A DNA stretch of 64,000 nucleotides, from the NCBI GenBank assembly GCA_050248915.1, contig JBFWRL010000003.1, positions 54,839 through 118,838 of the forward strand, in the 5' to 3' direction. The notes under the pieces are model-generated. The model did not search any database and was not told the origin of the DNA. It was given only the letters and a program-made list of their open reading frames with translations. The position numbers were made by a program, and so were the translations under genes. Below, in pieces: positions 1-64,000 of the stretch. Numbering within the stretch: the first letter of the stretch is position 1; every line of letters begins with the position of its first letter. The stretch comes from Candidatus Sericytochromatia bacterium. Its GTDB lineage: Bacteria; Cyanobacteriota; Sericytochromatia; UBA7694.

Positions 1-9
1 AATCACCCC

Positions 10-870
10 ATGCAAACCGTGAAAAAACTGACTTTGCTTCTAACAACGCTTGTGCTGTCCGCCTGTAACGCTCAACAACCGGCAACGCCCAATGCCTCAA
101 ATCCTTCAGCAGCCTCCACTTCCGCAGCCTCACCCCCACCTACCAGCAAAAATATTCAAACCCAAACCATCGAATACAAACAGGGCGATCAGGTACTCGA
201 AGGATATTTGGCTTACGACGCCAATCAACAGGGCAAGCGCCCTGGTGTGCTGGTGATTCATGAGTGGACGGGCCTCAACGACTATGTTCGGGGGCGGGCC
301 CGCCAATTGGCTGAACTGGGTTACGTGGCCTTCGCTGCAGATATTTACGGCAAAGGCATACGGCCCCAACCCCCTGCCTCTGGCCAAGAAGCCAGCAAAT
401 ATTACAATGACCGCAATTTGGCCAAGGCTCGTGCCAATGCAGGCTTTGAAGTCTTGCGCAGCCAACCCACGGTCGATAGCAGCAAAACCGCGGCCATGGG
501 CTATTGTTTTGGCGGCAGCATGGCACTCGAATTGGCCCGCAGTGGGGCTGATGCCGATGGGTTTGTGGTCTTTCATGGTGGCCTGCGCCCGACCGAAACG
601 GAAGGCAAAAATATCAAAGGCAAGGTACTTGTGCTCAACGGAGCCGATGACACTGCCGTCCCGGCCACAGATATCGCCAAATTCAAGAGTGAAATGGATG
701 CAGGGGGAGTCAATTGGCAGTTGATCAATTACAGCAATACAGTGCATGCCTTTACCAATCCCGACTCAGGAGAGCGCACCGGCCCCACCGACAACGCAGC
801 TTACAATGCCCAATCTGATCGCCGTTCTTGGGAGGCCATGAAAGACTTCTTTGCAGAGATCTTTCAATAG
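10..870 (+). CDS. dienelactone hydrolase family lipoprotein
   Basis: 286-aa ORF. Lipobox-like signal (LLTTLVLSAC). DLH/alpha-beta hydrolase hallmarks VLVIHEWTGL, nucleophile elbow GYCFGGSMAL and C-terminal NTVHAF histidine. Confidence 0.8.
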   Translation: MQTVKKLTLLLTTLVLSACNAQQPATPNASNPSAASTSAASPPPTSKNIQTQTIEYKQGDQVLEGYLAYDANQQGKRPGVLVIHEWTGLNDYVRGRARQLAELGYVAFAADIYGKGIRPQPPASGQEASKYYNDRNLAKARANAGFEVLRSQPTVDSSKTAAMGYCFGGSMALELARSGADADGFVVFHGGLRPTETEGKNIKGKVLVLNGADDTAVPATDIAKFKSEMDAGGVNWQLINYSNTVHAFTNPDSGERTGPTDNAAYNAQSDRRSWEAMKDFFAEIFQ

Positions 871-909
871 ACCCAGGTTCAACCACAGTCAGCCTCAAAT
901 TGGTGTATT

Positions 910-957
910 CTTTGAGGATGGACATTTGCTGTGAAAGTGAATGTCCATTCCTCAAAG
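910..957 (+). promoter_or_regulatory. imperfect 16-bp inverted repeat (stem-loop) between the DLH gene and trpS
   Basis: ctttgaggatggacat (910-925) pairs with atgtccattcctcaaag (941-957) with one bulged base and a 15-nt loop. No U-tract follows. The right arm contains the ATG at 941 that opens the longest trpS ORF. Confidence 0.5.
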
Positions 958-994
958 TGAAAACACGAAAGGGCGGGCCTCGCGCACAATTCTT

Positions 995-2041
995 ATGAAC
1001 TCAGCTTCCAATACACCCCAAAAACGCATCTTAACCGGTGATCGCCCCACAGGCCGCTTGCACCTGGGGCATTATGCAGGCAGTTTGGTCAATCGGGTCA
1101 AACTCCAAAACGATTACGAAACGTATATCCTGCTCGCAGATGTACAGGCCCTGACCGACAATTACGAGCGGCCCGAGACCCTACAAGCGCACATCCGCGA
1201 AGTGGTGCTCGACTATTTGGCCGTGGGCCTGGATCCCCAGCGTTGCGCTTTTGTGGTGCAGTCATTGGTGCCACAAATCGCCGAACTCACGATTTATTAC
1301 CTCAATTTGGTGACCTTGGCCCGCGTGGAGCGCAACCCCACCGTCAAAACCGAGATCAAACAAAAATTTGGCCACGAAGTGCCGATGGGATTTGTCTGTT
1401 ACCCCGTCTCCCAATGCGCAGATATTACGGCCTTTGGAGCCCATTTGGTGCCGGTGGGTGACGATCAAAGGCCGATGATTGAACTCACCCGCGAAATCGT
1501 CGGGCGCTTTAACCAGTATTATGGCGAGACCTTGGTTTTGCCCGAAGGCCTGTATTCTGAGGTCTCTCGCCTGCCCGGTATCGATGGCCAGGCCAAAATG
1601 AGCAAGAGCCTCAACAACGCCATTTATCTCAGCGATGACGCTGACACCCTCAAGAAAAAGGTCATGTCGATGTACACTGACCCCCAGCGCATTCGTGGCA
1701 CAGAGCCCGGCAATGTCGAGGGCAATCCAGTCTTTACTTATCTCGACGCGTTTCATCCCAATACGACCTTGATCGACGAACTCAAAGAGCGCTACCGCCG
1801 GGGCGGAGCCGACGAAAAAGGCAAGCCGCTGATGGGCGATGTGGTGGTCAAACGCGAATTGATTGACTGTTTAAATAGCTTGCTGGAACCCATCCGCACC
1901 CGCCGCGCCGAGTTTGAAAAAGACGATGCCTATCTCTGGGACGTAATCTCCGATGGCACCCGCCGGGGCCGGGCCCGCGCAGAAGAGGTGATGGAAGCAG
2001 TACGCAGTGCCATGAAGCTGAATTATCCTGTCAAGCTCTGA
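995..2041 (+). CDS. trpS: tryptophan--tRNA ligase
   Basis: Class I aaRS HIGH-type motif (TGRLHLGHY) and KMSKS present, with overall TrpRS layout. The ORF opens at 941, but that ATG lies inside the hairpin arm, so I prefer ATG 995 ([20 protein letters not shown]). Confidence 0.9.
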
Positions 2042-2052
2042 GTTTCATTCAC

Positions 2053-2478
2053 TTAGATGGGGATGTCGACAATGCCGATCAAGGGATTTTTGGCATGGAC
2101 ATCGTCGTAAAGCACTTCATATTTTCCCGGAGTGGGTTTGGGTAAAACCACCACCAAAGCTGGCAAAGGGGAGGTGGGGCAGAGGCCCTTTTGCAGCCGA
2201 ATCAAGATGCGTTGACCTGAGATCTGACCCAGTGGATCTGAAAAACAGAGGGCGGAGTCAAAAGTTGGCTGCACCGCCAAAGGAATGCGAATTTCGCTGG
2301 GCAAAATTTGAACGGCTTGCATTTTGAGCCCTGAAGATTTGGTCGTGAGATACTCCCAGGAAACAGGTTCCTTGCTGGCCCAGACCATCAGGGAGGCGCA
2401 AGCTGTTTGAGTGAGAAACAAGCAGGTGCAAAGCCATGGCCTTGTCAAAATTTTCAAGTGAGGGAAGGGATTTAACAC
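2053..2478 (-). CDS. hypothetical protein (possible secreted protein)
   Basis: 141-aa ORF starting 1 nt after the stop of the upstream hydrolase gene on the same strand. Hydrophobic Cys-containing N-terminus. No recognisable motif. Confidence 0.5.
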   Translation of the reverse strand: MLNPFPHLKILTRPWLCTCLFLTQTACASLMVWASKEPVSWEYLTTKSSGLKMQAVQILPSEIRIPLAVQPTFDSALCFSDPLGQISGQRILIRLQKGLCPTSPLPALVVVLPKPTPGKYEVLYDDVHAKNPLIGIVDIPI

Positions 2479-2479
2479 C

Positions 2480-3328
2480 TCATTTCCCCACCAACCAAGC
2501 CCAGTTCATCACCCCCTGGGCAAAAGCGCTGAGATTGCGCTCAGTGGCGACCTCATCGAATCTATCTGCACTGAGAGCGATGCCCAAGCTGTGCCCGCCA
2601 CCCCAGACCTGCAATTGGTTGAAGGGGACCCCGTTTTGCAGGGCCGCGTAAAGATAAGGCAGATGGCAGAGGCTGTCGTCATTGCCCAGCGAAACCAACA
2701 GTGGGCGCATCAACTGGGCCAAACCCGGATAGTGTTGAGCCAGCATATTCTTGGGCGGATTGAGCAATTGTCCTTTTTCGTCTTCGTTATACGAACAGAC
2801 AGGGGTCAGCAGCGCCAACCCTTTGAGCTCGGGATGGCTTTGAAAAACGCCATAACTCACCAGCGAGCCCAGGGATTTGCCCGCCAAAAGCACAGGGTTT
2901 TTGACCCCAGTCTGTTGGAGCCAGTTTAAAGCCGTCTCGACGTCTGCTTTTTCGCTTGTGAGTTCGGGACTGGGTTTGCGCATGTCTTTCGCCAAGCTGC
3001 AATAGCTCCATTCCAGACGCAAAAGGCCGACTCCCTGATGGAGGGCTGCTTGAGCCAAAGCTTCAAAGAGCGGTCGGCGGGCATTGCAACTCTGACCCGG
3101 TGCCAGCACAAGCACGGGGGCTTGGGGTGATTTTGGGGCCTGCCAGAAGATTTCCATTTGGCTCTTGCGGGGCGTTTTGAGACTTTGCCAAGATGCATGG
3201 GCTTGGGCTCTGGCGGGAGGTGTTTCGCCAACTGGCTTAGGGTCTGCAAAAGCGCTGCTGCTAAAGAAGAGGAGGGTGATGTGTAGGCCTAAACACAATT
3301 GCAAGCTTTTGAATGGGGGCTGAAACAT
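2480..3328 (-). CDS. alpha/beta hydrolase (dienelactone hydrolase-like), secreted
   Basis: GxSxG nucleophile elbow (LAGKSLGSLV) and C-terminal GGGHSLG histidine. Signal peptide follows Met16 (MFQPPFKSLQLCLGLHITLLFFSSSAFA), so start 3328 is preferred over 3373. Confidence 0.7.
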   Translation of the reverse strand: MFQPPFKSLQLCLGLHITLLFFSSSAFADPKPVGETPPARAQAHASWQSLKTPRKSQMEIFWQAPKSPQAPVLVLAPGQSCNARRPLFEALAQAALHQGVGLLRLEWSYCSLAKDMRKPSPELTSEKADVETALNWLQQTGVKNPVLLAGKSLGSLVSYGVFQSHPELKGLALLTPVCSYNEDEKGQLLNPPKNMLAQHYPGLAQLMRPLLVSLGNDDSLCHLPYLYAALQNGVPFNQLQVWGGGHSLGIALSADRFDEVATERNLSAFAQGVMNWAWLVGK

Positions 3329-3390
3329 GGAACGCTCCTGCTGAAAATGTTCAAAAGAGAAATTATGACACAAAAAGGGGGAAAAGAAAA

Positions 3391-4350
3391 TTAAGCCAGT
3401 GGGATTTGATTGGGGGCCGGTTGCCCCGCCAACACAGCTTGGATATTTTGCAGGCAGGTCAGGGCCATGGCCCGGCGGGTGGCCACAGTAGCGGAGCCCA
3501 AATGAGGCAAAAGCAAGGTATTTGGGCTGGTTAGCAAAGCAGGATGAACAACGGGTTCTTTTTCGTAGACATCCAGGGCTGCACCGCCCAAATGGCCCGA
3601 TTGCAGGGCTGCAGCCAAAGCAACTTCGTCGATGCTCGTGCCGCGACCAGTGTTGATCAAAATGGCCCCTTTCGGCAACATTGCCAGCGTCTCGGCATTG
3701 ATCCGGTGAAAGGTGTCTGTGCCTCCAGGCAGGTGCAGCGAAAGCACCTCACTCCAGCTTAAAAGGGACTCAAAATCCATCTCTTGGGCCTGGGTTTGGC
3801 TTTCAAAAGCGGGTTTGGGACTGCGAGAACAATAGGCCACCTCTGCCCCCAGCAAATAGACAAGCTGGCCCAAGGCCTGACCAATGCGCCCGGCTCCCAA
3901 AATGCCGACTTTTTTACCGGCCAAAGAACTGCCCAATAATTGGGTGGGCTCCCAGCCTTGCCAAAGGCCTGAGCGCAGCAAGGCCTCGCCTTCTGAAACC
4001 CGGCGCAGCAGATTTAAGATCAGCGTCAGGGCAAATTCTGCTGTGGCCTGGGTTAAGACACCGGGGGTATTGCTCACAACCAGACCCTGTTGCATTGCTG
4101 CTTTCAGGTCGATATTGTCATACCCCACGGCATGGTTGGCGATGATTTTGAGCGGGCCCCCTTGGGCTGAGGCCAAAACCTCAGCACTCAGGCGATCGGT
4201 CAACATCGATACCAAAGCATCCGATTGGGCCAGGGCCCGCTTCAACTCCGTCGGGCTGGGTTGAACCAGGATTTGGAGTTCCCAGCCCGTCGCTTTGAAC
4301 TGCTCCCAGGCCCCCGCTTCGAGGACCTGGGTCACACAGACACGGAACAA
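3391..4350 (-). CDS. D-2-hydroxyacid dehydrogenase (glyoxylate/hydroxypyruvate reductase-like)
   Basis: NAD-binding GILGAGRIGQALG. Catalytic Arg (INTGRG), Glu (DVYEKEP) and His (LPHLGSAT), as in D-isomer-specific 2-hydroxyacid dehydrogenases. Confidence 0.85.
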   Translation of the reverse strand: MFRVCVTQVLEAGAWEQFKATGWELQILVQPSPTELKRALAQSDALVSMLTDRLSAEVLASAQGGPLKIIANHAVGYDNIDLKAAMQQGLVVSNTPGVLTQATAEFALTLILNLLRRVSEGEALLRSGLWQGWEPTQLLGSSLAGKKVGILGAGRIGQALGQLVYLLGAEVAYCSRSPKPAFESQTQAQEMDFESLLSWSEVLSLHLPGGTDTFHRINAETLAMLPKGAILINTGRGTSIDEVALAAALQSGHLGGAALDVYEKEPVVHPALLTSPNTLLLPHLGSATVATRRAMALTCLQNIQAVLAGQPAPNQIPLA

Positions 4351-4363
4351 AGCCGTCAGAGAC

Positions 4364-5149
4364 CTAACGGGTCAATTCGATAGTTTTGGTGCCCTCTTTG
4401 ACCTCAAAAACCACATCTTCCCAGACCACACTGCTGCTCTGGCCATAGCTGTATTTGCCACTGAAATACCATTTGCCACTTTGCAGACGCACTGTGGCCT
4501 CGCCATTTTTATCGGTGGTGAAATTTAAGCTGGAGCGGCCATTGCTCAAACGGGCCAGGTCTTCGCTCAGGCCTTTGTAAGCACGGGCTTCCCATTCGGG
4601 CAGAACGGTATTGCGGTAATTATTTAAATCCTGTTGGAAAGCGGCACTGTCAACGCGGGTTTGGGTCGTACAGCCACTGCTGCTGCAGACCTTTTCTTCG
4701 AGCTGGTATTTGGCATCACTTTCACGCGGAGTAACAGGCATGGCTTCGACATTGTTTTTGATCGCCAAACTGGCTTTGACTTCGCCCAGGGGATAGGGAT
4801 TGACCGTGAAGGCACTTTCGACCACGGGCAGCACTTCGCGGGCCGAAGTAATCACCCGCGCTTTAAACTGCAGCACCATTTCAGGGCCGGGAGAGGCTGC
4901 GGGAGAACCGCTAAAAACGGGGGTGGGAGTGGGCAAAGGGGTGGCCGAAGGCTGGGGGGTGCCCGAGGGGAAAGGGGTGGTGGCGGGTTCTGGAGTCGGT
5001 GTGGGAACCGGGGTGGCCTCTGGGCTGGGCAAAGGAGTGGCAGTGACGCTGGGGGAAGGGCTGGGTTTGGCCTGGGTGGCGGGAGTACTGCTGCAGCTGC
5101 TGTTAAGCGCCAACAAAGCAAATAAAAACAAGGGGGTAAATTTCTTCAT
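4364..5149 (-). CDS. lipoprotein with Pro/Thr/Ser-rich linker, function unknown
   Basis: Lipobox after Met28 (MKKFTPLFLFALLALNSSCSS). About 70 aa of low-complexity P/T/S linker, then a beta-rich C-terminal domain. The ORF opens at 5230, but 5149 gives the signal peptide. Confidence 0.65.
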   Translation of the reverse strand: MKKFTPLFLFALLALNSSCSSTPATQAKPSPSPSVTATPLPSPEATPVPTPTPEPATTPFPSGTPQPSATPLPTPTPVFSGSPAASPGPEMVLQFKARVITSAREVLPVVESAFTVNPYPLGEVKASLAIKNNVEAMPVTPRESDAKYQLEEKVCSSSGCTTQTRVDSAAFQQDLNNYRNTVLPEWEARAYKGLSEDLARLSNGRSSLNFTTDKNGEATVRLQSGKWYFSGKYSYGQSSSVVWEDVVFEVKEGTKTIELTR

Positions 5150-5298
5150 GGTGGGGATCTCCTGATGTCGCTTTGAAATAGAATCGGGTCTCAGATCTGG
5201 CTTGAAGCCAGATTTTGGCATCTTGATCATACCAAGTGGTGAGATTTATTCAGTGACAGAGATCCCATTTGGGTTTGGACGGCACTGGACCTTTGGCT

Positions 5299-6816
5299 TT
5301 AGACAACGCCGCGCTCTTGGTTTTCCGTTTCCCGCATAAAGGCCTGAAACCATTCCACCACATGCCACATGGCGACCAGATCGGCATGGTTATAGTCGAG
5401 CAATTCCTGCTGCAGGCGCAATTGTTTGCTGCGGTTGCGGGTAGAGGTCGATTTGAGGTAACTCACCACCGACCAATAGCCGCCGGTCTCTTTGTCGGGG
5501 CGGTCGAAACCGACATATTGCTCAATCACCTTGAGACTGTAACTGGGCAGGGGGATCAAAACCGACGCTTTGAGCAGGGCCCAAAAATCCAAGAGGTTCT
5601 TATTGACCCGCCGGGCGATGCCCTGGGGATCCCCGTAGCGCTGGGAATAGAGTTTGAGGGATTGCACTTCAAAGCTACCCCAGTGAATAAACGGGATGTC
5701 GCCATGGGTTTCAAAGATTTTTCCGGCTTTGGCCAAAAATTCCATCCAGGCCGTTTGGTCCGCTTTGCGGGAGAGGTGTGGAGCCAGGGTCTGTAGGTTT
5801 TCTTCGCCGTCGGGGCCCATTAGGCTGAGGCCCCACAGATAGACCCGCTCAGAATGCCCAGGTTGGGCCGGCACCCCTTCGAGGTCAAACATGGCCCAAT
5901 AGGCCGTTTTGGGCAGGTCTGGATCTTGCAAGAGTTGGGGGCGGCCCGTGAGCACCACTTCGGCCATTTGGCGCATATTGTGGGCTTTTTCAGCTCCAAT
6001 TTTGCGCGGGTTTTGGCCTTCATGCCAAATAAATTCAGCCAATCGCTCTTCGGGAAAGAGCCTTAAAAAGTCGTTCACGGTTTTGGCTCCCGCCTCTCGC
6101 AGAGCGAGAATCAGGCGGGCTTCGAGCATCGGCACCAATGCGATATCTTGAATTTCTTCGGCTTTGTCCCAGCAATACTCGCGAAAGGCACAACTCTGAC
6201 ATTTGGTCCAACTGATCGGGCTGTAAGGCAATTCTGGCGAAGATTTGAGTGCCAAAAATTGCTGCACTTGGCTTTCAATCCAGTAGGGGTCGGCGTGTTT
6301 GATTTCGAGCAGACGGCCTGAATTATTGTAAATTTCGAGGTGGGGCGGGGCCTCGCCAAAAATTTGCGCATAAAGCCAACCCTGGTATTGGGCCATGAGG
6401 ATCAAATCCGCATGGTTTTCGCGGTTGATTTTGCGGGCATTGCGGCAGAGCCGCAGACAATAACCGTCGTCGTCCCAGACCAGAAAATCCGGTTCCAACA
6501 TCAACTCAAAGTCTTGCCCCTGCCAGAGATAGGTATAACTAAACAGCGGTTTGTATAAAACCGGTTTTTTTTCCATCCAGGCCTTCATGCTGTCCCGCAG
6601 ACGTGACACATCCGGGCCCTTGCTGAGATCTTTAAAATCTTGCAAGCCCTTGAGAAAATGGCGCTCCAATTGCTGATCGGCTTCTTTGAGATGGCTCAGA
6701 TGCGCAGTTTGAAACTGCTCAGGGGGAAATTCCATCAGGTATAAGCGGCGTTCGCAGCGGGAGGGCTTATAAAAGTGAAAAATATCGCTGCTTTTGAGTT
6801 GAATAATTGGCATCAA
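5299..6816 (-). CDS. TM0106 family RecB-like putative nuclease
   Basis: N-terminal Cas4/AddB-like PD-(D/E)XK region with Cys cluster (C at PSRCERR plus CQSCAFREYC = CX2CX5C). C-terminal RNase H-like/DnaQ-like region (AMFDLEGVP, VYLWGL). Confidence 0.7.
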   Translation of the reverse strand: MMPIIQLKSSDIFHFYKPSRCERRLYLMEFPPEQFQTAHLSHLKEADQQLERHFLKGLQDFKDLSKGPDVSRLRDSMKAWMEKKPVLYKPLFSYTYLWQGQDFELMLEPDFLVWDDDGYCLRLCRNARKINRENHADLILMAQYQGWLYAQIFGEAPPHLEIYNNSGRLLEIKHADPYWIESQVQQFLALKSSPELPYSPISWTKCQSCAFREYCWDKAEEIQDIALVPMLEARLILALREAGAKTVNDFLRLFPEERLAEFIWHEGQNPRKIGAEKAHNMRQMAEVVLTGRPQLLQDPDLPKTAYWAMFDLEGVPAQPGHSERVYLWGLSLMGPDGEENLQTLAPHLSRKADQTAWMEFLAKAGKIFETHGDIPFIHWGSFEVQSLKLYSQRYGDPQGIARRVNKNLLDFWALLKASVLIPLPSYSLKVIEQYVGFDRPDKETGGYWSVVSYLKSTSTRNRSKQLRLQQELLDYNHADLVAMWHVVEWFQAFMRETENQERGVV

Positions 6817-6881
6817 ACAGCATGATACGGGTTTATACCTGTGGGTTGCAAGCGGATAGCCCCTTGCAGAGCAGCCAATTC

Positions 6882-8750
6882 CTATGGGTTGGATTTTTCC
6901 ACTGAAGCTTTATCTAAGGCTTCCAACTCTTTGACGAGCTTGGCAAAGTCAACTTTATCCAGGGCTGCATTGAGATGTAAATGGCCCGAACTGCCTTTTT
7001 GATTGACACTGCCATCTCCGGCCAACGATTGCAGCGACGCAAAGAGCGGCTTGAAGGTGGGGTACCATTCTTCGGCATGCAAAAAGTGATCTGCCAATCG
7101 GGCCCACCGGGTCAAATCGCTGTAAAGCAGATTGAGTTCACTCTGGGCGCTCATGCGCTGGCGGGCCTGCACAAAAGCGGGATCTGCTTTAAGCGCCAGA
7201 CGATTGCTTTTGGCATAGTCCAACGTGGCGCGCATGGCCATGTGGTTGCTCGCCACCAGAAAAAAATCTTGGTAAAGGGCAAAACAGGGAGAGAGTTCCA
7301 TTTGTGTCTCATCTGCCAGGGGTTTTAAAAATTGGTTATCTGTGAAGGTGTAAATGGGCACGTTGAGATAGGTTTCAAGGGGCTCTGGGGACAGGGTGAT
7401 CGGTTTTTCGGTTTTGGCTTCAGCGGAATTTCCCTGAGGGGCCATAATTTTGAGTTTGTTTTGCAAATTGAGCCAAAATTCAGGGCCGTTTTTGACCCCC
7501 AGCATGACCACGGTAGAGGGCATATTTTTGTAGGTGGGAAAGTTTTCGGGATAAAAGATGCTGATGCCAATCCGGCCATCGCTGTGGGCCAATACATCCT
7601 TTTTCAGGTCCAGACCTGAAATCTCTTTGGTGCCAGCCATGATTTCCAGCATGGCTTGGGCCATTTCATTTTTTTCTGAATCGCTGACTTTGTCACCCGA
7701 GAGGATGGGGTTTTCGATCGCCAAAGTCAGGGTATTGGTCATGGCCGAAAACAGAGGCCGTGCAGGCATCAACGAGAACAACGGTTCAAGCGTGGGCAAA
7801 GGAGAGGTCAATTTGTTCAAAAAGCCCTGCTGAGTGCCACTGAGCCCTGAAGTTTGAAAACTCAGGGTATTTTTAAAGGCCACACCCTGTTCATTTAAAC
7901 GCATGCTCACACCCAGGCTTTTGTTCATGGCCATGGCGGTTTGGGTAAAACCCATGGAAGCCAGATCGCGTTGCAGAGATTGGATTTCAGAATTGCTTTG
8001 CTTGCTTTTGATGGCTTTTAAATCCATCCAAAAGACCACCGGGTCCTGTTTCAGGCTCTGATAGACATTGGCAAAATCCGGATTGTCATTCAGGCTTTTG
8101 CCACTTTGCTGGGCATCTACCGCCTGTTTGAGCAAAGCCACCTGATTGGAGATCAGCAGGGTCTGTCCCTGCAAAGTGAGGGCCGATTCAATTTTTGCAG
8201 GATCGGCATCTGATTCCATCAGGATCAACTCTTGGCCTTGGTAGGTTTCGAGCTGAATATTGGGCAGATCTGCTTTGAGCTTTTGCTGGGTTTTGGCTTT
8301 GAGTTTTTGCACGACTTTTTGGTAGATATCCGCAGATTTGAGTTCCAAGGCAAAAACCATATCCATCTCAGACTCAGCATCTACAGGGGTATACATGCCC
8401 ACAGCCAGATGGCTGCCCAAAGCGGCAAAAACCTCAGAGACTTCGAGGCCCAATTCAGTTTTCAGGCCCTCTTTCATTTCATTCCACTCATCCATCGTTA
8501 ACCAGTCTTTTAACCCAGGTTGATTGAGCAAAAAGGTCCAAGCGGCGGGTTGAATATCTATGACTGTGGCACTTAAGGCCTCAGCGGGCAGGGGTTTGAG
8601 CACGTTTTCAACCGCCGCTTGTGCGGGCCAACTCAGACCCGTGAGCAATGCCACTGTGGCCAAAGCACCCAGGGTGATTTTGCGGGTCTGTGCAAAAGAG
8701 ATCCGATGAAGAGTGTTGAATCGTGACATCAAAAAATCCTGCTTTCTCAA
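6882..8750 (-). CDS. secreted hypothetical protein (possibly DUF3352-like)
   Basis: 622-aa ORF with signal peptide (LGALATVALLTGLSWPAQA). No catalytic motif recognised. The DUF3352 assignment is a recollection of size and architecture only. Confidence 0.55.
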   Translation of the reverse strand: MRKQDFLMSRFNTLHRISFAQTRKITLGALATVALLTGLSWPAQAAVENVLKPLPAEALSATVIDIQPAAWTFLLNQPGLKDWLTMDEWNEMKEGLKTELGLEVSEVFAALGSHLAVGMYTPVDAESEMDMVFALELKSADIYQKVVQKLKAKTQQKLKADLPNIQLETYQGQELILMESDADPAKIESALTLQGQTLLISNQVALLKQAVDAQQSGKSLNDNPDFANVYQSLKQDPVVFWMDLKAIKSKQSNSEIQSLQRDLASMGFTQTAMAMNKSLGVSMRLNEQGVAFKNTLSFQTSGLSGTQQGFLNKLTSPLPTLEPLFSLMPARPLFSAMTNTLTLAIENPILSGDKVSDSEKNEMAQAMLEIMAGTKEISGLDLKKDVLAHSDGRIGISIFYPENFPTYKNMPSTVVMLGVKNGPEFWLNLQNKLKIMAPQGNSAEAKTEKPITLSPEPLETYLNVPIYTFTDNQFLKPLADETQMELSPCFALYQDFFLVASNHMAMRATLDYAKSNRLALKADPAFVQARQRMSAQSELNLLYSDLTRWARLADHFLHAEEWYPTFKPLFASLQSLAGDGSVNQKGSSGHLHLNAALDKVDFAKLVKELEALDKASVEKSNP

Positions 8751-8800
8751 TTAAACCTAAATCAGTATAAGGGGGGAATGCCTTGCTTTCAAATCAGATC

Positions 8801-10513
8801 TTATTCATCAAAGGGGGGATTTAGGAGTACTTGGCATCCCCACTCTCTTTCGATAGCCAACGCGCGGAAATCATGGCCGGGTTTGACAGGAATGTGACTC
8901 ATGGCCCGTTCCGTTAAACTGGTGATAGTCAAACTGGGGTTCACCCCCAAATTGACGGGGATCATCGAGCCATCACAGACGATCATATTGGTATAGCCAA
9001 AGACTCGGTTTTGCAAGTCGATGACTCCCTCTTCAGGGCTGCGCCCAATCGCACAACCCCCCAAAATATGGGCCGTGGTGGGAATATCCAAAAGCACCTC
9101 GTTGAGGGTATTGCCGGGAATACCGCCCATTTTTTCGGCCAGTTTTTTGCCAAATTGATTGGCCAAAGGGATGTAAGAGGGGGCCTTTTGGCCCTGTTCA
9201 GGAGCCGACGTCAAATGAGCCCCAAAGGGCCATTTCCAGCGAGATTTGAGCCCAACCTGGAGTGAATTATCGAGGGTCTGCATAAACAGCAAAATGATGC
9301 TGCGTTTGGCAAAGCCAAAAGGGGTCACCACCTTCAAAAAATCACCCGGGTGTTTGAAAATATTGCCCAAAAAGCGCAGGGGACGGGGCCATTTGCCCCC
9401 TCCGTCGGTCATCAGGGTCGCAAGTAACCCCATGGCATCTGAGCCTGCGGGATAACGCACGGGTTCGATATGGCTATCGGCGTCTGGGTAAACACTCGAA
9501 GTGATCGCAATACCTTGGGAGAGATCGATCTGGGGGTCGCGGCTGGTCACCCCGAGAATCACCTCACTGTTGGTGCGCACGGTTTTGCCCAACATGGCTG
9601 AGAGCCGGGGCAGATGGCCCGTTTTTTTCATTTTAAGCAATAATTTTAAACTGCCCAAGACCCCAGCCGAAAAAACCAGGCCCTGGCAGCGCAAAATTTT
9701 GCGGGGTGAACCCAAGGGGTGGGTGCTGCAAACAGTACGCACACTATATCCTAAGCTGCCATCGCCAGAATGGGGAATGATCTCCTCCACCCGTGTTTCG
9801 GGCAATATATTCGCCCCCAATTGCTCGGCAAAATAGAGGTAGTTTTTGACCAAGGTGTTTTTGGCTCCGACCCGGCAGCCTATCATACAGCCACCACAAT
9901 GGGTACAGCCCGTACGTGCGGGGCCTTCTCCGCCAAAATAGGGGTCTTGAACCAGGGCTTGCTTTTCGCCAAAGAAGACCCCCACCGGGGTGGGTTGAAA
10001 TGTATCTTGGGCCTGAAACTCTGCTGCTGTTTGGCGCAAATAGTCATCCGCGGGCCAGAATTGCGGATTGGGTGTGACGCCCAGCATTTTTTTCGCCAAT
10101 TCATAAAAGGGCAACAAACGCGCCTTGCCACCGAGGGCCTGGATCAGCGGCTGTTCAAAGAACGAATCCGGGGGAATATACAGGGTATTGGCATACACCA
10201 AGCTGCCGCCGCCGACCCCCGCTCCACTCAAAATCAGAACATCTTTGAGTAAATTTAAGCGCTGAATGCCAAAAAATCTGAATTTTGGCATCCACAAAAA
10301 TTTGTCCAATTGCCAATTGGTTTTGGGAAAATCATGATCAGCCCAGCGTTTGCCACTTTCGAGCACGGCCACTGTATAGCCTTTTTGCGCCAGCCTGAGA
10401 GCAGAGACGCTGCCCCCAAAGCCAGAGCCAATCACAATATAATCATAGTCAAAGTCCTGGTCCACGTCTTGCCCTCCTCCTTTGCCCTTCTCTCTCATTC
10501 TATCAATTGGCAC
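8801..10513 (-). CDS. GMC family oxidoreductase (FAD-dependent)
   Basis: N-terminal FAD-binding fold [31 protein letters not shown]. Length and C-terminal region typical of cholesterol/choline oxidase-like GMC enzymes. Confidence 0.85.
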
Positions 10514-10611
10514 AGCTATTTTTGAGGGCAGACTAACAGAGTGTCTGAAGGCTTGGCAAAAAGCCCGTGCTTCCTGTTATGATGAATGACACCATCCGAA
10601 AAAAGGTTTAA

Positions 10612-12408
10612 ATGACAGAAACCTCTCTCTTGCACACCCATTCAAACGCCAACAGAGCCAATAAAGGCTTGCGTTATCTCGCCTTGGCAGCCAAAAAAAG
10701 CGGCCCTGAATTCCTTAAATATTTTCACAAAAGCATCACCCATTTACGCGATGCATTGCAAGAAGAGCCCGATTTTGAGATTTGGATCCAATGGCTGAGC
10801 GCCATGATGGACACCCTGATTCAGCGCCCAGAAGAGACCTGGTTGATTGAGATCATGGAGCGGCATTGCCTGGAATATGCTGAGTTGATGCAACCCCAAG
10901 AGAGTGACTTGGAAAAAGTTCTGGCTTTTATCAATAAAACGCGGCAATTGCGCCAGCTTGAAATCAACACCCAATTGCAAGTCTTCCATTTGGCTGAGGG
11001 CTTTTTCCACTATTTTGGGGGGCTCTTCCCCAGTTGGAACAGCGATTTGCTCTGCCTGCGGGGTGAGTTGTTGTTTGGCTTGGCCTTGGCTTCAACGCCC
11101 CCCTCCTTGCACCATTTGCAGTCGGCAGGCCACAGCTATTTACAGGCCAAAACCTGGGACGCCAACAACCCCCAAATTCACGCCTCTTTGGCAGTTTGCC
11201 TGCTCTACCAGGCCTGTTATAGCTCAGAAGGCGCATCCGCTTTGTATCACATGGCTTGGCACTCGCTGTGTACGGCGCTGCGCAAACCCCATTTGGCCCT
11301 GCCCAGTTTGGAAATTCCCGAAATTTTGCTCTATGCCTTTGTTCAACATCTCTCCATTGCCGAAAGTACCACTTTGTTTCGCCTGATCGGTGAAGCCTGG
11401 TTGGGTTATGAAAATACCCCTCCCGCCAAACGGCAATTTTGGCTCAAAGAAGCCGTCTGTACCCAATACCGAAATACCCTCAACGCCTTTCACACCGCAT
11501 TGCGGGCCCAATTGGAACTCACGCCCCCCATGCCGGTGCGTTCTGAACTCTATCTCAATGCCTGGATAGATATCCTCGAATCAGTCGGCGGAGATACACT
11601 CTGGTTGGCGGCTTGGTGTAAATTGCTCAAAAGTTTGCAGCCCTATGTCACAGAGTCTCTGTTTGTGGCCCGTTTGCACGACTTTTCGGGATTGTTGGTG
11701 CAATGCCTGAGTGATCAGCCGCTGGTTGGGGTGGCAGAAGAAGGCCTGACCCTGGAGCCCTATCTCAAGGTCGTTGCGCCCCTGCTCGAAAGCCTGGACA
11801 CAGCCTTGCTTTTGACGCTTTCCAAAGGTCTGTATCTGATTCTGGCTGAAATGCTCTTGCAGGGCTGGATCGATGAAGAGGGTTACCACCGGCTCTGGTT
11901 GGATTTATTGGCCAAACAATTGATGCAATGCCTGAAAGATCCCATTTTAAGTGAGTCGGTGATTCAGAGTCTGGAAAATGCCTGGTTGGCCCTGATTGCC
12001 TGCTCTCCCGATGAACACACGGTGATCGACAGCCACGAAACCCTGTTGGAATTAATGATTCATGCCAGTGCTGGGCAATTGCAACGCCTCTTGACCCTGA
12101 TCCGCAATCTCTATGCCATGTTGCTCAATCGCCACACCTGTGATTTTAACCTCGCGAATTTGGCCTCTTATTTACAGACCTTGGCTGAACACCGTTCCAA
12201 TGAAGAGGCCCGGCTCTTGTTGCTGGAGTCCTGCCAGGCCTATTCCCAGGCCTGCGCCATCGCAGAAGATGACACCGAATTGCTAATGGCATGGCAAAAC
12301 GCATTGCGGGCCCTGGCGGAGTGTGACCCTGAACATGCCCAAAAATTTGAATCAGAGGCCGATGGCATTTATCGCCAGGTCTTGGAATTGATGTACCAGC
12401 GCTCTTAA
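10612..12408 (+). CDS. hypothetical protein, all-helical orphan
   Basis: 598-aa ORF with AAAAGG Shine-Dalgarno 5 nt upstream of the ATG. Leu/Ala/Gln-rich sequence that looks helical-repeat-like. No known motif. Confidence 0.6.
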   Translation: MTETSLLHTHSNANRANKGLRYLALAAKKSGPEFLKYFHKSITHLRDALQEEPDFEIWIQWLSAMMDTLIQRPEETWLIEIMERHCLEYAELMQPQESDLEKVLAFINKTRQLRQLEINTQLQVFHLAEGFFHYFGGLFPSWNSDLLCLRGELLFGLALASTPPSLHHLQSAGHSYLQAKTWDANNPQIHASLAVCLLYQACYSSEGASALYHMAWHSLCTALRKPHLALPSLEIPEILLYAFVQHLSIAESTTLFRLIGEAWLGYENTPPAKRQFWLKEAVCTQYRNTLNAFHTALRAQLELTPPMPVRSELYLNAWIDILESVGGDTLWLAAWCKLLKSLQPYVTESLFVARLHDFSGLLVQCLSDQPLVGVAEEGLTLEPYLKVVAPLLESLDTALLLTLSKGLYLILAEMLLQGWIDEEGYHRLWLDLLAKQLMQCLKDPILSESVIQSLENAWLALIACSPDEHTVIDSHETLLELMIHASAGQLQRLLTLIRNLYAMLLNRHTCDFNLANLASYLQTLAEHRSNEEARLLLLESCQAYSQACAIAEDDTELLMAWQNALRALAECDPEHAQKFESEADGIYRQVLELMYQRS

Positions 12409-12426
12409 AGCAGCTTTGCTGGCCGT

Positions 12427-13236
12427 TTAGACCCGAATAAAACCGAGATCGCGAATGCCAGGGGGCAGCGCGAGATCGGGCAAAAAGCGCATTTCGAGAT
12501 TGTAACGGGCCAGGGTCATATTGGGCTTGACATAGGTGCGGTGCAGGCAAAAGCTGTCATAAAACAGGGCATCTCCGGCGGCCAAAATCTGGGGGCAGAA
12601 GGATTCCGGGGGAAAATAGGGCAAGATCTCTGTTTCCAGATCCAGATCGCGGTTATCGTAATAATGTTGCCCTTGGTCGATTTTGTGTAAACTCGGCCGA
12701 ATGGCTTTTAGTCCTGCTGGGATCAATTCCAGCGAAGGGGCATCGATGCCACAGCTCATCAACGGCGACCAACAATGCAAAAATTTCCAGTCGGGGTTTA
12801 AAAAATGCCCGTCCTGATGAAAGCCCGTATACCAACGGGGCTGGCTGGGGGTCTGGCGGCGCACCACACTGTGCAGCCCTGAGTAGAGGAAGTGTCCCTG
12901 GTAAACGGCCATTAAGATATCCGGCAGCGCAGAGGCCAAAAAAAGTTGGTAAATCAGCCAGGGGCTCTGTTGAAAATGGCCAAAACGTCCGCTGGGAATA
13001 TGGTTGATCATGTGAGGAACCAAATCAAAATAGGCCTTAAAATCTGGGGGCAATTGGCCATTTGCAATTTCGTGGTCAAGTTGGGCAAAGGCCCTTTCCG
13101 CCCAGCTGCAGATCTGCCCCATGGCTGGGGCCCCAAACAGGCCATTGATACGCACACAGCCGGTTTCTGCCAAAGCTGAGGAGATGCCCTGCAGATCGAG
13201 GTCTTGCACCGAGAAAACCCGCATGCCAGCTATCAT
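12427..13236 (-). CDS. phytanoyl-CoA dioxygenase (PhyH)-like Fe(II)/2-oxoglutarate oxygenase family protein
   Basis: HxD iron-binding motif in GFHQDGHF and a distal His in FCLHRT. Size fits the PhyH family. Confidence 0.55.
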   Translation of the reverse strand: MIAGMRVFSVQDLDLQGISSALAETGCVRINGLFGAPAMGQICSWAERAFAQLDHEIANGQLPPDFKAYFDLVPHMINHIPSGRFGHFQQSPWLIYQLFLASALPDILMAVYQGHFLYSGLHSVVRRQTPSQPRWYTGFHQDGHFLNPDWKFLHCWSPLMSCGIDAPSLELIPAGLKAIRPSLHKIDQGQHYYDNRDLDLETEILPYFPPESFCPQILAAGDALFYDSFCLHRTYVKPNMTLARYNLEMRFLPDLALPPGIRDLGFIRV

Positions 13237-13239
13237 GAC

Positions 13240-13455
13240 TTATTTCCGCAATTTGAGCATAAATAGGTAGAGAGCCAGAATGACAGTAAAGCCCAAACCC
13301 AGATAAAGACTGCGTTCGGGAGGGGCTTGACGAAAAAAGTATTCGACATAGCCAGCACAGGCAAAAGAGAGAAATAAGACAATGTTGACATAAGGCAGGT
13401 TGTGGGCCTTAAACAGTCTGCGAAAATCAAAGAGAGCCGTTAAATAATCTTTCAT
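13240..13455 (-). CDS. small membrane protein (2 predicted TM helices)
   Basis: 71-aa ORF 3 nt upstream of the PhyH-like gene on the same strand, with two hydrophobic helices. The alternative-frame ORF 13233-13430 is judged less likely. Confidence 0.45.
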   Translation of the reverse strand: MKDYLTALFDFRRLFKAHNLPYVNIVLFLSFACAGYVEYFFRQAPPERSLYLGLGFTVILALYLFMLKLRK

Positions 13456-13470
13456 GGTCTTCGTTTAAAG

Positions 13471-14535
13471 GTGATGTTCCCAGCGGGCGCTGGAGGGATG
13501 GTACACTGTAATCCTGGTTCAGTTTACGAGCAATCCCCCCGGATATCAAGAATGCACACTTCAGACAGCCCCCTCTTTTCCCTGCAATCCCCCCCGGATG
13601 CAGAGGCTCTCTTGCGGGTTCAAAAACAGATTTCAGCGTGGGTCCACACCACCCCCGTGATGACGTCAGAACAGATCAATGCCCGGGTGGGCCAAAAAAT
13701 CTGGTTTAAATGTGAGAATCTGCAAAAAATAGGGGCCTTTAAATACCGGGGTGCTTCAGCCGCGCTCTCACTTTTGGCCCCGGCAGATTTGCAAAGAGGG
13801 GTCACCACCCATTCTTCCGGCAACCATGCCCAGGCATTGGCCAGGGCCGCTCGCGAACGGGGAATCCCCGCTTGGATTGTTATGCCCGAAAATGCCCCGG
13901 CTGTCAAAATGGCCGCCGTCAAAGGCTATGGAGCAGAAATTATAACCTGTGAGGCGACCCAAGCGGCCCGCGAACGCACCCTTTTAGAGGTACAGGCCCG
14001 CACGGGAGCTGTCTTTATTCATCCTTACAACGATTACCGCGTGATTGCAGGCCAGGCCACCGCAGCAATGGAGTTTTTGGAACAGGTACCAGACTTGGAC
14101 TGGATCTTGGCCCCTGTCGGGGGCGGTGGTTTGCTTTCGGGCACCGCTTTGGCCTGTCATTATTTTGCCCCCCAGACCCGGGTCATGGGCTGTGAGCCGG
14201 CTGGGGCAGACGATGCCTTTCGCTCCTTTCAATCCAAAACACTTTTGCCCTCAGAATCCCCCAAAACACTTGCCGACGGGCTCTTGACGGGTTTGGGGGA
14301 GTTGACCTTTGAACTGATTCTCAAACATGTCTCTGACATTGTCACCGTCTCTGAAGCGGCATTGATTGAAGCCATGCATTTGATTTGGGAACGCATGAAA
14401 TTGGTGGTCGAACCTTCCAGTGCCGTGCCTTTGGCAGCGTTGCTCGAAAAGCCCATCGCCTCCCCCGGCGTGCGCGTGGGGATCATCCTTTCTGGCGGAA
14501 ATGTTGATCTTGGGCACTTGCCCTGGAACCGGTGA
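13471..14535 (+). CDS. threonine/serine dehydratase family PLP-dependent enzyme
   Basis: PLP-lysine motif CENLQKIGAFKYRGA, SSGNHAQA, and Gly loop PVGGGGLLSG. The ORF opens with GTG 13471 / ATG 13474. ATG 13552 (MHTSDSP) is an alternative giving a typical 327-aa product. Confidence 0.85.
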   Translation: MMFPAGAGGMVHCNPGSVYEQSPRISRMHTSDSPLFSLQSPPDAEALLRVQKQISAWVHTTPVMTSEQINARVGQKIWFKCENLQKIGAFKYRGASAALSLLAPADLQRGVTTHSSGNHAQALARAARERGIPAWIVMPENAPAVKMAAVKGYGAEIITCEATQAARERTLLEVQARTGAVFIHPYNDYRVIAGQATAAMEFLEQVPDLDWILAPVGGGGLLSGTALACHYFAPQTRVMGCEPAGADDAFRSFQSKTLLPSESPKTLADGLLTGLGELTFELILKHVSDIVTVSEAALIEAMHLIWERMKLVVEPSSAVPLAALLEKPIASPGVRVGIILSGGNVDLGHLPWNR

Positions 14536-14565
14536 TGGAGCTGTGAAAGGGTTAATCGAACAGCC

Positions 14566-15609
14566 ATGAGTTATTTAATGGTCCCCAAAATGGCCTTTTT
14601 GTTTCATATTCCCGAAATGTATTTTCATTATCGCAATGTCTTAAATTTGCTTGACCCAGCATCTTTTGACATCATTTTGCCCGACGAAGCCCCAGACGCA
14701 CTCTTGGATATCGTCGCGGCCAATGAATACCGCTTTTCGTATATTTCTGAGTTGCTCCATGCCAAAACCCTCTACCGCTATTTGATCTCAGATCATGTCT
14801 TTTTACACGATTACAATTTAATGAACCGCCTGGGCACCCGCCAAATCCGCTTTATTTCTGAACTGGGCTGTGATCGTCTCAATTTGACCAATTGGAACAA
14901 ACTCTACGATATGATCTTTTGCTTCGGTCGTTACCAAGAGCGCAAACTCAAATTCTGTAAAGGCATTTGGATTTTTCAGACCGGCTGGCCCCAATTTGAT
15001 CCCTTTTTCCAGGATGTAGACATTGACCTCGAAGGCCTGCAACGCAAATACAATTGTGATCCCAATAAACCCACCCTGCTCTGGACCCCCTATTTTGAGG
15101 CGCTTTGCTCAATTGAGATTTATGCAGAACGCATGGCGGCCTTAACGGATCGCTACAATGTGATTGTCAAACCCCACGACTATACCCACTTTGAAGAGTA
15201 TGAACGGGTGAAATTGCTCGAACAACTGCCTTTTACCAGTGTGACCAAACGTCCGACAGATCTCTTGGAATTGTTGGTCTTGGCAGACACTGTCTTTGCG
15301 GATTATGGCAGCACGCCTTTTCCACCACTCTATTGTGATAAACGCCAAATTTTGCTGCATGTGCCATATGCACCTGAACACGAATATGTGGGTTTTGGCA
15401 GCTCCGATCTGACCCTGAGATCGTATCTGCCCACGTTACAGCCCGATGCCCCCTTGGATGCGTTTTATGAACTGCTCGAATCAGAAGAACCTTGGTTGCG
15501 CTACGAACAAAAACAAAACACCCTCAAAGACCGCTTTTTTGCCGCCACCTATGGCAGCAGCTCACAGGTGACAGCCAAATTATTGACCACCTTAGATAAA
15601 TACATTTGA
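14566..15609 (+). CDS. hypothetical protein, possible CDP-glycerol glycerophosphotransferase (TagB/TagF)-like GT-B fold
   Basis: The pattern TLLWTPYF ... VIVKPHDYT ... ADTVFADYGSTPF resembles the LYAPTWR / KxHP / ITDYSS blocks of the Glyphos_transf family. Weak by-eye match. Confidence 0.5.
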   Translation: MSYLMVPKMAFLFHIPEMYFHYRNVLNLLDPASFDIILPDEAPDALLDIVAANEYRFSYISELLHAKTLYRYLISDHVFLHDYNLMNRLGTRQIRFISELGCDRLNLTNWNKLYDMIFCFGRYQERKLKFCKGIWIFQTGWPQFDPFFQDVDIDLEGLQRKYNCDPNKPTLLWTPYFEALCSIEIYAERMAALTDRYNVIVKPHDYTHFEEYERVKLLEQLPFTSVTKRPTDLLELLVLADTVFADYGSTPFPPLYCDKRQILLHVPYAPEHEYVGFGSSDLTLRSYLPTLQPDAPLDAFYELLESEEPWLRYEQKQNTLKDRFFAATYGSSSQVTAKLLTTLDKYI

Positions 15610-15622
15610 ACCCTGTTAAACC

Positions 15623-16249
15623 ATGAAACCCGAACGTCAGGCAGAAATTGAATCGGCTTTGGCCCAAACGGGGCCCCCACGCGATCCGCGTGTTGCAAAT
15701 GCGTTGAAGGCACTCACCTTATTGACGGCAGAGGTACGGGCCCACAACCTGGACTTTCGCTTGCTGCGTTGTCTCTGTGCCACAGCTTATCGCTTAATGG
15801 AACTGGACTTTAAGCGCATTGAGAGTTATCTGAGTTTGGTTTGGATTTTTGCCCTTTTGCGGGAGTATTCCCGGGCCTGGCAAATTTTGTTACACGCCGA
15901 ACGGGTCATTCCCAACCACCCTGCCATACAGGCCGGCTTTGAATGCATTCAGACCCTTTTAAAAAAGCCATCCCAATTTCAGCCCGTAGACATGGACGCC
16001 GTGGCCATTTCGTTTCAGTTTTCGAGCGAGCTTGCGCTTGAAACCCCAGGAGAAACGGGCGAAAAAACGGGGGAAGAGGCCTTGGCTTTGAACGCGCTTT
16101 TCCCACTATTAAAACAGGCTCTGGACCAGGCTGAGCCCGGTCTGTTACAAACGCGTTGGCAGGCTTTGCAGGGGGCATATCAACCCCTTCAATCCCAAGT
16201 TTTACAGGTTTTGCGCAATGCCCAGGGGGGTGCAGAAAATGCGGGATGA
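15623..16249 (+). CDS. hypothetical protein
   Basis: 208-aa ORF 13 nt after the preceding gene. No recognisable motif. Confidence 0.5.
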   Translation: MKPERQAEIESALAQTGPPRDPRVANALKALTLLTAEVRAHNLDFRLLRCLCATAYRLMELDFKRIESYLSLVWIFALLREYSRAWQILLHAERVIPNHPAIQAGFECIQTLLKKPSQFQPVDMDAVAISFQFSSELALETPGETGEKTGEEALALNALFPLLKQALDQAEPGLLQTRWQALQGAYQPLQSQVLQVLRNAQGGAENAG

Positions 16250-16520
16250 CGCCTTTCGCCAGGCAGAGCTCAATCAGGATTTAGCGGATCTCAAACCGCT
16301 GCATCCCCGCACCGTCAAAGGGGCCCTCGAAAGGGTCTTGGAAGACGAACGGGTGCGTGCAGAAGAACCCCTCAGTTTAAAAGAACTTTCTCAAGCAGTG
16401 TTTGGAACACAATTGGGTGTAGCAAGCATTTCCGAAAGCCAAGTGGCAGCCATTTTGGCCGCCAAAAACGGGGAAGTACTTGATCTGGCGTTGGCTCAAT
16501 GGGCCAACGCCAAGCGGTAA
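16239..16520 (+). CDS. hypothetical small acidic protein
   Basis: The ORF opens at 16218. ATG 16239 overlaps the upstream stop (ATGCGGGATGA), suggesting translational coupling. No motif. Confidence 0.35.
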   Translation: MRDDAFRQAELNQDLADLKPLHPRTVKGALERVLEDERVRAEEPLSLKELSQAVFGTQLGVASISESQVAAILAAKNGEVLDLALAQWANAKR

Positions 16521-18256
16521 ATCCGTTCGGGCTCCAGCGCTGGACCGCGCAAAAATCGGTGAATTTCATGCATCTCCAGCGCGGGTTCCGTCGCCAAAAT
16601 CTGCTGAAAGCCAGGATCTTGCATCAACGTGCGTGAAAACAACAATTCATGGGCCTGTGACTGGTCCAATAATTGCATCACATGACGCAAGCCAGGCCCA
16701 CTTAAACTCCATTTTTCGGCCTGGGGAGTTAAAAGCGCGCCGCCCCGGTGCAGAGCCAAATGGAGCTTGAGTTGCCAGGAAGCAGGCATGATAATGTTCC
16801 AGTTCCGCAGGTCTTTTAAGATTTTGAGTGCGGCCCGCAAGCCTGACTCAGCCCAAGGAAAGAGCAAAAGTGCCGTGTCTGGGCTGGTTTGCAGCAAAGC
16901 CCCTGCAAACTCAGCCAAACAGGGCGCCAAAAGCGCATGAAAATGCTGACTTTGACTGGGATTGCCCTCCAATAGACCCACCAAAAGAATCACCTGTTGG
17001 CCAATTTTCCAAGCATGGCGAGGACGGCATTCGGGAATGACCTCTGCCAATTCGCCACAGCTGATGGCTTGGGCCCCCGTCATGGGGCCTTGACTTTCGT
17101 AAGGGGTGTAACAGTAAAACAAAGCCCCAGGCTCAGCTTGACAGGTCAATTTGAGTTGCCCCCCAGCGGCCAATAGGGGCCATTCACGGTCTTCCAGTCG
17201 GTCTTGTGCTTTGACCTGAACTTCGGCCACCCCCCGCGCACCCACCCGTAAATGTACATGCCCTGGCAAACTGGGTGAAGCCAAGCGATACGCGCCCGGC
17301 CGATCTAAGGTGAGGGCCTGGCTTTGACCTTGCCACAGCCAAAACTGGGAAATGCGGTAGGGCTGATCTGCCGGAAAAGGGCTGTAGGCAAAAGGGGCTG
17401 TCTTGGCAGGGCTAAACCAGAGTGAGAGATGGTAATCGGGCTGCAAGTCATAGTCAAAACCGTATTTGCGGCTGCGGGTGCGCACAGGAAATTGGTCTGG
17501 GCTGATCTGAGAAAGCAAGGTCCCATCGGGTTCATGTAAACACCAGACGGGGCTAAGATGCCCCAACAGGCAGAGCTCTAACAGGGCCCTTAAAATCTGT
17601 TCTCGGGGCAAAGCTGTGACTTTTTCCAGGGCGCGGGGATGTAAACCCTGGCGATAGAGGGCCGCCGAGGAGAGCCCCTGATGAAATTTTTCGAGCACAT
17701 GCTGCAAACTGGGGGCACTGTAAAGGGCAGAAAAAGAAACTGCTACCGGCTGATTGACTGGGTTTTGGGGAGATTTGATAGCGGCGACCAACGCCATTAA
17801 ATAGGCTTTCAGGGGGGGCAAGAGCTTGGACTGGGCAGGGGGAGAGAGAACCAGATGAAGGGCAATCTTCAATTGTGTCTGGCTTTCGTTCCCTTCAAAT
17901 TCAAAGTCCCAGCAGATATATGCCAGAGTTGAAGTTTGCCCGATCCGCTCCAATTGAAAGTTTTGCCCGTATTTCCAGACGAGGGGAGACTCCCAAAATG
18001 TCAGGGGCAGTGAAAAGAGCATACTTTTCACTTCGGTCCAGCCCAAAGGGTGGCCATGAAACACATAGGTTTCTTCGGGCAACCCCATGCTGTGGTGCAA
18101 TTCTGGCAGTCGAAAACACCGCTGCCAGGCTTCAGCGAGGGGCAGATCGAGGTCGAGCTTCGCTCTCAGGGGTTTGGCCTGTTTGCGCAATGTATCTAAT
18201 TGGGTGCGGTTCGGGGTCGTTGTCATGCCAATTTGGGCTTCTTGTGCTTTTTTCAT
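16496..18256 (-). CDS. hypothetical protein with C-terminal degenerate class III nucleotidyl cyclase-like domain
   Basis: The C-terminal ~150 aa follow the cyclase homology domain pattern (VILLVGLLEGNPS ... PDTALLLFP ... LKLHLALHRGGALL ... LSGPGLRHVMQLLD ... ELLFSRTL). The first metal Asp and the Asn/Arg transition-state residues are substituted. Confidence 0.55.
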   Translation of the reverse strand: MKKAQEAQIGMTTTPNRTQLDTLRKQAKPLRAKLDLDLPLAEAWQRCFRLPELHHSMGLPEETYVFHGHPLGWTEVKSMLFSLPLTFWESPLVWKYGQNFQLERIGQTSTLAYICWDFEFEGNESQTQLKIALHLVLSPPAQSKLLPPLKAYLMALVAAIKSPQNPVNQPVAVSFSALYSAPSLQHVLEKFHQGLSSAALYRQGLHPRALEKVTALPREQILRALLELCLLGHLSPVWCLHEPDGTLLSQISPDQFPVRTRSRKYGFDYDLQPDYHLSLWFSPAKTAPFAYSPFPADQPYRISQFWLWQGQSQALTLDRPGAYRLASPSLPGHVHLRVGARGVAEVQVKAQDRLEDREWPLLAAGGQLKLTCQAEPGALFYCYTPYESQGPMTGAQAISCGELAEVIPECRPRHAWKIGQQVILLVGLLEGNPSQSQHFHALLAPCLAEFAGALLQTSPDTALLLFPWAESGLRAALKILKDLRNWNIIMPASWQLKLHLALHRGGALLTPQAEKWSLSGPGLRHVMQLLDQSQAHELLFSRTLMQDPGFQQILATEPALEMHEIHRFLRGPALEPERIYRLALAH

Positions 18257-19418
18257 CTCACGGGAGTGTGCTATTCTATTCTACATTCTACGGGAAAAAC
18301 TTCCTGAAAAGTCCCAGACGGGTATTGCTTTGAATCAACCTTCCACCCCTTTGTCTTTTTCCCTGGAAACCCTGCCCGAAGCGTGGAGCAGTCAGCAGGC
18401 TGAACTGCGTGTGGCCTGGGAACGGCTCGCAGAAATGGCCCCCGCGTGCCCGGCCTATTGGCAAAGCCAATTGCAAGCTTGCCTTGCCAGCCAAAGAGCG
18501 ACCTTGGTAGCAGCTTATGTCCAAAGTTGGCAAACCCAAGTGCAAGCGTTGCTTAAATTGGGATTGCAAGAAATTATCTTCAACTCGTTGGCGGGCATTC
18601 AGGGCGCATTGGCAGATTTGTTGGTCATTCAAGCGGCCCTGTTACAACATAAACTCAACTTTGAAAGCCTTTATCTTGGACTGCCTGGCCCAGAATCCAT
18701 TGAACCCAGTCAGATTTTAAAAAAATTTTGGCAAAACCAAGCCCGCTTGTCTGACAGCTTAAAAATGAACAATGAAACCGCGTTTAAAATGGCTCTTCAG
18801 GCCGAGTTGAATTGGCGCACTGAATTGATGATGATGCCTGGTTTTGCGTGGGTTGAAACAGCCTCTCTGTCTCAATTATCGCAAATCAGTTGTGATACCC
18901 TGGGGTATTATTTTTTATTGCGCGGCCTGTTGACCCAGCGCCAACGCCGTCTCGAGTCGGGGCAAACTGGGTTGATGGATTTAAAAGAATTGCGCAAGGC
19001 CCATCGGGCCCTCAGCGAGCCTGTTTCCCAGCCCACCTATTCTCCCCCTGAACACGCCTGGAAACTCAGTTTAACGCCCAAAAGTGAGGGCTTTGAAATT
19101 CACAATCAATGGGGACTGCCCCTCTCTCAGCTCAATCGGGGCTATCTCGATTATCTCAAAACGGGCTTTTACTGGCTCGAGCATTGTGCCGAACAAGAAT
19201 TTTCCCAACCAGGCCAATTGCTTCAGGCCGCAGAGTCTTTTTACAAAGCGCTCTCCGTCAATGCTTACAGTTACGAAGCCCATTGGGCCCTGGCCTGTAT
19301 TTGTTTTTTGATGGGATTATCAGAACAGGCCCTGGCCTTTTTGGAAAAAGCCGTTCAACAGACCCGAGATCCGGGCCTGCGCGGTTTACAAGAAGTGTTG
19401 GATTTACACGCTCAATAG
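18225..19418 (+). CDS. hypothetical protein with C-terminal TPR-like helices
   Basis: The ORF opens at 18087 but overlaps the divergent gene. ATG 18225 or TTG 18330 are more plausible starts. The C-terminus (AESFYKALSVNAYSYEAHWALACICFLMGLSEQALAFLEKAV) is TPR-like. Confidence 0.5.
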   Translation: MPIWASCAFFISRECAILFYILREKLPEKSQTGIALNQPSTPLSFSLETLPEAWSSQQAELRVAWERLAEMAPACPAYWQSQLQACLASQRATLVAAYVQSWQTQVQALLKLGLQEIIFNSLAGIQGALADLLVIQAALLQHKLNFESLYLGLPGPESIEPSQILKKFWQNQARLSDSLKMNNETAFKMALQAELNWRTELMMMPGFAWVETASLSQLSQISCDTLGYYFLLRGLLTQRQRRLESGQTGLMDLKELRKAHRALSEPVSQPTYSPPEHAWKLSLTPKSEGFEIHNQWGLPLSQLNRGYLDYLKTGFYWLEHCAEQEFSQPGQLLQAAESFYKALSVNAYSYEAHWALACICFLMGLSEQALAFLEKAVQQTRDPGLRGLQEVLDLHAQ

Positions 19419-20545
19419 CCAAAATGCCAGAGGGGCAACACGGCTTTGAGCCTTGCCAGAATGCCTTCTGCCTGAACGGGGGGAAAGGGCAAAAACAAAG
19501 CCCCAGGTGACAAACCCTTGAGCTGCTCCAGGCCCAACACTTCCTTTTGTCGAAACAGCCCGGTCTGTCCCGTCCGGGCTTCGTCCAGATAATAATCAGG
19601 GGGATTCTGCAGCAATCCCGTCACATAACCCGCAGCAATGGCCGTGCCCAAGACCACGCGCGGGCCACTAGGGTTCTTGGCCTGAGCTTCCCAGGTTTTG
19701 ATACGCTTTTGCAGATCAGCGAGTTCTGCCAGGGCTTTCTCCAGCTCGGGGCCCCGCTGGGGTTTGAGTGGCAAAGCCGGACTGGGGCTGATGCGGCAGA
19801 GTGCGGTCAACTCCTTGGGCAAAAAACGGCCCAACAGGACGACCTCCAGACCCGCACACATCAGCAGGGCCAAAAGGGTCTGTTGATTAAAATGCCAGAG
19901 ATGATCAAAAATAGTCAGGTCAAATGCCGTTTGGCTGTAATCAGGGACTTGAATCAATAGATAGCCGCCGGGTTTGAGCAGGCGGGGCAAAGCCCGCAAA
20001 TACGCCAGGGGATCGGGCAGATGTTCAAGCACATGGATCAAACTGAGCAAATCATATTGGCCGGGAATGGCTTCCAGTGGGCCAGAAAAGAACTGCTCGG
20101 CAGGAATATGCTTTTCTCTCAGGGCAGAGGGCCGGGGCCAAGGCTCATAACCACAACCCAACCAAGCGGGATACAGGGCCCTTAATTCTTGCGTAAAAAA
20201 GCCGTGGTTGCAGCCCAGGTCCAAACTGCTGCCAATCCTGGGCAAAGCCACCATTTGGCTAAGCAGGTGCAGCAATTGACGCGAGCGCGGCACTGGCTGG
20301 GTAAACAAGGCCGAAAACAGACAGGGTTCGCTGCCCATTTGGGCTTCATCGAGATCATAGCGATCGTAATAATCGTTGGGCAAAATGACCTGGCTTTGCA
20401 CCAGACCACAGCGCAGACATTCATTCAGGGTTTTGTTGCCCTCAAAGGGGTGGCAATCGGATCTCACGAGTTTGTCACTGGGCAGATGTGTGGCCAAAAG
20501 TTCGGAGTCGAGACACAGAGGGCAATGCGGTTTGGAGTGATTCAT
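19412..20545 (-). CDS. class I SAM-dependent methyltransferase with N-terminal Cys4 zinc ribbon
   Basis: HCPLC ... CLRCG zinc-ribbon pairs, SAM motif I LDLGCNHGFF and motif post-I. Architecture recalls sugar C-/O-methyltransferases. Confidence 0.75.
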   Translation of the reverse strand: MNHSKPHCPLCLDSELLATHLPSDKLVRSDCHPFEGNKTLNECLRCGLVQSQVILPNDYYDRYDLDEAQMGSEPCLFSALFTQPVPRSRQLLHLLSQMVALPRIGSSLDLGCNHGFFTQELRALYPAWLGCGYEPWPRPSALREKHIPAEQFFSGPLEAIPGQYDLLSLIHVLEHLPDPLAYLRALPRLLKPGGYLLIQVPDYSQTAFDLTIFDHLWHFNQQTLLALLMCAGLEVVLLGRFLPKELTALCRISPSPALPLKPQRGPELEKALAELADLQKRIKTWEAQAKNPSGPRVVLGTAIAAGYVTGLLQNPPDYYLDEARTGQTGLFRQKEVLGLEQLKGLSPGALFLPFPPVQAEGILARLKAVLPLWHFGY

Positions 20546-21507
20546 TGTTGAAAACCCGCTCTGTGTAAGTCCGCAAATTTTTGGCAGGCCGCAGACAGAT
20601 CCACAGGCCGCCAGTCGGGCAAAAACCGCTGCAACTTGTCTATGGCCAAGCGGGTGTCACACGGGCGCAAAAAGGGCTCTGAGAGGTCTTTCAACCCTAT
20701 CTTTTGAATCAGCCCAGTGTCTACCCCCAAACACTGGGCCAAACCCTGGGCCAGTTCAAAGCGATTGAGTCCCTCTGGCCCCCCCAGATTGTAGACACCA
20801 CGGGCATTTCGCCTCAACAACTCAGCAATGGCCTGCAAGGCATCAGAAAGCAAAAGGGGGTTAAAGATCTGATCCGCTGCCGCTCGTATCGATCGGCCCG
20901 CTTGCCAGGCTGTGGCCATTTCACCGAGCAAGCTGCCCGTTGAAAGCTGCAGGTCATAGAGTTTGGTTAGGCGCAACAGGAGGTAATCAGATTCAGCCCA
21001 GTGCTGTGTGAGAGCGGATTCCAGGGCAGATTTTTGTTGGCCATAAGGATTGCGCGGGGCCAACACCGCCCCCTCATCATAAGGAGCGTGATCCCCCCCA
21101 AAGACATAGTCTGAGCTAAACAAAACAGGAACAATTCCCCTGGCAGAAAGCGACTCAGCCAAAGCCAGGGGGCCCGCTTGATTGATCTGAGCAGTGTTCT
21201 CGGGAGCCTCAAAACACTCCCGCAAGCTGGGTTTGGCGCCACAGATCAGAGCAAATTGCACCTGAGACAAAATCGGCTCAAAAGGGGCCAAATCCGGTTT
21301 GGCCAAATCGAGGAAATGGGGCAAAGCTGGATGGTTGTGCTGACTCTGCCAAACTTGCCAACCCCCCGCTGCGGGCCCTGTCGGGGACATAAAATGAGCC
21401 AAAAGGGCCCGGCCCAAATAGCCGGAGCCGCCCAAAATCAAGAGACCAGGCTGCACACTGGGCAACGCTGAAGGCGGTGCTGGGAACAGAGGAGAATGGT
21501 TGATCAC
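20542..21507 (-). CDS. RmlD-like SDR (dTDP-4-dehydrorhamnose reductase family / sugar nucleotide-binding protein)
   Basis: Rossmann motif LLILGGSGYLGRAL. SSDYVFGG ... PYDE ... PRNPYGQQK (YxxxK), typical of the RmlD substrate-binding domain. Its stop overlaps the downstream start (ATGA). Confidence 0.75.
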   Translation of the reverse strand: MINHSPLFPAPPSALPSVQPGLLILGGSGYLGRALLAHFMSPTGPAAGGWQVWQSQHNHPALPHFLDLAKPDLAPFEPILSQVQFALICGAKPSLRECFEAPENTAQINQAGPLALAESLSARGIVPVLFSSDYVFGGDHAPYDEGAVLAPRNPYGQQKSALESALTQHWAESDYLLLRLTKLYDLQLSTGSLLGEMATAWQAGRSIRAAADQIFNPLLLSDALQAIAELLRRNARGVYNLGGPEGLNRFELAQGLAQCLGVDTGLIQKIGLKDLSEPFLRPCDTRLAIDKLQRFLPDWRPVDLSAACQKFADLHRAGFQQ

Positions 21508-21521
21508 TTGAGACTTATCAC

Positions 21522-22574
21522 TTAAGGCGCATCCATACGCAAAACACAGCGGCCAATTTGCTCACCCTGGCGTAGGCGATCAATCGCCCGGTTGATCTCT
21601 GCAAATGGCAGTATCTCAGTCACCAAGGGAGCCAGGTCCATTTTTCCTGCCGCGATCAGCGCCAGACAGGTGGGGATATCTTTGTCAGGCTGGGCATCCC
21701 CCCCATGGGAGCCCGTCAAAACTTTGCCAAAGTGCAAAGGCAGGGTATAAAGCGAAGCCTGAGCGCCTGCGCGGGGTACCCCCACCAAAACCACCCGGCC
21801 CTGGGGTTTGCTTAAGCGATAGGCATATTCAATCATGGCAGGCAGGCCCGTGTTTTCAATCACCACATCGGCCCCATGGGGCAAAGTTTGCGCCAATTCG
21901 GTCTGCCATTCGGGGTTTTGCACACTGAAAGTATAATCAGCCCCCATTTGTTTGGCCAAGGCCAATTTCCCGGGTTGAACATCCACGCCCACAATCGGGT
22001 GGCCGGTGGTCAATTTGGCCGCCTGAATCATGTTCAAACCCACCCCACCGGCCCCGAGGATCACCACCGACTCTCCAATCTTGAGCTGGGCATCATTTTG
22101 GATGACTCCCAAACCGGTGGTCACGGCACAGCCAAAAAGCGGAGCCAATTCTAGGGGGAAAGTCTCAGGCAGCGGGGTCAGACGGTTTTCAGCCACCACG
22201 GCATATTGGTTAAAGGTCGTGACCCACCCCGCATTGAGTTTTTGGCCACGCCAGCGATAAACCGGCGGTGGGGCGGGCAGACCTTGTCCCTCGCGCCAGT
22301 GCAAGACAACCCGCATACCCACTTGAATGCCTGTGACCCCTGGCCCGGTTTCCAGCACTGTGCCCACCCCCTCATGGCCCAGCAAATGGGGCAAAAATTT
22401 GTCGGGGCCTTTGACGGCATCAATCTCACCGATTTGAGAACCACAAATGCCCGAATAATGGACCTTTACAAGCACCTGCCCAACAGCGAGTGCTTCTGGC
22501 AGTTCCACTTCGTCCAAAATCAAGGGCTTGCCGGTTTCGGCCAGGATGGCAGCTTGCATCGTTTTGATCAACAT
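21522..22574 (-). CDS. zinc-binding alcohol dehydrogenase (MDR superfamily)
   Basis: Zn ligands in GICGSQIGE and LGHEGVGTV. NAD-binding VILGAGGVGL. Confidence 0.85.
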   Translation of the reverse strand: MLIKTMQAAILAETGKPLILDEVELPEALAVGQVLVKVHYSGICGSQIGEIDAVKGPDKFLPHLLGHEGVGTVLETGPGVTGIQVGMRVVLHWREGQGLPAPPPVYRWRGQKLNAGWVTTFNQYAVVAENRLTPLPETFPLELAPLFGCAVTTGLGVIQNDAQLKIGESVVILGAGGVGLNMIQAAKLTTGHPIVGVDVQPGKLALAKQMGADYTFSVQNPEWQTELAQTLPHGADVVIENTGLPAMIEYAYRLSKPQGRVVLVGVPRAGAQASLYTLPLHFGKVLTGSHGGDAQPDKDIPTCLALIAAGKMDLAPLVTEILPFAEINRAIDRLRQGEQIGRCVLRMDAP

Positions 22575-22586
22575 CTTGGCAGACCC

Positions 22587-23246
22587 CTATTCAAAATAAA
22601 TAAACGAATGATCCCCTGTATAACCGGTTTGGTCAAACCACCATTGCCAGCTTTCGGGGGAATAAAACGATTCACAGGTCAATTGCCAATAGAGCAAATT
22701 GGCTTTCTCAGCTTCATTGCGCCACGATTCCACCACCAAATAATGATTCTTGCCCACCCTTTGCATTTCGCGCAGGGCCAAATCCAAGTCATAACAGGGC
22801 AGGTTGTGTAAGGCATTGAGCGAGATCACCAGATCAAAGGCCTGGTCTGCAAAGGGCAGTGAGGTGGCAGATGCCTTTTGCAAAAAGGGTTTGACCTCTT
22901 CTTTGGCATGGGCCAAAGCGTATTCCGAAATATCCACACCGACCACGTTGATGCCCGGCACAGCTTGGGTCAAATCGTAAAGTAAAAAAGCTTTGCCACA
23001 GCCAATATCCAGAACTTTGTCTCCCGCTTTGAGGCCATAATGATCGCGCAAACCGTCGGCCACCAGGCGCCAACGCCCATCGTAGTGATAGCCGCCATAG
23101 CCCAGATGGCGTTCACCATCCCAATAGTCAAAGTCGAAAAGTTTGGCCCGTTGTGCCGCCTCGGCTTTGGGAAAGCCATTGACCCGGCCCAAATAATCCC
23201 GTTGGGTGGCTTTGTGTAAAGGTGAGAGAAAATCCAAATAGGCCAC
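22587..23246 (-). CDS. class I SAM-dependent methyltransferase
   Basis: Motif I VLDIGCGKAFLL and conserved YWDGERHLGYGGYHYDGRW block. The ORF opens at 23288, but GTG 23246 has an AAGGGG Shine-Dalgarno 7 nt upstream and removes the overlap with the upstream kinase gene. Confidence 0.8.
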   Translation of the reverse strand: MAYLDFLSPLHKATQRDYLGRVNGFPKAEAAQRAKLFDFDYWDGERHLGYGGYHYDGRWRLVADGLRDHYGLKAGDKVLDIGCGKAFLLYDLTQAVPGINVVGVDISEYALAHAKEEVKPFLQKASATSLPFADQAFDLVISLNALHNLPCYDLDLALREMQRVGKNHYLVVESWRNEAEKANLLYWQLTCESFYSPESWQWWFDQTGYTGDHSFIYFE

Positions 23247-23257
23247 TGTGATACCCC

Positions 23258-24289
23258 TTAAACAGGCTCGAAAGCCAAATGTTGCCACTGGCGCGTACGT
23301 GCCAAGGCTGCACGGATGCGGGCGATTTGGCGCTTTTGCGAGGCCGCAGAAAGACCCCCAGCAAAGTCGCGTCGCCGCACGGCTGAAGGACTAAAAAGCC
23401 CCATCAGGATACAGCACCATTTGAGTTGGTGTAAAGGCAATAATTGCCTGAAAAGTCGACGTTCTTCGGGGTGAGCCCCCAGTTCTTGCAACAGGGCCTC
23501 GATTTCAGACAAGGCGGCCACAGGCAATGGCACCCCCACCGAGGTCAAAAAATCTGCCAGGGTTTTTAAGCGGTGATCGATCCCTGCGTATTCAAAATCC
23601 ACAAAAGCCAATTGCCCTTCCGAACTGAGCAAGGCATTGTGAAATCCCACATCGGAGGGTGAGAGCCAAATAGAGGCCTTTTCAAAAAGGTGGGTCGGGT
23701 GGGGCCAATCCTGCGCATCTTTTTCGATTTTTTGCCAAAGTGGCAGCAATTCATGGGCAAACAATTCAGCCACCTCTGGCTCAAAAAAGGACTCAGTCTT
23801 GAATGCACTCACGCGTTTTGCCAGAGATTGTAGATGGGCTTCCAGTGAAAAGCAACTATCGGAAGCCGGGGCAAAGGCCTGAAGATCTTGTCCCGGAGGA
23901 TTAAGATCCATTAAAAACTTCAGGTATTGCTGAATATGGACAGATTGAAGCATTTCTGGGGTTATTGCCTGACCGGGTAGCCAACTTAACAGGGCCAGAT
24001 GGGCATTTTGATTATAGCCCAAAGGCTTGGGCACTGATTTCAGACCGAGCTTTTCAGCATGGCTTAAAAAATGCCATTCGGTTTGCAAGCGGGGGCGGGC
24101 ATCGGGGCAATAGGCCTTGAGAATCACAGGCCCCATCTGGGTTTGCAACTGCCAGAGCCGGTTATTGCGCCCCCCTCTGAGTGCAGTCAAATGCCCTGTT
24201 TGATTCTCTGGCGAAATGGCCAATTCCAGTCCGAGAGAGTGCAACAAAGGGACCATTTCTGCAGGGGGTGCAAGGGGAATTTCTGACAT
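23258..24289 (-). CDS. aminoglycoside phosphotransferase (APH)/choline-kinase fold family protein
   Basis: Brenner-like catalytic loop SDVGFHNALL and metal-binding VDFEYAG. First gene of the minus-strand operon. Confidence 0.7.
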   Translation of the reverse strand: MSEIPLAPPAEMVPLLHSLGLELAISPENQTGHLTALRGGRNNRLWQLQTQMGPVILKAYCPDARPRLQTEWHFLSHAEKLGLKSVPKPLGYNQNAHLALLSWLPGQAITPEMLQSVHIQQYLKFLMDLNPPGQDLQAFAPASDSCFSLEAHLQSLAKRVSAFKTESFFEPEVAELFAHELLPLWQKIEKDAQDWPHPTHLFEKASIWLSPSDVGFHNALLSSEGQLAFVDFEYAGIDHRLKTLADFLTSVGVPLPVAALSEIEALLQELGAHPEERRLFRQLLPLHQLKWCCILMGLFSPSAVRRRDFAGGLSAASQKRQIARIRAALARTRQWQHLAFEPV

Positions 24290-24357
24290 GATTCTCTTTC
24301 AAAAAAAGGCTTAGCTGAAGTATAACCTGTCAGGTGAAAATCAGTTAAACTGCAGGC

Positions 24358-25353
24358 ATGTTGATCAATTTTGACCATTATTTTCAGGCGCCCCAGGAAC
24401 GCCGTCTGCTCAGTCGCTCAGAAATCCAGGCTTTGGTTTTGCATTTGTTGCGGGGCCAAGAGATCAGTGATGTGGAGGCGCTTTCGGGGGGCTATCGCAA
24501 CCAAAATTACCGACTGACCTTTTTCAATAAAACCCCGGCCAAAGACATTGCTGAGGCGGTTTTGCGGGTCTCAGCAGATCTGAACGCTGCCGCCAAAGAA
24601 GTCACCCTCTTGCATCGGCTTACGGGAATTCTTCCCGTACCCCGGGTTTTGGCCTCTCGCCAGACTGCGGCCCACGCCTTTGCCCTGCATGAATATGTGC
24701 CTGGGGTCTTGGCCTCGGAATTACCAGAAACCCTCTCTGATTCCGCCCTGACCGCTGTTGGGGCCGCGATCGGTGTCACCTTGGCCCAGATTCACCAAAT
24801 TGAATTGCCGGGCTGCGGTTTTCTCGATGCCCAACTCCACATACCCGATCCCATGCCCGCTTTGGGAGATGCTTGGCTGGCTTACATGCGCGAAGTCTTA
24901 CATGGCAAACGGGCAGAAGAACGCCTGGGACGTGACCTCTGCAAACAGCTTTTGCGTCTGCTGACCCAAAACGAAGCACTTTTGCGAGATTTAACCCCCA
25001 GCAATCGCCTCGTACACTCAGATTTTAACCTCAAAAATTTGTTGCTGGCCGAAGACGAGGGCTATTGGCAAGTCAAAGCGGTGCTTGACTGGGAGTTTGC
25101 CCATGCAGGTTCACCGTTGGTCGATCTGGGTAATTTTTTTCGCTTCGAAAAAGACCTGCCACGGGCCCTCTTTGAGGGCTTTTTGCAGACCTATCAGGCC
25201 GAGGCCGGCCCTCTGCCAGTTCAATGGCGGGAGCAGGCCCGACTCCTGGATTTGGCGGCGATCTGTAATTTTTTGGATGCCCCAGAAAGCAAGCCGATCA
25301 CCTTGCAAACAGTCAGGCGAATCGTGGACGAGACTTTGGCCAGCTTTGCCTGA
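24358..25353 (+). CDS. aminoglycoside phosphotransferase family protein
   Basis: HxDxxxxN catalytic loop LVHSDFNLKNLLL and VLDWEFAHAG. Diverges from the operon above across a 68-nt gap. Confidence 0.75.
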   Translation: MLINFDHYFQAPQERRLLSRSEIQALVLHLLRGQEISDVEALSGGYRNQNYRLTFFNKTPAKDIAEAVLRVSADLNAAAKEVTLLHRLTGILPVPRVLASRQTAAHAFALHEYVPGVLASELPETLSDSALTAVGAAIGVTLAQIHQIELPGCGFLDAQLHIPDPMPALGDAWLAYMREVLHGKRAEERLGRDLCKQLLRLLTQNEALLRDLTPSNRLVHSDFNLKNLLLAEDEGYWQVKAVLDWEFAHAGSPLVDLGNFFRFEKDLPRALFEGFLQTYQAEAGPLPVQWREQARLLDLAAICNFLDAPESKPITLQTVRRIVDETLASFA

Positions 25354-25459
25354 ATTTAACCCCGTAACAAGCCGCACTTGGACATTTTTGCTTCAGAATC
25401 ATTTGATTTGGGGTATAAGTAGAGAGAGGGGTTGGGTTGAGCCCGTGAGTGTGGGTAAT

Positions 25460-25490
25460 CAAGATCAACCTGACTGCGCAGGTTATCTTG
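25460..25490 (+). promoter_or_regulatory. stem-loop in the 272-nt leader of the giant gene
   Basis: caagatcaacctg / caggttatcttg forms 6+6 bp with one bulge and a 6-nt loop. Followed by the direct repeat cttgggctRcgc (x2) and a strong GAGGAG Shine-Dalgarno about 8 nt before ATG 25626. Confidence 0.35.
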
Positions 25491-25625
25491 ATCTTGGGCT
25501 ACGCAGGATTTCTTTGAGCTTGGGCTGCGCTAGTGGTATTGAAGTTGGGACCGAATTTAATGAAGTCCATCTCGGCCGATGTGCTGGGGGCTAAATTGTA
25601 AAGGGTATTTTGAGGAGTTGAAGTT

Positions 25626-28600
25626 ATGACACAGATTCAAGGCCGATCCACGCCGCTGGAAATCAACGGCAAAAAAAGTTTCGCCAGTCTCGAAGAAGCC
25701 AAAACAGCGGCTGCCAGCCATCAAGGCTCTGAGGCGATTTTACAGCGCGAAGATGGCCAATTTGAAGTGGTGAGCCTGGATACCCCCTCCTCTTTTGCGG
25801 GGGCCGTCAACCAGGCCCAACAAAAACACAAAGATCTCAAATACGAAATTAGCTTTGCCGATCTCAGTGACCCAGCTGAACTCAAATTTGAAGGTGCAGA
25901 TCGCACCGTGGCACTGAGTGTCGACAATCCCCGCGTCGACAACCCCCGCGCAGCCACCGGTGTGGCCCAAGATGTGATGGTGCATTTTTCTCAGCCCATG
26001 CCCGACAGCCAAATGGAGCAGGCCTTCGGCCAGTTTCAAACGGTGTCCAAACAAGAAATGGAAAAAGAGTTTCGCTTTGCCCCCGAAGGTTCAGACAAAT
26101 GGAAACTCTTTAAAGCCATGGAATTGGTGGGCAAGCTTGAAAATGAGTTGAGCTCGGTCAAAGACCTCGAAGCCAAACAAGTTTTAATGATGCGCAAAGC
26201 CGAAATTGTCGATTTGGTCAATCAACTCAATCAAAAACCCGAAATTCAAGCGGCGTTTGCCCGTGTGAATAAAGCAGCCATGGCCGCCGCGGGGGTCAAA
26301 CAGACAGATTTGGTGCGCCATGCCAATCATTTGCTCAGTCAATCGTTCCGCACCTCTTTGCAAGCTTTGCCCCCCGCCCAACAGCAAGAAACCCTCAAAA
26401 AAGAACTGGCCAAAATTCAGTTTTTTGATCCCCAATATGGGGCGGTGGTCGCCGGAGAACTGGGTTCACGCTTTTTGGTCGACGAGGGGCTGAGTCAATT
26501 GCGCGGCCTCGATGAAGAGGGCAAAGCCAAGGTCAAAGTCAATGTGGAATATTTGATCGACGATTTGGTCAAAGAGGCCAATTCCACCGCCTCAAATGCC
26601 TTTAAACCCCTGCGTGAATTGCACAAGATCATGACTCAATTGCATCCTGAGCAAGTGGGGCGTTTTAAAGACCTGCTGGTGCGTTTTTCGATCAATATCG
26701 AATCCATGGACGCCAAAGGCATTGTCAATGCAATCAAAGAACTCGAAGGCCTGCCCCCAGATTTAAAAAATGAATTGACCAAATTGGACTGGCACGGAGA
26801 ATTGCGCAAGGTGCTCAGTTCGGTGGCTGCCGTCGGAACCTTGATCAGCCTCGGTCGCAGTGCCGAGGATATTCAGGCCAAGGGCTGGAACCTCAAAAGT
26901 GGGGTGGATCTGGTCAAAAACACCGCAAGCATGATTGGCTCCTCCAAAGACGTGGCCCAAACAGCGGGCATGGTCTCAAAATGGGCCGGCATGGAAAATC
27001 TCGGCACCCGCCTCAACAGCCTGGGCAAAAGCCTGGATGCCATGAAAATGGTCAAATGGGCCGGCCCCGTGGCCAGCGCCATTTCGGGAGGCTGGGATCT
27101 CTATGAAATGAGCAAAGAGATTGGCAACGAAGACAAGGCCGGTGCTTGGCTCAAGGGTCTTTCGGGCGGGGCCGGGCTGGTCGCAGCCGGAGCTGGGGCC
27201 GTCGCCGCTTGGTATGGTGCTGGGGCCACCGCAACAGCCATTGCTGGGCCCATTGGCCTGGCTGCCGTGGCTGTGGCTGCTGCCGCAGCAATCACCTATT
27301 CATTTGTGGCCGAAAGTGAAGAAACGGGGGAGTTTCGCAAAGATCTTCGGGCCTTGGGCATTTCTGCCCAAGAAGAACAAATAGAATCCCAACTCAATCA
27401 GGTCTGGCAAGGCAAAGATCAACAGGGCCACCCGATTTTGGTTCCCGAAAAAGGCTTTGCTTGGGCCAAAGACAAGCCCGTTGAGGAGCGCGCCCGGCTG
27501 ATCAACAAATTGATGGATCAAGCCACCCATGCTCCCCAAGAGAAATTGATCGCAATGCTCTTAAACGATGGCATAGGCAAAAACAAAGACGCCCAAGGCC
27601 AAGACGATTTTGACCGCATCCTCTCCCGCACCGATCCCCGCCGACTGGCCGCAGAGTTGGATGATCAAGCCATTAAAAAGATCTTTGAAACCCTCAAAAG
27701 TCGCCCCCATCCCGAAGCCAAACAGGCGCTTGAAGCGCTCTCATTGGGTCTGGCCGACGGCAAGCGCCTGTCTCTTTTGCAAAAACCCACGGGGGCCCCT
27801 TTGGATTTTGTCAGCCAATTTTCAGCGCAGACCGTCAAAGAAATGGCTGAAGCAGTCATGAAAGGCATGACCCTGGGCAAAAAAGAGATCTTCATGACCC
27901 GTTTGGTGGTTGACCAGCCCACCGAAAAACTGGCAGAAATTCTGGGCAGAGGTGGCAAAGATTTTGTCGAAAAACTGGTTTCAGAAATTCCCAAACAAGA
28001 CACCGCCAAATTATTGGGGCGTTTTACCCAAATTGACAAAGCCCTGAGTGAAACCGAGACCCAATTGCAGGCCGCAAAAGCAGCAGGCCAGCCCACCGGG
28101 GCCCTGGAACTCAAACAAAAAACCTTGCAACACGCCCTGGATGTGCCCCTGAACAATTTGGCCCGTGTGATTGCCGACCGCAGCAACGCTTGGTTTGGCT
28201 CCAGCTATCAAGACGTGATTAAAAATACAATTCAGCCCGAGATCACGCGCCACCTCAGCCCAGAGACCTTGGAGCATGTCTCGCGGCGTTTGATGAATTC
28301 CCCCTTTGGTGCACCCGCCGATTCTGCCAAGGCCCTGGTCAAGGTTTTGCAACAGGCCACCCCCGATCAGTTTAAACAATTGATTGGCAATAATACCGAT
28401 AGCTATATCCGCCAAGTTTTGGCCAGCAGTCTTGATGCCGACCAGGCCATGGCGCTGATGGAGCGCTTTTTGCAGGGTGGCACCCAGCCTGACCGCGCTT
28501 TTCAGACCTTTGCGCTGGGTCTGATTGAAAAAGGGCACGAAAGCACGGTCAAAACCTTTCTGGCAGCCCGGCCCCACCTGGATTTAGCGGGTGTGCCTGC

Positions 28601-36028: not shown

Positions 36029-37449
36029 GTTGCTTTGGCCAGAGGAAGAATGACGCGAAAACAAGAGCCTTGTTTGACCTGACTCTCCACTTCAATTTGG
36101 CCACCGTGCCAGGTTAAGACATCTTTGACAATGGGCAAACCCAGACCTGTTCCTCCTTGGCTGCGGTTGCGATCAGATTCCAGGCGATAAAAGCGTTCAA
36201 AAATAAAAGGCAGGTTTTCAGCCGGTATGCCTTGGCCTTGGTCTCTGACTTCGACCAGGGCCTGCCCCTGTCTGAGGGAGATCTGGATGTTAATCGGCAT
36301 GTCTGCCGGGGTAAAGCGCAGGGCATTGTCGACCAGGTTGATCATCACCCGCTGCAGTGAACTTTTTTCTCCCAAAATCCAAATCGCTTTTGAGAAAGGG
36401 GCAAAGGTTAAATTGGGGTGTAATAATTGCCGTGATTCAAATACGTCTTGTAACAATTGATTCAATTCCAAAAGCTGGGTTTCGGGGGCCGTTTGCAGGG
36501 TGCGGGCCAATAAAAGCAGGTCTTCGACCAAAAACGCCAGCCGTTCAGATTCTTGGCGGATAATGCTCAGCCCTTCGGCCATTAATTCGGGATGGGAACT
36601 GCCCCGCTTTTGCAAGAGTTCGGCATGGCCTTGAATCGCCGTCAGGGGTGAGCGCAATTCGTGTGAGGCGTCGGCAATAAACCGCTGTTGTTTTTCGAGT
36701 AATTGCCCAATTTGGTTGAGCAAGGCGTTAAACGATTGGGCCAATTTGCCAATTTGATCGGTGGGCATTTTATCTGTTTGCAATTTGCCCAAGGTGCCCG
36801 TGACCACCATTTTTTCTACTTCATCACTGAGGCTTTCTAGGGGTTTGAGCACCTGGCGCGAAAAAAAAGTGGCCATAAACAGCGATGCAAATAATGTCAG
36901 ACTTAAACCCACCAACCAAAAGACAAAGAGTTTATTGAGAAAATAGCTGTTCTCAAGCAGCGAAACCGCCACTTTTAGCTCCCCAATATCTTTTTGATTG
37001 ATTTTTAAGCGGGCCGACTTGAGTAAAACGGGGATTTTTTTTTGCGGGCTTAAAACCAGATCGGTGATCATCTGCGCCGAAGTCACAGAGGGCAGGGTTG
37101 AGCCCTTTAAATTACTGGAGGCAATCACCAATTCCCGTTGGGGATCGCGAATCTCAAAAAAGAAACCACTTTCGATCTCCAGGCCCTCTTTGCTGATCAA
37201 ATAAGCGGTTAGATTGTCCAGCAGTTTTTTGAGCTTGGCCGGTTCATGTAAGTCGACGGCCAAAGTTGGGTTTTCTCGGTAGAGGTAATCCATAAAATTT
37301 TGCACGCGGTAGACCACTTCATTGCCTTCGCGCTCGGCCAAATCGAAAAAATGCTGTCGCATGGCCAGGCCAATCAAGAGACTGGGAATCACCAAGATCA
37401 GGACTGCCAAGAGATTAAAAAAGAGCAGCAGCCGCTTGCGCAGGGTCAT
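36025..37449 (-). CDS. HAMP domain-containing sensor histidine kinase
   Basis: Two TM segments. H-box ADASHELRSPLTAI, N-box NLVDNALRF, and G-boxes DQGQGI / GGTGLGLPIV. Confidence 0.9.
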   Translation of the reverse strand: MTLRKRLLLFFNLLAVLILVIPSLLIGLAMRQHFFDLAEREGNEVVYRVQNFMDYLYRENPTLAVDLHEPAKLKKLLDNLTAYLISKEGLEIESGFFFEIRDPQRELVIASSNLKGSTLPSVTSAQMITDLVLSPQKKIPVLLKSARLKINQKDIGELKVAVSLLENSYFLNKLFVFWLVGLSLTLFASLFMATFFSRQVLKPLESLSDEVEKMVVTGTLGKLQTDKMPTDQIGKLAQSFNALLNQIGQLLEKQQRFIADASHELRSPLTAIQGHAELLQKRGSSHPELMAEGLSIIRQESERLAFLVEDLLLLARTLQTAPETQLLELNQLLQDVFESRQLLHPNLTFAPFSKAIWILGEKSSLQRVMINLVDNALRFTPADMPINIQISLRQGQALVEVRDQGQGIPAENLPFIFERFYRLESDRNRSQGGTGLGLPIVKDVLTWHGGQIEVESQVKQGSCFRVILPLAKAT

Positions 37450-38132
37450 GTCGGCTCTTTGAGCATATAGCCAATGCTGCGCACGGTTTGAATCAGACGC
37501 GGCTGCCCCGATTGCTCCATTTTCTCCCTCAGGGCATGGATATACACATCCAAAACACTGTCTTGGACCCCGTTTCCCCAGCCCCAGACAGCGCTCAAAA
37601 TCTGTGAACGGCTCAGGGCCTTGCGGGGATTTTGGAGAAAGTACTGCAATAACTCAAACTCGCGCGGAGAGAGATGTAAAGCCTGATCTGAGACAAAGAC
37701 CTCGCGGCTGATCAGCGACATGCGCAGGTATTCAAAACACAATTCATCACTTGGTTTGTGCTGTTTTAAACGCAATTGCAAGCGAATGCGGGCCAACAAC
37801 TCTTCGAGGTGAAACGGTTTGGTGAGATAGTCATTGGCCCCAGAATCCAACCCTTCTACCCGCTCTTTGACCTCTGTCCGGGCCGTGAGCATGATGATCG
37901 GAATCTGGGAATCTTTGCGCAAACGGCGACAGATTTCCAGGCCATCCATCCCCGGCAACATGCGATCGAGAATGATCAAATCAAAACGCTGTTCTCGGGC
38001 CAATGAGAGGCCATCCATGCCATTGTCGGCACTCTGAACCTCGTAGCCTTCACATTTTAATTCCAGCTCCACAAAGCGCCGAATTTGTGCCTCATCTTCG
38101 ATCAGAAGAAGTTTGGCCTGGGGGTCCGCCAT
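37446..38132 (-). CDS. OmpR-family response regulator transcription factor
   Basis: Receiver domain (LLIEDE, DLIILDRMLPGMDG, MLTA, K in YLTKPF) plus a winged-helix C-terminus (IQTVRSIGYML). ATGA overlap with the kinase gene. Confidence 0.9.
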   Translation of the reverse strand: MADPQAKLLLIEDEAQIRRFVELELKCEGYEVQSADNGMDGLSLAREQRFDLIILDRMLPGMDGLEICRRLRKDSQIPIIMLTARTEVKERVEGLDSGANDYLTKPFHLEELLARIRLQLRLKQHKPSDELCFEYLRMSLISREVFVSDQALHLSPREFELLQYFLQNPRKALSRSQILSAVWGWGNGVQDSVLDVYIHALREKMEQSGQPRLIQTVRSIGYMLKEPT

Positions 38133-38767
38133 CAGGTATTAAAAGCCCTGTCCCCTGCATCTCCCAAACCTGGCAAAATATAGCCAATTTCGTTGAGTCC
38201 CTGGTCGACGGAGGTGGTGTGGATCTGGATATCGGGATGGGCTTCGGCCAAACGTTCGATGCCCTCAGGAGCTGCAATCAAACAGCAAAAGTGAATTTGA
38301 GCTACTTTGCGGCGCTTGAGAATATCCACGGCAGCAATGGCCGATCCCCCTGTGGCCAACATTGGATCGAGAATAAAGGCGATGGTGTCTGCCGCCAGTT
38401 CTTCGGGGATTTTGACGTAGTATTCAACCGGCAAAAGGGTCTCTTCGTTACGGTAGAGGCCAATATGACGCACCTGGGCAAAGGGAAAGACCTCAAAAGC
38501 GCCATCGATCATACACAGGCCCGCGCGCAAAATCGGGGCAATGACAATATGTCCACATTTGATGCGTACACCCTGGCCCGTGCCCATCGGGGTTTGAACT
38601 TCTTGGGGTGACAATTCCAGGCCACTGGAGGCCTCATACACAATATACCGGGCCAGATTTTTAATCATGGCCCGGAAAATGGGGGAAGGGGTGGATTTGT
38701 CCCTGAGCAGGGTGAGGTCCCGCTGAATCAGGGGATGGTTATAGACGTGTAGGTTTTCTGGGAACAT
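38132..38767 (-). CDS. upp: uracil phosphoribosyltransferase
   Basis: N-terminal HPLIQRDLTLLRDKST and PRPP-binding loop ILDPMLATGGSA. Typical length of 211 aa. Confidence 0.92.
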   Translation of the reverse strand: MFPENLHVYNHPLIQRDLTLLRDKSTPSPIFRAMIKNLARYIVYEASSGLELSPQEVQTPMGTGQGVRIKCGHIVIAPILRAGLCMIDGAFEVFPFAQVRHIGLYRNEETLLPVEYYVKIPEELAADTIAFILDPMLATGGSAIAAVDILKRRKVAQIHFCCLIAAPEGIERLAEAHPDIQIHTTSVDQGLNEIGYILPGLGDAGDRAFNT

Positions 38768-38854
38768 GAATTTTACCTGATTTAACTGAAAATTTCATAC
38801 CCATTTTGACACAGTTGAACCTGACTCAACAAGCCAAAGACCATCAAGCCCGCA

Positions 38855-39502
38855 TTAAGCCTGTTTTTTCTTGTTGATTTTGGCCAGGTAAGCTTTGACC
38901 GTGTTCAGCTTCACACCCATTTTTTCGGCCATGGCCTCCAGGGGCAGGCCCTGAGCCTGAAAGGTTGCGACTTCTTGTTCGCGGGCAGTTAAGGCTGTTG
39001 CTGAATTTTTTGCCGCAGGTTTTGCAACAGCTTTGGCTGGTGTTTTGGCTGGCGTTTTGGCAGAGACACGGGGGCCAGCCTTGCGCCCCGGTTTGGGAGG
39101 AGCGAGAGTAAGAGATCCCCCTTTGCCAAGGTTTGCGGGGGGTACCAAATTTTGAACGGTGCGGGTCAATTCAGTGACGCCAGCATCTTTATTGAGCAGG
39201 GCCTGAAAGAGACCACTTGCACGCAGGGAATCAGCTTCTGCCTGGTGATGGGTTAAAACCAACCAGGCAGCCTGGCTTTGGCCCTGCAATTGGGGCAATT
39301 CGGTGAGATTGAGCAAAGATTGGTCAACCACCACCACATCGGTGGCGTGGCTTTGCAGATGCTGGGCCAATTCTGACCAAGAGCCCAGCAATTCAGTCAC
39401 ATGAATGCCTTCGGTGGTACGTAAACAGGCTTTGAGAGCCGAACGCATGATCGGTTGAGGGTCTGCAACACAGACCCGTATGGGTTTAAGTAGGGTTTGC
39501 AT
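38855..39502 (-). CDS. LuxR-family response regulator with Ala/Lys/Pro-rich linker
   Basis: Receiver-like N-terminus (IRVCVADPQ, DVVVVDQSL). Linker SAKTPAKTPAKAVAKPAAK. C-terminal LuxR HTH (LTAREQEVATFQAQGLPLEAMAEKMGVKLNTVKAYL). Confidence 0.75.
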   Translation of the reverse strand: MQTLLKPIRVCVADPQPIMRSALKACLRTTEGIHVTELLGSWSELAQHLQSHATDVVVVDQSLLNLTELPQLQGQSQAAWLVLTHHQAEADSLRASGLFQALLNKDAGVTELTRTVQNLVPPANLGKGGSLTLAPPKPGRKAGPRVSAKTPAKTPAKAVAKPAAKNSATALTAREQEVATFQAQGLPLEAMAEKMGVKLNTVKAYLAKINKKKQA

Positions 39503-39554
39503 AGAGGTATTTTAGCGGGACTGACTCAGACTGGGAAGCTGAAAAAAGTCCAAC

Positions 39555-40022
39555 TTACATCTGTTCCAGCTTTTTCACCGTAAAATAACAATTCAGTTTT
39601 TCTTTGCTGGTGGGGTCATGCCAGGCCCGGGCGCGGGCAGTAATGGTAACAGGTTTGGAAAAATTGATCAACGCACCCGCATGGTCATGAATTTTAAGAT
39701 CACTGGGTTTATAGCCCCTTTCAATTTTTTCCACTGAATTGGCCCCATTGCCAACCGCGATATCGACTTTCAGGGCATTTTTGTCGCCGATTTTAGCCAA
39801 AAGCTGAAAGCCACATTCCACAGTGCTGTTGTCACGGGTATTGGAGCAGAATAAGCTGCCCCCATCGGTGAGATATCCCGAAGTTTGAATCAACTTTTGG
39901 TCGTTGGCTTCACTGCAGGCCTGAGCGTATTCAACCGGGGTCGGCTTTTCACAGCTCACCAAGGTTACAAACACAGCAGCAAAGAGGGCCAAGGTGATCA
40001 GACGGGGAGTTTGAACAGGCAT
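39555..40022 (-). CDS. lipoprotein, function unknown
   Basis: Lipobox FVTLVSCEK. 155-aa beta-rich protein. Confidence 0.6.
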   Translation of the reverse strand: MPVQTPRLITLALFAAVFVTLVSCEKPTPVEYAQACSEANDQKLIQTSGYLTDGGSLFCSNTRDNSTVECGFQLLAKIGDKNALKVDIAVGNGANSVEKIERGYKPSDLKIHDHAGALINFSKPVTITARARAWHDPTSKEKLNCYFTVKKLEQM

Positions 40023-40157
40023 AACAGATATCCTTTTATTTCTTCAGGTTGGCTGAATTTTACCTAGTATTGCGCTGGGTTCCTATGGCCGGGCTCACAT
40101 CTGTGGTGTGTTCTGTGTTACTGTCAGGTATTGATATGTCTTCGCTGACCATATTTG

Positions 40158-40166
40158 TGTTACAAT
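40158..40166 (+). promoter_or_regulatory. candidate extended -10 promoter element for tRNA-Gly
   Basis: TGtTACAAT lies 66 nt upstream of the mature tRNA 5' end. No convincing -35 element. Confidence 0.25.
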
Positions 40167-40231
40167 GTCTTGGTATTTTTAGCTCAGATGCGCTTAAAGT
40201 TGATCGGCAAGCGTAAAGCAATCACCGACAT

Positions 40232-40304
<73 letters not shown>

Positions 40305-40310
40305 TCTTTA

Positions 40311-40347
40311 AAAACAAAACCCAGCCTTTTTGGTTGGGTTTTGTTTT
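40311..40347 (+). terminator. rho-independent terminator after tRNA-Gly
   Basis: aaaacaaaacccagcc / ggttgggttttgtttt forms a 16-bp stem (one G-U) with a TTTTT loop and a T-rich 3' arm. A/T symmetry suggests it could act bidirectionally. Confidence 0.75.
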
Positions 40348-40380
40348 AGACCGACCCAAACAAGAACCTTCAATGAGTGA

Positions 40381-42355
<1,975 letters not shown>

Positions 42356-42448
42356 ATCATTGGATAGACGGGACAGACAAAAAAAATGGGCTGAAATAGA
42401 TTCCCTTCCTGCGATCTGCAATGACAAGACCCGTTATGTCCAGGCCGG

Positions 42449-43516
42449 TTATTGGGTTGGCGAAGATTGAAACGTTGAACTGCTTTCCAGTTTTGGCCTA
42501 TCCATCAAACTGGCGAGCCAAAAGGCCTGCAGGTCCTTTTCAAAAACCTCTGGCTGGCCATTCCAAATGGCAGAGTGTTCACCATAGGGGTAGCGCTTGT
42601 AGCGCCGGGGCGTCTGGGTGGGGATTTGGCGAAAGACCTTCTCCACCATCCAAACCGGCACCATATAGTCTTTTTCGGAGACCATGACCAAGGCTGGAAT
42701 AGTGAGCTGCTGCACCCGCTTTGCGGGCGCACAGGCGGCATAATCCACACCCACCCGCAGGCCCGTGAGTCTCACAACCAGATCGGTGTGAAAGTCGGGA
42801 ATGCCCATTTTTTGGGCGTAGACCCCCACAATATCCCGCAGCGAAGACTGGGGGTTTTCGAGCACCACCCCGCGCACCTGGGAGCGAAAAGCTTGCAATG
42901 CCGGAGCCGCATTGGCCACGGTCATGGCCCCCATGGAGGTGCCATAGATCAAAACCGGGCGTCTGGGGTCTTGTTGCTGAAGAACCCTGAGCACCGCCAG
43001 CAAATCTTCAGCTTCGCGGCAGCCATAACTGGCCCCTTGGCCATTATCATCGGATTGGCCGTGGTTGCTCAGTTCCATGATAATTAACTCAAACCCCAAA
43101 CGCTGGGCAATGGGATAAAATTTGAGCCCTGTGACCGCATTGGCGGCAATGCCATGCACAAAGAGCAGAATCGGCGCTTTGGCCTCTTTTTTTGCTGTGG
43201 GATACCGCAAAAAGTGAATTTTTTGGCCCCGCTGATTGCTGGCAAAATAACTTTGGGCCGGGTATTTTAAAGCCTCCTGACAGCTGTCTTCAAGCGGTTG
43301 AAAGGGGTCTTTGGATTGGGGGCGCAAATCGCCAAAGATAAACTTCTTGCGCCAGCGCAGGCATTGACTGGATTTGAGCTTGTTCCACGAGGCCGGGGTC
43401 TCGCGGAAATAGGTCACCGCTTCGACGTGTACTTTGAGCAAATACAAATAGCCCAAAGAGAGGGCAAAGGCCGGCAGGAACAGCCAGATGGGACGAAATT
43501 TGCGTGTGAATGGCAT
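42449..43516 (-). CDS. alpha/beta hydrolase, membrane-anchored
   Basis: N-terminal TM helix, HGIAAN oxyanion region, nucleophile elbow YGTSMGAM, C-terminal GEHS histidine. Confidence 0.75.
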   Translation of the reverse strand: MPFTRKFRPIWLFLPAFALSLGYLYLLKVHVEAVTYFRETPASWNKLKSSQCLRWRKKFIFGDLRPQSKDPFQPLEDSCQEALKYPAQSYFASNQRGQKIHFLRYPTAKKEAKAPILLFVHGIAANAVTGLKFYPIAQRLGFELIIMELSNHGQSDDNGQGASYGCREAEDLLAVLRVLQQQDPRRPVLIYGTSMGAMTVANAAPALQAFRSQVRGVVLENPQSSLRDIVGVYAQKMGIPDFHTDLVVRLTGLRVGVDYAACAPAKRVQQLTIPALVMVSEKDYMVPVWMVEKVFRQIPTQTPRRYKRYPYGEHSAIWNGQPEVFEKDLQAFWLASLMDRPKLESSSTFQSSPTQ

Positions 43517-43640
43517 GTAAAGATTATACCTCGCTTTTCTGCCTAACCTTCTTACTCGCCCATAACCGAAAACCCAACCCCTAAACCCGAACCCTTCCCT
43601 TACTCCATGTTAAGATAAGAAAAAAAGACAGGGTATTTCT

Positions 43641-45347
43641 GTGAGTGTCATAACCCCACTTTCACTGGCTGAAGAACACCAGCAGGTCCGTTTATCGGGT
43701 GGTTGGGCCCAACTCGCTGATTGGCAAATGCTGCAAGTCAGTGGCCCTGAAGCGGCCAGCTATTTGCAAACCCAATTGACCAGCGATGTGCTGGCCTTAA
43801 ATCCCGGCCAAGCTCAGCGCAGTGCCTTGACCGATCGCAAAGGGCATTTACAGGCCGAATTTTGGCTCTACCGCACAGCGGATCAAGTTTTGATTCTGGC
43901 CGAAAAGCAACAAGCAGAAAGGCTTTTGGCCCATTTACAGGCCTTTCATTTTGTCGAAGATCTCAGCCTGGATGTCAGGACAGATCTTGAACTGTTTTTA
44001 TTGGCGGGCCCTGCCTCACGGGGGTGGCTGGCCCATTGGCAAAAAGAATTTTTGGCCCCTTTGGCTCAGGTTCAACCACTCGATCAGGGTGGATATCTGC
44101 TTCAGGCAGCCCTGACAGGGGATCTGGGCTACGTCTTGGCCTTGCCCCCAACCCAGGCCCAAAACCTGCAAAACAGGCTCCTTGACTCAGACACAGCGCA
44201 AAAACTGCTTCATATCCATCCCACCCTCTGGGACAGTTTGACCCTCGAAGCAGGTATTCCCCGTTTTGGCTCAGAACTGAGTACCGCCACACTTTTGCCC
44301 GAAACAGGGCTGGAGCATCAAGCGGTGAGTTATGACAAAGGCTGTTATCTCGGCCAAGAGGTGATTGCCCGCATCAAAACTTATGGGGTGATTCCCCGCG
44401 CTTTGATTGGCCTGATTTTGACTGAGCAGCCCCCTTTGCCCCTGTCCGGCAGCGACATATTTGTCGCGGGCAAAAAAGTGGGAACAATTACGCGCACGGG
44501 ATACGCACCGGGCCTAAAAAAACAGGTGGCCTTGGTCTACCTCCACAAACAATGGCGCATCCCTGGCCAAGAACTCAGTTGGGAATCAGAGGGGCACCGT
44601 TTTCAGGCCCAGGTTACACCGCTGCCATTTGTGCCTTTAAAATCTGCCGCTGACTGGGCCCGCAGCAGATTGGAAATGGGCCTGGAAGTCTTTGCTGGAC
44701 AACAGGAGAGCAGCGCACTGCCGTTGCTCGAAGAGGCCCTGTTGCTGGATCCCACTTTGTTGGATGCCTATGAATCGTATGGGGTGATACTCTCGCGCTT
44801 GGGGCGGCAGACAGAGGCCATTGCTGTGATGGAGCAAATGTTGCAAGTGGCCCCCGAAGCCCACATGGCCCACACCAACCTCTCCCGTTTTCACATGCTT
44901 TTGGGCGAACGGGAACAAGCCGAACAACACATGGGTGAAGCTACGCGGATGTCCATGGCTTTGCAAATCAAATCTCAAGCCTCCCAGCAAGCCCAAGCCC
45001 AGGCCTTGGCTCAACAGGCTGCGGCCCGCACAGAAATGATGGACATGTTTCGCGAGGTACTCACCCAAGAAGACCCCGACGATCTGGTCGCCAATTATGG
45101 CCTGGGCAAATCCCTGGTCGATCTGGAATCTTATGCCGAAGCCCTGCCCTACTTGCGCAAAGCCACCCAAATTGAGCCCCTGTATTCGGTGGCCTGGCTG
45201 CAATTGGGCAAGGCACTTGAAGGCCTTAAACAGCTCGAAGAAGCCCGTGACACCTACCGCCACGGGGTAGTGGCTGCCAGTCAAAAAGGCGATCTCATGC
45301 CCCTAAAAGAAATGGAGCAGCGCTTGGCTGTGTTGCCCCCTTTATGA
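43641..45347 (+). CDS. folate-binding YgfZ/GcvT-fold protein fused to C-terminal TPR repeats
   Basis: YgfZ signature KGCYLGQEVIARIKTYG at about aa 235. The C-terminal ~220 aa contain TPR-like helices (AYESYGVILSRLGRQTEAIAVMEQMLQVAPE, VAWLQLGKALEGLKQLEEARDTY). GTG start. Confidence 0.75.
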   Translation: MSVITPLSLAEEHQQVRLSGGWAQLADWQMLQVSGPEAASYLQTQLTSDVLALNPGQAQRSALTDRKGHLQAEFWLYRTADQVLILAEKQQAERLLAHLQAFHFVEDLSLDVRTDLELFLLAGPASRGWLAHWQKEFLAPLAQVQPLDQGGYLLQAALTGDLGYVLALPPTQAQNLQNRLLDSDTAQKLLHIHPTLWDSLTLEAGIPRFGSELSTATLLPETGLEHQAVSYDKGCYLGQEVIARIKTYGVIPRALIGLILTEQPPLPLSGSDIFVAGKKVGTITRTGYAPGLKKQVALVYLHKQWRIPGQELSWESEGHRFQAQVTPLPFVPLKSAADWARSRLEMGLEVFAGQQESSALPLLEEALLLDPTLLDAYESYGVILSRLGRQTEAIAVMEQMLQVAPEAHMAHTNLSRFHMLLGEREQAEQHMGEATRMSMALQIKSQASQQAQAQALAQQAAARTEMMDMFREVLTQEDPDDLVANYGLGKSLVDLESYAEALPYLRKATQIEPLYSVAWLQLGKALEGLKQLEEARDTYRHGVVAASQKGDLMPLKEMEQRLAVLPPL

Positions 45348-46390
45348 CAAAACCCAAGCGTTTGCAAAAACTCCTGGGACTCTTAACCACGGGTTTGACA
45401 TTGAGTCTGCCTTTTCGGGTTCAGGCGGGCGAATTGGGAAATGATCTGGCCACCCTGCGCAATAGTCTGCCCCCCCTGAGTTTACAGGGCAGTTTTTACT
45501 CACAGGCCTATTTGCGCTATTTGGCCTATTACCGGCTACCGGCTCAAAATGCCAGGCAGGCAGGTTATTTGCAGGTCCACAAAGGCAAGTTTAAAGAAAA
45601 GATCTTTGTTCAATACTTTCGCCCAGATCACCCTGAGCGCCCACGGGGCACCATCTTTTTGACCCATGGCTATTTTGTCCATGCCGGAATTCAACATTAT
45701 GCTGTTAAAGAATTTTTGGGCTTGGGTTACGCTGTGCTGACCATCGATTTGCCCGGCCATGGCCTGTCTACAGGCAAACAGGCAGATATCTCCCAATTCA
45801 GCGATTATACAGATACCTTTCAGGCTGTGACGGAATTTGCCCAAAACCAAGTGCCTCATCCGCTTTTGGCTGTGGGCCACAGCACTGGGGCAGCAGGCAT
45901 TTGGTCGTATCTCTTGCGCACCCCCGATCACCCCTTTCAGGCGGTGGTCTTGGCTGCGCCTTTGGTGCGCTCACACCTCTGGGAACTCTCATTGGCAGGT
46001 TTTACGGTCGGGCAGGCCTTTTTGACTGAGCTTCCCCGGATTGTACGCAGCACCACCTCAGATCCCGACTTTATGGACTTTGTGCAACGAGATCCCCTGC
46101 AATACTTCAATACCCCCGTCAATTGGGTTCGGGCCCTGATCACTTGGAATGAGCAAGTGGTGGAAAGTTTTCCCCCATCTCAATTGCCCACCTTGATTGT
46201 GCAGGGCGACCGCGATGAAGTAGTGGATTGGAAATTCAATCTGCCCTTTCTCAAACGCAAATTTCCCAAAGCCCAGATTCAAATGGTGAATGGGGCCAGC
46301 CATGACCTTTTTTGGGAAAACGCCCAATTGCGCCAAGACATTTTTGCCCGGATCCGCACCTTTGTGCAGTCTTTGCCCCCAGAAAAGTAG
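45344..46390 (+). CDS. alpha/beta hydrolase (lysophospholipase/monoglyceride lipase-like), secreted
   Basis: Signal peptide, HGYFVHAG, nucleophile elbow GHSTGAA, GASHDLF histidine. ATGA overlap with the upstream stop. Confidence 0.8.
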   Translation: MTKPKRLQKLLGLLTTGLTLSLPFRVQAGELGNDLATLRNSLPPLSLQGSFYSQAYLRYLAYYRLPAQNARQAGYLQVHKGKFKEKIFVQYFRPDHPERPRGTIFLTHGYFVHAGIQHYAVKEFLGLGYAVLTIDLPGHGLSTGKQADISQFSDYTDTFQAVTEFAQNQVPHPLLAVGHSTGAAGIWSYLLRTPDHPFQAVVLAAPLVRSHLWELSLAGFTVGQAFLTELPRIVRSTTSDPDFMDFVQRDPLQYFNTPVNWVRALITWNEQVVESFPPSQLPTLIVQGDRDEVVDWKFNLPFLKRKFPKAQIQMVNGASHDLFWENAQLRQDIFARIRTFVQSLPPEK

Positions 46391-46392
46391 CC

Positions 46393-48174
46393 CTAACGCT
46401 TTTTAAACAGGGCTTTCCAGCCTTTGAGGGCCTTCAAGGGTTTTAAGTCTGGATCTGCTTTGATTTCTTCATCGGCGAGCCGGTAAGGAGAGTCGAGATG
46501 CCTGTCTAAATAGTCCAGGGCGGTATCCAAATGACACAAACGGGCATTGAGACAGGCCAAATCGTAACAGACATAACCGGGACAGATTGCTTCAATCACT
46601 TCAAAGTCGGCCATGGCCTGTCGGGGTTGGTCCAGATCCAAGACCCGGCAAAAGGCACGGAAATAATGGCACTGTACCCAAATATGGCTGGGTTCGACAT
46701 GGCTTTGGGGTTTAACCGGCCCCAGCAATTGGATTGCTTTGTCAAAATAGCCATGGGCTTCTTGGGATTGGCCTTTTTCAGAGGCCATTAAACCCAATTG
46801 CAAAACCGTCTGTGCCATGCTGGCAATCACGGGCAAACGCCGTGCTGGTGAGAGGTGTTTAAACTGCTTGAAAGCAGCGAGATAGTCCTGTTCAGCAGCC
46901 TGGGCCTCGCCACTTTCACGCAACAAATTGCCCCGTTCGAGAAAAGTCTGGGCCAACAGGGCTGTTTCTGAAGTTAAGGCCGGGGAGTTTAAGCCCCGAA
47001 TTGCTTGTTGGTAATGGGTCAAGGCCCTTTCAAGATCGCTGTTGTGATCTTGCCAGAGCCGCGCCAAATTGAGATGCAGGCGCACCTGCTCCAAAACAAA
47101 TGCCAATTGGGATTTTTGTTCAAGCGCCGCATAAAAGTACAGGGCAGCCAAAAAATCCACGCGGGCCAAGGTCTCGTTTTGGTCTTGCCACAAAAGCACC
47201 CCTCTGGCTGTGGCCAATCGGGCCTGGATCAGCAGGGCCTCTCGTTGCGGATAGGGGCCTTCTTCAACCAATTTCAGGGCCAAATCACAGTCTGTGATGG
47301 CGGCGGCATACATGTCCAAAGCCTGAAAGCCCTGGGAGCGGTTTAAGAGGGTGGAAACCAAATTTTGCCGGTTTTCTTGGCGGCCTTTGGCCAGCAATTC
47401 GAGATAGCGCTCAATGCTTTGGCTAAAGAGCTCAACAGCTTCAACATGTTGACCTTGGTGTTGATGTAAGAGGCCTAATTTGCGGGAGGATTCCGCCAAT
47501 TCTTGCAAATCGGGGGGCTGAGCAAAGGCATTTTGAGAGACAATAGCTTGGGTAAAGTCCGTCAAGGCCGCTTCTGTCAATTGTAAACTCTGTTGCAATT
47601 CCCCCCGGTTGCGGTAAACCTGGGCCAAAAGGCTGATCTGTTCCGGGCTCGACTCTTGCAGCGAAAGCAGACACATCACAGCCTGATTAAAATCTGCCAA
47701 GCCCAATTCCGGTTTGTCGATACATTGGTAGAGCAAACCGCGATTCAAACAGACCTGGGCCAACCACAGAGGGTGAATCGGGGTGGCAGATATGGCAAGA
47801 CCATACGCCAATTCGTAGGCTTCAAGGGCTGCTTTATAGCGGTTTTCTCGGCTTTCCAAATGGCCAATGGCCAAAAACAAGGGGATGAGATTTTCGTTGA
47901 GTTCTTGCACAAAGGTCTGGCCTTCACTTCGGGCCTGGGCCAAACATTCTTTTAAGGCTTTTAAAGCTTCGCTGGTTTTGCCCTCTTTTAGACAGAGCTC
48001 GGCCTGGCGCAAATGAAAACGGGCCAAATGCCTGGCTCCCAAGGGGGCTTGGGCAGGTGGGGCCCCCAGGGCAATGGCGCGGTTCGCGCTATCTATCACT
48101 GCAGGCAAAGACTTGCGCAAGGCCTTTTTTTTGGGGGGCAGGGTGCCAGGTCGAGAAGATAATTCGGATCCCAC
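46393..48174 (-). CDS. tetratricopeptide repeat protein
   Basis: 593 aa of recurrent 34-aa TPR-like units (for example ALEAYELAYGL, AAITDCDLALKL, AEQDYLAAFKQF). GTG start. Confidence 0.75.
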   Translation of the reverse strand: MGSELSSRPGTLPPKKKALRKSLPAVIDSANRAIALGAPPAQAPLGARHLARFHLRQAELCLKEGKTSEALKALKECLAQARSEGQTFVQELNENLIPLFLAIGHLESRENRYKAALEAYELAYGLAISATPIHPLWLAQVCLNRGLLYQCIDKPELGLADFNQAVMCLLSLQESSPEQISLLAQVYRNRGELQQSLQLTEAALTDFTQAIVSQNAFAQPPDLQELAESSRKLGLLHQHQGQHVEAVELFSQSIERYLELLAKGRQENRQNLVSTLLNRSQGFQALDMYAAAITDCDLALKLVEEGPYPQREALLIQARLATARGVLLWQDQNETLARVDFLAALYFYAALEQKSQLAFVLEQVRLHLNLARLWQDHNSDLERALTHYQQAIRGLNSPALTSETALLAQTFLERGNLLRESGEAQAAEQDYLAAFKQFKHLSPARRLPVIASMAQTVLQLGLMASEKGQSQEAHGYFDKAIQLLGPVKPQSHVEPSHIWVQCHYFRAFCRVLDLDQPRQAMADFEVIEAICPGYVCYDLACLNARLCHLDTALDYLDRHLDSPYRLADEEIKADPDLKPLKALKGWKALFKKR

Positions 48175-48225
48175 TGTCTCATTCGCCTCTCAATTGCTTC
48201 TTGAAAGAATATACCCGATCTGCGC

Positions 48226-49023
48226 TTATTTTAACAGGGCCCGTCTTTTTTCCAAAAATGGCAAAAGGGCCTTGAGGGTGCTGGGCGGATCTTCCAAATG
48301 CAGGGCATGGGCCACACCGGTCAGGATTTTGACCTCCGCTTGGGGCATCAGCGCCACCATTTCAGCATTGAGGGCCACATAGCGGCTGTCTTCTTCCCCA
48401 CAGAGACAGAGGCAAGGCAATTGCAACTCTGGCAAGTGGCCCCAAAGCAGGGGCTGAGAGCCACTGCCCAAGCGCAGCAGACTTTCTGCCAGTTTTTGCC
48501 CCGAATTGGCCTCACGCCGGGCCTGCAAATGTTTAAACATGGGCCGGTCTTGGAGTCGGCCAAAGAGGTCCTGGGCATACCATTGGGCAAAGGTCTCTGC
48601 CAACGGGGCTTTCTGAAAGGCCTCTGCCCACTGGTTTTCCCAGTTTTGACGGGAAAATCTCTCCGCCTGCGTTTTTAATCCTGGCGAACCCGAAATCAGC
48701 ACCAAACCTTGCAGGTGCGGGCGCAATTCTGGCTCCAAAGCCAAGGCCAGGGCCAAACGGGCCCCAAGGGAATAGCCGATCAAAACCCAGTTTCCCTTGG
48801 GCTCAGCCAAACACAGGGATTTCAGTTGGCTGACCGTTTCGCTAAAAGAGCCAATGGGGCTCCCATTGGCTCCGTGCCCCGGCAGATCTGGGGCCAGACA
48901 GTCATCCTTTTCGGACAGGGCCTGAAGATAAAAATCCCAATCTCTGTTGGATCCTGCAAAGCCGTGTAAAAAAAACAGTTTGAGTCGACTAGCGCAGGGT
49001 TTCAGGGCAGATCTCTTGGGCAT
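48226..49023 (-). CDS. alpha/beta hydrolase, MenH (SHCHC synthase)-like
   Basis: LFFLHGFAGSNRDW, nucleophile GYSLGARLAL, C-terminal GVAHALHLE. The longest ORF opens with TTG 49032, but ATG 49023 is preferred. Overlaps the 3' end of the MarR gene. Confidence 0.65.
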   Translation of the reverse strand: MPKRSALKPCASRLKLFFLHGFAGSNRDWDFYLQALSEKDDCLAPDLPGHGANGSPIGSFSETVSQLKSLCLAEPKGNWVLIGYSLGARLALALALEPELRPHLQGLVLISGSPGLKTQAERFSRQNWENQWAEAFQKAPLAETFAQWYAQDLFGRLQDRPMFKHLQARREANSGQKLAESLLRLGSGSQPLLWGHLPELQLPCLCLCGEEDSRYVALNAEMVALMPQAEVKILTGVAHALHLEDPPSTLKALLPFLEKRRALLK

Positions 49024-49498
49024 GTTTGCCAAGTTTGCGGCACAATTGTCGCAATTCTTCTTGCTCTTCGGCGCTAAGCACTTTCAGCAATGTGGTAATG
49101 CGCGCCACATGGGATGGAAAGATGTTTTCCATCAGGCTTTGCCCTTTGGCCGTAAGATGGATGCTGATAAAGCGCCTGTCCCGGCTGTCGCGTTGGCGCA
49201 GCACTAACTCTTGACGCTCCAAATTGTCGATCACCATGGTGATATTGCCGCTGCTTTTGAGCAGTTTATCGGCCAGGGCCTTTTGACACAGGGAGCCCAA
49301 ATGGTAAAGCGATTCCAAAACACCAAATTGGGTCTCAGTCAAACCCTGTTCCGACAGAGAGGTATTGATCTTGGCAGAGATCGAATCGGCAGCGCGAATC
49401 AGATTAATAAAGGCGTTTAAGGCCTGAATCTGATCAGTTGGGCCGCTAAAATGGGTGGGCATAGGTGACTCTTTGGCTTTTTTATTGTCGTTAAGCAA
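48989..49498 (-). CDS. MarR family transcriptional regulator
   Basis: Winged-helix region LTETQFGVLESLYHLGSLCQKALADKLLKSSGNITMVIDNLERQELVLRQRDSRDRR. The ORF opens with TTG 49498. ATG 49462 is an alternative start. Confidence 0.85.
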   Translation of the reverse strand: MLNDNKKAKESPMPTHFSGPTDQIQALNAFINLIRAADSISAKINTSLSEQGLTETQFGVLESLYHLGSLCQKALADKLLKSSGNITMVIDNLERQELVLRQRDSRDRRFISIHLTAKGQSLMENIFPSHVARITTLLKVLSAEEQEELRQLCRKLGKHAQEICPETLR

Positions 49499-49624
49499 GA
49501 TCGTTTAAGATTAAAGTATCAGCAAAAGACCAAACTTGTCAAATGAATACAATTACCGCTGAATCTGTTTCCCATGGTATTCTGAGTAACACCACAAGAC
49601 GCCCGCGGAGAAACAGTTTAACCC

Positions 49625-51127
49625 ATGAGCAGATACGATACAACCTTGATCTTTGAGCGCAGCAAACCCGGTCACCGTGGGGTGACTTTGCCAGCAGATC
49701 CCCAACCTGAGATGCGCCCAGAGAGTTTGATCCCAGCCTCATTTGTGCGCAAACGCGCTGCGGCTTTGCCCGAAGTGACAGAACTGGATGTGATGCGCCA
49801 TTTTATTACTCTTTCCCACAAAAATCATGCCATTGATGTGGATTTTTACCCGCTGGGTTCCTGTACCATGAAATACAACCCCAAAGTCAATGAGCGCGCC
49901 GCCCGGATGCCCGGTTTTGCCAATACCCATCCCTATCAGCCCCAAACTCAGATTCAGGGCTGTTTGCAATTGTTATTCGAACTCCAAACTTATCTCAGCG
50001 AAATTGTCGGCCTGCCTGGTTGCAGTTTACAACCAGCGGCTGGGGCCCATGGTGAAATGACAGGCATGTTGATGATTCGCGCTTTCCACCGTCACCACGG
50101 CAATACCGAGCGCAATTTGGTCTTGGTCCCCGACAATGCCCACGGCACCAATCCCTCCTCTGCTGCCATGTGCGGTTTTCAGGTCGTGACCCTGCGCTCG
50201 AATGCCTCCGGGCAAGTGGATATGGACCATCTCCACGAATTGCTGGAGAGCAAAGGCCCCCAAATTGCAGCCCTGATGATGACCAACCCCAATACCCTGG
50301 GCATTTTTGAAGAAAATATTTTGGACATCTCAGAAGCCGTCCACGCCGCAGGGGCCTTGATCTACTACGATGGAGCCAACCTCAACGCCATCATGGGCAT
50401 GGCCCGCCCCGGAGATATGGGCTTTGATGTGGTGCACCTCAATTTACACAAGACCTTTTCAACCCCCCATGGGGGCGGCGGCCCCGGTGCCGGACCTGTT
50501 CTGGTGCGGGATAAACTCATGCCGTTTTTGCCCTGCCCAGTGGTGGTGGATAATGGGGAACACGGCTATGGCCTTGATACCCACCGGCCCCTGTCTATCG
50601 GTCGGGTGCGCAGCTTCTTTGGCAATTTTGGCGTGCTCGTGCGGGCCTGGACCTACATTCGTGCCATGGGTCCCCAGGGGCTCAAACAGGCCAGTGTGGA
50701 TGCCGTGCTCAATGCCAATTATGTGCGCAAGCCCCTGAGTGAATTGTTTGAACTTCCCCATGGGGGAGATCGGCCCTGCATGCACGAATTTGTGCTCTCG
50801 GCCCAAAACCTCAAACGAGACCAAGGCGTCAATGCACTGTCGGTGGCCAAACGCCTGATTGACTTTGGCATTCACCCCCCCACTGTCTATTTCCCTCTGA
50901 TTGTGCCCGAAGCCCTGATGATTGAACCCACCGAAACCGAAAACCGGGCCACCCTCGATCGCTTTATTGCAGCCATGCAGCAAATTGCCCAGGAGTCGCA
51001 GGAAAATCCCGACTTTGTCAATCATGCCCCCCATGCGGCCCTGATCAAACGGGTGGATGAAGCGGGCGCCAACCGCAAACCCGCGATCAATTGGTTTATG
51101 GGACGTGAGGAGTTGCCCCATGTCTGA
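49625..51127 (+). CDS. gcvPB: aminomethyl-transferring glycine dehydrogenase subunit 2
   Basis: N-terminal LIFERSKPGHRG and PLP-lysine block HLNLHKTFSTPHGGGGPGAGPV. Typical 500-aa length. Confidence 0.92.
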   Translation: MSRYDTTLIFERSKPGHRGVTLPADPQPEMRPESLIPASFVRKRAAALPEVTELDVMRHFITLSHKNHAIDVDFYPLGSCTMKYNPKVNERAARMPGFANTHPYQPQTQIQGCLQLLFELQTYLSEIVGLPGCSLQPAAGAHGEMTGMLMIRAFHRHHGNTERNLVLVPDNAHGTNPSSAAMCGFQVVTLRSNASGQVDMDHLHELLESKGPQIAALMMTNPNTLGIFEENILDISEAVHAAGALIYYDGANLNAIMGMARPGDMGFDVVHLNLHKTFSTPHGGGGPGAGPVLVRDKLMPFLPCPVVVDNGEHGYGLDTHRPLSIGRVRSFFGNFGVLVRAWTYIRAMGPQGLKQASVDAVLNANYVRKPLSELFELPHGGDRPCMHEFVLSAQNLKRDQGVNALSVAKRLIDFGIHPPTVYFPLIVPEALMIEPTETENRATLDRFIAAMQQIAQESQENPDFVNHAPHAALIKRVDEAGANRKPAINWFMGREELPHV

Positions 51128-51965
51128 AGCGCCCCCCATTCTCACGCTCTATTCGCTCTCTGATTCCACAGGCCAAACAGCAGAGACCCTTTCCAAGGCG
51201 GCCATTCGCCAGTTTCGCCATGCCCAGGAGATCAAATATGTGCCGCTGCCCCGCATTACGCGCCAAGAGCAGATCGACAAAATTATCAAAATATTGGAAC
51301 AGTCCCGCCCCTGCATGATAGCTTATACCCTTTCGATTCCGGCCCTGAAAGAGTATATCGACCAACAGGCCGCACTTTACAAAATTCCGATTGTCAATTT
51401 GCTCGATCCCCTGATTCAGACCATCAGCAAACAATTGGGCATTACCCCTCCCCGCAATGAATTGGGCATGATGCACGAATTGGACGAAGAGTATTTTAAG
51501 CGGATTGAAGCAGTCGAATTTGCGATCAAACTCGATGATGGCAAAGACCCCAAAGGCATGGAAAAAGCGGATATTATCCTCGTGGGGGTCTCCCGCACAT
51601 CAAAAACGCCGACCTGTATGTATTTGGCCCAAAACTATGCCATGAAAGTCGCCAACAACCCTTTGGTCTACAATGTCGCTCCCCCCAAAGAGCTGTTTGA
51701 ACACAAAGACAAATGTGTCGGCCTCAAAATTCGCCCCGAAGTCTTACACGATATCCGCACAGCCCGGTTGCAGAGTTTGGGCCTGCCCGCTCACTCCTCT
51801 TACGCCGACTTTGAACAGATCAAAGTTGAAATGGACTATGCCGACCGGATTATCGAGGAACTCGGCTGCCCAATTGTCGATGTATCCCACAAAGCGGTCG
51901 AAGAAACCGCCACCGAGATCATGTATTTGCGTTTTCCCAAGCCCCATTCCAAAGAGCTGAAATAA
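51120..51965 (+). CDS. ppsR: pyruvate, water dikinase regulatory protein (kinase/pyrophosphorylase, DUF299)
   Basis: SDSTGQTAE and P-loop-like LVGVSRTSKTPTCMYLA. ATG 51120 overlaps the gcvPB stop (ATGTCTGA). The ORF opens earlier at 51057 inside gcvPB. Confidence 0.88.
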   Translation: MSEAPPILTLYSLSDSTGQTAETLSKAAIRQFRHAQEIKYVPLPRITRQEQIDKIIKILEQSRPCMIAYTLSIPALKEYIDQQAALYKIPIVNLLDPLIQTISKQLGITPPRNELGMMHELDEEYFKRIEAVEFAIKLDDGKDPKGMEKADIILVGVSRTSKTPTCMYLAQNYAMKVANNPLVYNVAPPKELFEHKDKCVGLKIRPEVLHDIRTARLQSLGLPAHSSYADFEQIKVEMDYADRIIEELGCPIVDVSHKAVEETATEIMYLRFPKPHSKELK

Positions 51966-51974
51966 CCGCCAGCT

Positions 51975-54900
51975 TTAAGCCAAACGCGCCAAATCCCTGC
52001 GCAATTCGCTGTAGGCAATGGGGTGGACTTGCTCTAAGCGTACCCCCCCATACCCCTCACTGCGGCGCAGGTGCACATGAAAGACATCGACCTCCGGGTA
52101 TTCTTTGAGCGCCCAGACGTGGTACTCAAGGCTCAAGTCCGCTTGCCAGCCCCGCCCGAGTGCCTTGCTGAGTTCCCCTTCTGACCCTTTGGGGGCTTTC
52201 CAGTCGGCTTGGTTGATCAAAGCCATGACTTTGCCCGAAGCCACTTTGCCCAGATCTGGCAAGGTTGTTTTGGCCAATTCAGATAAAGGGGCCACAAAGA
52301 CCTGCCGCTCCAATTGTTCAAAGGGTTGAACACGCCCCTCACGGGCCCACAGCTCGCGCCAATGCTGAAGGCTGGCCATCATTTCCAATGGGTGAACCAG
52401 TCCAATCTGTGCGCCCTCGGGAAGCGACACCGGCGCGCCTTCAAGATCGACAAAAGTGCCTTCGGCATTGAGACAAAAGCGCTGTTGGGGCAACTCTTCG
52501 GCTTGGCTATAACTGCCCCACACCAAGCCAAACAGCAGGGGCTTGAGCAGGGGATGATTTAAGACATCGCGCTCAAAAGCCTGCATTGACCAGCGCCTTC
52601 CCTGATACATGGCCCGCTCCAATCGCATTTTTTGAAAGACAATTTGTTTTTCAAGCTCCTTGTGGACCTGTTTAAAATTTTTGAGGGCCGCAGCTTGGCC
52701 TTTATTGGGCAATTTGGCCCTTTTTTGGCCCATGCTATCCCAGCATGTAAGCTCTCCCCCTGCCCCGATTTGCAGGCGCACCCACTGGCTTTCCCCCAAA
52801 TCAAAGTCTCTGCCGCTTTGGGCATCGAGCCCCATTTTGGGCACGAGCCGATCTCCCAGACCTTCAGACCCATCCGGGTTTTCAGCGGCCAATTTTCGCA
52901 TCAGCATGCCGGCTTTGTCTTGCACACTGGGAAAGCGGGTCTTGATCGACAATCTGTGAAGTTCGGGCCAGGCAGTTTCGACTTTTTCCATCGCCAAAAG
53001 CACGTCCAGCCCCAAGAGTGCGCGTTGTACCGAGCGCTCCCCTGGCCATTTTTCAATGCGGGGGACACATTGACGCACCGCTTCTTCTGCCCCCCAATGG
53101 GCCAGTCCCCAAAAGGCCCATTCATGTTTCAGGCTGCCACCCTCTCCCAACCAGAGTTCAAACAAACCCAGGGCAAAGGCTTCCAGACTCTCGGGGGTGC
53201 AAAGTGCTTTGACCGTTTCCACCCCGGCATAAGGCAAACCCGGGCTGTCGAGCATCAGGGTCAGCGCCAAGCAGTCCAGTGCAGCCAAAGGCAGACGCTC
53301 CCCACTTTTGAGCATGACCGGCGGCAATTGTTCTGGTTTCCAAAACGGGGGCAATTTGGGGCGTTTGGTGGGCCGAAAGTATAGGGGATTCTGGGTCAAA
53401 AGAGAGCCAAACGCCGATTCAACTTTGGGGCCAAATTCTGCAGCCAAAGTCTGAACTTCACTCGGACTGAGCAGGGGGGCCGCTGTTTCTGTGGCACGTG
53501 TCAGCAGCGATAGGGCCCGCAGAGCCTCGACTTGCAGCCCCAGTTTGGGGTTTAAACAGAGGGGAATCAACCCCCGCAGGGCGGTGGCTGGATGCCTGAA
53601 AAACCAGGTTTTGCAGACGCTTCGCTGTGAGGGGAGCCGTAGCCCTTTGAGCAAAAGGGGCACCACTTGGGGTGTGTCAAAATGACAGAGCGTGGGGTAA
53701 GTTGCCTCAGGAAATTTTTCGCACAGGGCAAAAAATCCGGGCAGGCCAGCCAAGCCAAAGCGCAGGGCCAATCTGTTGAGATCTTCCGTTTTGGGATCAT
53801 AGGGATTCCAGCGCTGGGGGGAACTTTCATTCCAGAATGTTAAAGCCGCCGGGTCTGAGAGCCAATCAAGGTGATGTAACATCACGTAGTCAAACCCAGC
53901 AAATCGTTTCAACATTTCGGGGTCACGTTGCGCCGTAAGAGGTGGTTTATCGTAAATATAGGGCCTTAAGACAGCATCACTTTCAATCACCGGCCGCGAA
54001 AAATCCATGCCCGCAGGCGCATCTGGCACAGCCAAATCAGTGCAACTCGGCCATGATTGGGCTTGAGCGGCAGAAAATTGCCAATGCTCTGGCTGAAAGT
54101 AGTCCGGCAAAGCGCTCACCATCGGTGCTTCGGGGGATTCAGGCAGCCACTGGCTCAGCTCTTTGGCATGGGTCAATTTAAGTGGGTCCAATGCCGCAGG
54201 GGGCAAACTGCGCAATAAACCTGTCAACAATGTTTCTGCTTCGGGATAAGCTTTGCGCTGTTTGAGTTTGTGCAGCAAGATTTGTACACCGATCAGCGGC
54301 TCAGCACTCAGCTGGAGATGGGCCTCTTTGCCAGCATCTTTGTGTTTGAGCAATTCCACCCAACAGTTCAGGGCCGCTTCTGAGTGAATGAGTTTGAGCA
54401 CCGCCACCGCTTTTTTGCGTGTGGCTGCCCGTTTGCCAGCCACAATCAGGGCATACAAGCTCAAGGTTGCAGCATGCCCGGCTCTTTCGAGCAGCCAATA
54501 CAGGGCGGGCTCATGCAAGAGCGAGAGGTTGTCCCACAGATCGGCGTGTTCTTTGGCTTTGGAGATAAAGTGTTGCGCCATCTGATCCAGCAGGGTTTGA
54601 TCGCGCAACCAAGGCCAGAGAAACCAGCCCGAGGCCCACAGTTCAGGGTCTTGAGTGGGATTGAGAGCCAGCCATTCGGATATATCAGCCTGCTGCCAAT
54701 CGCGCTCTTGAAAAAGGAGCCAGTCCAGCCCGAGACGCAAACTCAACGGGGCATCTTGGCGCAATTTTTCAAGTGAAGCGCTCAGGGCGTGGGCCTGATC
54801 CGCCTGCATCTGCGCCAGTTGGAGGCGCAAAGCCCAATTTTTGGCATTGCTCAAATCCCAGAGGGTCAGGGGCAGCGGGCGAGAAACACGGGAAATTTCG

Positions 54901-55739
54901 AAAACATATTTTTTATACTCAGAGCTGAATTTGACTTCAGAACGAATCGATCTGGCCTCAATCCAGGCCTGTACACAGCCAGCAGGCCCCAGTTCTTGCC
55001 AAAGATAATCTACGCCATGGCGGCGGCGACTGACAGTAAGCAGGATTGCCGCCAGTTCAGGAGAGACCTTTTGGGGTTGTCCAGTAATGGCCCATTCACG
55101 CGCAGCTTGGCCCAGAGCCTCCCATGCCGAATCTCCCACCCAGACACTGTCTTTGAGCAGTTTTTCCAATTCTGGCAGCAGTTTTTTCCAAGCCAAAGTC
55201 CGGTCATCTGCCGGGCCCAAGACTTTGACTTCACCTGGATAAGAAAAATTGTAATACTGTGCCACCAACTCCTTTTCACGCAATTTGGGGGTCCATTTGA
55301 TACTGGGAGTAAGGGTCGCAAGACCCGAATGAGCCAGGGTAGTGCCAGATGCAGGTTCTGGTGGCGGGAGAGCCGTCTCGGATTTTGCCTTGGTTTTTGT
55401 CGCGGGTTTTGCTGCACTTTTGGCCTTGGGGGTGACGGGGGTCGGAGAAGGGGTTGCGCTGGCCAGCACATGGGATGAAATATCTGCCGGAACAGGGTGC
55501 GAAACTTCAGGCGAGGCTGGCTGTGAAGAGCCCGTTTCAAGGGGGAGATAGCCTTTTTTTAATTTGGCTTTGAGCTGTTGCTGGAGAAATTGTTCGGCCT
55601 CCGCTTCAGAGCCAAAGTTTTTGACCTGGCTTTGACCTGCCGTGCCCGAGCGGCCCCATTTGAGCAGCACTTCCTGGCCTTGTCTTTCTATTTGCCAAAA
55701 TTTATCCGCATTGCCCTCTGTAAAACCCAGCTTAACCAT
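51975..55739 (-). CDS. MolR-like WGR domain / DUF4132 domain-containing protein
   Basis: N-terminal WGR domain (DKFWQIERQGQEVLLKWGRSGTAGQSQVKNFGSEAEAEQF...KGY). C-terminal region with DUF4132-like blocks (LNHPLLKPLLFGLVWG, GLVHPLEM, VQPFEQLERQVF). ATG 55739 has a GAAGGG SD. The ORF opens at 55841. Confidence 0.75.
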   Translation of the reverse strand: MVKLGFTEGNADKFWQIERQGQEVLLKWGRSGTAGQSQVKNFGSEAEAEQFLQQQLKAKLKKGYLPLETGSSQPASPEVSHPVPADISSHVLASATPSPTPVTPKAKSAAKPATKTKAKSETALPPPEPASGTTLAHSGLATLTPSIKWTPKLREKELVAQYYNFSYPGEVKVLGPADDRTLAWKKLLPELEKLLKDSVWVGDSAWEALGQAAREWAITGQPQKVSPELAAILLTVSRRRHGVDYLWQELGPAGCVQAWIEARSIRSEVKFSSEYKKYVFEISRVSRPLPLTLWDLSNAKNWALRLQLAQMQADQAHALSASLEKLRQDAPLSLRLGLDWLLFQERDWQQADISEWLALNPTQDPELWASGWFLWPWLRDQTLLDQMAQHFISKAKEHADLWDNLSLLHEPALYWLLERAGHAATLSLYALIVAGKRAATRKKAVAVLKLIHSEAALNCWVELLKHKDAGKEAHLQLSAEPLIGVQILLHKLKQRKAYPEAETLLTGLLRSLPPAALDPLKLTHAKELSQWLPESPEAPMVSALPDYFQPEHWQFSAAQAQSWPSCTDLAVPDAPAGMDFSRPVIESDAVLRPYIYDKPPLTAQRDPEMLKRFAGFDYVMLHHLDWLSDPAALTFWNESSPQRWNPYDPKTEDLNRLALRFGLAGLPGFFALCEKFPEATYPTLCHFDTPQVVPLLLKGLRLPSQRSVCKTWFFRHPATALRGLIPLCLNPKLGLQVEALRALSLLTRATETAAPLLSPSEVQTLAAEFGPKVESAFGSLLTQNPLYFRPTKRPKLPPFWKPEQLPPVMLKSGERLPLAALDCLALTLMLDSPGLPYAGVETVKALCTPESLEAFALGLFELWLGEGGSLKHEWAFWGLAHWGAEEAVRQCVPRIEKWPGERSVQRALLGLDVLLAMEKVETAWPELHRLSIKTRFPSVQDKAGMLMRKLAAENPDGSEGLGDRLVPKMGLDAQSGRDFDLGESQWVRLQIGAGGELTCWDSMGQKRAKLPNKGQAAALKNFKQVHKELEKQIVFQKMRLERAMYQGRRWSMQAFERDVLNHPLLKPLLFGLVWGSYSQAEELPQQRFCLNAEGTFVDLEGAPVSLPEGAQIGLVHPLEMMASLQHWRELWAREGRVQPFEQLERQVFVAPLSELAKTTLPDLGKVASGKVMALINQADWKAPKGSEGELSKALGRGWQADLSLEYHVWALKEYPEVDVFHVHLRRSEGYGGVRLEQVHPIAYSELRRDLARLA

Positions 55740-55819
55740 GTTTACTGCCCTTCTTTTCAAAACTGTGCGGGATTCGTTCACCTTCAAATTGAGCCCATGG
55801 AGACTGAGCCCATTGAGAT

Positions 55820-55847
55820 TTACTTCCGCTATTTCCTCCATTATAAT
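55820..55847 (+). promoter_or_regulatory. candidate sigma70-type promoter for the 600-aa orphan
   Basis: TTACTT, 16 nt, then a perfect TATAAT (55842-55847), 50 nt upstream of ATG 55897. Preceded by the direct repeat tgagcccat x2. Confidence 0.3.
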
Positions 55848-55896
55848 ACAGAAGTATACAGGTGCAACAAGTTTTTTTTGAGGCTGGTTTTTTTCG

Positions 55897-57699
55897 ATGC
55901 GGTATCATTTGGTCATTCAGACTCCCCACGGGGATTTAAGTGCTTTTTTTGCCCAATTTATTGACCGGGGCTTGCAAGCTGAGGGCCTTTCTCAACCAAA
56001 TAGCGTGATTTGGTCTGGTTTTCTCGACTGGCAGGTCTCTTGTTCGGAATTGCAAAACTGGTTTAAATCTCATCCAGATTCGGGGCTGTGGTTGGTTTTA
56101 GACCCTGATCATCTGCTGTTGGGGCATCCCCAATCAGGGCCGCCAGCCACATCCGGCCTGGTGGAATTGCAATCCCTTTCAGAATTGAGCCAGATCCTGG
56201 CTGCGGCTCTCCAGCTTTCGCCCGCTGCGCTGCTCAAACAGGCCATGGCCCTGATGCCCACCCAGGTCGGCCCCCTGTCTCAAGCTCTGCGTGAACATTT
56301 GCCGCTTTTCTTGAGTGCGCTTGGCCTGCCAGAGATTTTGGGCAGCGAAGCCATCCCCCCGCCCCCGCCCAGATTTGAATGGGGCGATCCCGCTCTTCAA
56401 ATTCGGGCTTTGGCGGGAAAATTGACGCTACACACCCTCGATCCCCCCATCCCTTTGGCGACAGAATCCGCCCCGATGTATTTGTTTTTGCTGGCCTGGT
56501 TGGGGGCCGAACGGGTGGCACCTTTGCTCAGTTTCAATTTTGCTGATTGCCCCAACCCACCCGCCCCTTTGGAATGGCCACAGATTGCCTCTTCACACCT
56601 AACGCAGGATCCCCATCATCCCCAGGCCTATACATTACACCTGGATGCCGATGCCACACCGTTTGGCAGTTGGCGAGATTTTGCAGATGCCTGGGCCTAT
56701 CTCTGGCCCCAACTGCCCCAGGGCACAGACCTGGAACTTTGGCTGGCCCCTCTGGCTTATGATTCTGAAGAACAGGCAAATCCCAATCCAGCGGGTATTC
56801 AGCGCTATGCCTGCACATTGCAAAAAACAGGCCTGATCTGCTGGGCGGCCGCCCCAGCCAGTGATTCAGAAAGGCTTTCCCAGGCCCTGGATTTGGCTGC
56901 CTGGGTGCTCAATGGGGGAACTTACCAGCTGAACTCAGCAGAAGCACTGACAGCCCTGTGTGCCGACGCGGCAGACGAAGATCTGATACCACAAGAAGAT
57001 TATTTCATTCGGCCTGAACGGCAGTTTGAGGTACCCGAGGGGGCCCCGCGGGCATTCTTGGCAAGACGCCTGTTTTTGCGGCAATTTGACGATTGTTGGG
57101 ATTTGCGTCAAAGCCAGGCCTTGAGGGCCGAAATAGCTGCAGAAGAGGAGGCGTTTAAAGCTGTTTTTTCCCATTGGGGGCCCCAGCTCAAAGGGGACGT
57201 CTTGTATTACCAAGGGCAGTCGGGCAACTTCTGGTCGGGTCAAGCCACGGGCCTCAATGCCCTTCGCCTGCGGCAATTGACCGAAGCCACAGCTGGGTGG
57301 GAAAGATTGGGCTTTCAAACCCTGGCAGATCTTGTTTGGGAGCCAGCTTCAGATGTGTATTTGCGGCTTTTATTGGCTAACTCATTTCAGGGCCTGGCCC
57401 TGCTGATGTCTGGCCCCCTTCAATTTGAGAGTGAAATTGTCAGCTGGTTTGCCGATGGGGCCCGGGGAGTGAGCAGCAGCTTAAACGATCTGCCAGATTT
57501 CTCAGCACATCGGGTCTATTATTATCACTGGCCCGAAGGGCCTTTGTCTGAGCGCATAGCCGCCCATTGGCAACAAGCCGAGGCTTACAGCGCACATCAG
57601 GCATGCCCATTTTTGCTCTTGCCAGCTCGCTTATCTGAGATCTTGCCTCTGATTGATCAGAATCTCGTTTTGGTACGCACAGCCCAACGGCATTTTTAG
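55897..57699 (+). CDS. hypothetical protein (600-aa orphan)
   Basis: Long ORF divergent from the WGR/DUF4132 gene. Pro-rich patch (AIPPPPPRF). No recognisable domain. Confidence 0.6.
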   Translation: MRYHLVIQTPHGDLSAFFAQFIDRGLQAEGLSQPNSVIWSGFLDWQVSCSELQNWFKSHPDSGLWLVLDPDHLLLGHPQSGPPATSGLVELQSLSELSQILAAALQLSPAALLKQAMALMPTQVGPLSQALREHLPLFLSALGLPEILGSEAIPPPPPRFEWGDPALQIRALAGKLTLHTLDPPIPLATESAPMYLFLLAWLGAERVAPLLSFNFADCPNPPAPLEWPQIASSHLTQDPHHPQAYTLHLDADATPFGSWRDFADAWAYLWPQLPQGTDLELWLAPLAYDSEEQANPNPAGIQRYACTLQKTGLICWAAAPASDSERLSQALDLAAWVLNGGTYQLNSAEALTALCADAADEDLIPQEDYFIRPERQFEVPEGAPRAFLARRLFLRQFDDCWDLRQSQALRAEIAAEEEAFKAVFSHWGPQLKGDVLYYQGQSGNFWSGQATGLNALRLRQLTEATAGWERLGFQTLADLVWEPASDVYLRLLLANSFQGLALLMSGPLQFESEIVSWFADGARGVSSSLNDLPDFSAHRVYYYHWPEGPLSERIAAHWQQAEAYSAHQACPFLLLPARLSEILPLIDQNLVLVRTAQRHF

Positions 57700-59423
57700 G
57701 CACTTTTGCGCAGAACATGTTGGGTGTTTTTGTGCGCATCCACCAAAAATCGACCCAAGGCCTCTGAAGCGTATTCACGCACATAAATGGATTCATCTTT
57801 GAGGGCTTTTTTGAGGGCAATAAAAGAATTGGGTTCCTTAAATTGGCCCAAGGTGCGCGCGGCACACATGCGAATAATTTCATCGGGATCATCGAGGGCC
57901 TGTATAAAGACCTCGACACTCTGGGGGGAACGAAAATGGGCCAAGGCCTCCGCCACTTTTTGCCGCACGGAAGTGCGGCGGTCTTTCATAGCGGCAATCA
58001 GCGCAGGGACGGCTTTGGGATTGTTCAAGCTGCGCAGAGCCTGAGAAGCGGCAATCCGGACATGAAAGTTTTTGTCCTGTAGAGCCTCGATCAAGACCGA
58101 CAAGGCATCGGGATCTTGAATTTGAGCCAGGGCGCGGCAGGCTTGGCAGCGGATTTCAGCCTCTTCGTCGAGCAGAGCTTCAAACAGCATTGGCAGAGCC
58201 GCTTGGGCTTTTAACTGTCCCAAGGTCTTGATCCCCATTAAGCGAATGGCGGCCAAATCAGACTGAGTTGTTTTAAGTACTTGGGGAATGACCGCCGGTT
58301 CTCCCAATTGACCCAAGGCTTGCAAAGCGGCAGCCACCACTTGGGGTTCGGGATCTTTTAATGCCTGTAAAAGGGGACTGAGACTTTCTTGGTCGCGGTA
58401 ATTTCCCATGGTCTCAGCAGCCTGTCGCCGGACCTCAGGCACCGGATCTTGCAGGGCCTTGATCAGGGCTGCCAAAACCCGGATATCTTTAAATTGTCCC
58501 AAGGCCCAAATCACCTTCACCTTGACCTCACTTTGGGGATCGCTCAAGGCTTGCATCAGATCGAGCAGGGTATTTGCCTTTCTGTAACGGCCCAGCGCTT
58601 CTGCCGCGGCCTCGCGGACATAGGCAGAATCATCCAAAAGGGCCATAGAAACAGCGTCGATGCCATCGACATGGCGCAACATCCCCAGGGCCTCAACTGC
58701 GCGGCGGCGCACCTGGGCATTGCGGTCTTTGAGACTGGCCAAAAAGAGACGCAAACAGCGGGGATCCCGTTGCATGCCCAGGGCCTCGATTAATTTATCG
58801 CGAATATCCAAATTTTTATGGTTTAAAAGCGCCATGATCGGCTCAATGGCCTCGGGACAATTGAGTAAACTTAAGGCCTCTGCGGCTTTGTATCGAACAA
58901 AATAGCGGGAGTCTCTCAGGGCTTTGAGCAGGGGTTTGAGCGCAATTTCGGCCCGCAAAAGGCCCAGAGCCTCGATCACACAATAGCGCACCCAAGCATG
59001 GGGATCTTTCAGGGTCTCTAAAAGTGCAGCCACGGCGCGCAAATCCCCGACCTGACTGAGAGCCCAGGCGGCTTTAATTCGCACTTCGGGGTTGGCATCA
59101 CGCAGGGCTTGCATCAAGGAAAAGACCGTTTTGGGGGATTTTAACAGGCCCAATGAGCGGGCTGCATTAAAACGCACATCGGGGTCCTGATCTTGCAGGG
59201 CCTCGGTCAGGCCATCCACCGCCCGCAGATCTTTCAAAAAACCCAGGGCCTGTGCAGCTGCTTCGCGCAAGCTGGGCTCAGAACCGCGCAGGGCCTTTAA
59301 AAGTGGTTCCAAAACGTCGGGATCTCCACTTTCCCCCAAAGCCAGGGCGGCATCGATCTGTTGCGATGTCTCTCCCTGTTGCAGCAACCCAAGCCATTCA
59401 TCATGTGAAATATGTGAGTTCAT
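57696..59423 (-). CDS. HEAT repeat (PBS lyase HEAT-like) domain-containing protein
   Basis: About 17 tandem ~31-aa units of the form D.D..VR..AA.ALG...D..A...L..AL across 575 aa. Confidence 0.85.
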   Translation of the reverse strand: MNSHISHDEWLGLLQQGETSQQIDAALALGESGDPDVLEPLLKALRGSEPSLREAAAQALGFLKDLRAVDGLTEALQDQDPDVRFNAARSLGLLKSPKTVFSLMQALRDANPEVRIKAAWALSQVGDLRAVAALLETLKDPHAWVRYCVIEALGLLRAEIALKPLLKALRDSRYFVRYKAAEALSLLNCPEAIEPIMALLNHKNLDIRDKLIEALGMQRDPRCLRLFLASLKDRNAQVRRRAVEALGMLRHVDGIDAVSMALLDDSAYVREAAAEALGRYRKANTLLDLMQALSDPQSEVKVKVIWALGQFKDIRVLAALIKALQDPVPEVRRQAAETMGNYRDQESLSPLLQALKDPEPQVVAAALQALGQLGEPAVIPQVLKTTQSDLAAIRLMGIKTLGQLKAQAALPMLFEALLDEEAEIRCQACRALAQIQDPDALSVLIEALQDKNFHVRIAASQALRSLNNPKAVPALIAAMKDRRTSVRQKVAEALAHFRSPQSVEVFIQALDDPDEIIRMCAARTLGQFKEPNSFIALKKALKDESIYVREYASEALGRFLVDAHKNTQHVLRKSA

Positions 59424-59658
59424 CAGATCTTATCCAGAGCATTGATCTTATTATCATACGCCATGATTGACGATTGTATACACCCCGGTGCTTAAATAAA
59501 ATTAATATTTAACTCATTGTTTAAAAAAGGGAGCAAATATGACATTTTAAGTACACCTGGGCCAGGTCCAGTACAGACACCCATTGGGGACTGGAAAAAA
59601 ATAAGGGAGCGGCGTATACTACACATTCGGGGAAAATTCAATTGCTGGAAGTGCCCTT

Positions 59659-60996
59659 GTGAAAGCTTTTATCATCCATTTTTGCCTGCCCGTCTTGGTT
59701 GTTGGCTGCAGCCTGATACCGGCTTTTACCCAGGCTGCCCCACCCTCGGCCCAATCCCCGGTGGGTTTAGCGGCCCAACGATCCAGAGCCCAACTTTCCA
59801 GGCAAAAACCCGCAGACCTGCTCGATCGGCCCCAACTTTGGCCCCACTTGCTCAATTCCCCCAAATATCCGCTCAGTGTGCGCTATCTTTTGCCTGGAGA
59901 CAAAGTCCAGGCTGAACGTGTCATGGGTTATCTCGAACAGAGCTGGAAAGTTGAAATCGAAGAAATGGGTTTCCCGCCGCCCTTTCCCTCTGACAGCACG
60001 GGCAGCAATCGCCTTCAGGTCTATTTAATGCGCGGGGCAGATACCGCTGTCGAAGCCACCCGCCCCCACAAAGACAGCGCCATTTGGTGGGATGCCTGGC
60101 AAGCTTACCTGAGCATCGATGCCTGGGGCCCCTATGGCGGAGATATCTTGGATTCCACCACCGCCCATGAATTTAATCACGCCTTACACGCGGCGCTGGA
60201 TTGGTATGAAAGCCCTGGTTTTTTTGAGACCTCTGCCACTTTTATCCAAGACAAGGTCTATCCCGATGACAACGATTATCTGCAGCAAATCGAAGATTTT
60301 CAGTCGCGTCCCGAATGGCCCATTCACTATTTCGACGACTACAAAACCTGGTACCCGTATGGGGCCTGCCTCTACCTCTTTTTTCTGGAACAGCGCTATT
60401 TTGCTCAGAACCCCCATTTTTTGGCCCAACTCTGGAAAAACAGCCGCAATAAGCCCCGGCCCTTTGATCCCAAAACCGGTTATCCCAGCCCCGCCAGCAA
60501 TGAACCCGATTGGGTAGATGCCCTCGAAGACCTGTTGCCACGCGGAGTGGACTATGCCCAGACGGTGGTCGAATTTGCCCGCTGGCGCTGGTACACAGGC
60601 CGCAACAGTGATGGTAAGCATTTCCACGAGGGCCCTTTGCTCAAGCCCAAAGGCGAGGTGCGCATTCAAGCCAACCTCACACCGGGCCAGATTTACAGCT
60701 CCAAAGGACCGTTGCTGCTGGGCAGCGAATACCTGCGCCTGAAACGGCCGGCTCCTGGCCAAAAAATCCAGGTTAAACTGCAAGCTGCGGGCCGTTTTGC
60801 CCTCCAATTGGTGCCAGGCCTGAAGCCCCATTCCGACGGAGATCAACTGGGGCCCGATGGCTGGGTGGAATTTGGCTCTTTGGCTGAACGCACCTTGATT
60901 CTAACCGCCCTGCCAACAACAGGCGTGCCCGCAGATCCAGATTTGCCCACGGGCGCGCCTCAACCGTTTCAAATTCAGACCACCGTTGGGCCTTAA
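59659..60996 (+). CDS. secreted/lipoprotein putative zinc metallopeptidase (HExxH)
   Basis: GTG start with GGAAG SD. Signal/lipobox LPVLVVGCS. Single HExxH motif in TTAHEFNHALH. No closer family recognised. Confidence 0.6.
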   Translation: MKAFIIHFCLPVLVVGCSLIPAFTQAAPPSAQSPVGLAAQRSRAQLSRQKPADLLDRPQLWPHLLNSPKYPLSVRYLLPGDKVQAERVMGYLEQSWKVEIEEMGFPPPFPSDSTGSNRLQVYLMRGADTAVEATRPHKDSAIWWDAWQAYLSIDAWGPYGGDILDSTTAHEFNHALHAALDWYESPGFFETSATFIQDKVYPDDNDYLQQIEDFQSRPEWPIHYFDDYKTWYPYGACLYLFFLEQRYFAQNPHFLAQLWKNSRNKPRPFDPKTGYPSPASNEPDWVDALEDLLPRGVDYAQTVVEFARWRWYTGRNSDGKHFHEGPLLKPKGEVRIQANLTPGQIYSSKGPLLLGSEYLRLKRPAPGQKIQVKLQAAGRFALQLVPGLKPHSDGDQLGPDGWVEFGSLAERTLILTALPTTGVPADPDLPTGAPQPFQIQTTVGP

Positions 60997-62477
60997 ACCA
61001 GACCCGCTACCCGCGCCAATTCGGCCAATGTGGTCTCTCCCGCAAGCACCCGTTCGAAACCATCTTCCAGCCAATTGGCCCAGCCGCCCTGATGCAATTG
61101 TGTCGCAATTTCTGTTGCATCTGCCCCGCGCTGCAACAACTGGCTGAGAGGGCCGTCCATGGGCAGGGCTTCGGTCAATTGCAAGCGCCCGCGATACCCT
61201 GTGCCTTGGCAGGTTGGGCAACCTTGGCCCTGCATCACCGTTTGACCCACTTGGGGGCTTTTGCCAATTTTTTCAAACAGCAGTGCATAACGTTGGATCT
61301 CTGTTTGGGAGAATTCAAAGGGGCCCAAACAGGCTGTACAATTCCTGCGCACAAGCCGCTGATTCAAAATTAATTTCACCGCTTCAGAGACTGTGTAAGC
61401 ACTGCCCGTTAAGTCCACCAGGCGCAGCAGTCCCTGGATTGCACTTTCACAGTGCAATTGGGTTAAAACCAAATGGCCAGTCAGGCCAATCCGCAGGGCC
61501 ATATCAACGGTTTCCGCATCGCGCAATTCACCAATTAAGATCACGTCAGGATCAGATTGCATGACACTTTTTAAGGGCCCCACAAAGCGCTCACCACTTT
61601 CACTTTCGGTTTGTACCGAGACCACCCAGGGAAAAACCCGCTCGACAGGGCTTTCAAGCGCAATGCTTTTGACCCCTGGAGAGGCCACTTCTTGTAAACT
61701 CGCATAGAGGGTCGTGGTTTTGCCCGAACCGGTCGGTCCAGTGGTGAGAATAACACCCCAGCCCTGTTTGAGAGCTGCTCTCAGGGCTTTTTCGACTGAG
61801 GCCCTGAGCTTCAGCCGCTCCAAGGAGATTTGCTGCTCGGGTTTGAGCAGCGTCAGGGTCAGGGATTCCCCCAATAAAGAGGGCAAAAAATGGGTCCTTA
61901 ATCGGAATTTTTCTGGGCCAGAATAATCTGAAAACTGTCCCTCTTGGGGCGTTTCTTGGTTGAGGGGGTCACAGCCCGCCAGACTTTTAAATTGGCTGAT
62001 CAAAGCAGGCAATAAGCGGCGATCACAATCCAAAACGGGGCTCAAACCCGCTTCGTGGCGCAGGCGCAACACCCCTTGGGTTTCTCCGTCATGTTGGTAG
62101 AGGCTTTCGAGGTGTAAATGGCTGGCATTTGAGGTGTGGGCCAGGCGAATCATCAATCTGGCGGTTTTCTCAAGGCCTTCTAGCGCTTTGAGATCTTCAG
62201 GTTCCTGGCCCAGGGCAGTAATCAAGCGGAGATTAAAAGGGGCAATATCCAGGGGCAAATCCACCCGCGGGCCCTGTCCTTTGAGAAAGCGCTCAATATC
62301 TTCGGGATAAAAGCGCCACTGCCGCCCCACTTTCATGCCTTTGATCCGGCCACTGCGCAGCCAGCGGTAAAACGTCGGACGGGTGGTTTTTAAAAGTTCA
62401 ATCGCCGCTTCCATATCGATCAGATCTTGAGGGGTCTCGTGTAAATCCGTATCATTCTCTTGCATTTTACGTCTCAC
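60993..62477 (-). CDS. GspE/PulE/PilB family secretion ATPase with N-terminal excisionase/MerR-type HTH
   Basis: HTH segment AIELLKTTRPTFYRWLRSGRIKGMKVGRQWRF. Walker A GPTGSGKTTTLYA, Asp box, Walker B ILIGELRD, His box, and tetracysteine CTAC...CPTCQGTGYRGR. Confidence 0.85.
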   Translation of the reverse strand: MRRKMQENDTDLHETPQDLIDMEAAIELLKTTRPTFYRWLRSGRIKGMKVGRQWRFYPEDIERFLKGQGPRVDLPLDIAPFNLRLITALGQEPEDLKALEGLEKTARLMIRLAHTSNASHLHLESLYQHDGETQGVLRLRHEAGLSPVLDCDRRLLPALISQFKSLAGCDPLNQETPQEGQFSDYSGPEKFRLRTHFLPSLLGESLTLTLLKPEQQISLERLKLRASVEKALRAALKQGWGVILTTGPTGSGKTTTLYASLQEVASPGVKSIALESPVERVFPWVVSVQTESESGERFVGPLKSVMQSDPDVILIGELRDAETVDMALRIGLTGHLVLTQLHCESAIQGLLRLVDLTGSAYTVSEAVKLILNQRLVRRNCTACLGPFEFSQTEIQRYALLFEKIGKSPQVGQTVMQGQGCPTCQGTGYRGRLQLTEALPMDGPLSQLLQRGADATEIATQLHQGGWANWLEDGFERVLAGETTLAELARVAGLV

Positions 62478-62488
62478 TTATTAGTTTT

Positions 62489-62523
62489 AATTATCATAAC
62501 CATCATAATACATTATGATAATT
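62489..62523. promoter_or_regulatory. perfect 10-bp inverted repeat (candidate operator) in a divergent promoter region
   Basis: aattatcata (62489-62498), 15 nt, tatgataatt (62514-62523). Lies 12-46 nt upstream of the HTH-GspE start codon. The spacer contains a further atcata half-site. Confidence 0.4.
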
Positions 62524-62553
62524 TTGTCCATTTTTTTTGTTTGCCGTTATACT
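62524..62553 (+). promoter_or_regulatory. candidate sigma70-type promoter for the TPM-domain gene
   Basis: TTGTCC (62524-62529), 18 nt, TATACT (62548-62553), about 37 nt upstream of ATG 62590. Confidence 0.3.
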
Positions 62554-62589
62554 AAAATTGAGAATCCTGAAAAAGGGAAAGAATATGAC

Positions 62590-63453
62590 ATGGCTCGCAT
62601 GCTGACCATAACCCGCTTGTGCCTGTTAGTTTTGCTGGTTATAGCTGCTCCGGCTTGGGGATTGGACCCCCTGCCCGAACCGGTCGGATTGGTCAACGAC
62701 GGGGCCCAGGTCTTTCAACACCCGCAAGACCTGGAGACGCGTTTGGTTCAACTCGAAAAAAAGACAGGGGTTGAAATGGCGATCGTGACATTGCCCCGAT
62801 TGCCCCAGAATGAACGCCTAGAGGCGTACAGCACCCGCTTGTTTAACCAATGGGGAATTGGCAAAAAACACGAACAAAACGGTCTGTTGTTTTTGCTGGC
62901 TTTTAAAGAGCGCAAAATGCGGCTGGAGGTCGGTTCTGGCCTAAAAGTCCAACTGCCCGATGCGCAGGCCCAGCAGATCTTGGACCAGACGGTCAAACCC
63001 AAATTCAAAAGCAAAGACTTTGATGGCGGCCTGCAAGCGGCCCTGAGCCAGATAGAAAAACGGCTCACCCCAAAATCGCTGGAAAAATTGGAAGCAGAAG
63101 TGGGCACTTACGCAACAAAAGACGACAGGGCCTGGATTTGGGGGCTCGCTTTGCTGGCTGCTTTTGCCATCTTTGGCTTGATTACACTCTATTGGCTCCT
63201 GCGTTTTGTGCTGGGATTTTTTCGCTCCTTTGGCCGAGCTATCCAGGATACATCAGGCCCAAAATCCAAACACAAGGCACAACATAGCCGCCGCGCTCAC
63301 TCAGTCGAGGCAGACCCCCTCTTTGGCCTCACACAGACCAGTGATCCAGACACTTGGCGCAGCTCTTTTCGCAGCGATAACGACACATCCAGCTCCTATG
63401 ACAGTTTTGGGGGTGGCAGCTCAGATGGGGGGGGAGCCAGTTCCGACTGGTAA
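62590..63453 (+). CDS. TPM domain-containing protein (YgcG/TLP18.3-like), membrane-anchored
   Basis: Signal peptide after ATG 62590 (AAAGGGA SD upstream). TPM blocks LVNDGAQVF, EMAIVTLP, LFNQWGIGKK, NGLLFLLAFKERKMRLEVGSGL. TM helix, then a Gly/Ser-rich tail GGGSSDGGGASSDW. Confidence 0.8.
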   Translation: MARMLTITRLCLLVLLVIAAPAWGLDPLPEPVGLVNDGAQVFQHPQDLETRLVQLEKKTGVEMAIVTLPRLPQNERLEAYSTRLFNQWGIGKKHEQNGLLFLLAFKERKMRLEVGSGLKVQLPDAQAQQILDQTVKPKFKSKDFDGGLQAALSQIEKRLTPKSLEKLEAEVGTYATKDDRAWIWGLALLAAFAIFGLITLYWLLRFVLGFFRSFGRAIQDTSGPKSKHKAQHSRRAHSVEADPLFGLTQTSDPDTWRSSFRSDNDTSSSYDSFGGGSSDGGGASSDW

Positions 63454-63458
63454 AACAG

Positions 63459-64000
63459 ATGTCTGTTTTCAAGTTGCCACCTCTCTTGCGTTTTTTGGCA
63501 TGTCTCCTCCTCTTCGGTTTGGCCCTGTATTCACCTGTGCTATTGGGGGGGCAAGCGCTGTATTTTCGCGATGTTTACCACAATTATTACACCCAACTCC
63601 ATTTTATGCGGGCCTCATTGTTTCAGGGAGAATTGCCTTTTTGGAATCCCCTGCTCTTTGCAGGCAGCCCACAAATGGCCGTATTGGAACCCCCTCTCTT
63701 TTACCCGCCGGGGTGGATCTTTTTTACGGCCCTGCCCTTTCAATGGGCCCTGGTGTGCAATTTGCTCTTTCACCATCTGTTGGCAGGTTGGGGCATCTAT
63801 CTGTTTGGTCAGCGCTTTGCCTGGTCTTTTGCCACCCGGTTGCTGGCAGCCCTGTTTTTTTGTTTCAGCGGTGTCATGGCCTCGCTGCACAGTTTTCATC
63901 CGCTGCAAAATACCATCGCCTGGTTGCCCCTGATCTGGTGGGCCTTTCAAACCTGTTTGAGCGAACGAAAAATTCAGCCCTTTCTCTGTTTGTCGCTCTT
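63459..64000 (+). CDS. YfhO-like polytopic membrane protein (5' partial, runs off the window)
   Basis: Not in the ORF track because no stop occurs before the window end. My hand translation from ATG 63459 is open to 64000 and gives MSVFKLPPLLRFLACLLLFGLALYSP...YFRDVYHNYY...GELPFWNPLLFAGSPQM..., a hydrophobic protein resembling the YfhO-family N-terminus. Confidence 0.6.
   Translation, partial: MSVFKLPPLLRFLACLLLFGLALYSPVLLGGQALYFRDVYHNYYTQLHFMRASLFQGELPFWNPLLFAGSPQMAVLEPPLFYPPGWIFFTALPFQWALVCNLLFHHLLAGWGIYLFGQRFAWSFATRLLAALFFCFSGVMASLHSFHPLQNTIAWLPLIWWAFQTCLSERKIQPFLCLSL

Follow-up and report, generated by a model that had tools for sequence, protein, structure and literature searches.

A probable array of divergent annexin-type repeats joined to a putative VasX/Tke5-related helical domain in a giant protein of Candidatus Sericytochromatia

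In the current study, a chromosomal gene of a Candidatus Sericytochromatia bacterium, an uncultured non-photosynthetic relative of cyanobacteria, was analysed and we propose, at a probability of roughly 0.8, that its 1,933-aa single-gene product combines a remotely VasX/Tke5-related all-helical N-terminal domain, in which a hydrophobic hairpin is buried, with a nine-module annexin-type array that retains the acidic D-E turn in six of its nine modules. Each module is a divergent annexin-type repeat of five helices (A to E) followed by a two-helix extension, the annexin loop K-G-x-G-T-D-E having been replaced by G-[WYM]-T-x3-[ED]-E.

The gene and its repeat array

The complete ORF occupies positions 25626..31427 (+) of the window, i.e. 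the whole stretch of 64 kb that was analysed, and consists of an ATG start, 1,933 aa and a stop codon. The first-pass annotation had claimed an ORF of this size, which is indeed present, and the six repeat cores that it quoted all lie inside, at aa 744, 1029, 1146, 1296, 1408 and 1780. Three syntenic relatives carry a gene of identical length, and comparison with these gives a dN/dS of 0.046–0.055 at a dS of ~1, with zero indels in 5,799 nt, representing strong purifying selection; the shared length and the dN/dS of ~0.05 together lead us to treat the ORF as a real gene. Orthologues are 44–98% identical and every one of them derives from Candidatus Sericytochromatia/Blackallbacteria MAGs. A phmmer search of the PDB with the whole protein returned no match, while whole-protein Pfam and NCBIfam searches returned only FliG_N and a sub-threshold match to BTH_I2691.

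Concerning the N-terminus, aa 1–120 (25626..25985, +) differ among distant orthologues and contain no hydrophobic signal, MIX motif or module. The hydropathy scan agrees with the earlier statement that a signal peptide is lacking, and since the N-terminus is without a hydrophobic run, the protein has no Sec signal.

The array is made up of eight clear helical modules of ~112 aa; a degenerate ninth and a partial tenth emerge on profile-profile comparison. The module spans 111–114 positions, as defined by HMM iteration with orthologues. On the forward strand, module 1 (aa 611–720, 27456..27785) has a degenerate loop (LMDQATHAPQEKLI) and keeps the acidic ELD, module 2 (aa 723–838, 27792..28139) carries VMKGMT and is modelled by AF2 at a pLDDT of 93–97, and module 3 (aa 867–979, 28224..28562) has a degenerate loop and bears the Pfam FliG_N match. 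These are followed by module 4 (aa 1007–1123, 28644..28994, +) with LMDGWT, module 5 (aa 1124–1225, 28995..29300, +) with MMKGYT, module 6 (aa 1273–1386, 29442..29783, +) with LMAGYT, and module 7 (aa 1387–1497, 29784..30116, +) with LSKGWT. Module 8 (aa 1498–1600, 30117..30425, +) is degenerate and was detected by profile-profile comparison only (hhalign 94–96%, E 1e-8, 94 columns), and module 9 (aa 1758–1868, 30897..31229, +) carries LMSGWT. The C-terminal tail (aa 1869–1933, 31230..31424, +) is possibly a partial module (hhalign probability 54%, 41 columns); at the corresponding place, the family protein P0005 has a full additional module.

The proposed spacing of 110–150 aa fits the module starts that lie 111–149 aa apart and breaks down at a 157-aa gap formed by aa 1601–1757 (30426..30896, +), a stretch which is conserved (dN/dS 0.08–0.09) and has neither a module nor a family match. 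Two degenerate copies had also been proposed, and an HMM built only from the six units quoted does recover two copies on which it had not been trained, at aa 620–697 (11.3 bits) and aa 872–957 (22.4 bits), the best score among 200 shuffles of the protein being 4.1 bits. These scores, together with the maintenance of each module position among orthologues, exclude a chance or low-complexity repeat. Modules within the array are 15–30% identical to each other, as against 59–84% between orthologous modules, and on these comparisons the repeats are real and ancient. The Q[FL]..L helix after the core and the acidic ..EL.. helix, two further elements of the original description, recur as conserved columns across the wider family, F or L being present in 81% of sequences in the former and E in 82% in the latter. 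In the window protein, six modules show the loop G-[WYM]-T with an E three to five residues further on, and in three of nine this motif is lost. Modules 1, 2, 4, 5, 6 and 9 keep the E of (S/D/N/K)EL in the D-E turn.

Relationship of the modules to annexins

In eukaryotes, annexins are textbook cases of Ca2+/membrane proteins, and to our knowledge only about thirty bacterial homologues had been described. The AF2 model of module 6 (pLDDT 84.4) contains seven main helices and a short C-terminal one, the helices at residues 14–27, 31–42, 46–53, 59–69 and 72–83 being those which, by model and sequence, can be aligned in A to E order with an annexin repeat. As a whole, the unit measures ~112 aa, not ~70 aa, and is composed of an annexin-size five-helix core plus the two-helix extension.

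The sequence relationship was assessed with three nested module profiles (A2, A4 and A5) searched against the PDB. Annexin A8 ranked first with A2 (E 0.0045) and annexin VI was matched by A5 (E 2.7e-4), annexins being the top-ranking natural proteins with both profiles. A4 matched annexin VI (1.6e-6), annexin XII (7.6e-5) and annexin V (1.5e-4), and ~45 of the 60 matches listed (E up to 1.1) are annexins. These A4 alignments run from helix A through helix E and place the module ‘sELd’ over the annexin ‘SELS/TG’, the E of the module D-E turn coinciding with the E of that motif; in annexins this acidic capping residue lies ~38–40 residues downstream of the loop, and in annexin V it is a Ca2+ ligand. 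In profile-profile comparison by hhalign, A4 aligned with a set of 12 annexin repeats at a probability of 90.7% (E 1.2e-6) over 66 columns, helices A to E and annexin positions 3–73 of 82; against only the four verified ANXA5 repeats the probability was 67%. Column shuffles reached at most 0.4%, and reversed plus shuffled controls scored at most 12.3 with probabilities of at most 0.5%. In the reciprocal direction, an annexin-repeat HMM scored 13 family proteins above 10 bits, the control maxima being 6.4 bits (shuffled) and 8.7 bits (reversed).

A further line of evidence is provided by P0106, a protein composed of DUF4157 and seven 63-aa ‘MxGWGCDA’ repeats, at the N-terminus of which a DUF4157-like HExxH can be read by eye. 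It was found by a Sericytochromatia-only profile at an E-value of 7e-11 and reaches 75 bits when searched with the HMM of annexin repeats, and 26 of its 27 phmmer matches in the PDB are annexins. By these sequence measures, P0106 with its GWGCD repeats is a bridge between the module family and annexins.

The modules are nevertheless outside the annexin family as it is defined, given that a PF00191 match and the GxGT motif are missing and that Foldseek listed no canonical annexin. Specifically, Pfam PF00191 did not match the whole protein at E<=10, is absent from the families listed for 41 giant-family modules, and matched one of 75 wide-family modules (E 0.014), while the module consensus sequences had no Pfam match of any kind. 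The GxGT motif occurs zero times in the entire protein, which therefore lacks the type II Ca2+ loop (K/R)-G-x-G-T-(D/E); this bears out the earlier reading of KG-[WYM]-T in place of KG-x-G-T, with six modules showing G-[WYM]-T. In Foldseek, the model of a single module had no PDB match at E<=0.001, and canonical annexins are absent from its top 50 matches. The annexin resemblance first noted is borne out by the profiles, hhalign, the reciprocal HMM and P0106, and has no counterpart in PF00191, GxGT or the Foldseek top 50; the module would seem to be a remote relative of the annexin repeat, so far without a family entry of its own.

Compared in detail, the module and the annexin repeat (PF00191) share the five helices A to E, the pattern ‘aM.G-loop-[DE]E..I..IL..s..q...l....L..EL’, a tandem order, the acidic residue of the D-E turn and a hydrophobic or aromatic loop tip, as in GWGT annexins, their profile and hhalign alignments being in register. 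The module differs by the missing GxGT, by two extra residues after the loop (the earlier note had allowed for a spacing difference of one or two), by a shorter helix C (eight residues in the model), by the ~40-aa two-helix extension and by an array of nine units as opposed to a four-repeat core; in comparison with PF00191 the modules lie below every Pfam threshold. The best TM match in the PDB was astrotactin-2 (5J67; PF18411), with a TMq of 0.53 and a probability of 0.98 over 93 columns, an alignment that may lie in its annexin-like domain, and A4 aligns to residues 429–503 of that chain (E 0.32). Astrotactin-2 contains a solitary annexin fold which has no detectable sequence homology to annexins and binds Ca2+ (PMC4892435); it is, in contrast, a vertebrate protein with one copy attached to a MACPF domain, and its matches to the module are weak. 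The corresponding Pfam family, Annexin_2 (PF18411), was detected in five of 75 modules and, at 8.7e-6, in one family protein. A Foldseek search of viral structures found no match.

An alternative that we judge unlikely is that the modules are not annexin homologues and instead represent ARM-like helical repeats of a generic kind, as in FliG_N/MgtE_N, in which case the annexin similarity would reflect convergence on a helix-loop-helix pattern and the array would be a protein-protein interaction solenoid or spacer. Both families share short amphipathic helices of the pattern ‘L.pe....l...L’ with the modules, FliG_N formally passes on module 3 (26.4 versus a threshold of 25 bits) and is found in five of 41 giant-family modules, MgtE_N matches six of 75 modules (best 2.2e-5), and phmmer with module 3 finds FliG alone, at an E-value of 0.29. 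Moreover, the weak Foldseek matches of the module model include PUF, 14-3-3 and the cytosolic domain of MgtE, and a 721-aa model of the N-domain plus two modules, which is too long and too helical, matched only generic alpha-solenoids with a TM below 0.2. Against this, no FliG or MgtE chain is among the 60 A4 matches listed, in which annexins reach the 1.6e-6 given above, FliG attains only 0.026 with A2, FliG_N is matched by only one of the nine modules, MgtE has a TMq of 0.32 versus 0.53 for astrotactin-2, FliG_M, FliG_C and the MgtE CBS and TM parts are absent, and the family profiles, P0106 and the reciprocal HMM favour annexins. As a separate matter, membership of the FliG/MgtE family itself was rejected, as FliG requires FliG_N, FliG_M and FliG_C within ~330 aa and FliG_N is the only one of these present.

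The N-terminal domain and its hairpin

The N-domain (aa 121–610, 25986..27455, +) is all-helical and is common to ~30 ‘short-form’ proteins, as seen by phmmer and in the AF2 model. It contains a Gly/Ala-rich hydrophobic helical hairpin (aa 509–562, 27150..27311, +), recognised by its Kyte-Doolittle profile and modelled by AF2 as helices at aa 504–529 and 534–561. The hairpin has a mean hydropathy of about 1.2–2.2 and its columns A536–A549 are invariant; the Kyte-Doolittle scan of the protein shows no strongly hydrophobic stretch other than aa 509–566. The first-pass annotation was correct in assigning a membrane hairpin, which is not a bare anchor and would instead form part of a ~480-aa VasX/Tke5-related domain.

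This assignment is based on NCBIfam NF041559 (BTH_I2691), which matches aa 167–556 at an E-value of 5.4e-7 over profile positions 501–816 of 858 with 28.5 bits, i.e. far below the curated cut-off of 150 bits, and which matches nine of 33 family members at E<=0.01 (best 8.8e-8). The matched portion covers an alpha-helical region with membrane-inserting helices, in keeping with the hairpin and the all-helical AF2 model. In Tke5, the transmembrane segments lie at residues 608–813 of the alpha-helical region, and this region is by itself enough to kill, by depolarising (PMC12909789). The match points to a weak, remote relationship of the N-domain with the pore-forming alpha-helical region of the VasX/Tke5 T6SS toxins. 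Solved Tke5/VasX chains were matched neither by sequence nor by Foldseek, and a regular-expression search of the window protein revealed neither the MIX motif hRxGhhYhh nor its relaxed form R.G..Y. Likeness to VasX/Tke5/Ptx2 thus lies in the all-helical region with its membrane-inserting hydrophobic helices, whereas the window protein differs from these toxins in having no MIX, no beta-rich Ig-like C-terminus (the C-terminal two-thirds consist of helical modules) and no Tap, immunity or T6SS genes nearby. The Pfam colicin pore domain was considered and discarded: its match has an E-value of 1.1 over 35 residues (aa 519–553), and nothing beyond hairpin-likeness is drawn from it.

Wider family, genomic setting and possible role

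The module family comprises 218 clusters at 50% identity, with one to 11 copies per protein. In eight of 41 proteins the module occurs with eCIS_core/DUF4157, and in P0013, P0016, P0021 and P0024 (2,058–2,252 aa) the eCIS_core domain is followed by six to 11 modules, which make up the long stretch behind it. Other partners are Peptidase_C70 (AvrRpt2), C39-like peptidases and ATLF lethal-factor-like domains, and by virtue of these associations the module is one that rides on toxin-type proteins elsewhere, placing it in a toxin/effector setting. The opinion that bacterial annexins are rare and short does not survive, as multi-domain bacterial annexins were described in 2014 (PMC3894181) and the module family has the size given above and includes other proteins of 2,000–2,250 aa with six to 11 modules. 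The bacterial annexins of Kodavali et al. (2014), listed from 17 species without cyanobacteria-related lineages, resemble the module family in their variable copy number, their fusion to DUF4157 metallopeptidase, lethal-factor-like peptidase and toxin domains, their predicted TM anchors and their patchy phylogenetic distribution, and differ in that they strongly keep GxGTD and the Pfam annexin model detects them; a fusion to a VasX/Tke5-like domain is not described there (PMC3894181). With the eCIS_core toxins the window protein shares large size, a multi-domain make-up, the lack of a signal peptide and the modules themselves, and it differs by the absence, in Pfam, of the eCIS_core domain PF13699 with its HExxH.

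Geller et al. (PMC8213781) reported unexplained linkers of >1,000 aa that separate DUF4157 from toxin domains, and in the four eCIS_core proteins named above such stretches are modules. It could be argued from this, and from the loss of the G-x-T loop in three of nine modules, that the array serves mainly as an extended, foldable linker or helps to pack cargo, as in DUF4157 toxins, with the N-domain as the sole business end and no lipid-binding role for the modules. We hold this to be very improbable, since among the columns of 140 diverse modules those of the loop and the acidic turn are the best conserved (T 92%, E 83%, E 82% and G 79%; wide-family loop consensus G79-x-T92-x3-E47-E83), which argues for a specific site and not mere spacing, and the dN/dS of the modules (about 0.05–0.06) is as low as that of the N-domain (about 0.04–0.05).

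The favoured reading is that the protein is membrane-targeted and membrane-perturbing, with the annexin-like array binding lipid; in our estimation its chance is slightly below even. A working mechanism is offered as a tentative one, somewhat less probable again. The AB loops with their aromatic tips and the acidic D-E turns would face a phospholipid surface, perhaps bridged by Ca2+, and the array would keep the protein flat on the membrane; at the resulting local concentration, the N-domain could open up and its hairpin enter the bilayer, which would be perturbed or permeabilised with ion leak and depolarisation, as with Tke5. The target would be the membrane of another cell, reached by an export route other than Sec.

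The genomic setting bears on this question. Synteny is conserved in housekeeping surroundings, and neither secretion machinery nor an immunity-like neighbour that is conserved was detected in the scanned ORFs of the 64-kb window or in seven other contexts. Genes for a T6SS, a Tap adaptor or immunity are likewise absent from the scanned window ORFs, no operon partner was detected in the window or the seven other loci, no eCIS genes were seen beside the window gene or P0013, and scans for promoters and terminators did not rise above background. Together with the low dN/dS and the zero indels, this synteny makes the gene look more like a core cellular one than a fast-evolving weapon. It may accordingly be asked if the protein is a resident scaffold or repair factor and not a toxin, its hairpin being permanently anchored in the cell's own cytoplasmic membrane with both ends cytoplasmic, and its inner-leaflet array organising, stiffening or resealing that membrane upon Ca2+ influx, in the manner of eukaryotic annexins. 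We consider this a serious rival, if on balance unlikely; it would account for the missing signal peptide, secretion marker, immunity gene and secretion genes, for purifying selection in every segment at an exactly kept length, for the stable synteny and for a hairpin that places both termini on one membrane side; moreover, one bacterial annexin is predicted to be cytosolic and membrane-anchored (PMC3894181). The kinase genes which flank the window gene, and the APH gene which flanks P0036, also speak for it. What stands against it is that the N-domain resembles no family other than toxins, in their pore-forming region, that the module elsewhere accompanies toxin/effector domains, and that a Gly/Ala-rich hairpin within a soluble helical bundle would fit inserting toxins better than constitutive anchors.

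Returning to the proposed combination of annexin-type array and VasX/Tke5-related domain, its broadest extension would be a large bacterial branch of the annexin superfamily that has so far escaped recognition; this branch has a remodelled Ca2+/membrane loop (G-W/Y-T-x3-EE), fills the ‘>1,000-aa linkers’ of eCIS_core/DUF4157 toxins, is fused to a VasX-type pore-former in the non-photosynthetic cyanobacterial relatives Sericytochromatia and Melainabacteria and acts as a Ca2+-gated membrane-coating delivery or repair device that has no described equivalent; this extension is speculative and, on balance, doubtful. Acceptance of the family would add at least 218 bacterial clusters (50% identity) to the superfamily, in which the loop chemistry differs, the unit is longer and arrays reach eleven copies, and would bear directly on the proposed bacterial origin of annexins. 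Under the same condition, the long unexplained stretches of many contractile-injection-system toxins would gain a testable identity as membrane-binding arrays, and the coupling of a VasX/Tke5-like membrane-inserting domain with a lipid-recognition array within one protein would be a new architecture, from a barely studied bacterial class. Current database entries for the family proteins are labelled FliG_N or carry no label.

The module array and its conservation

The open reading frame at 25626–31427 (+) opens with an ATG and comprises 1,933 codons. All six repeat cores quoted in the first-pass annotation were found in its product (aa 744, 1029, 1146, 1296, 1408 and 1780), and when these units are aligned together with the 22 preceding and 75 following residues, their similarity goes well beyond the core. 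The two further copies it had proposed were recovered, untrained, by a six-unit HMM at aa 620–697 (11.3 bits) and aa 872–957 (22.4 bits), the top score among 200 shuffles of the protein being 4.1 bits. Iterated once with orthologous sequences, the HMM gave a unit of 111–114 positions and modules at aa 611–720, 723–838, 867–979, 1007–1123, 1124–1225, 1273–1386, 1387–1497 and 1758–1868 (modules 1–7 and 9), to which profile-profile comparison of ortholog slices added a degenerate ninth copy at aa 1498–1600 (module 8; probability 94–96%, E 1e-8) and a partial module in the C-terminal 65 residues. Modules 8 and 9 are separated by a conserved stretch of 157 aa (aa 1601–1757, window 30426–30896) in which no module or family match was found; it contains the Gly/Ser/Met-rich segment GFAGMGSLASSASGSNMLGYLSSRMG, and its dN/dS of 0.08–0.09 is the highest in the protein, though still that of a constrained sequence. 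Since a given module is 59–84% identical across orthologues, as against 15–30% between paralogous modules, the array is old and position-specific.

Full-length relatives form only six clusters (44–98% identity), and all genomic matches to the giant gene are MAGs of Candidatus Sericytochromatia/Blackallbacteria. Three relatives are syntenic with the window at approximately 84% nucleotide identity. The identical gene length in all three, together with a dN/dS of 0.046–0.055 at a dS of ~1 (0.02–0.09 per segment, low throughout), shows that the giant protein is functional and under tight constraint.

Relationship of the module to annexin repeats

Database searches with the giant protein itself were little informative, as phmmer against the PDB gave no match and Pfam assigned nothing to the module region except FliG_N, which matched module 3 alone (26.4 bits; gathering cut-off 25). 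The precomputed Pfam label of the orthologues P0001 and P0002 is likewise PF14842 (FliG_N), which is probably misleading for a non-flagellar protein. The giant-family module profile, A2, retrieved from the PDB a designed protein first, followed by annexin A8 (E 0.0045), annexin VI (0.01) and FliG (0.026). An exhaustive A2 search of 1.84 billion representatives showed that the distribution of the module is far wider than that of the giant protein: 218 clusters passed E<=1e-3 and 102 passed E<=1e-10, each protein having 1–11 copies. Melainabacteria and Pseudomonadota MAGs are among the named sources.

A4, built as a profile from 75 diverse modules, matched annexin VI (E 1.6e-6), annexin XII (7.6e-5) and annexin V (1.5e-4) in the PDB, annexins making up ~45 of the 60 matches listed, with astrotactin-2 at 0.32; the annexin alignments cover helix A (‘aMKG’), B (‘DE..II.IL’), C and D up to the ‘SELSG’ turn. 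Annexins were again at the top (2.7e-4 and 8.8e-4) when the search used A5, for which full-length short-form proteins had been aligned independently. That the modules are instead FliG_N/MgtE_N-like solenoid repeats of convergent sequence is improbable, no FliG or MgtE chain being present among the 60 A4 matches listed. MgtE_N matched 6/75 modules. Pfam Annexin_2 (PF18411) matched five of the 75 (0.002 at best) and, at 8.7e-6, one family protein.

In hhalign, A4 matched twelve annexin repeats (the four of human annexin A5, whose sequence was confirmed as identical to 1AVH, plus eight fragments from the A4-PDB alignments) with a probability of 90.7% (E 1.2e-6, 66 columns), and the four A5 repeats alone with 67%; the controls, a reversed alignment and 30 column shuffles, scored <=12.3 with a probability of <=0.5%. 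The eight window modules alone reached 13% (score 21.7), and the annexin link therefore rests on the wider family. Reciprocally, the annexin-repeat HMM gave >10 bits to 13 family proteins; shuffled sequences reached 6.4 bits at most and reversed ones 8.7. Its best match (75 bits) was P0106, a protein with a DUF4157-like N-terminus, as judged by eye, and seven 63-aa repeats, ‘AAMxGWGCDAxxIxRLVxxATPAE...LVERLAxELSQEDM’; a Sericytochromatia-only profile also picks up this protein at E 7e-11. In phmmer searches of the PDB, 26/27 P0106 matches were annexins, aligned over two consecutive repeats. In the common register, module M-k-G-W-T-s-g-e-s-E-t-A-I corresponds to P0106 M-s-G-W-G-c-d-(gap of 2)-a-a-a-I and annexin M-K-G-l-G-T-D-E-k-s-I. 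P0106 bridges the module family and the annexins.

Across 140 diverse modules the conserved columns are L79-M59-x-D40-G79-[W/Y/H]-T92-x3-E47-E83-x-A52-I76-x2-I55-L76, followed downstream by F56 ... L57-x2-E82-L75-[DE]. In contrast to annexins, with their GxGT loop, the window modules lack this motif, and a motif search found it nowhere in the giant protein; the tip of the module loop is aromatic, like that of GWGT annexins. In annexins the D-E turn adjoins the AB loop and provides the Ca2+ cap; its acidic residue is retained in 6/9 window modules. The loop motif is lost in modules 1, 3 and 8.

AlphaFold2 modelling of module 6 from a 41-row module alignment (pLDDT 84.4, pTM 0.77) gave helices at 3–10, 14–27, 31–42, 46–53, 59–69, 72–83 and 91–105 and a short one at 110–113. 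The module is thus predicted to have an A-E core of annexin size, preceded by one helix and extended by two more, which explains why its period is 112 aa, longer than that of annexins (~70) or of P0106 (63). When this model was compared with the PDB in Foldseek, no match reached E<=0.001 and the top 50 contained no canonical annexin; the top TM-score was that of astrotactin-2 (0.53, prob 0.98, 93 columns), although the aligned region of 5J67 may not be its annexin-like domain. That domain can be superposed on repeat 3 of annexin V at 1.45 A and, though its sequence homology to annexins is undetectable, it binds Ca2+ (PMC4892435). The fold comparison is suggestive rather than decisive. The resemblance proposed in the first-pass annotation thus stands on profile, hhalign and reciprocal HMM searches and on P0106, but remains a twilight-zone link. 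Lacking GxGT, the modules fall outside the annexin family as defined; that they work like annexin repeats is still plausible.

The N-terminal half and proteins carrying the module

The N-terminus is devoid of any signal-like segment, and the only hydrophobic stretch of the giant protein is aa 509–566, in agreement with the absence of a signal peptide and the membrane hairpin reported earlier. NCBIfam NF041559 (BTH_I2691 family) matched aa 167–556 over profile positions 501–816 of 858 (E 5.4e-7), far below the family cut-off, and was the only recurrent match among 33 relatives (9/33, best 8.8e-8). This family is the VasX/Tke5 group of T6SS toxins, in which a MIX domain at the N-terminus is followed by an alpha-helical region and a beta-rich C-terminus; in Tke5 the alpha-helical region, with predicted transmembrane segments at residues 608–813, is enough to kill via depolarisation (PMC12909789). 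In the window protein the match is confined to the helical/TMD part; the beta-rich domain is missing, and a motif search for MIX was negative. The AlphaFold2 model of aa 120–840 is all-helical (pLDDT 80.7), with very confident modules and lower confidence in the hairpin (aa 504–561); Foldseek with this long model was uninformative, and A5 gave no sequence match to solved Tke5 in the PDB.

Approximately 30 of the 149 listed representatives, including two NCBI Sericytochromatia entries, are short forms of 700–870 aa with the same N-domain and just two modules, and the giant protein is an expansion of this core. The motif F.sLeEAk.AA....GsEAIlqReDGqFeVv.Ld (aa 1–55, window 25626–25800), common to the window protein, P0004 and P0005 and replaced by unrelated Pro/Ser-rich sequence in P0003 and P0006, may act as a tag for targeting or export.

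Among 41 proteins scanned, the module accompanies eCIS_core/DUF4157 in eight and C39-like peptidases in four; other partners are AvrRpt2-like Peptidase_C70, anthrax-lethal-factor-like ATLF domains, tyrosinase and EF-hands. Canonical bacterial annexins have the same partners, namely DUF4157, lethal-factor-like peptidase, toxin domains and TM anchors (PMC3894181), and this sharing lends independent contextual support to the annexin assignment and to a role in membrane-directed toxins. Four proteins (P0013, P0016, P0021 and P0024; 2,058–2,252 aa) carry two eCIS_core stretches in their first third and then 6–11 modules, a stretch which matches the unexplained ‘>1,000-aa linker’ of DUF4157 toxins noted by Geller et al. 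(PMC8213781); P0013 (L011 10001–16555) has no contractile-injection genes within 10 kb. That the array is a linker only is very improbable.

In the best-supported reading, a lipid-binding array is combined with an inserting VasX-like domain: the annexin-like array would attach to a phospholipid surface, possibly with Ca2+, and the VasX-like domain would then put the hairpin into the membrane and render it leaky. Of the novelty claimed earlier, toxin-domain fusions of bacterial annexins were already known, but Pfam has no entry for the loop-variant, long-unit, high-copy family, and the joining of a VasX/Tke5-like domain to a module array in Sericytochromatia is not described.

Genomic surroundings

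No secretion genes were found within the 64 kb window, no T6SS, adaptor or immunity genes near the giant gene, and no immunity gene in the eight contexts examined; together with the missing export marker and housekeeping-like constraint, this counts against a classical toxin and makes a serious, if rather unlikely, rival of a resident scaffold or repair protein that the hairpin anchors in the membrane. In the context of the short-form P0027, a 101-aa ORF on the same strand overlaps its stop codon (L013 8445–8750); it has no family match, is not conserved in the other contexts, and is possibly an immunity-like partner, the sole candidate coupled small partner in any context. Downstream of another module protein, P0010, an RVT_1 reverse transcriptase gene (530 aa) and large unannotated ORFs of 1,256 and 549 aa (L009 16555–23563) possibly form a retroelement-based system.

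In the window the giant gene is surrounded by ordinary chromosomal genes (methyltransferases, sugar-nucleotide enzymes, Maf, glycine-cleavage genes, APH-type and Ser/Thr kinases and a two-component kinase), and stands alone, since the surroundings of the more distant orthologues P0004 and L006 are unlike those of the window. Kinase genes flank it on both sides: two divergently oriented APH-family phosphotransferases upstream (23258–25353) and, 120 bp downstream, a 784-aa protein with Pkinase and APH domains (31548–33902). An APH gene (L012 4166–5179) also lies directly downstream of the short-form P0036 and a Pkinase gene 5 kb from P0004, which could be coincidence or a regulatory link. Four co-oriented genes at 19412–23288 (-), encoding a SAM methyltransferase, an RmlD-like reductase/epimerase, a Zn-dependent dehydrogenase and a second methyltransferase, look like a small sugar- or metabolite-modification cluster. 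Elsewhere in the window, a 1,288-aa WGR + DUF4132 protein (51975–55841, -) is encoded close to a 575-aa protein consisting almost entirely of HEAT/PBS-lyase-like repeats (57696–59423, -; HEAT_2, E 1.9e-146).
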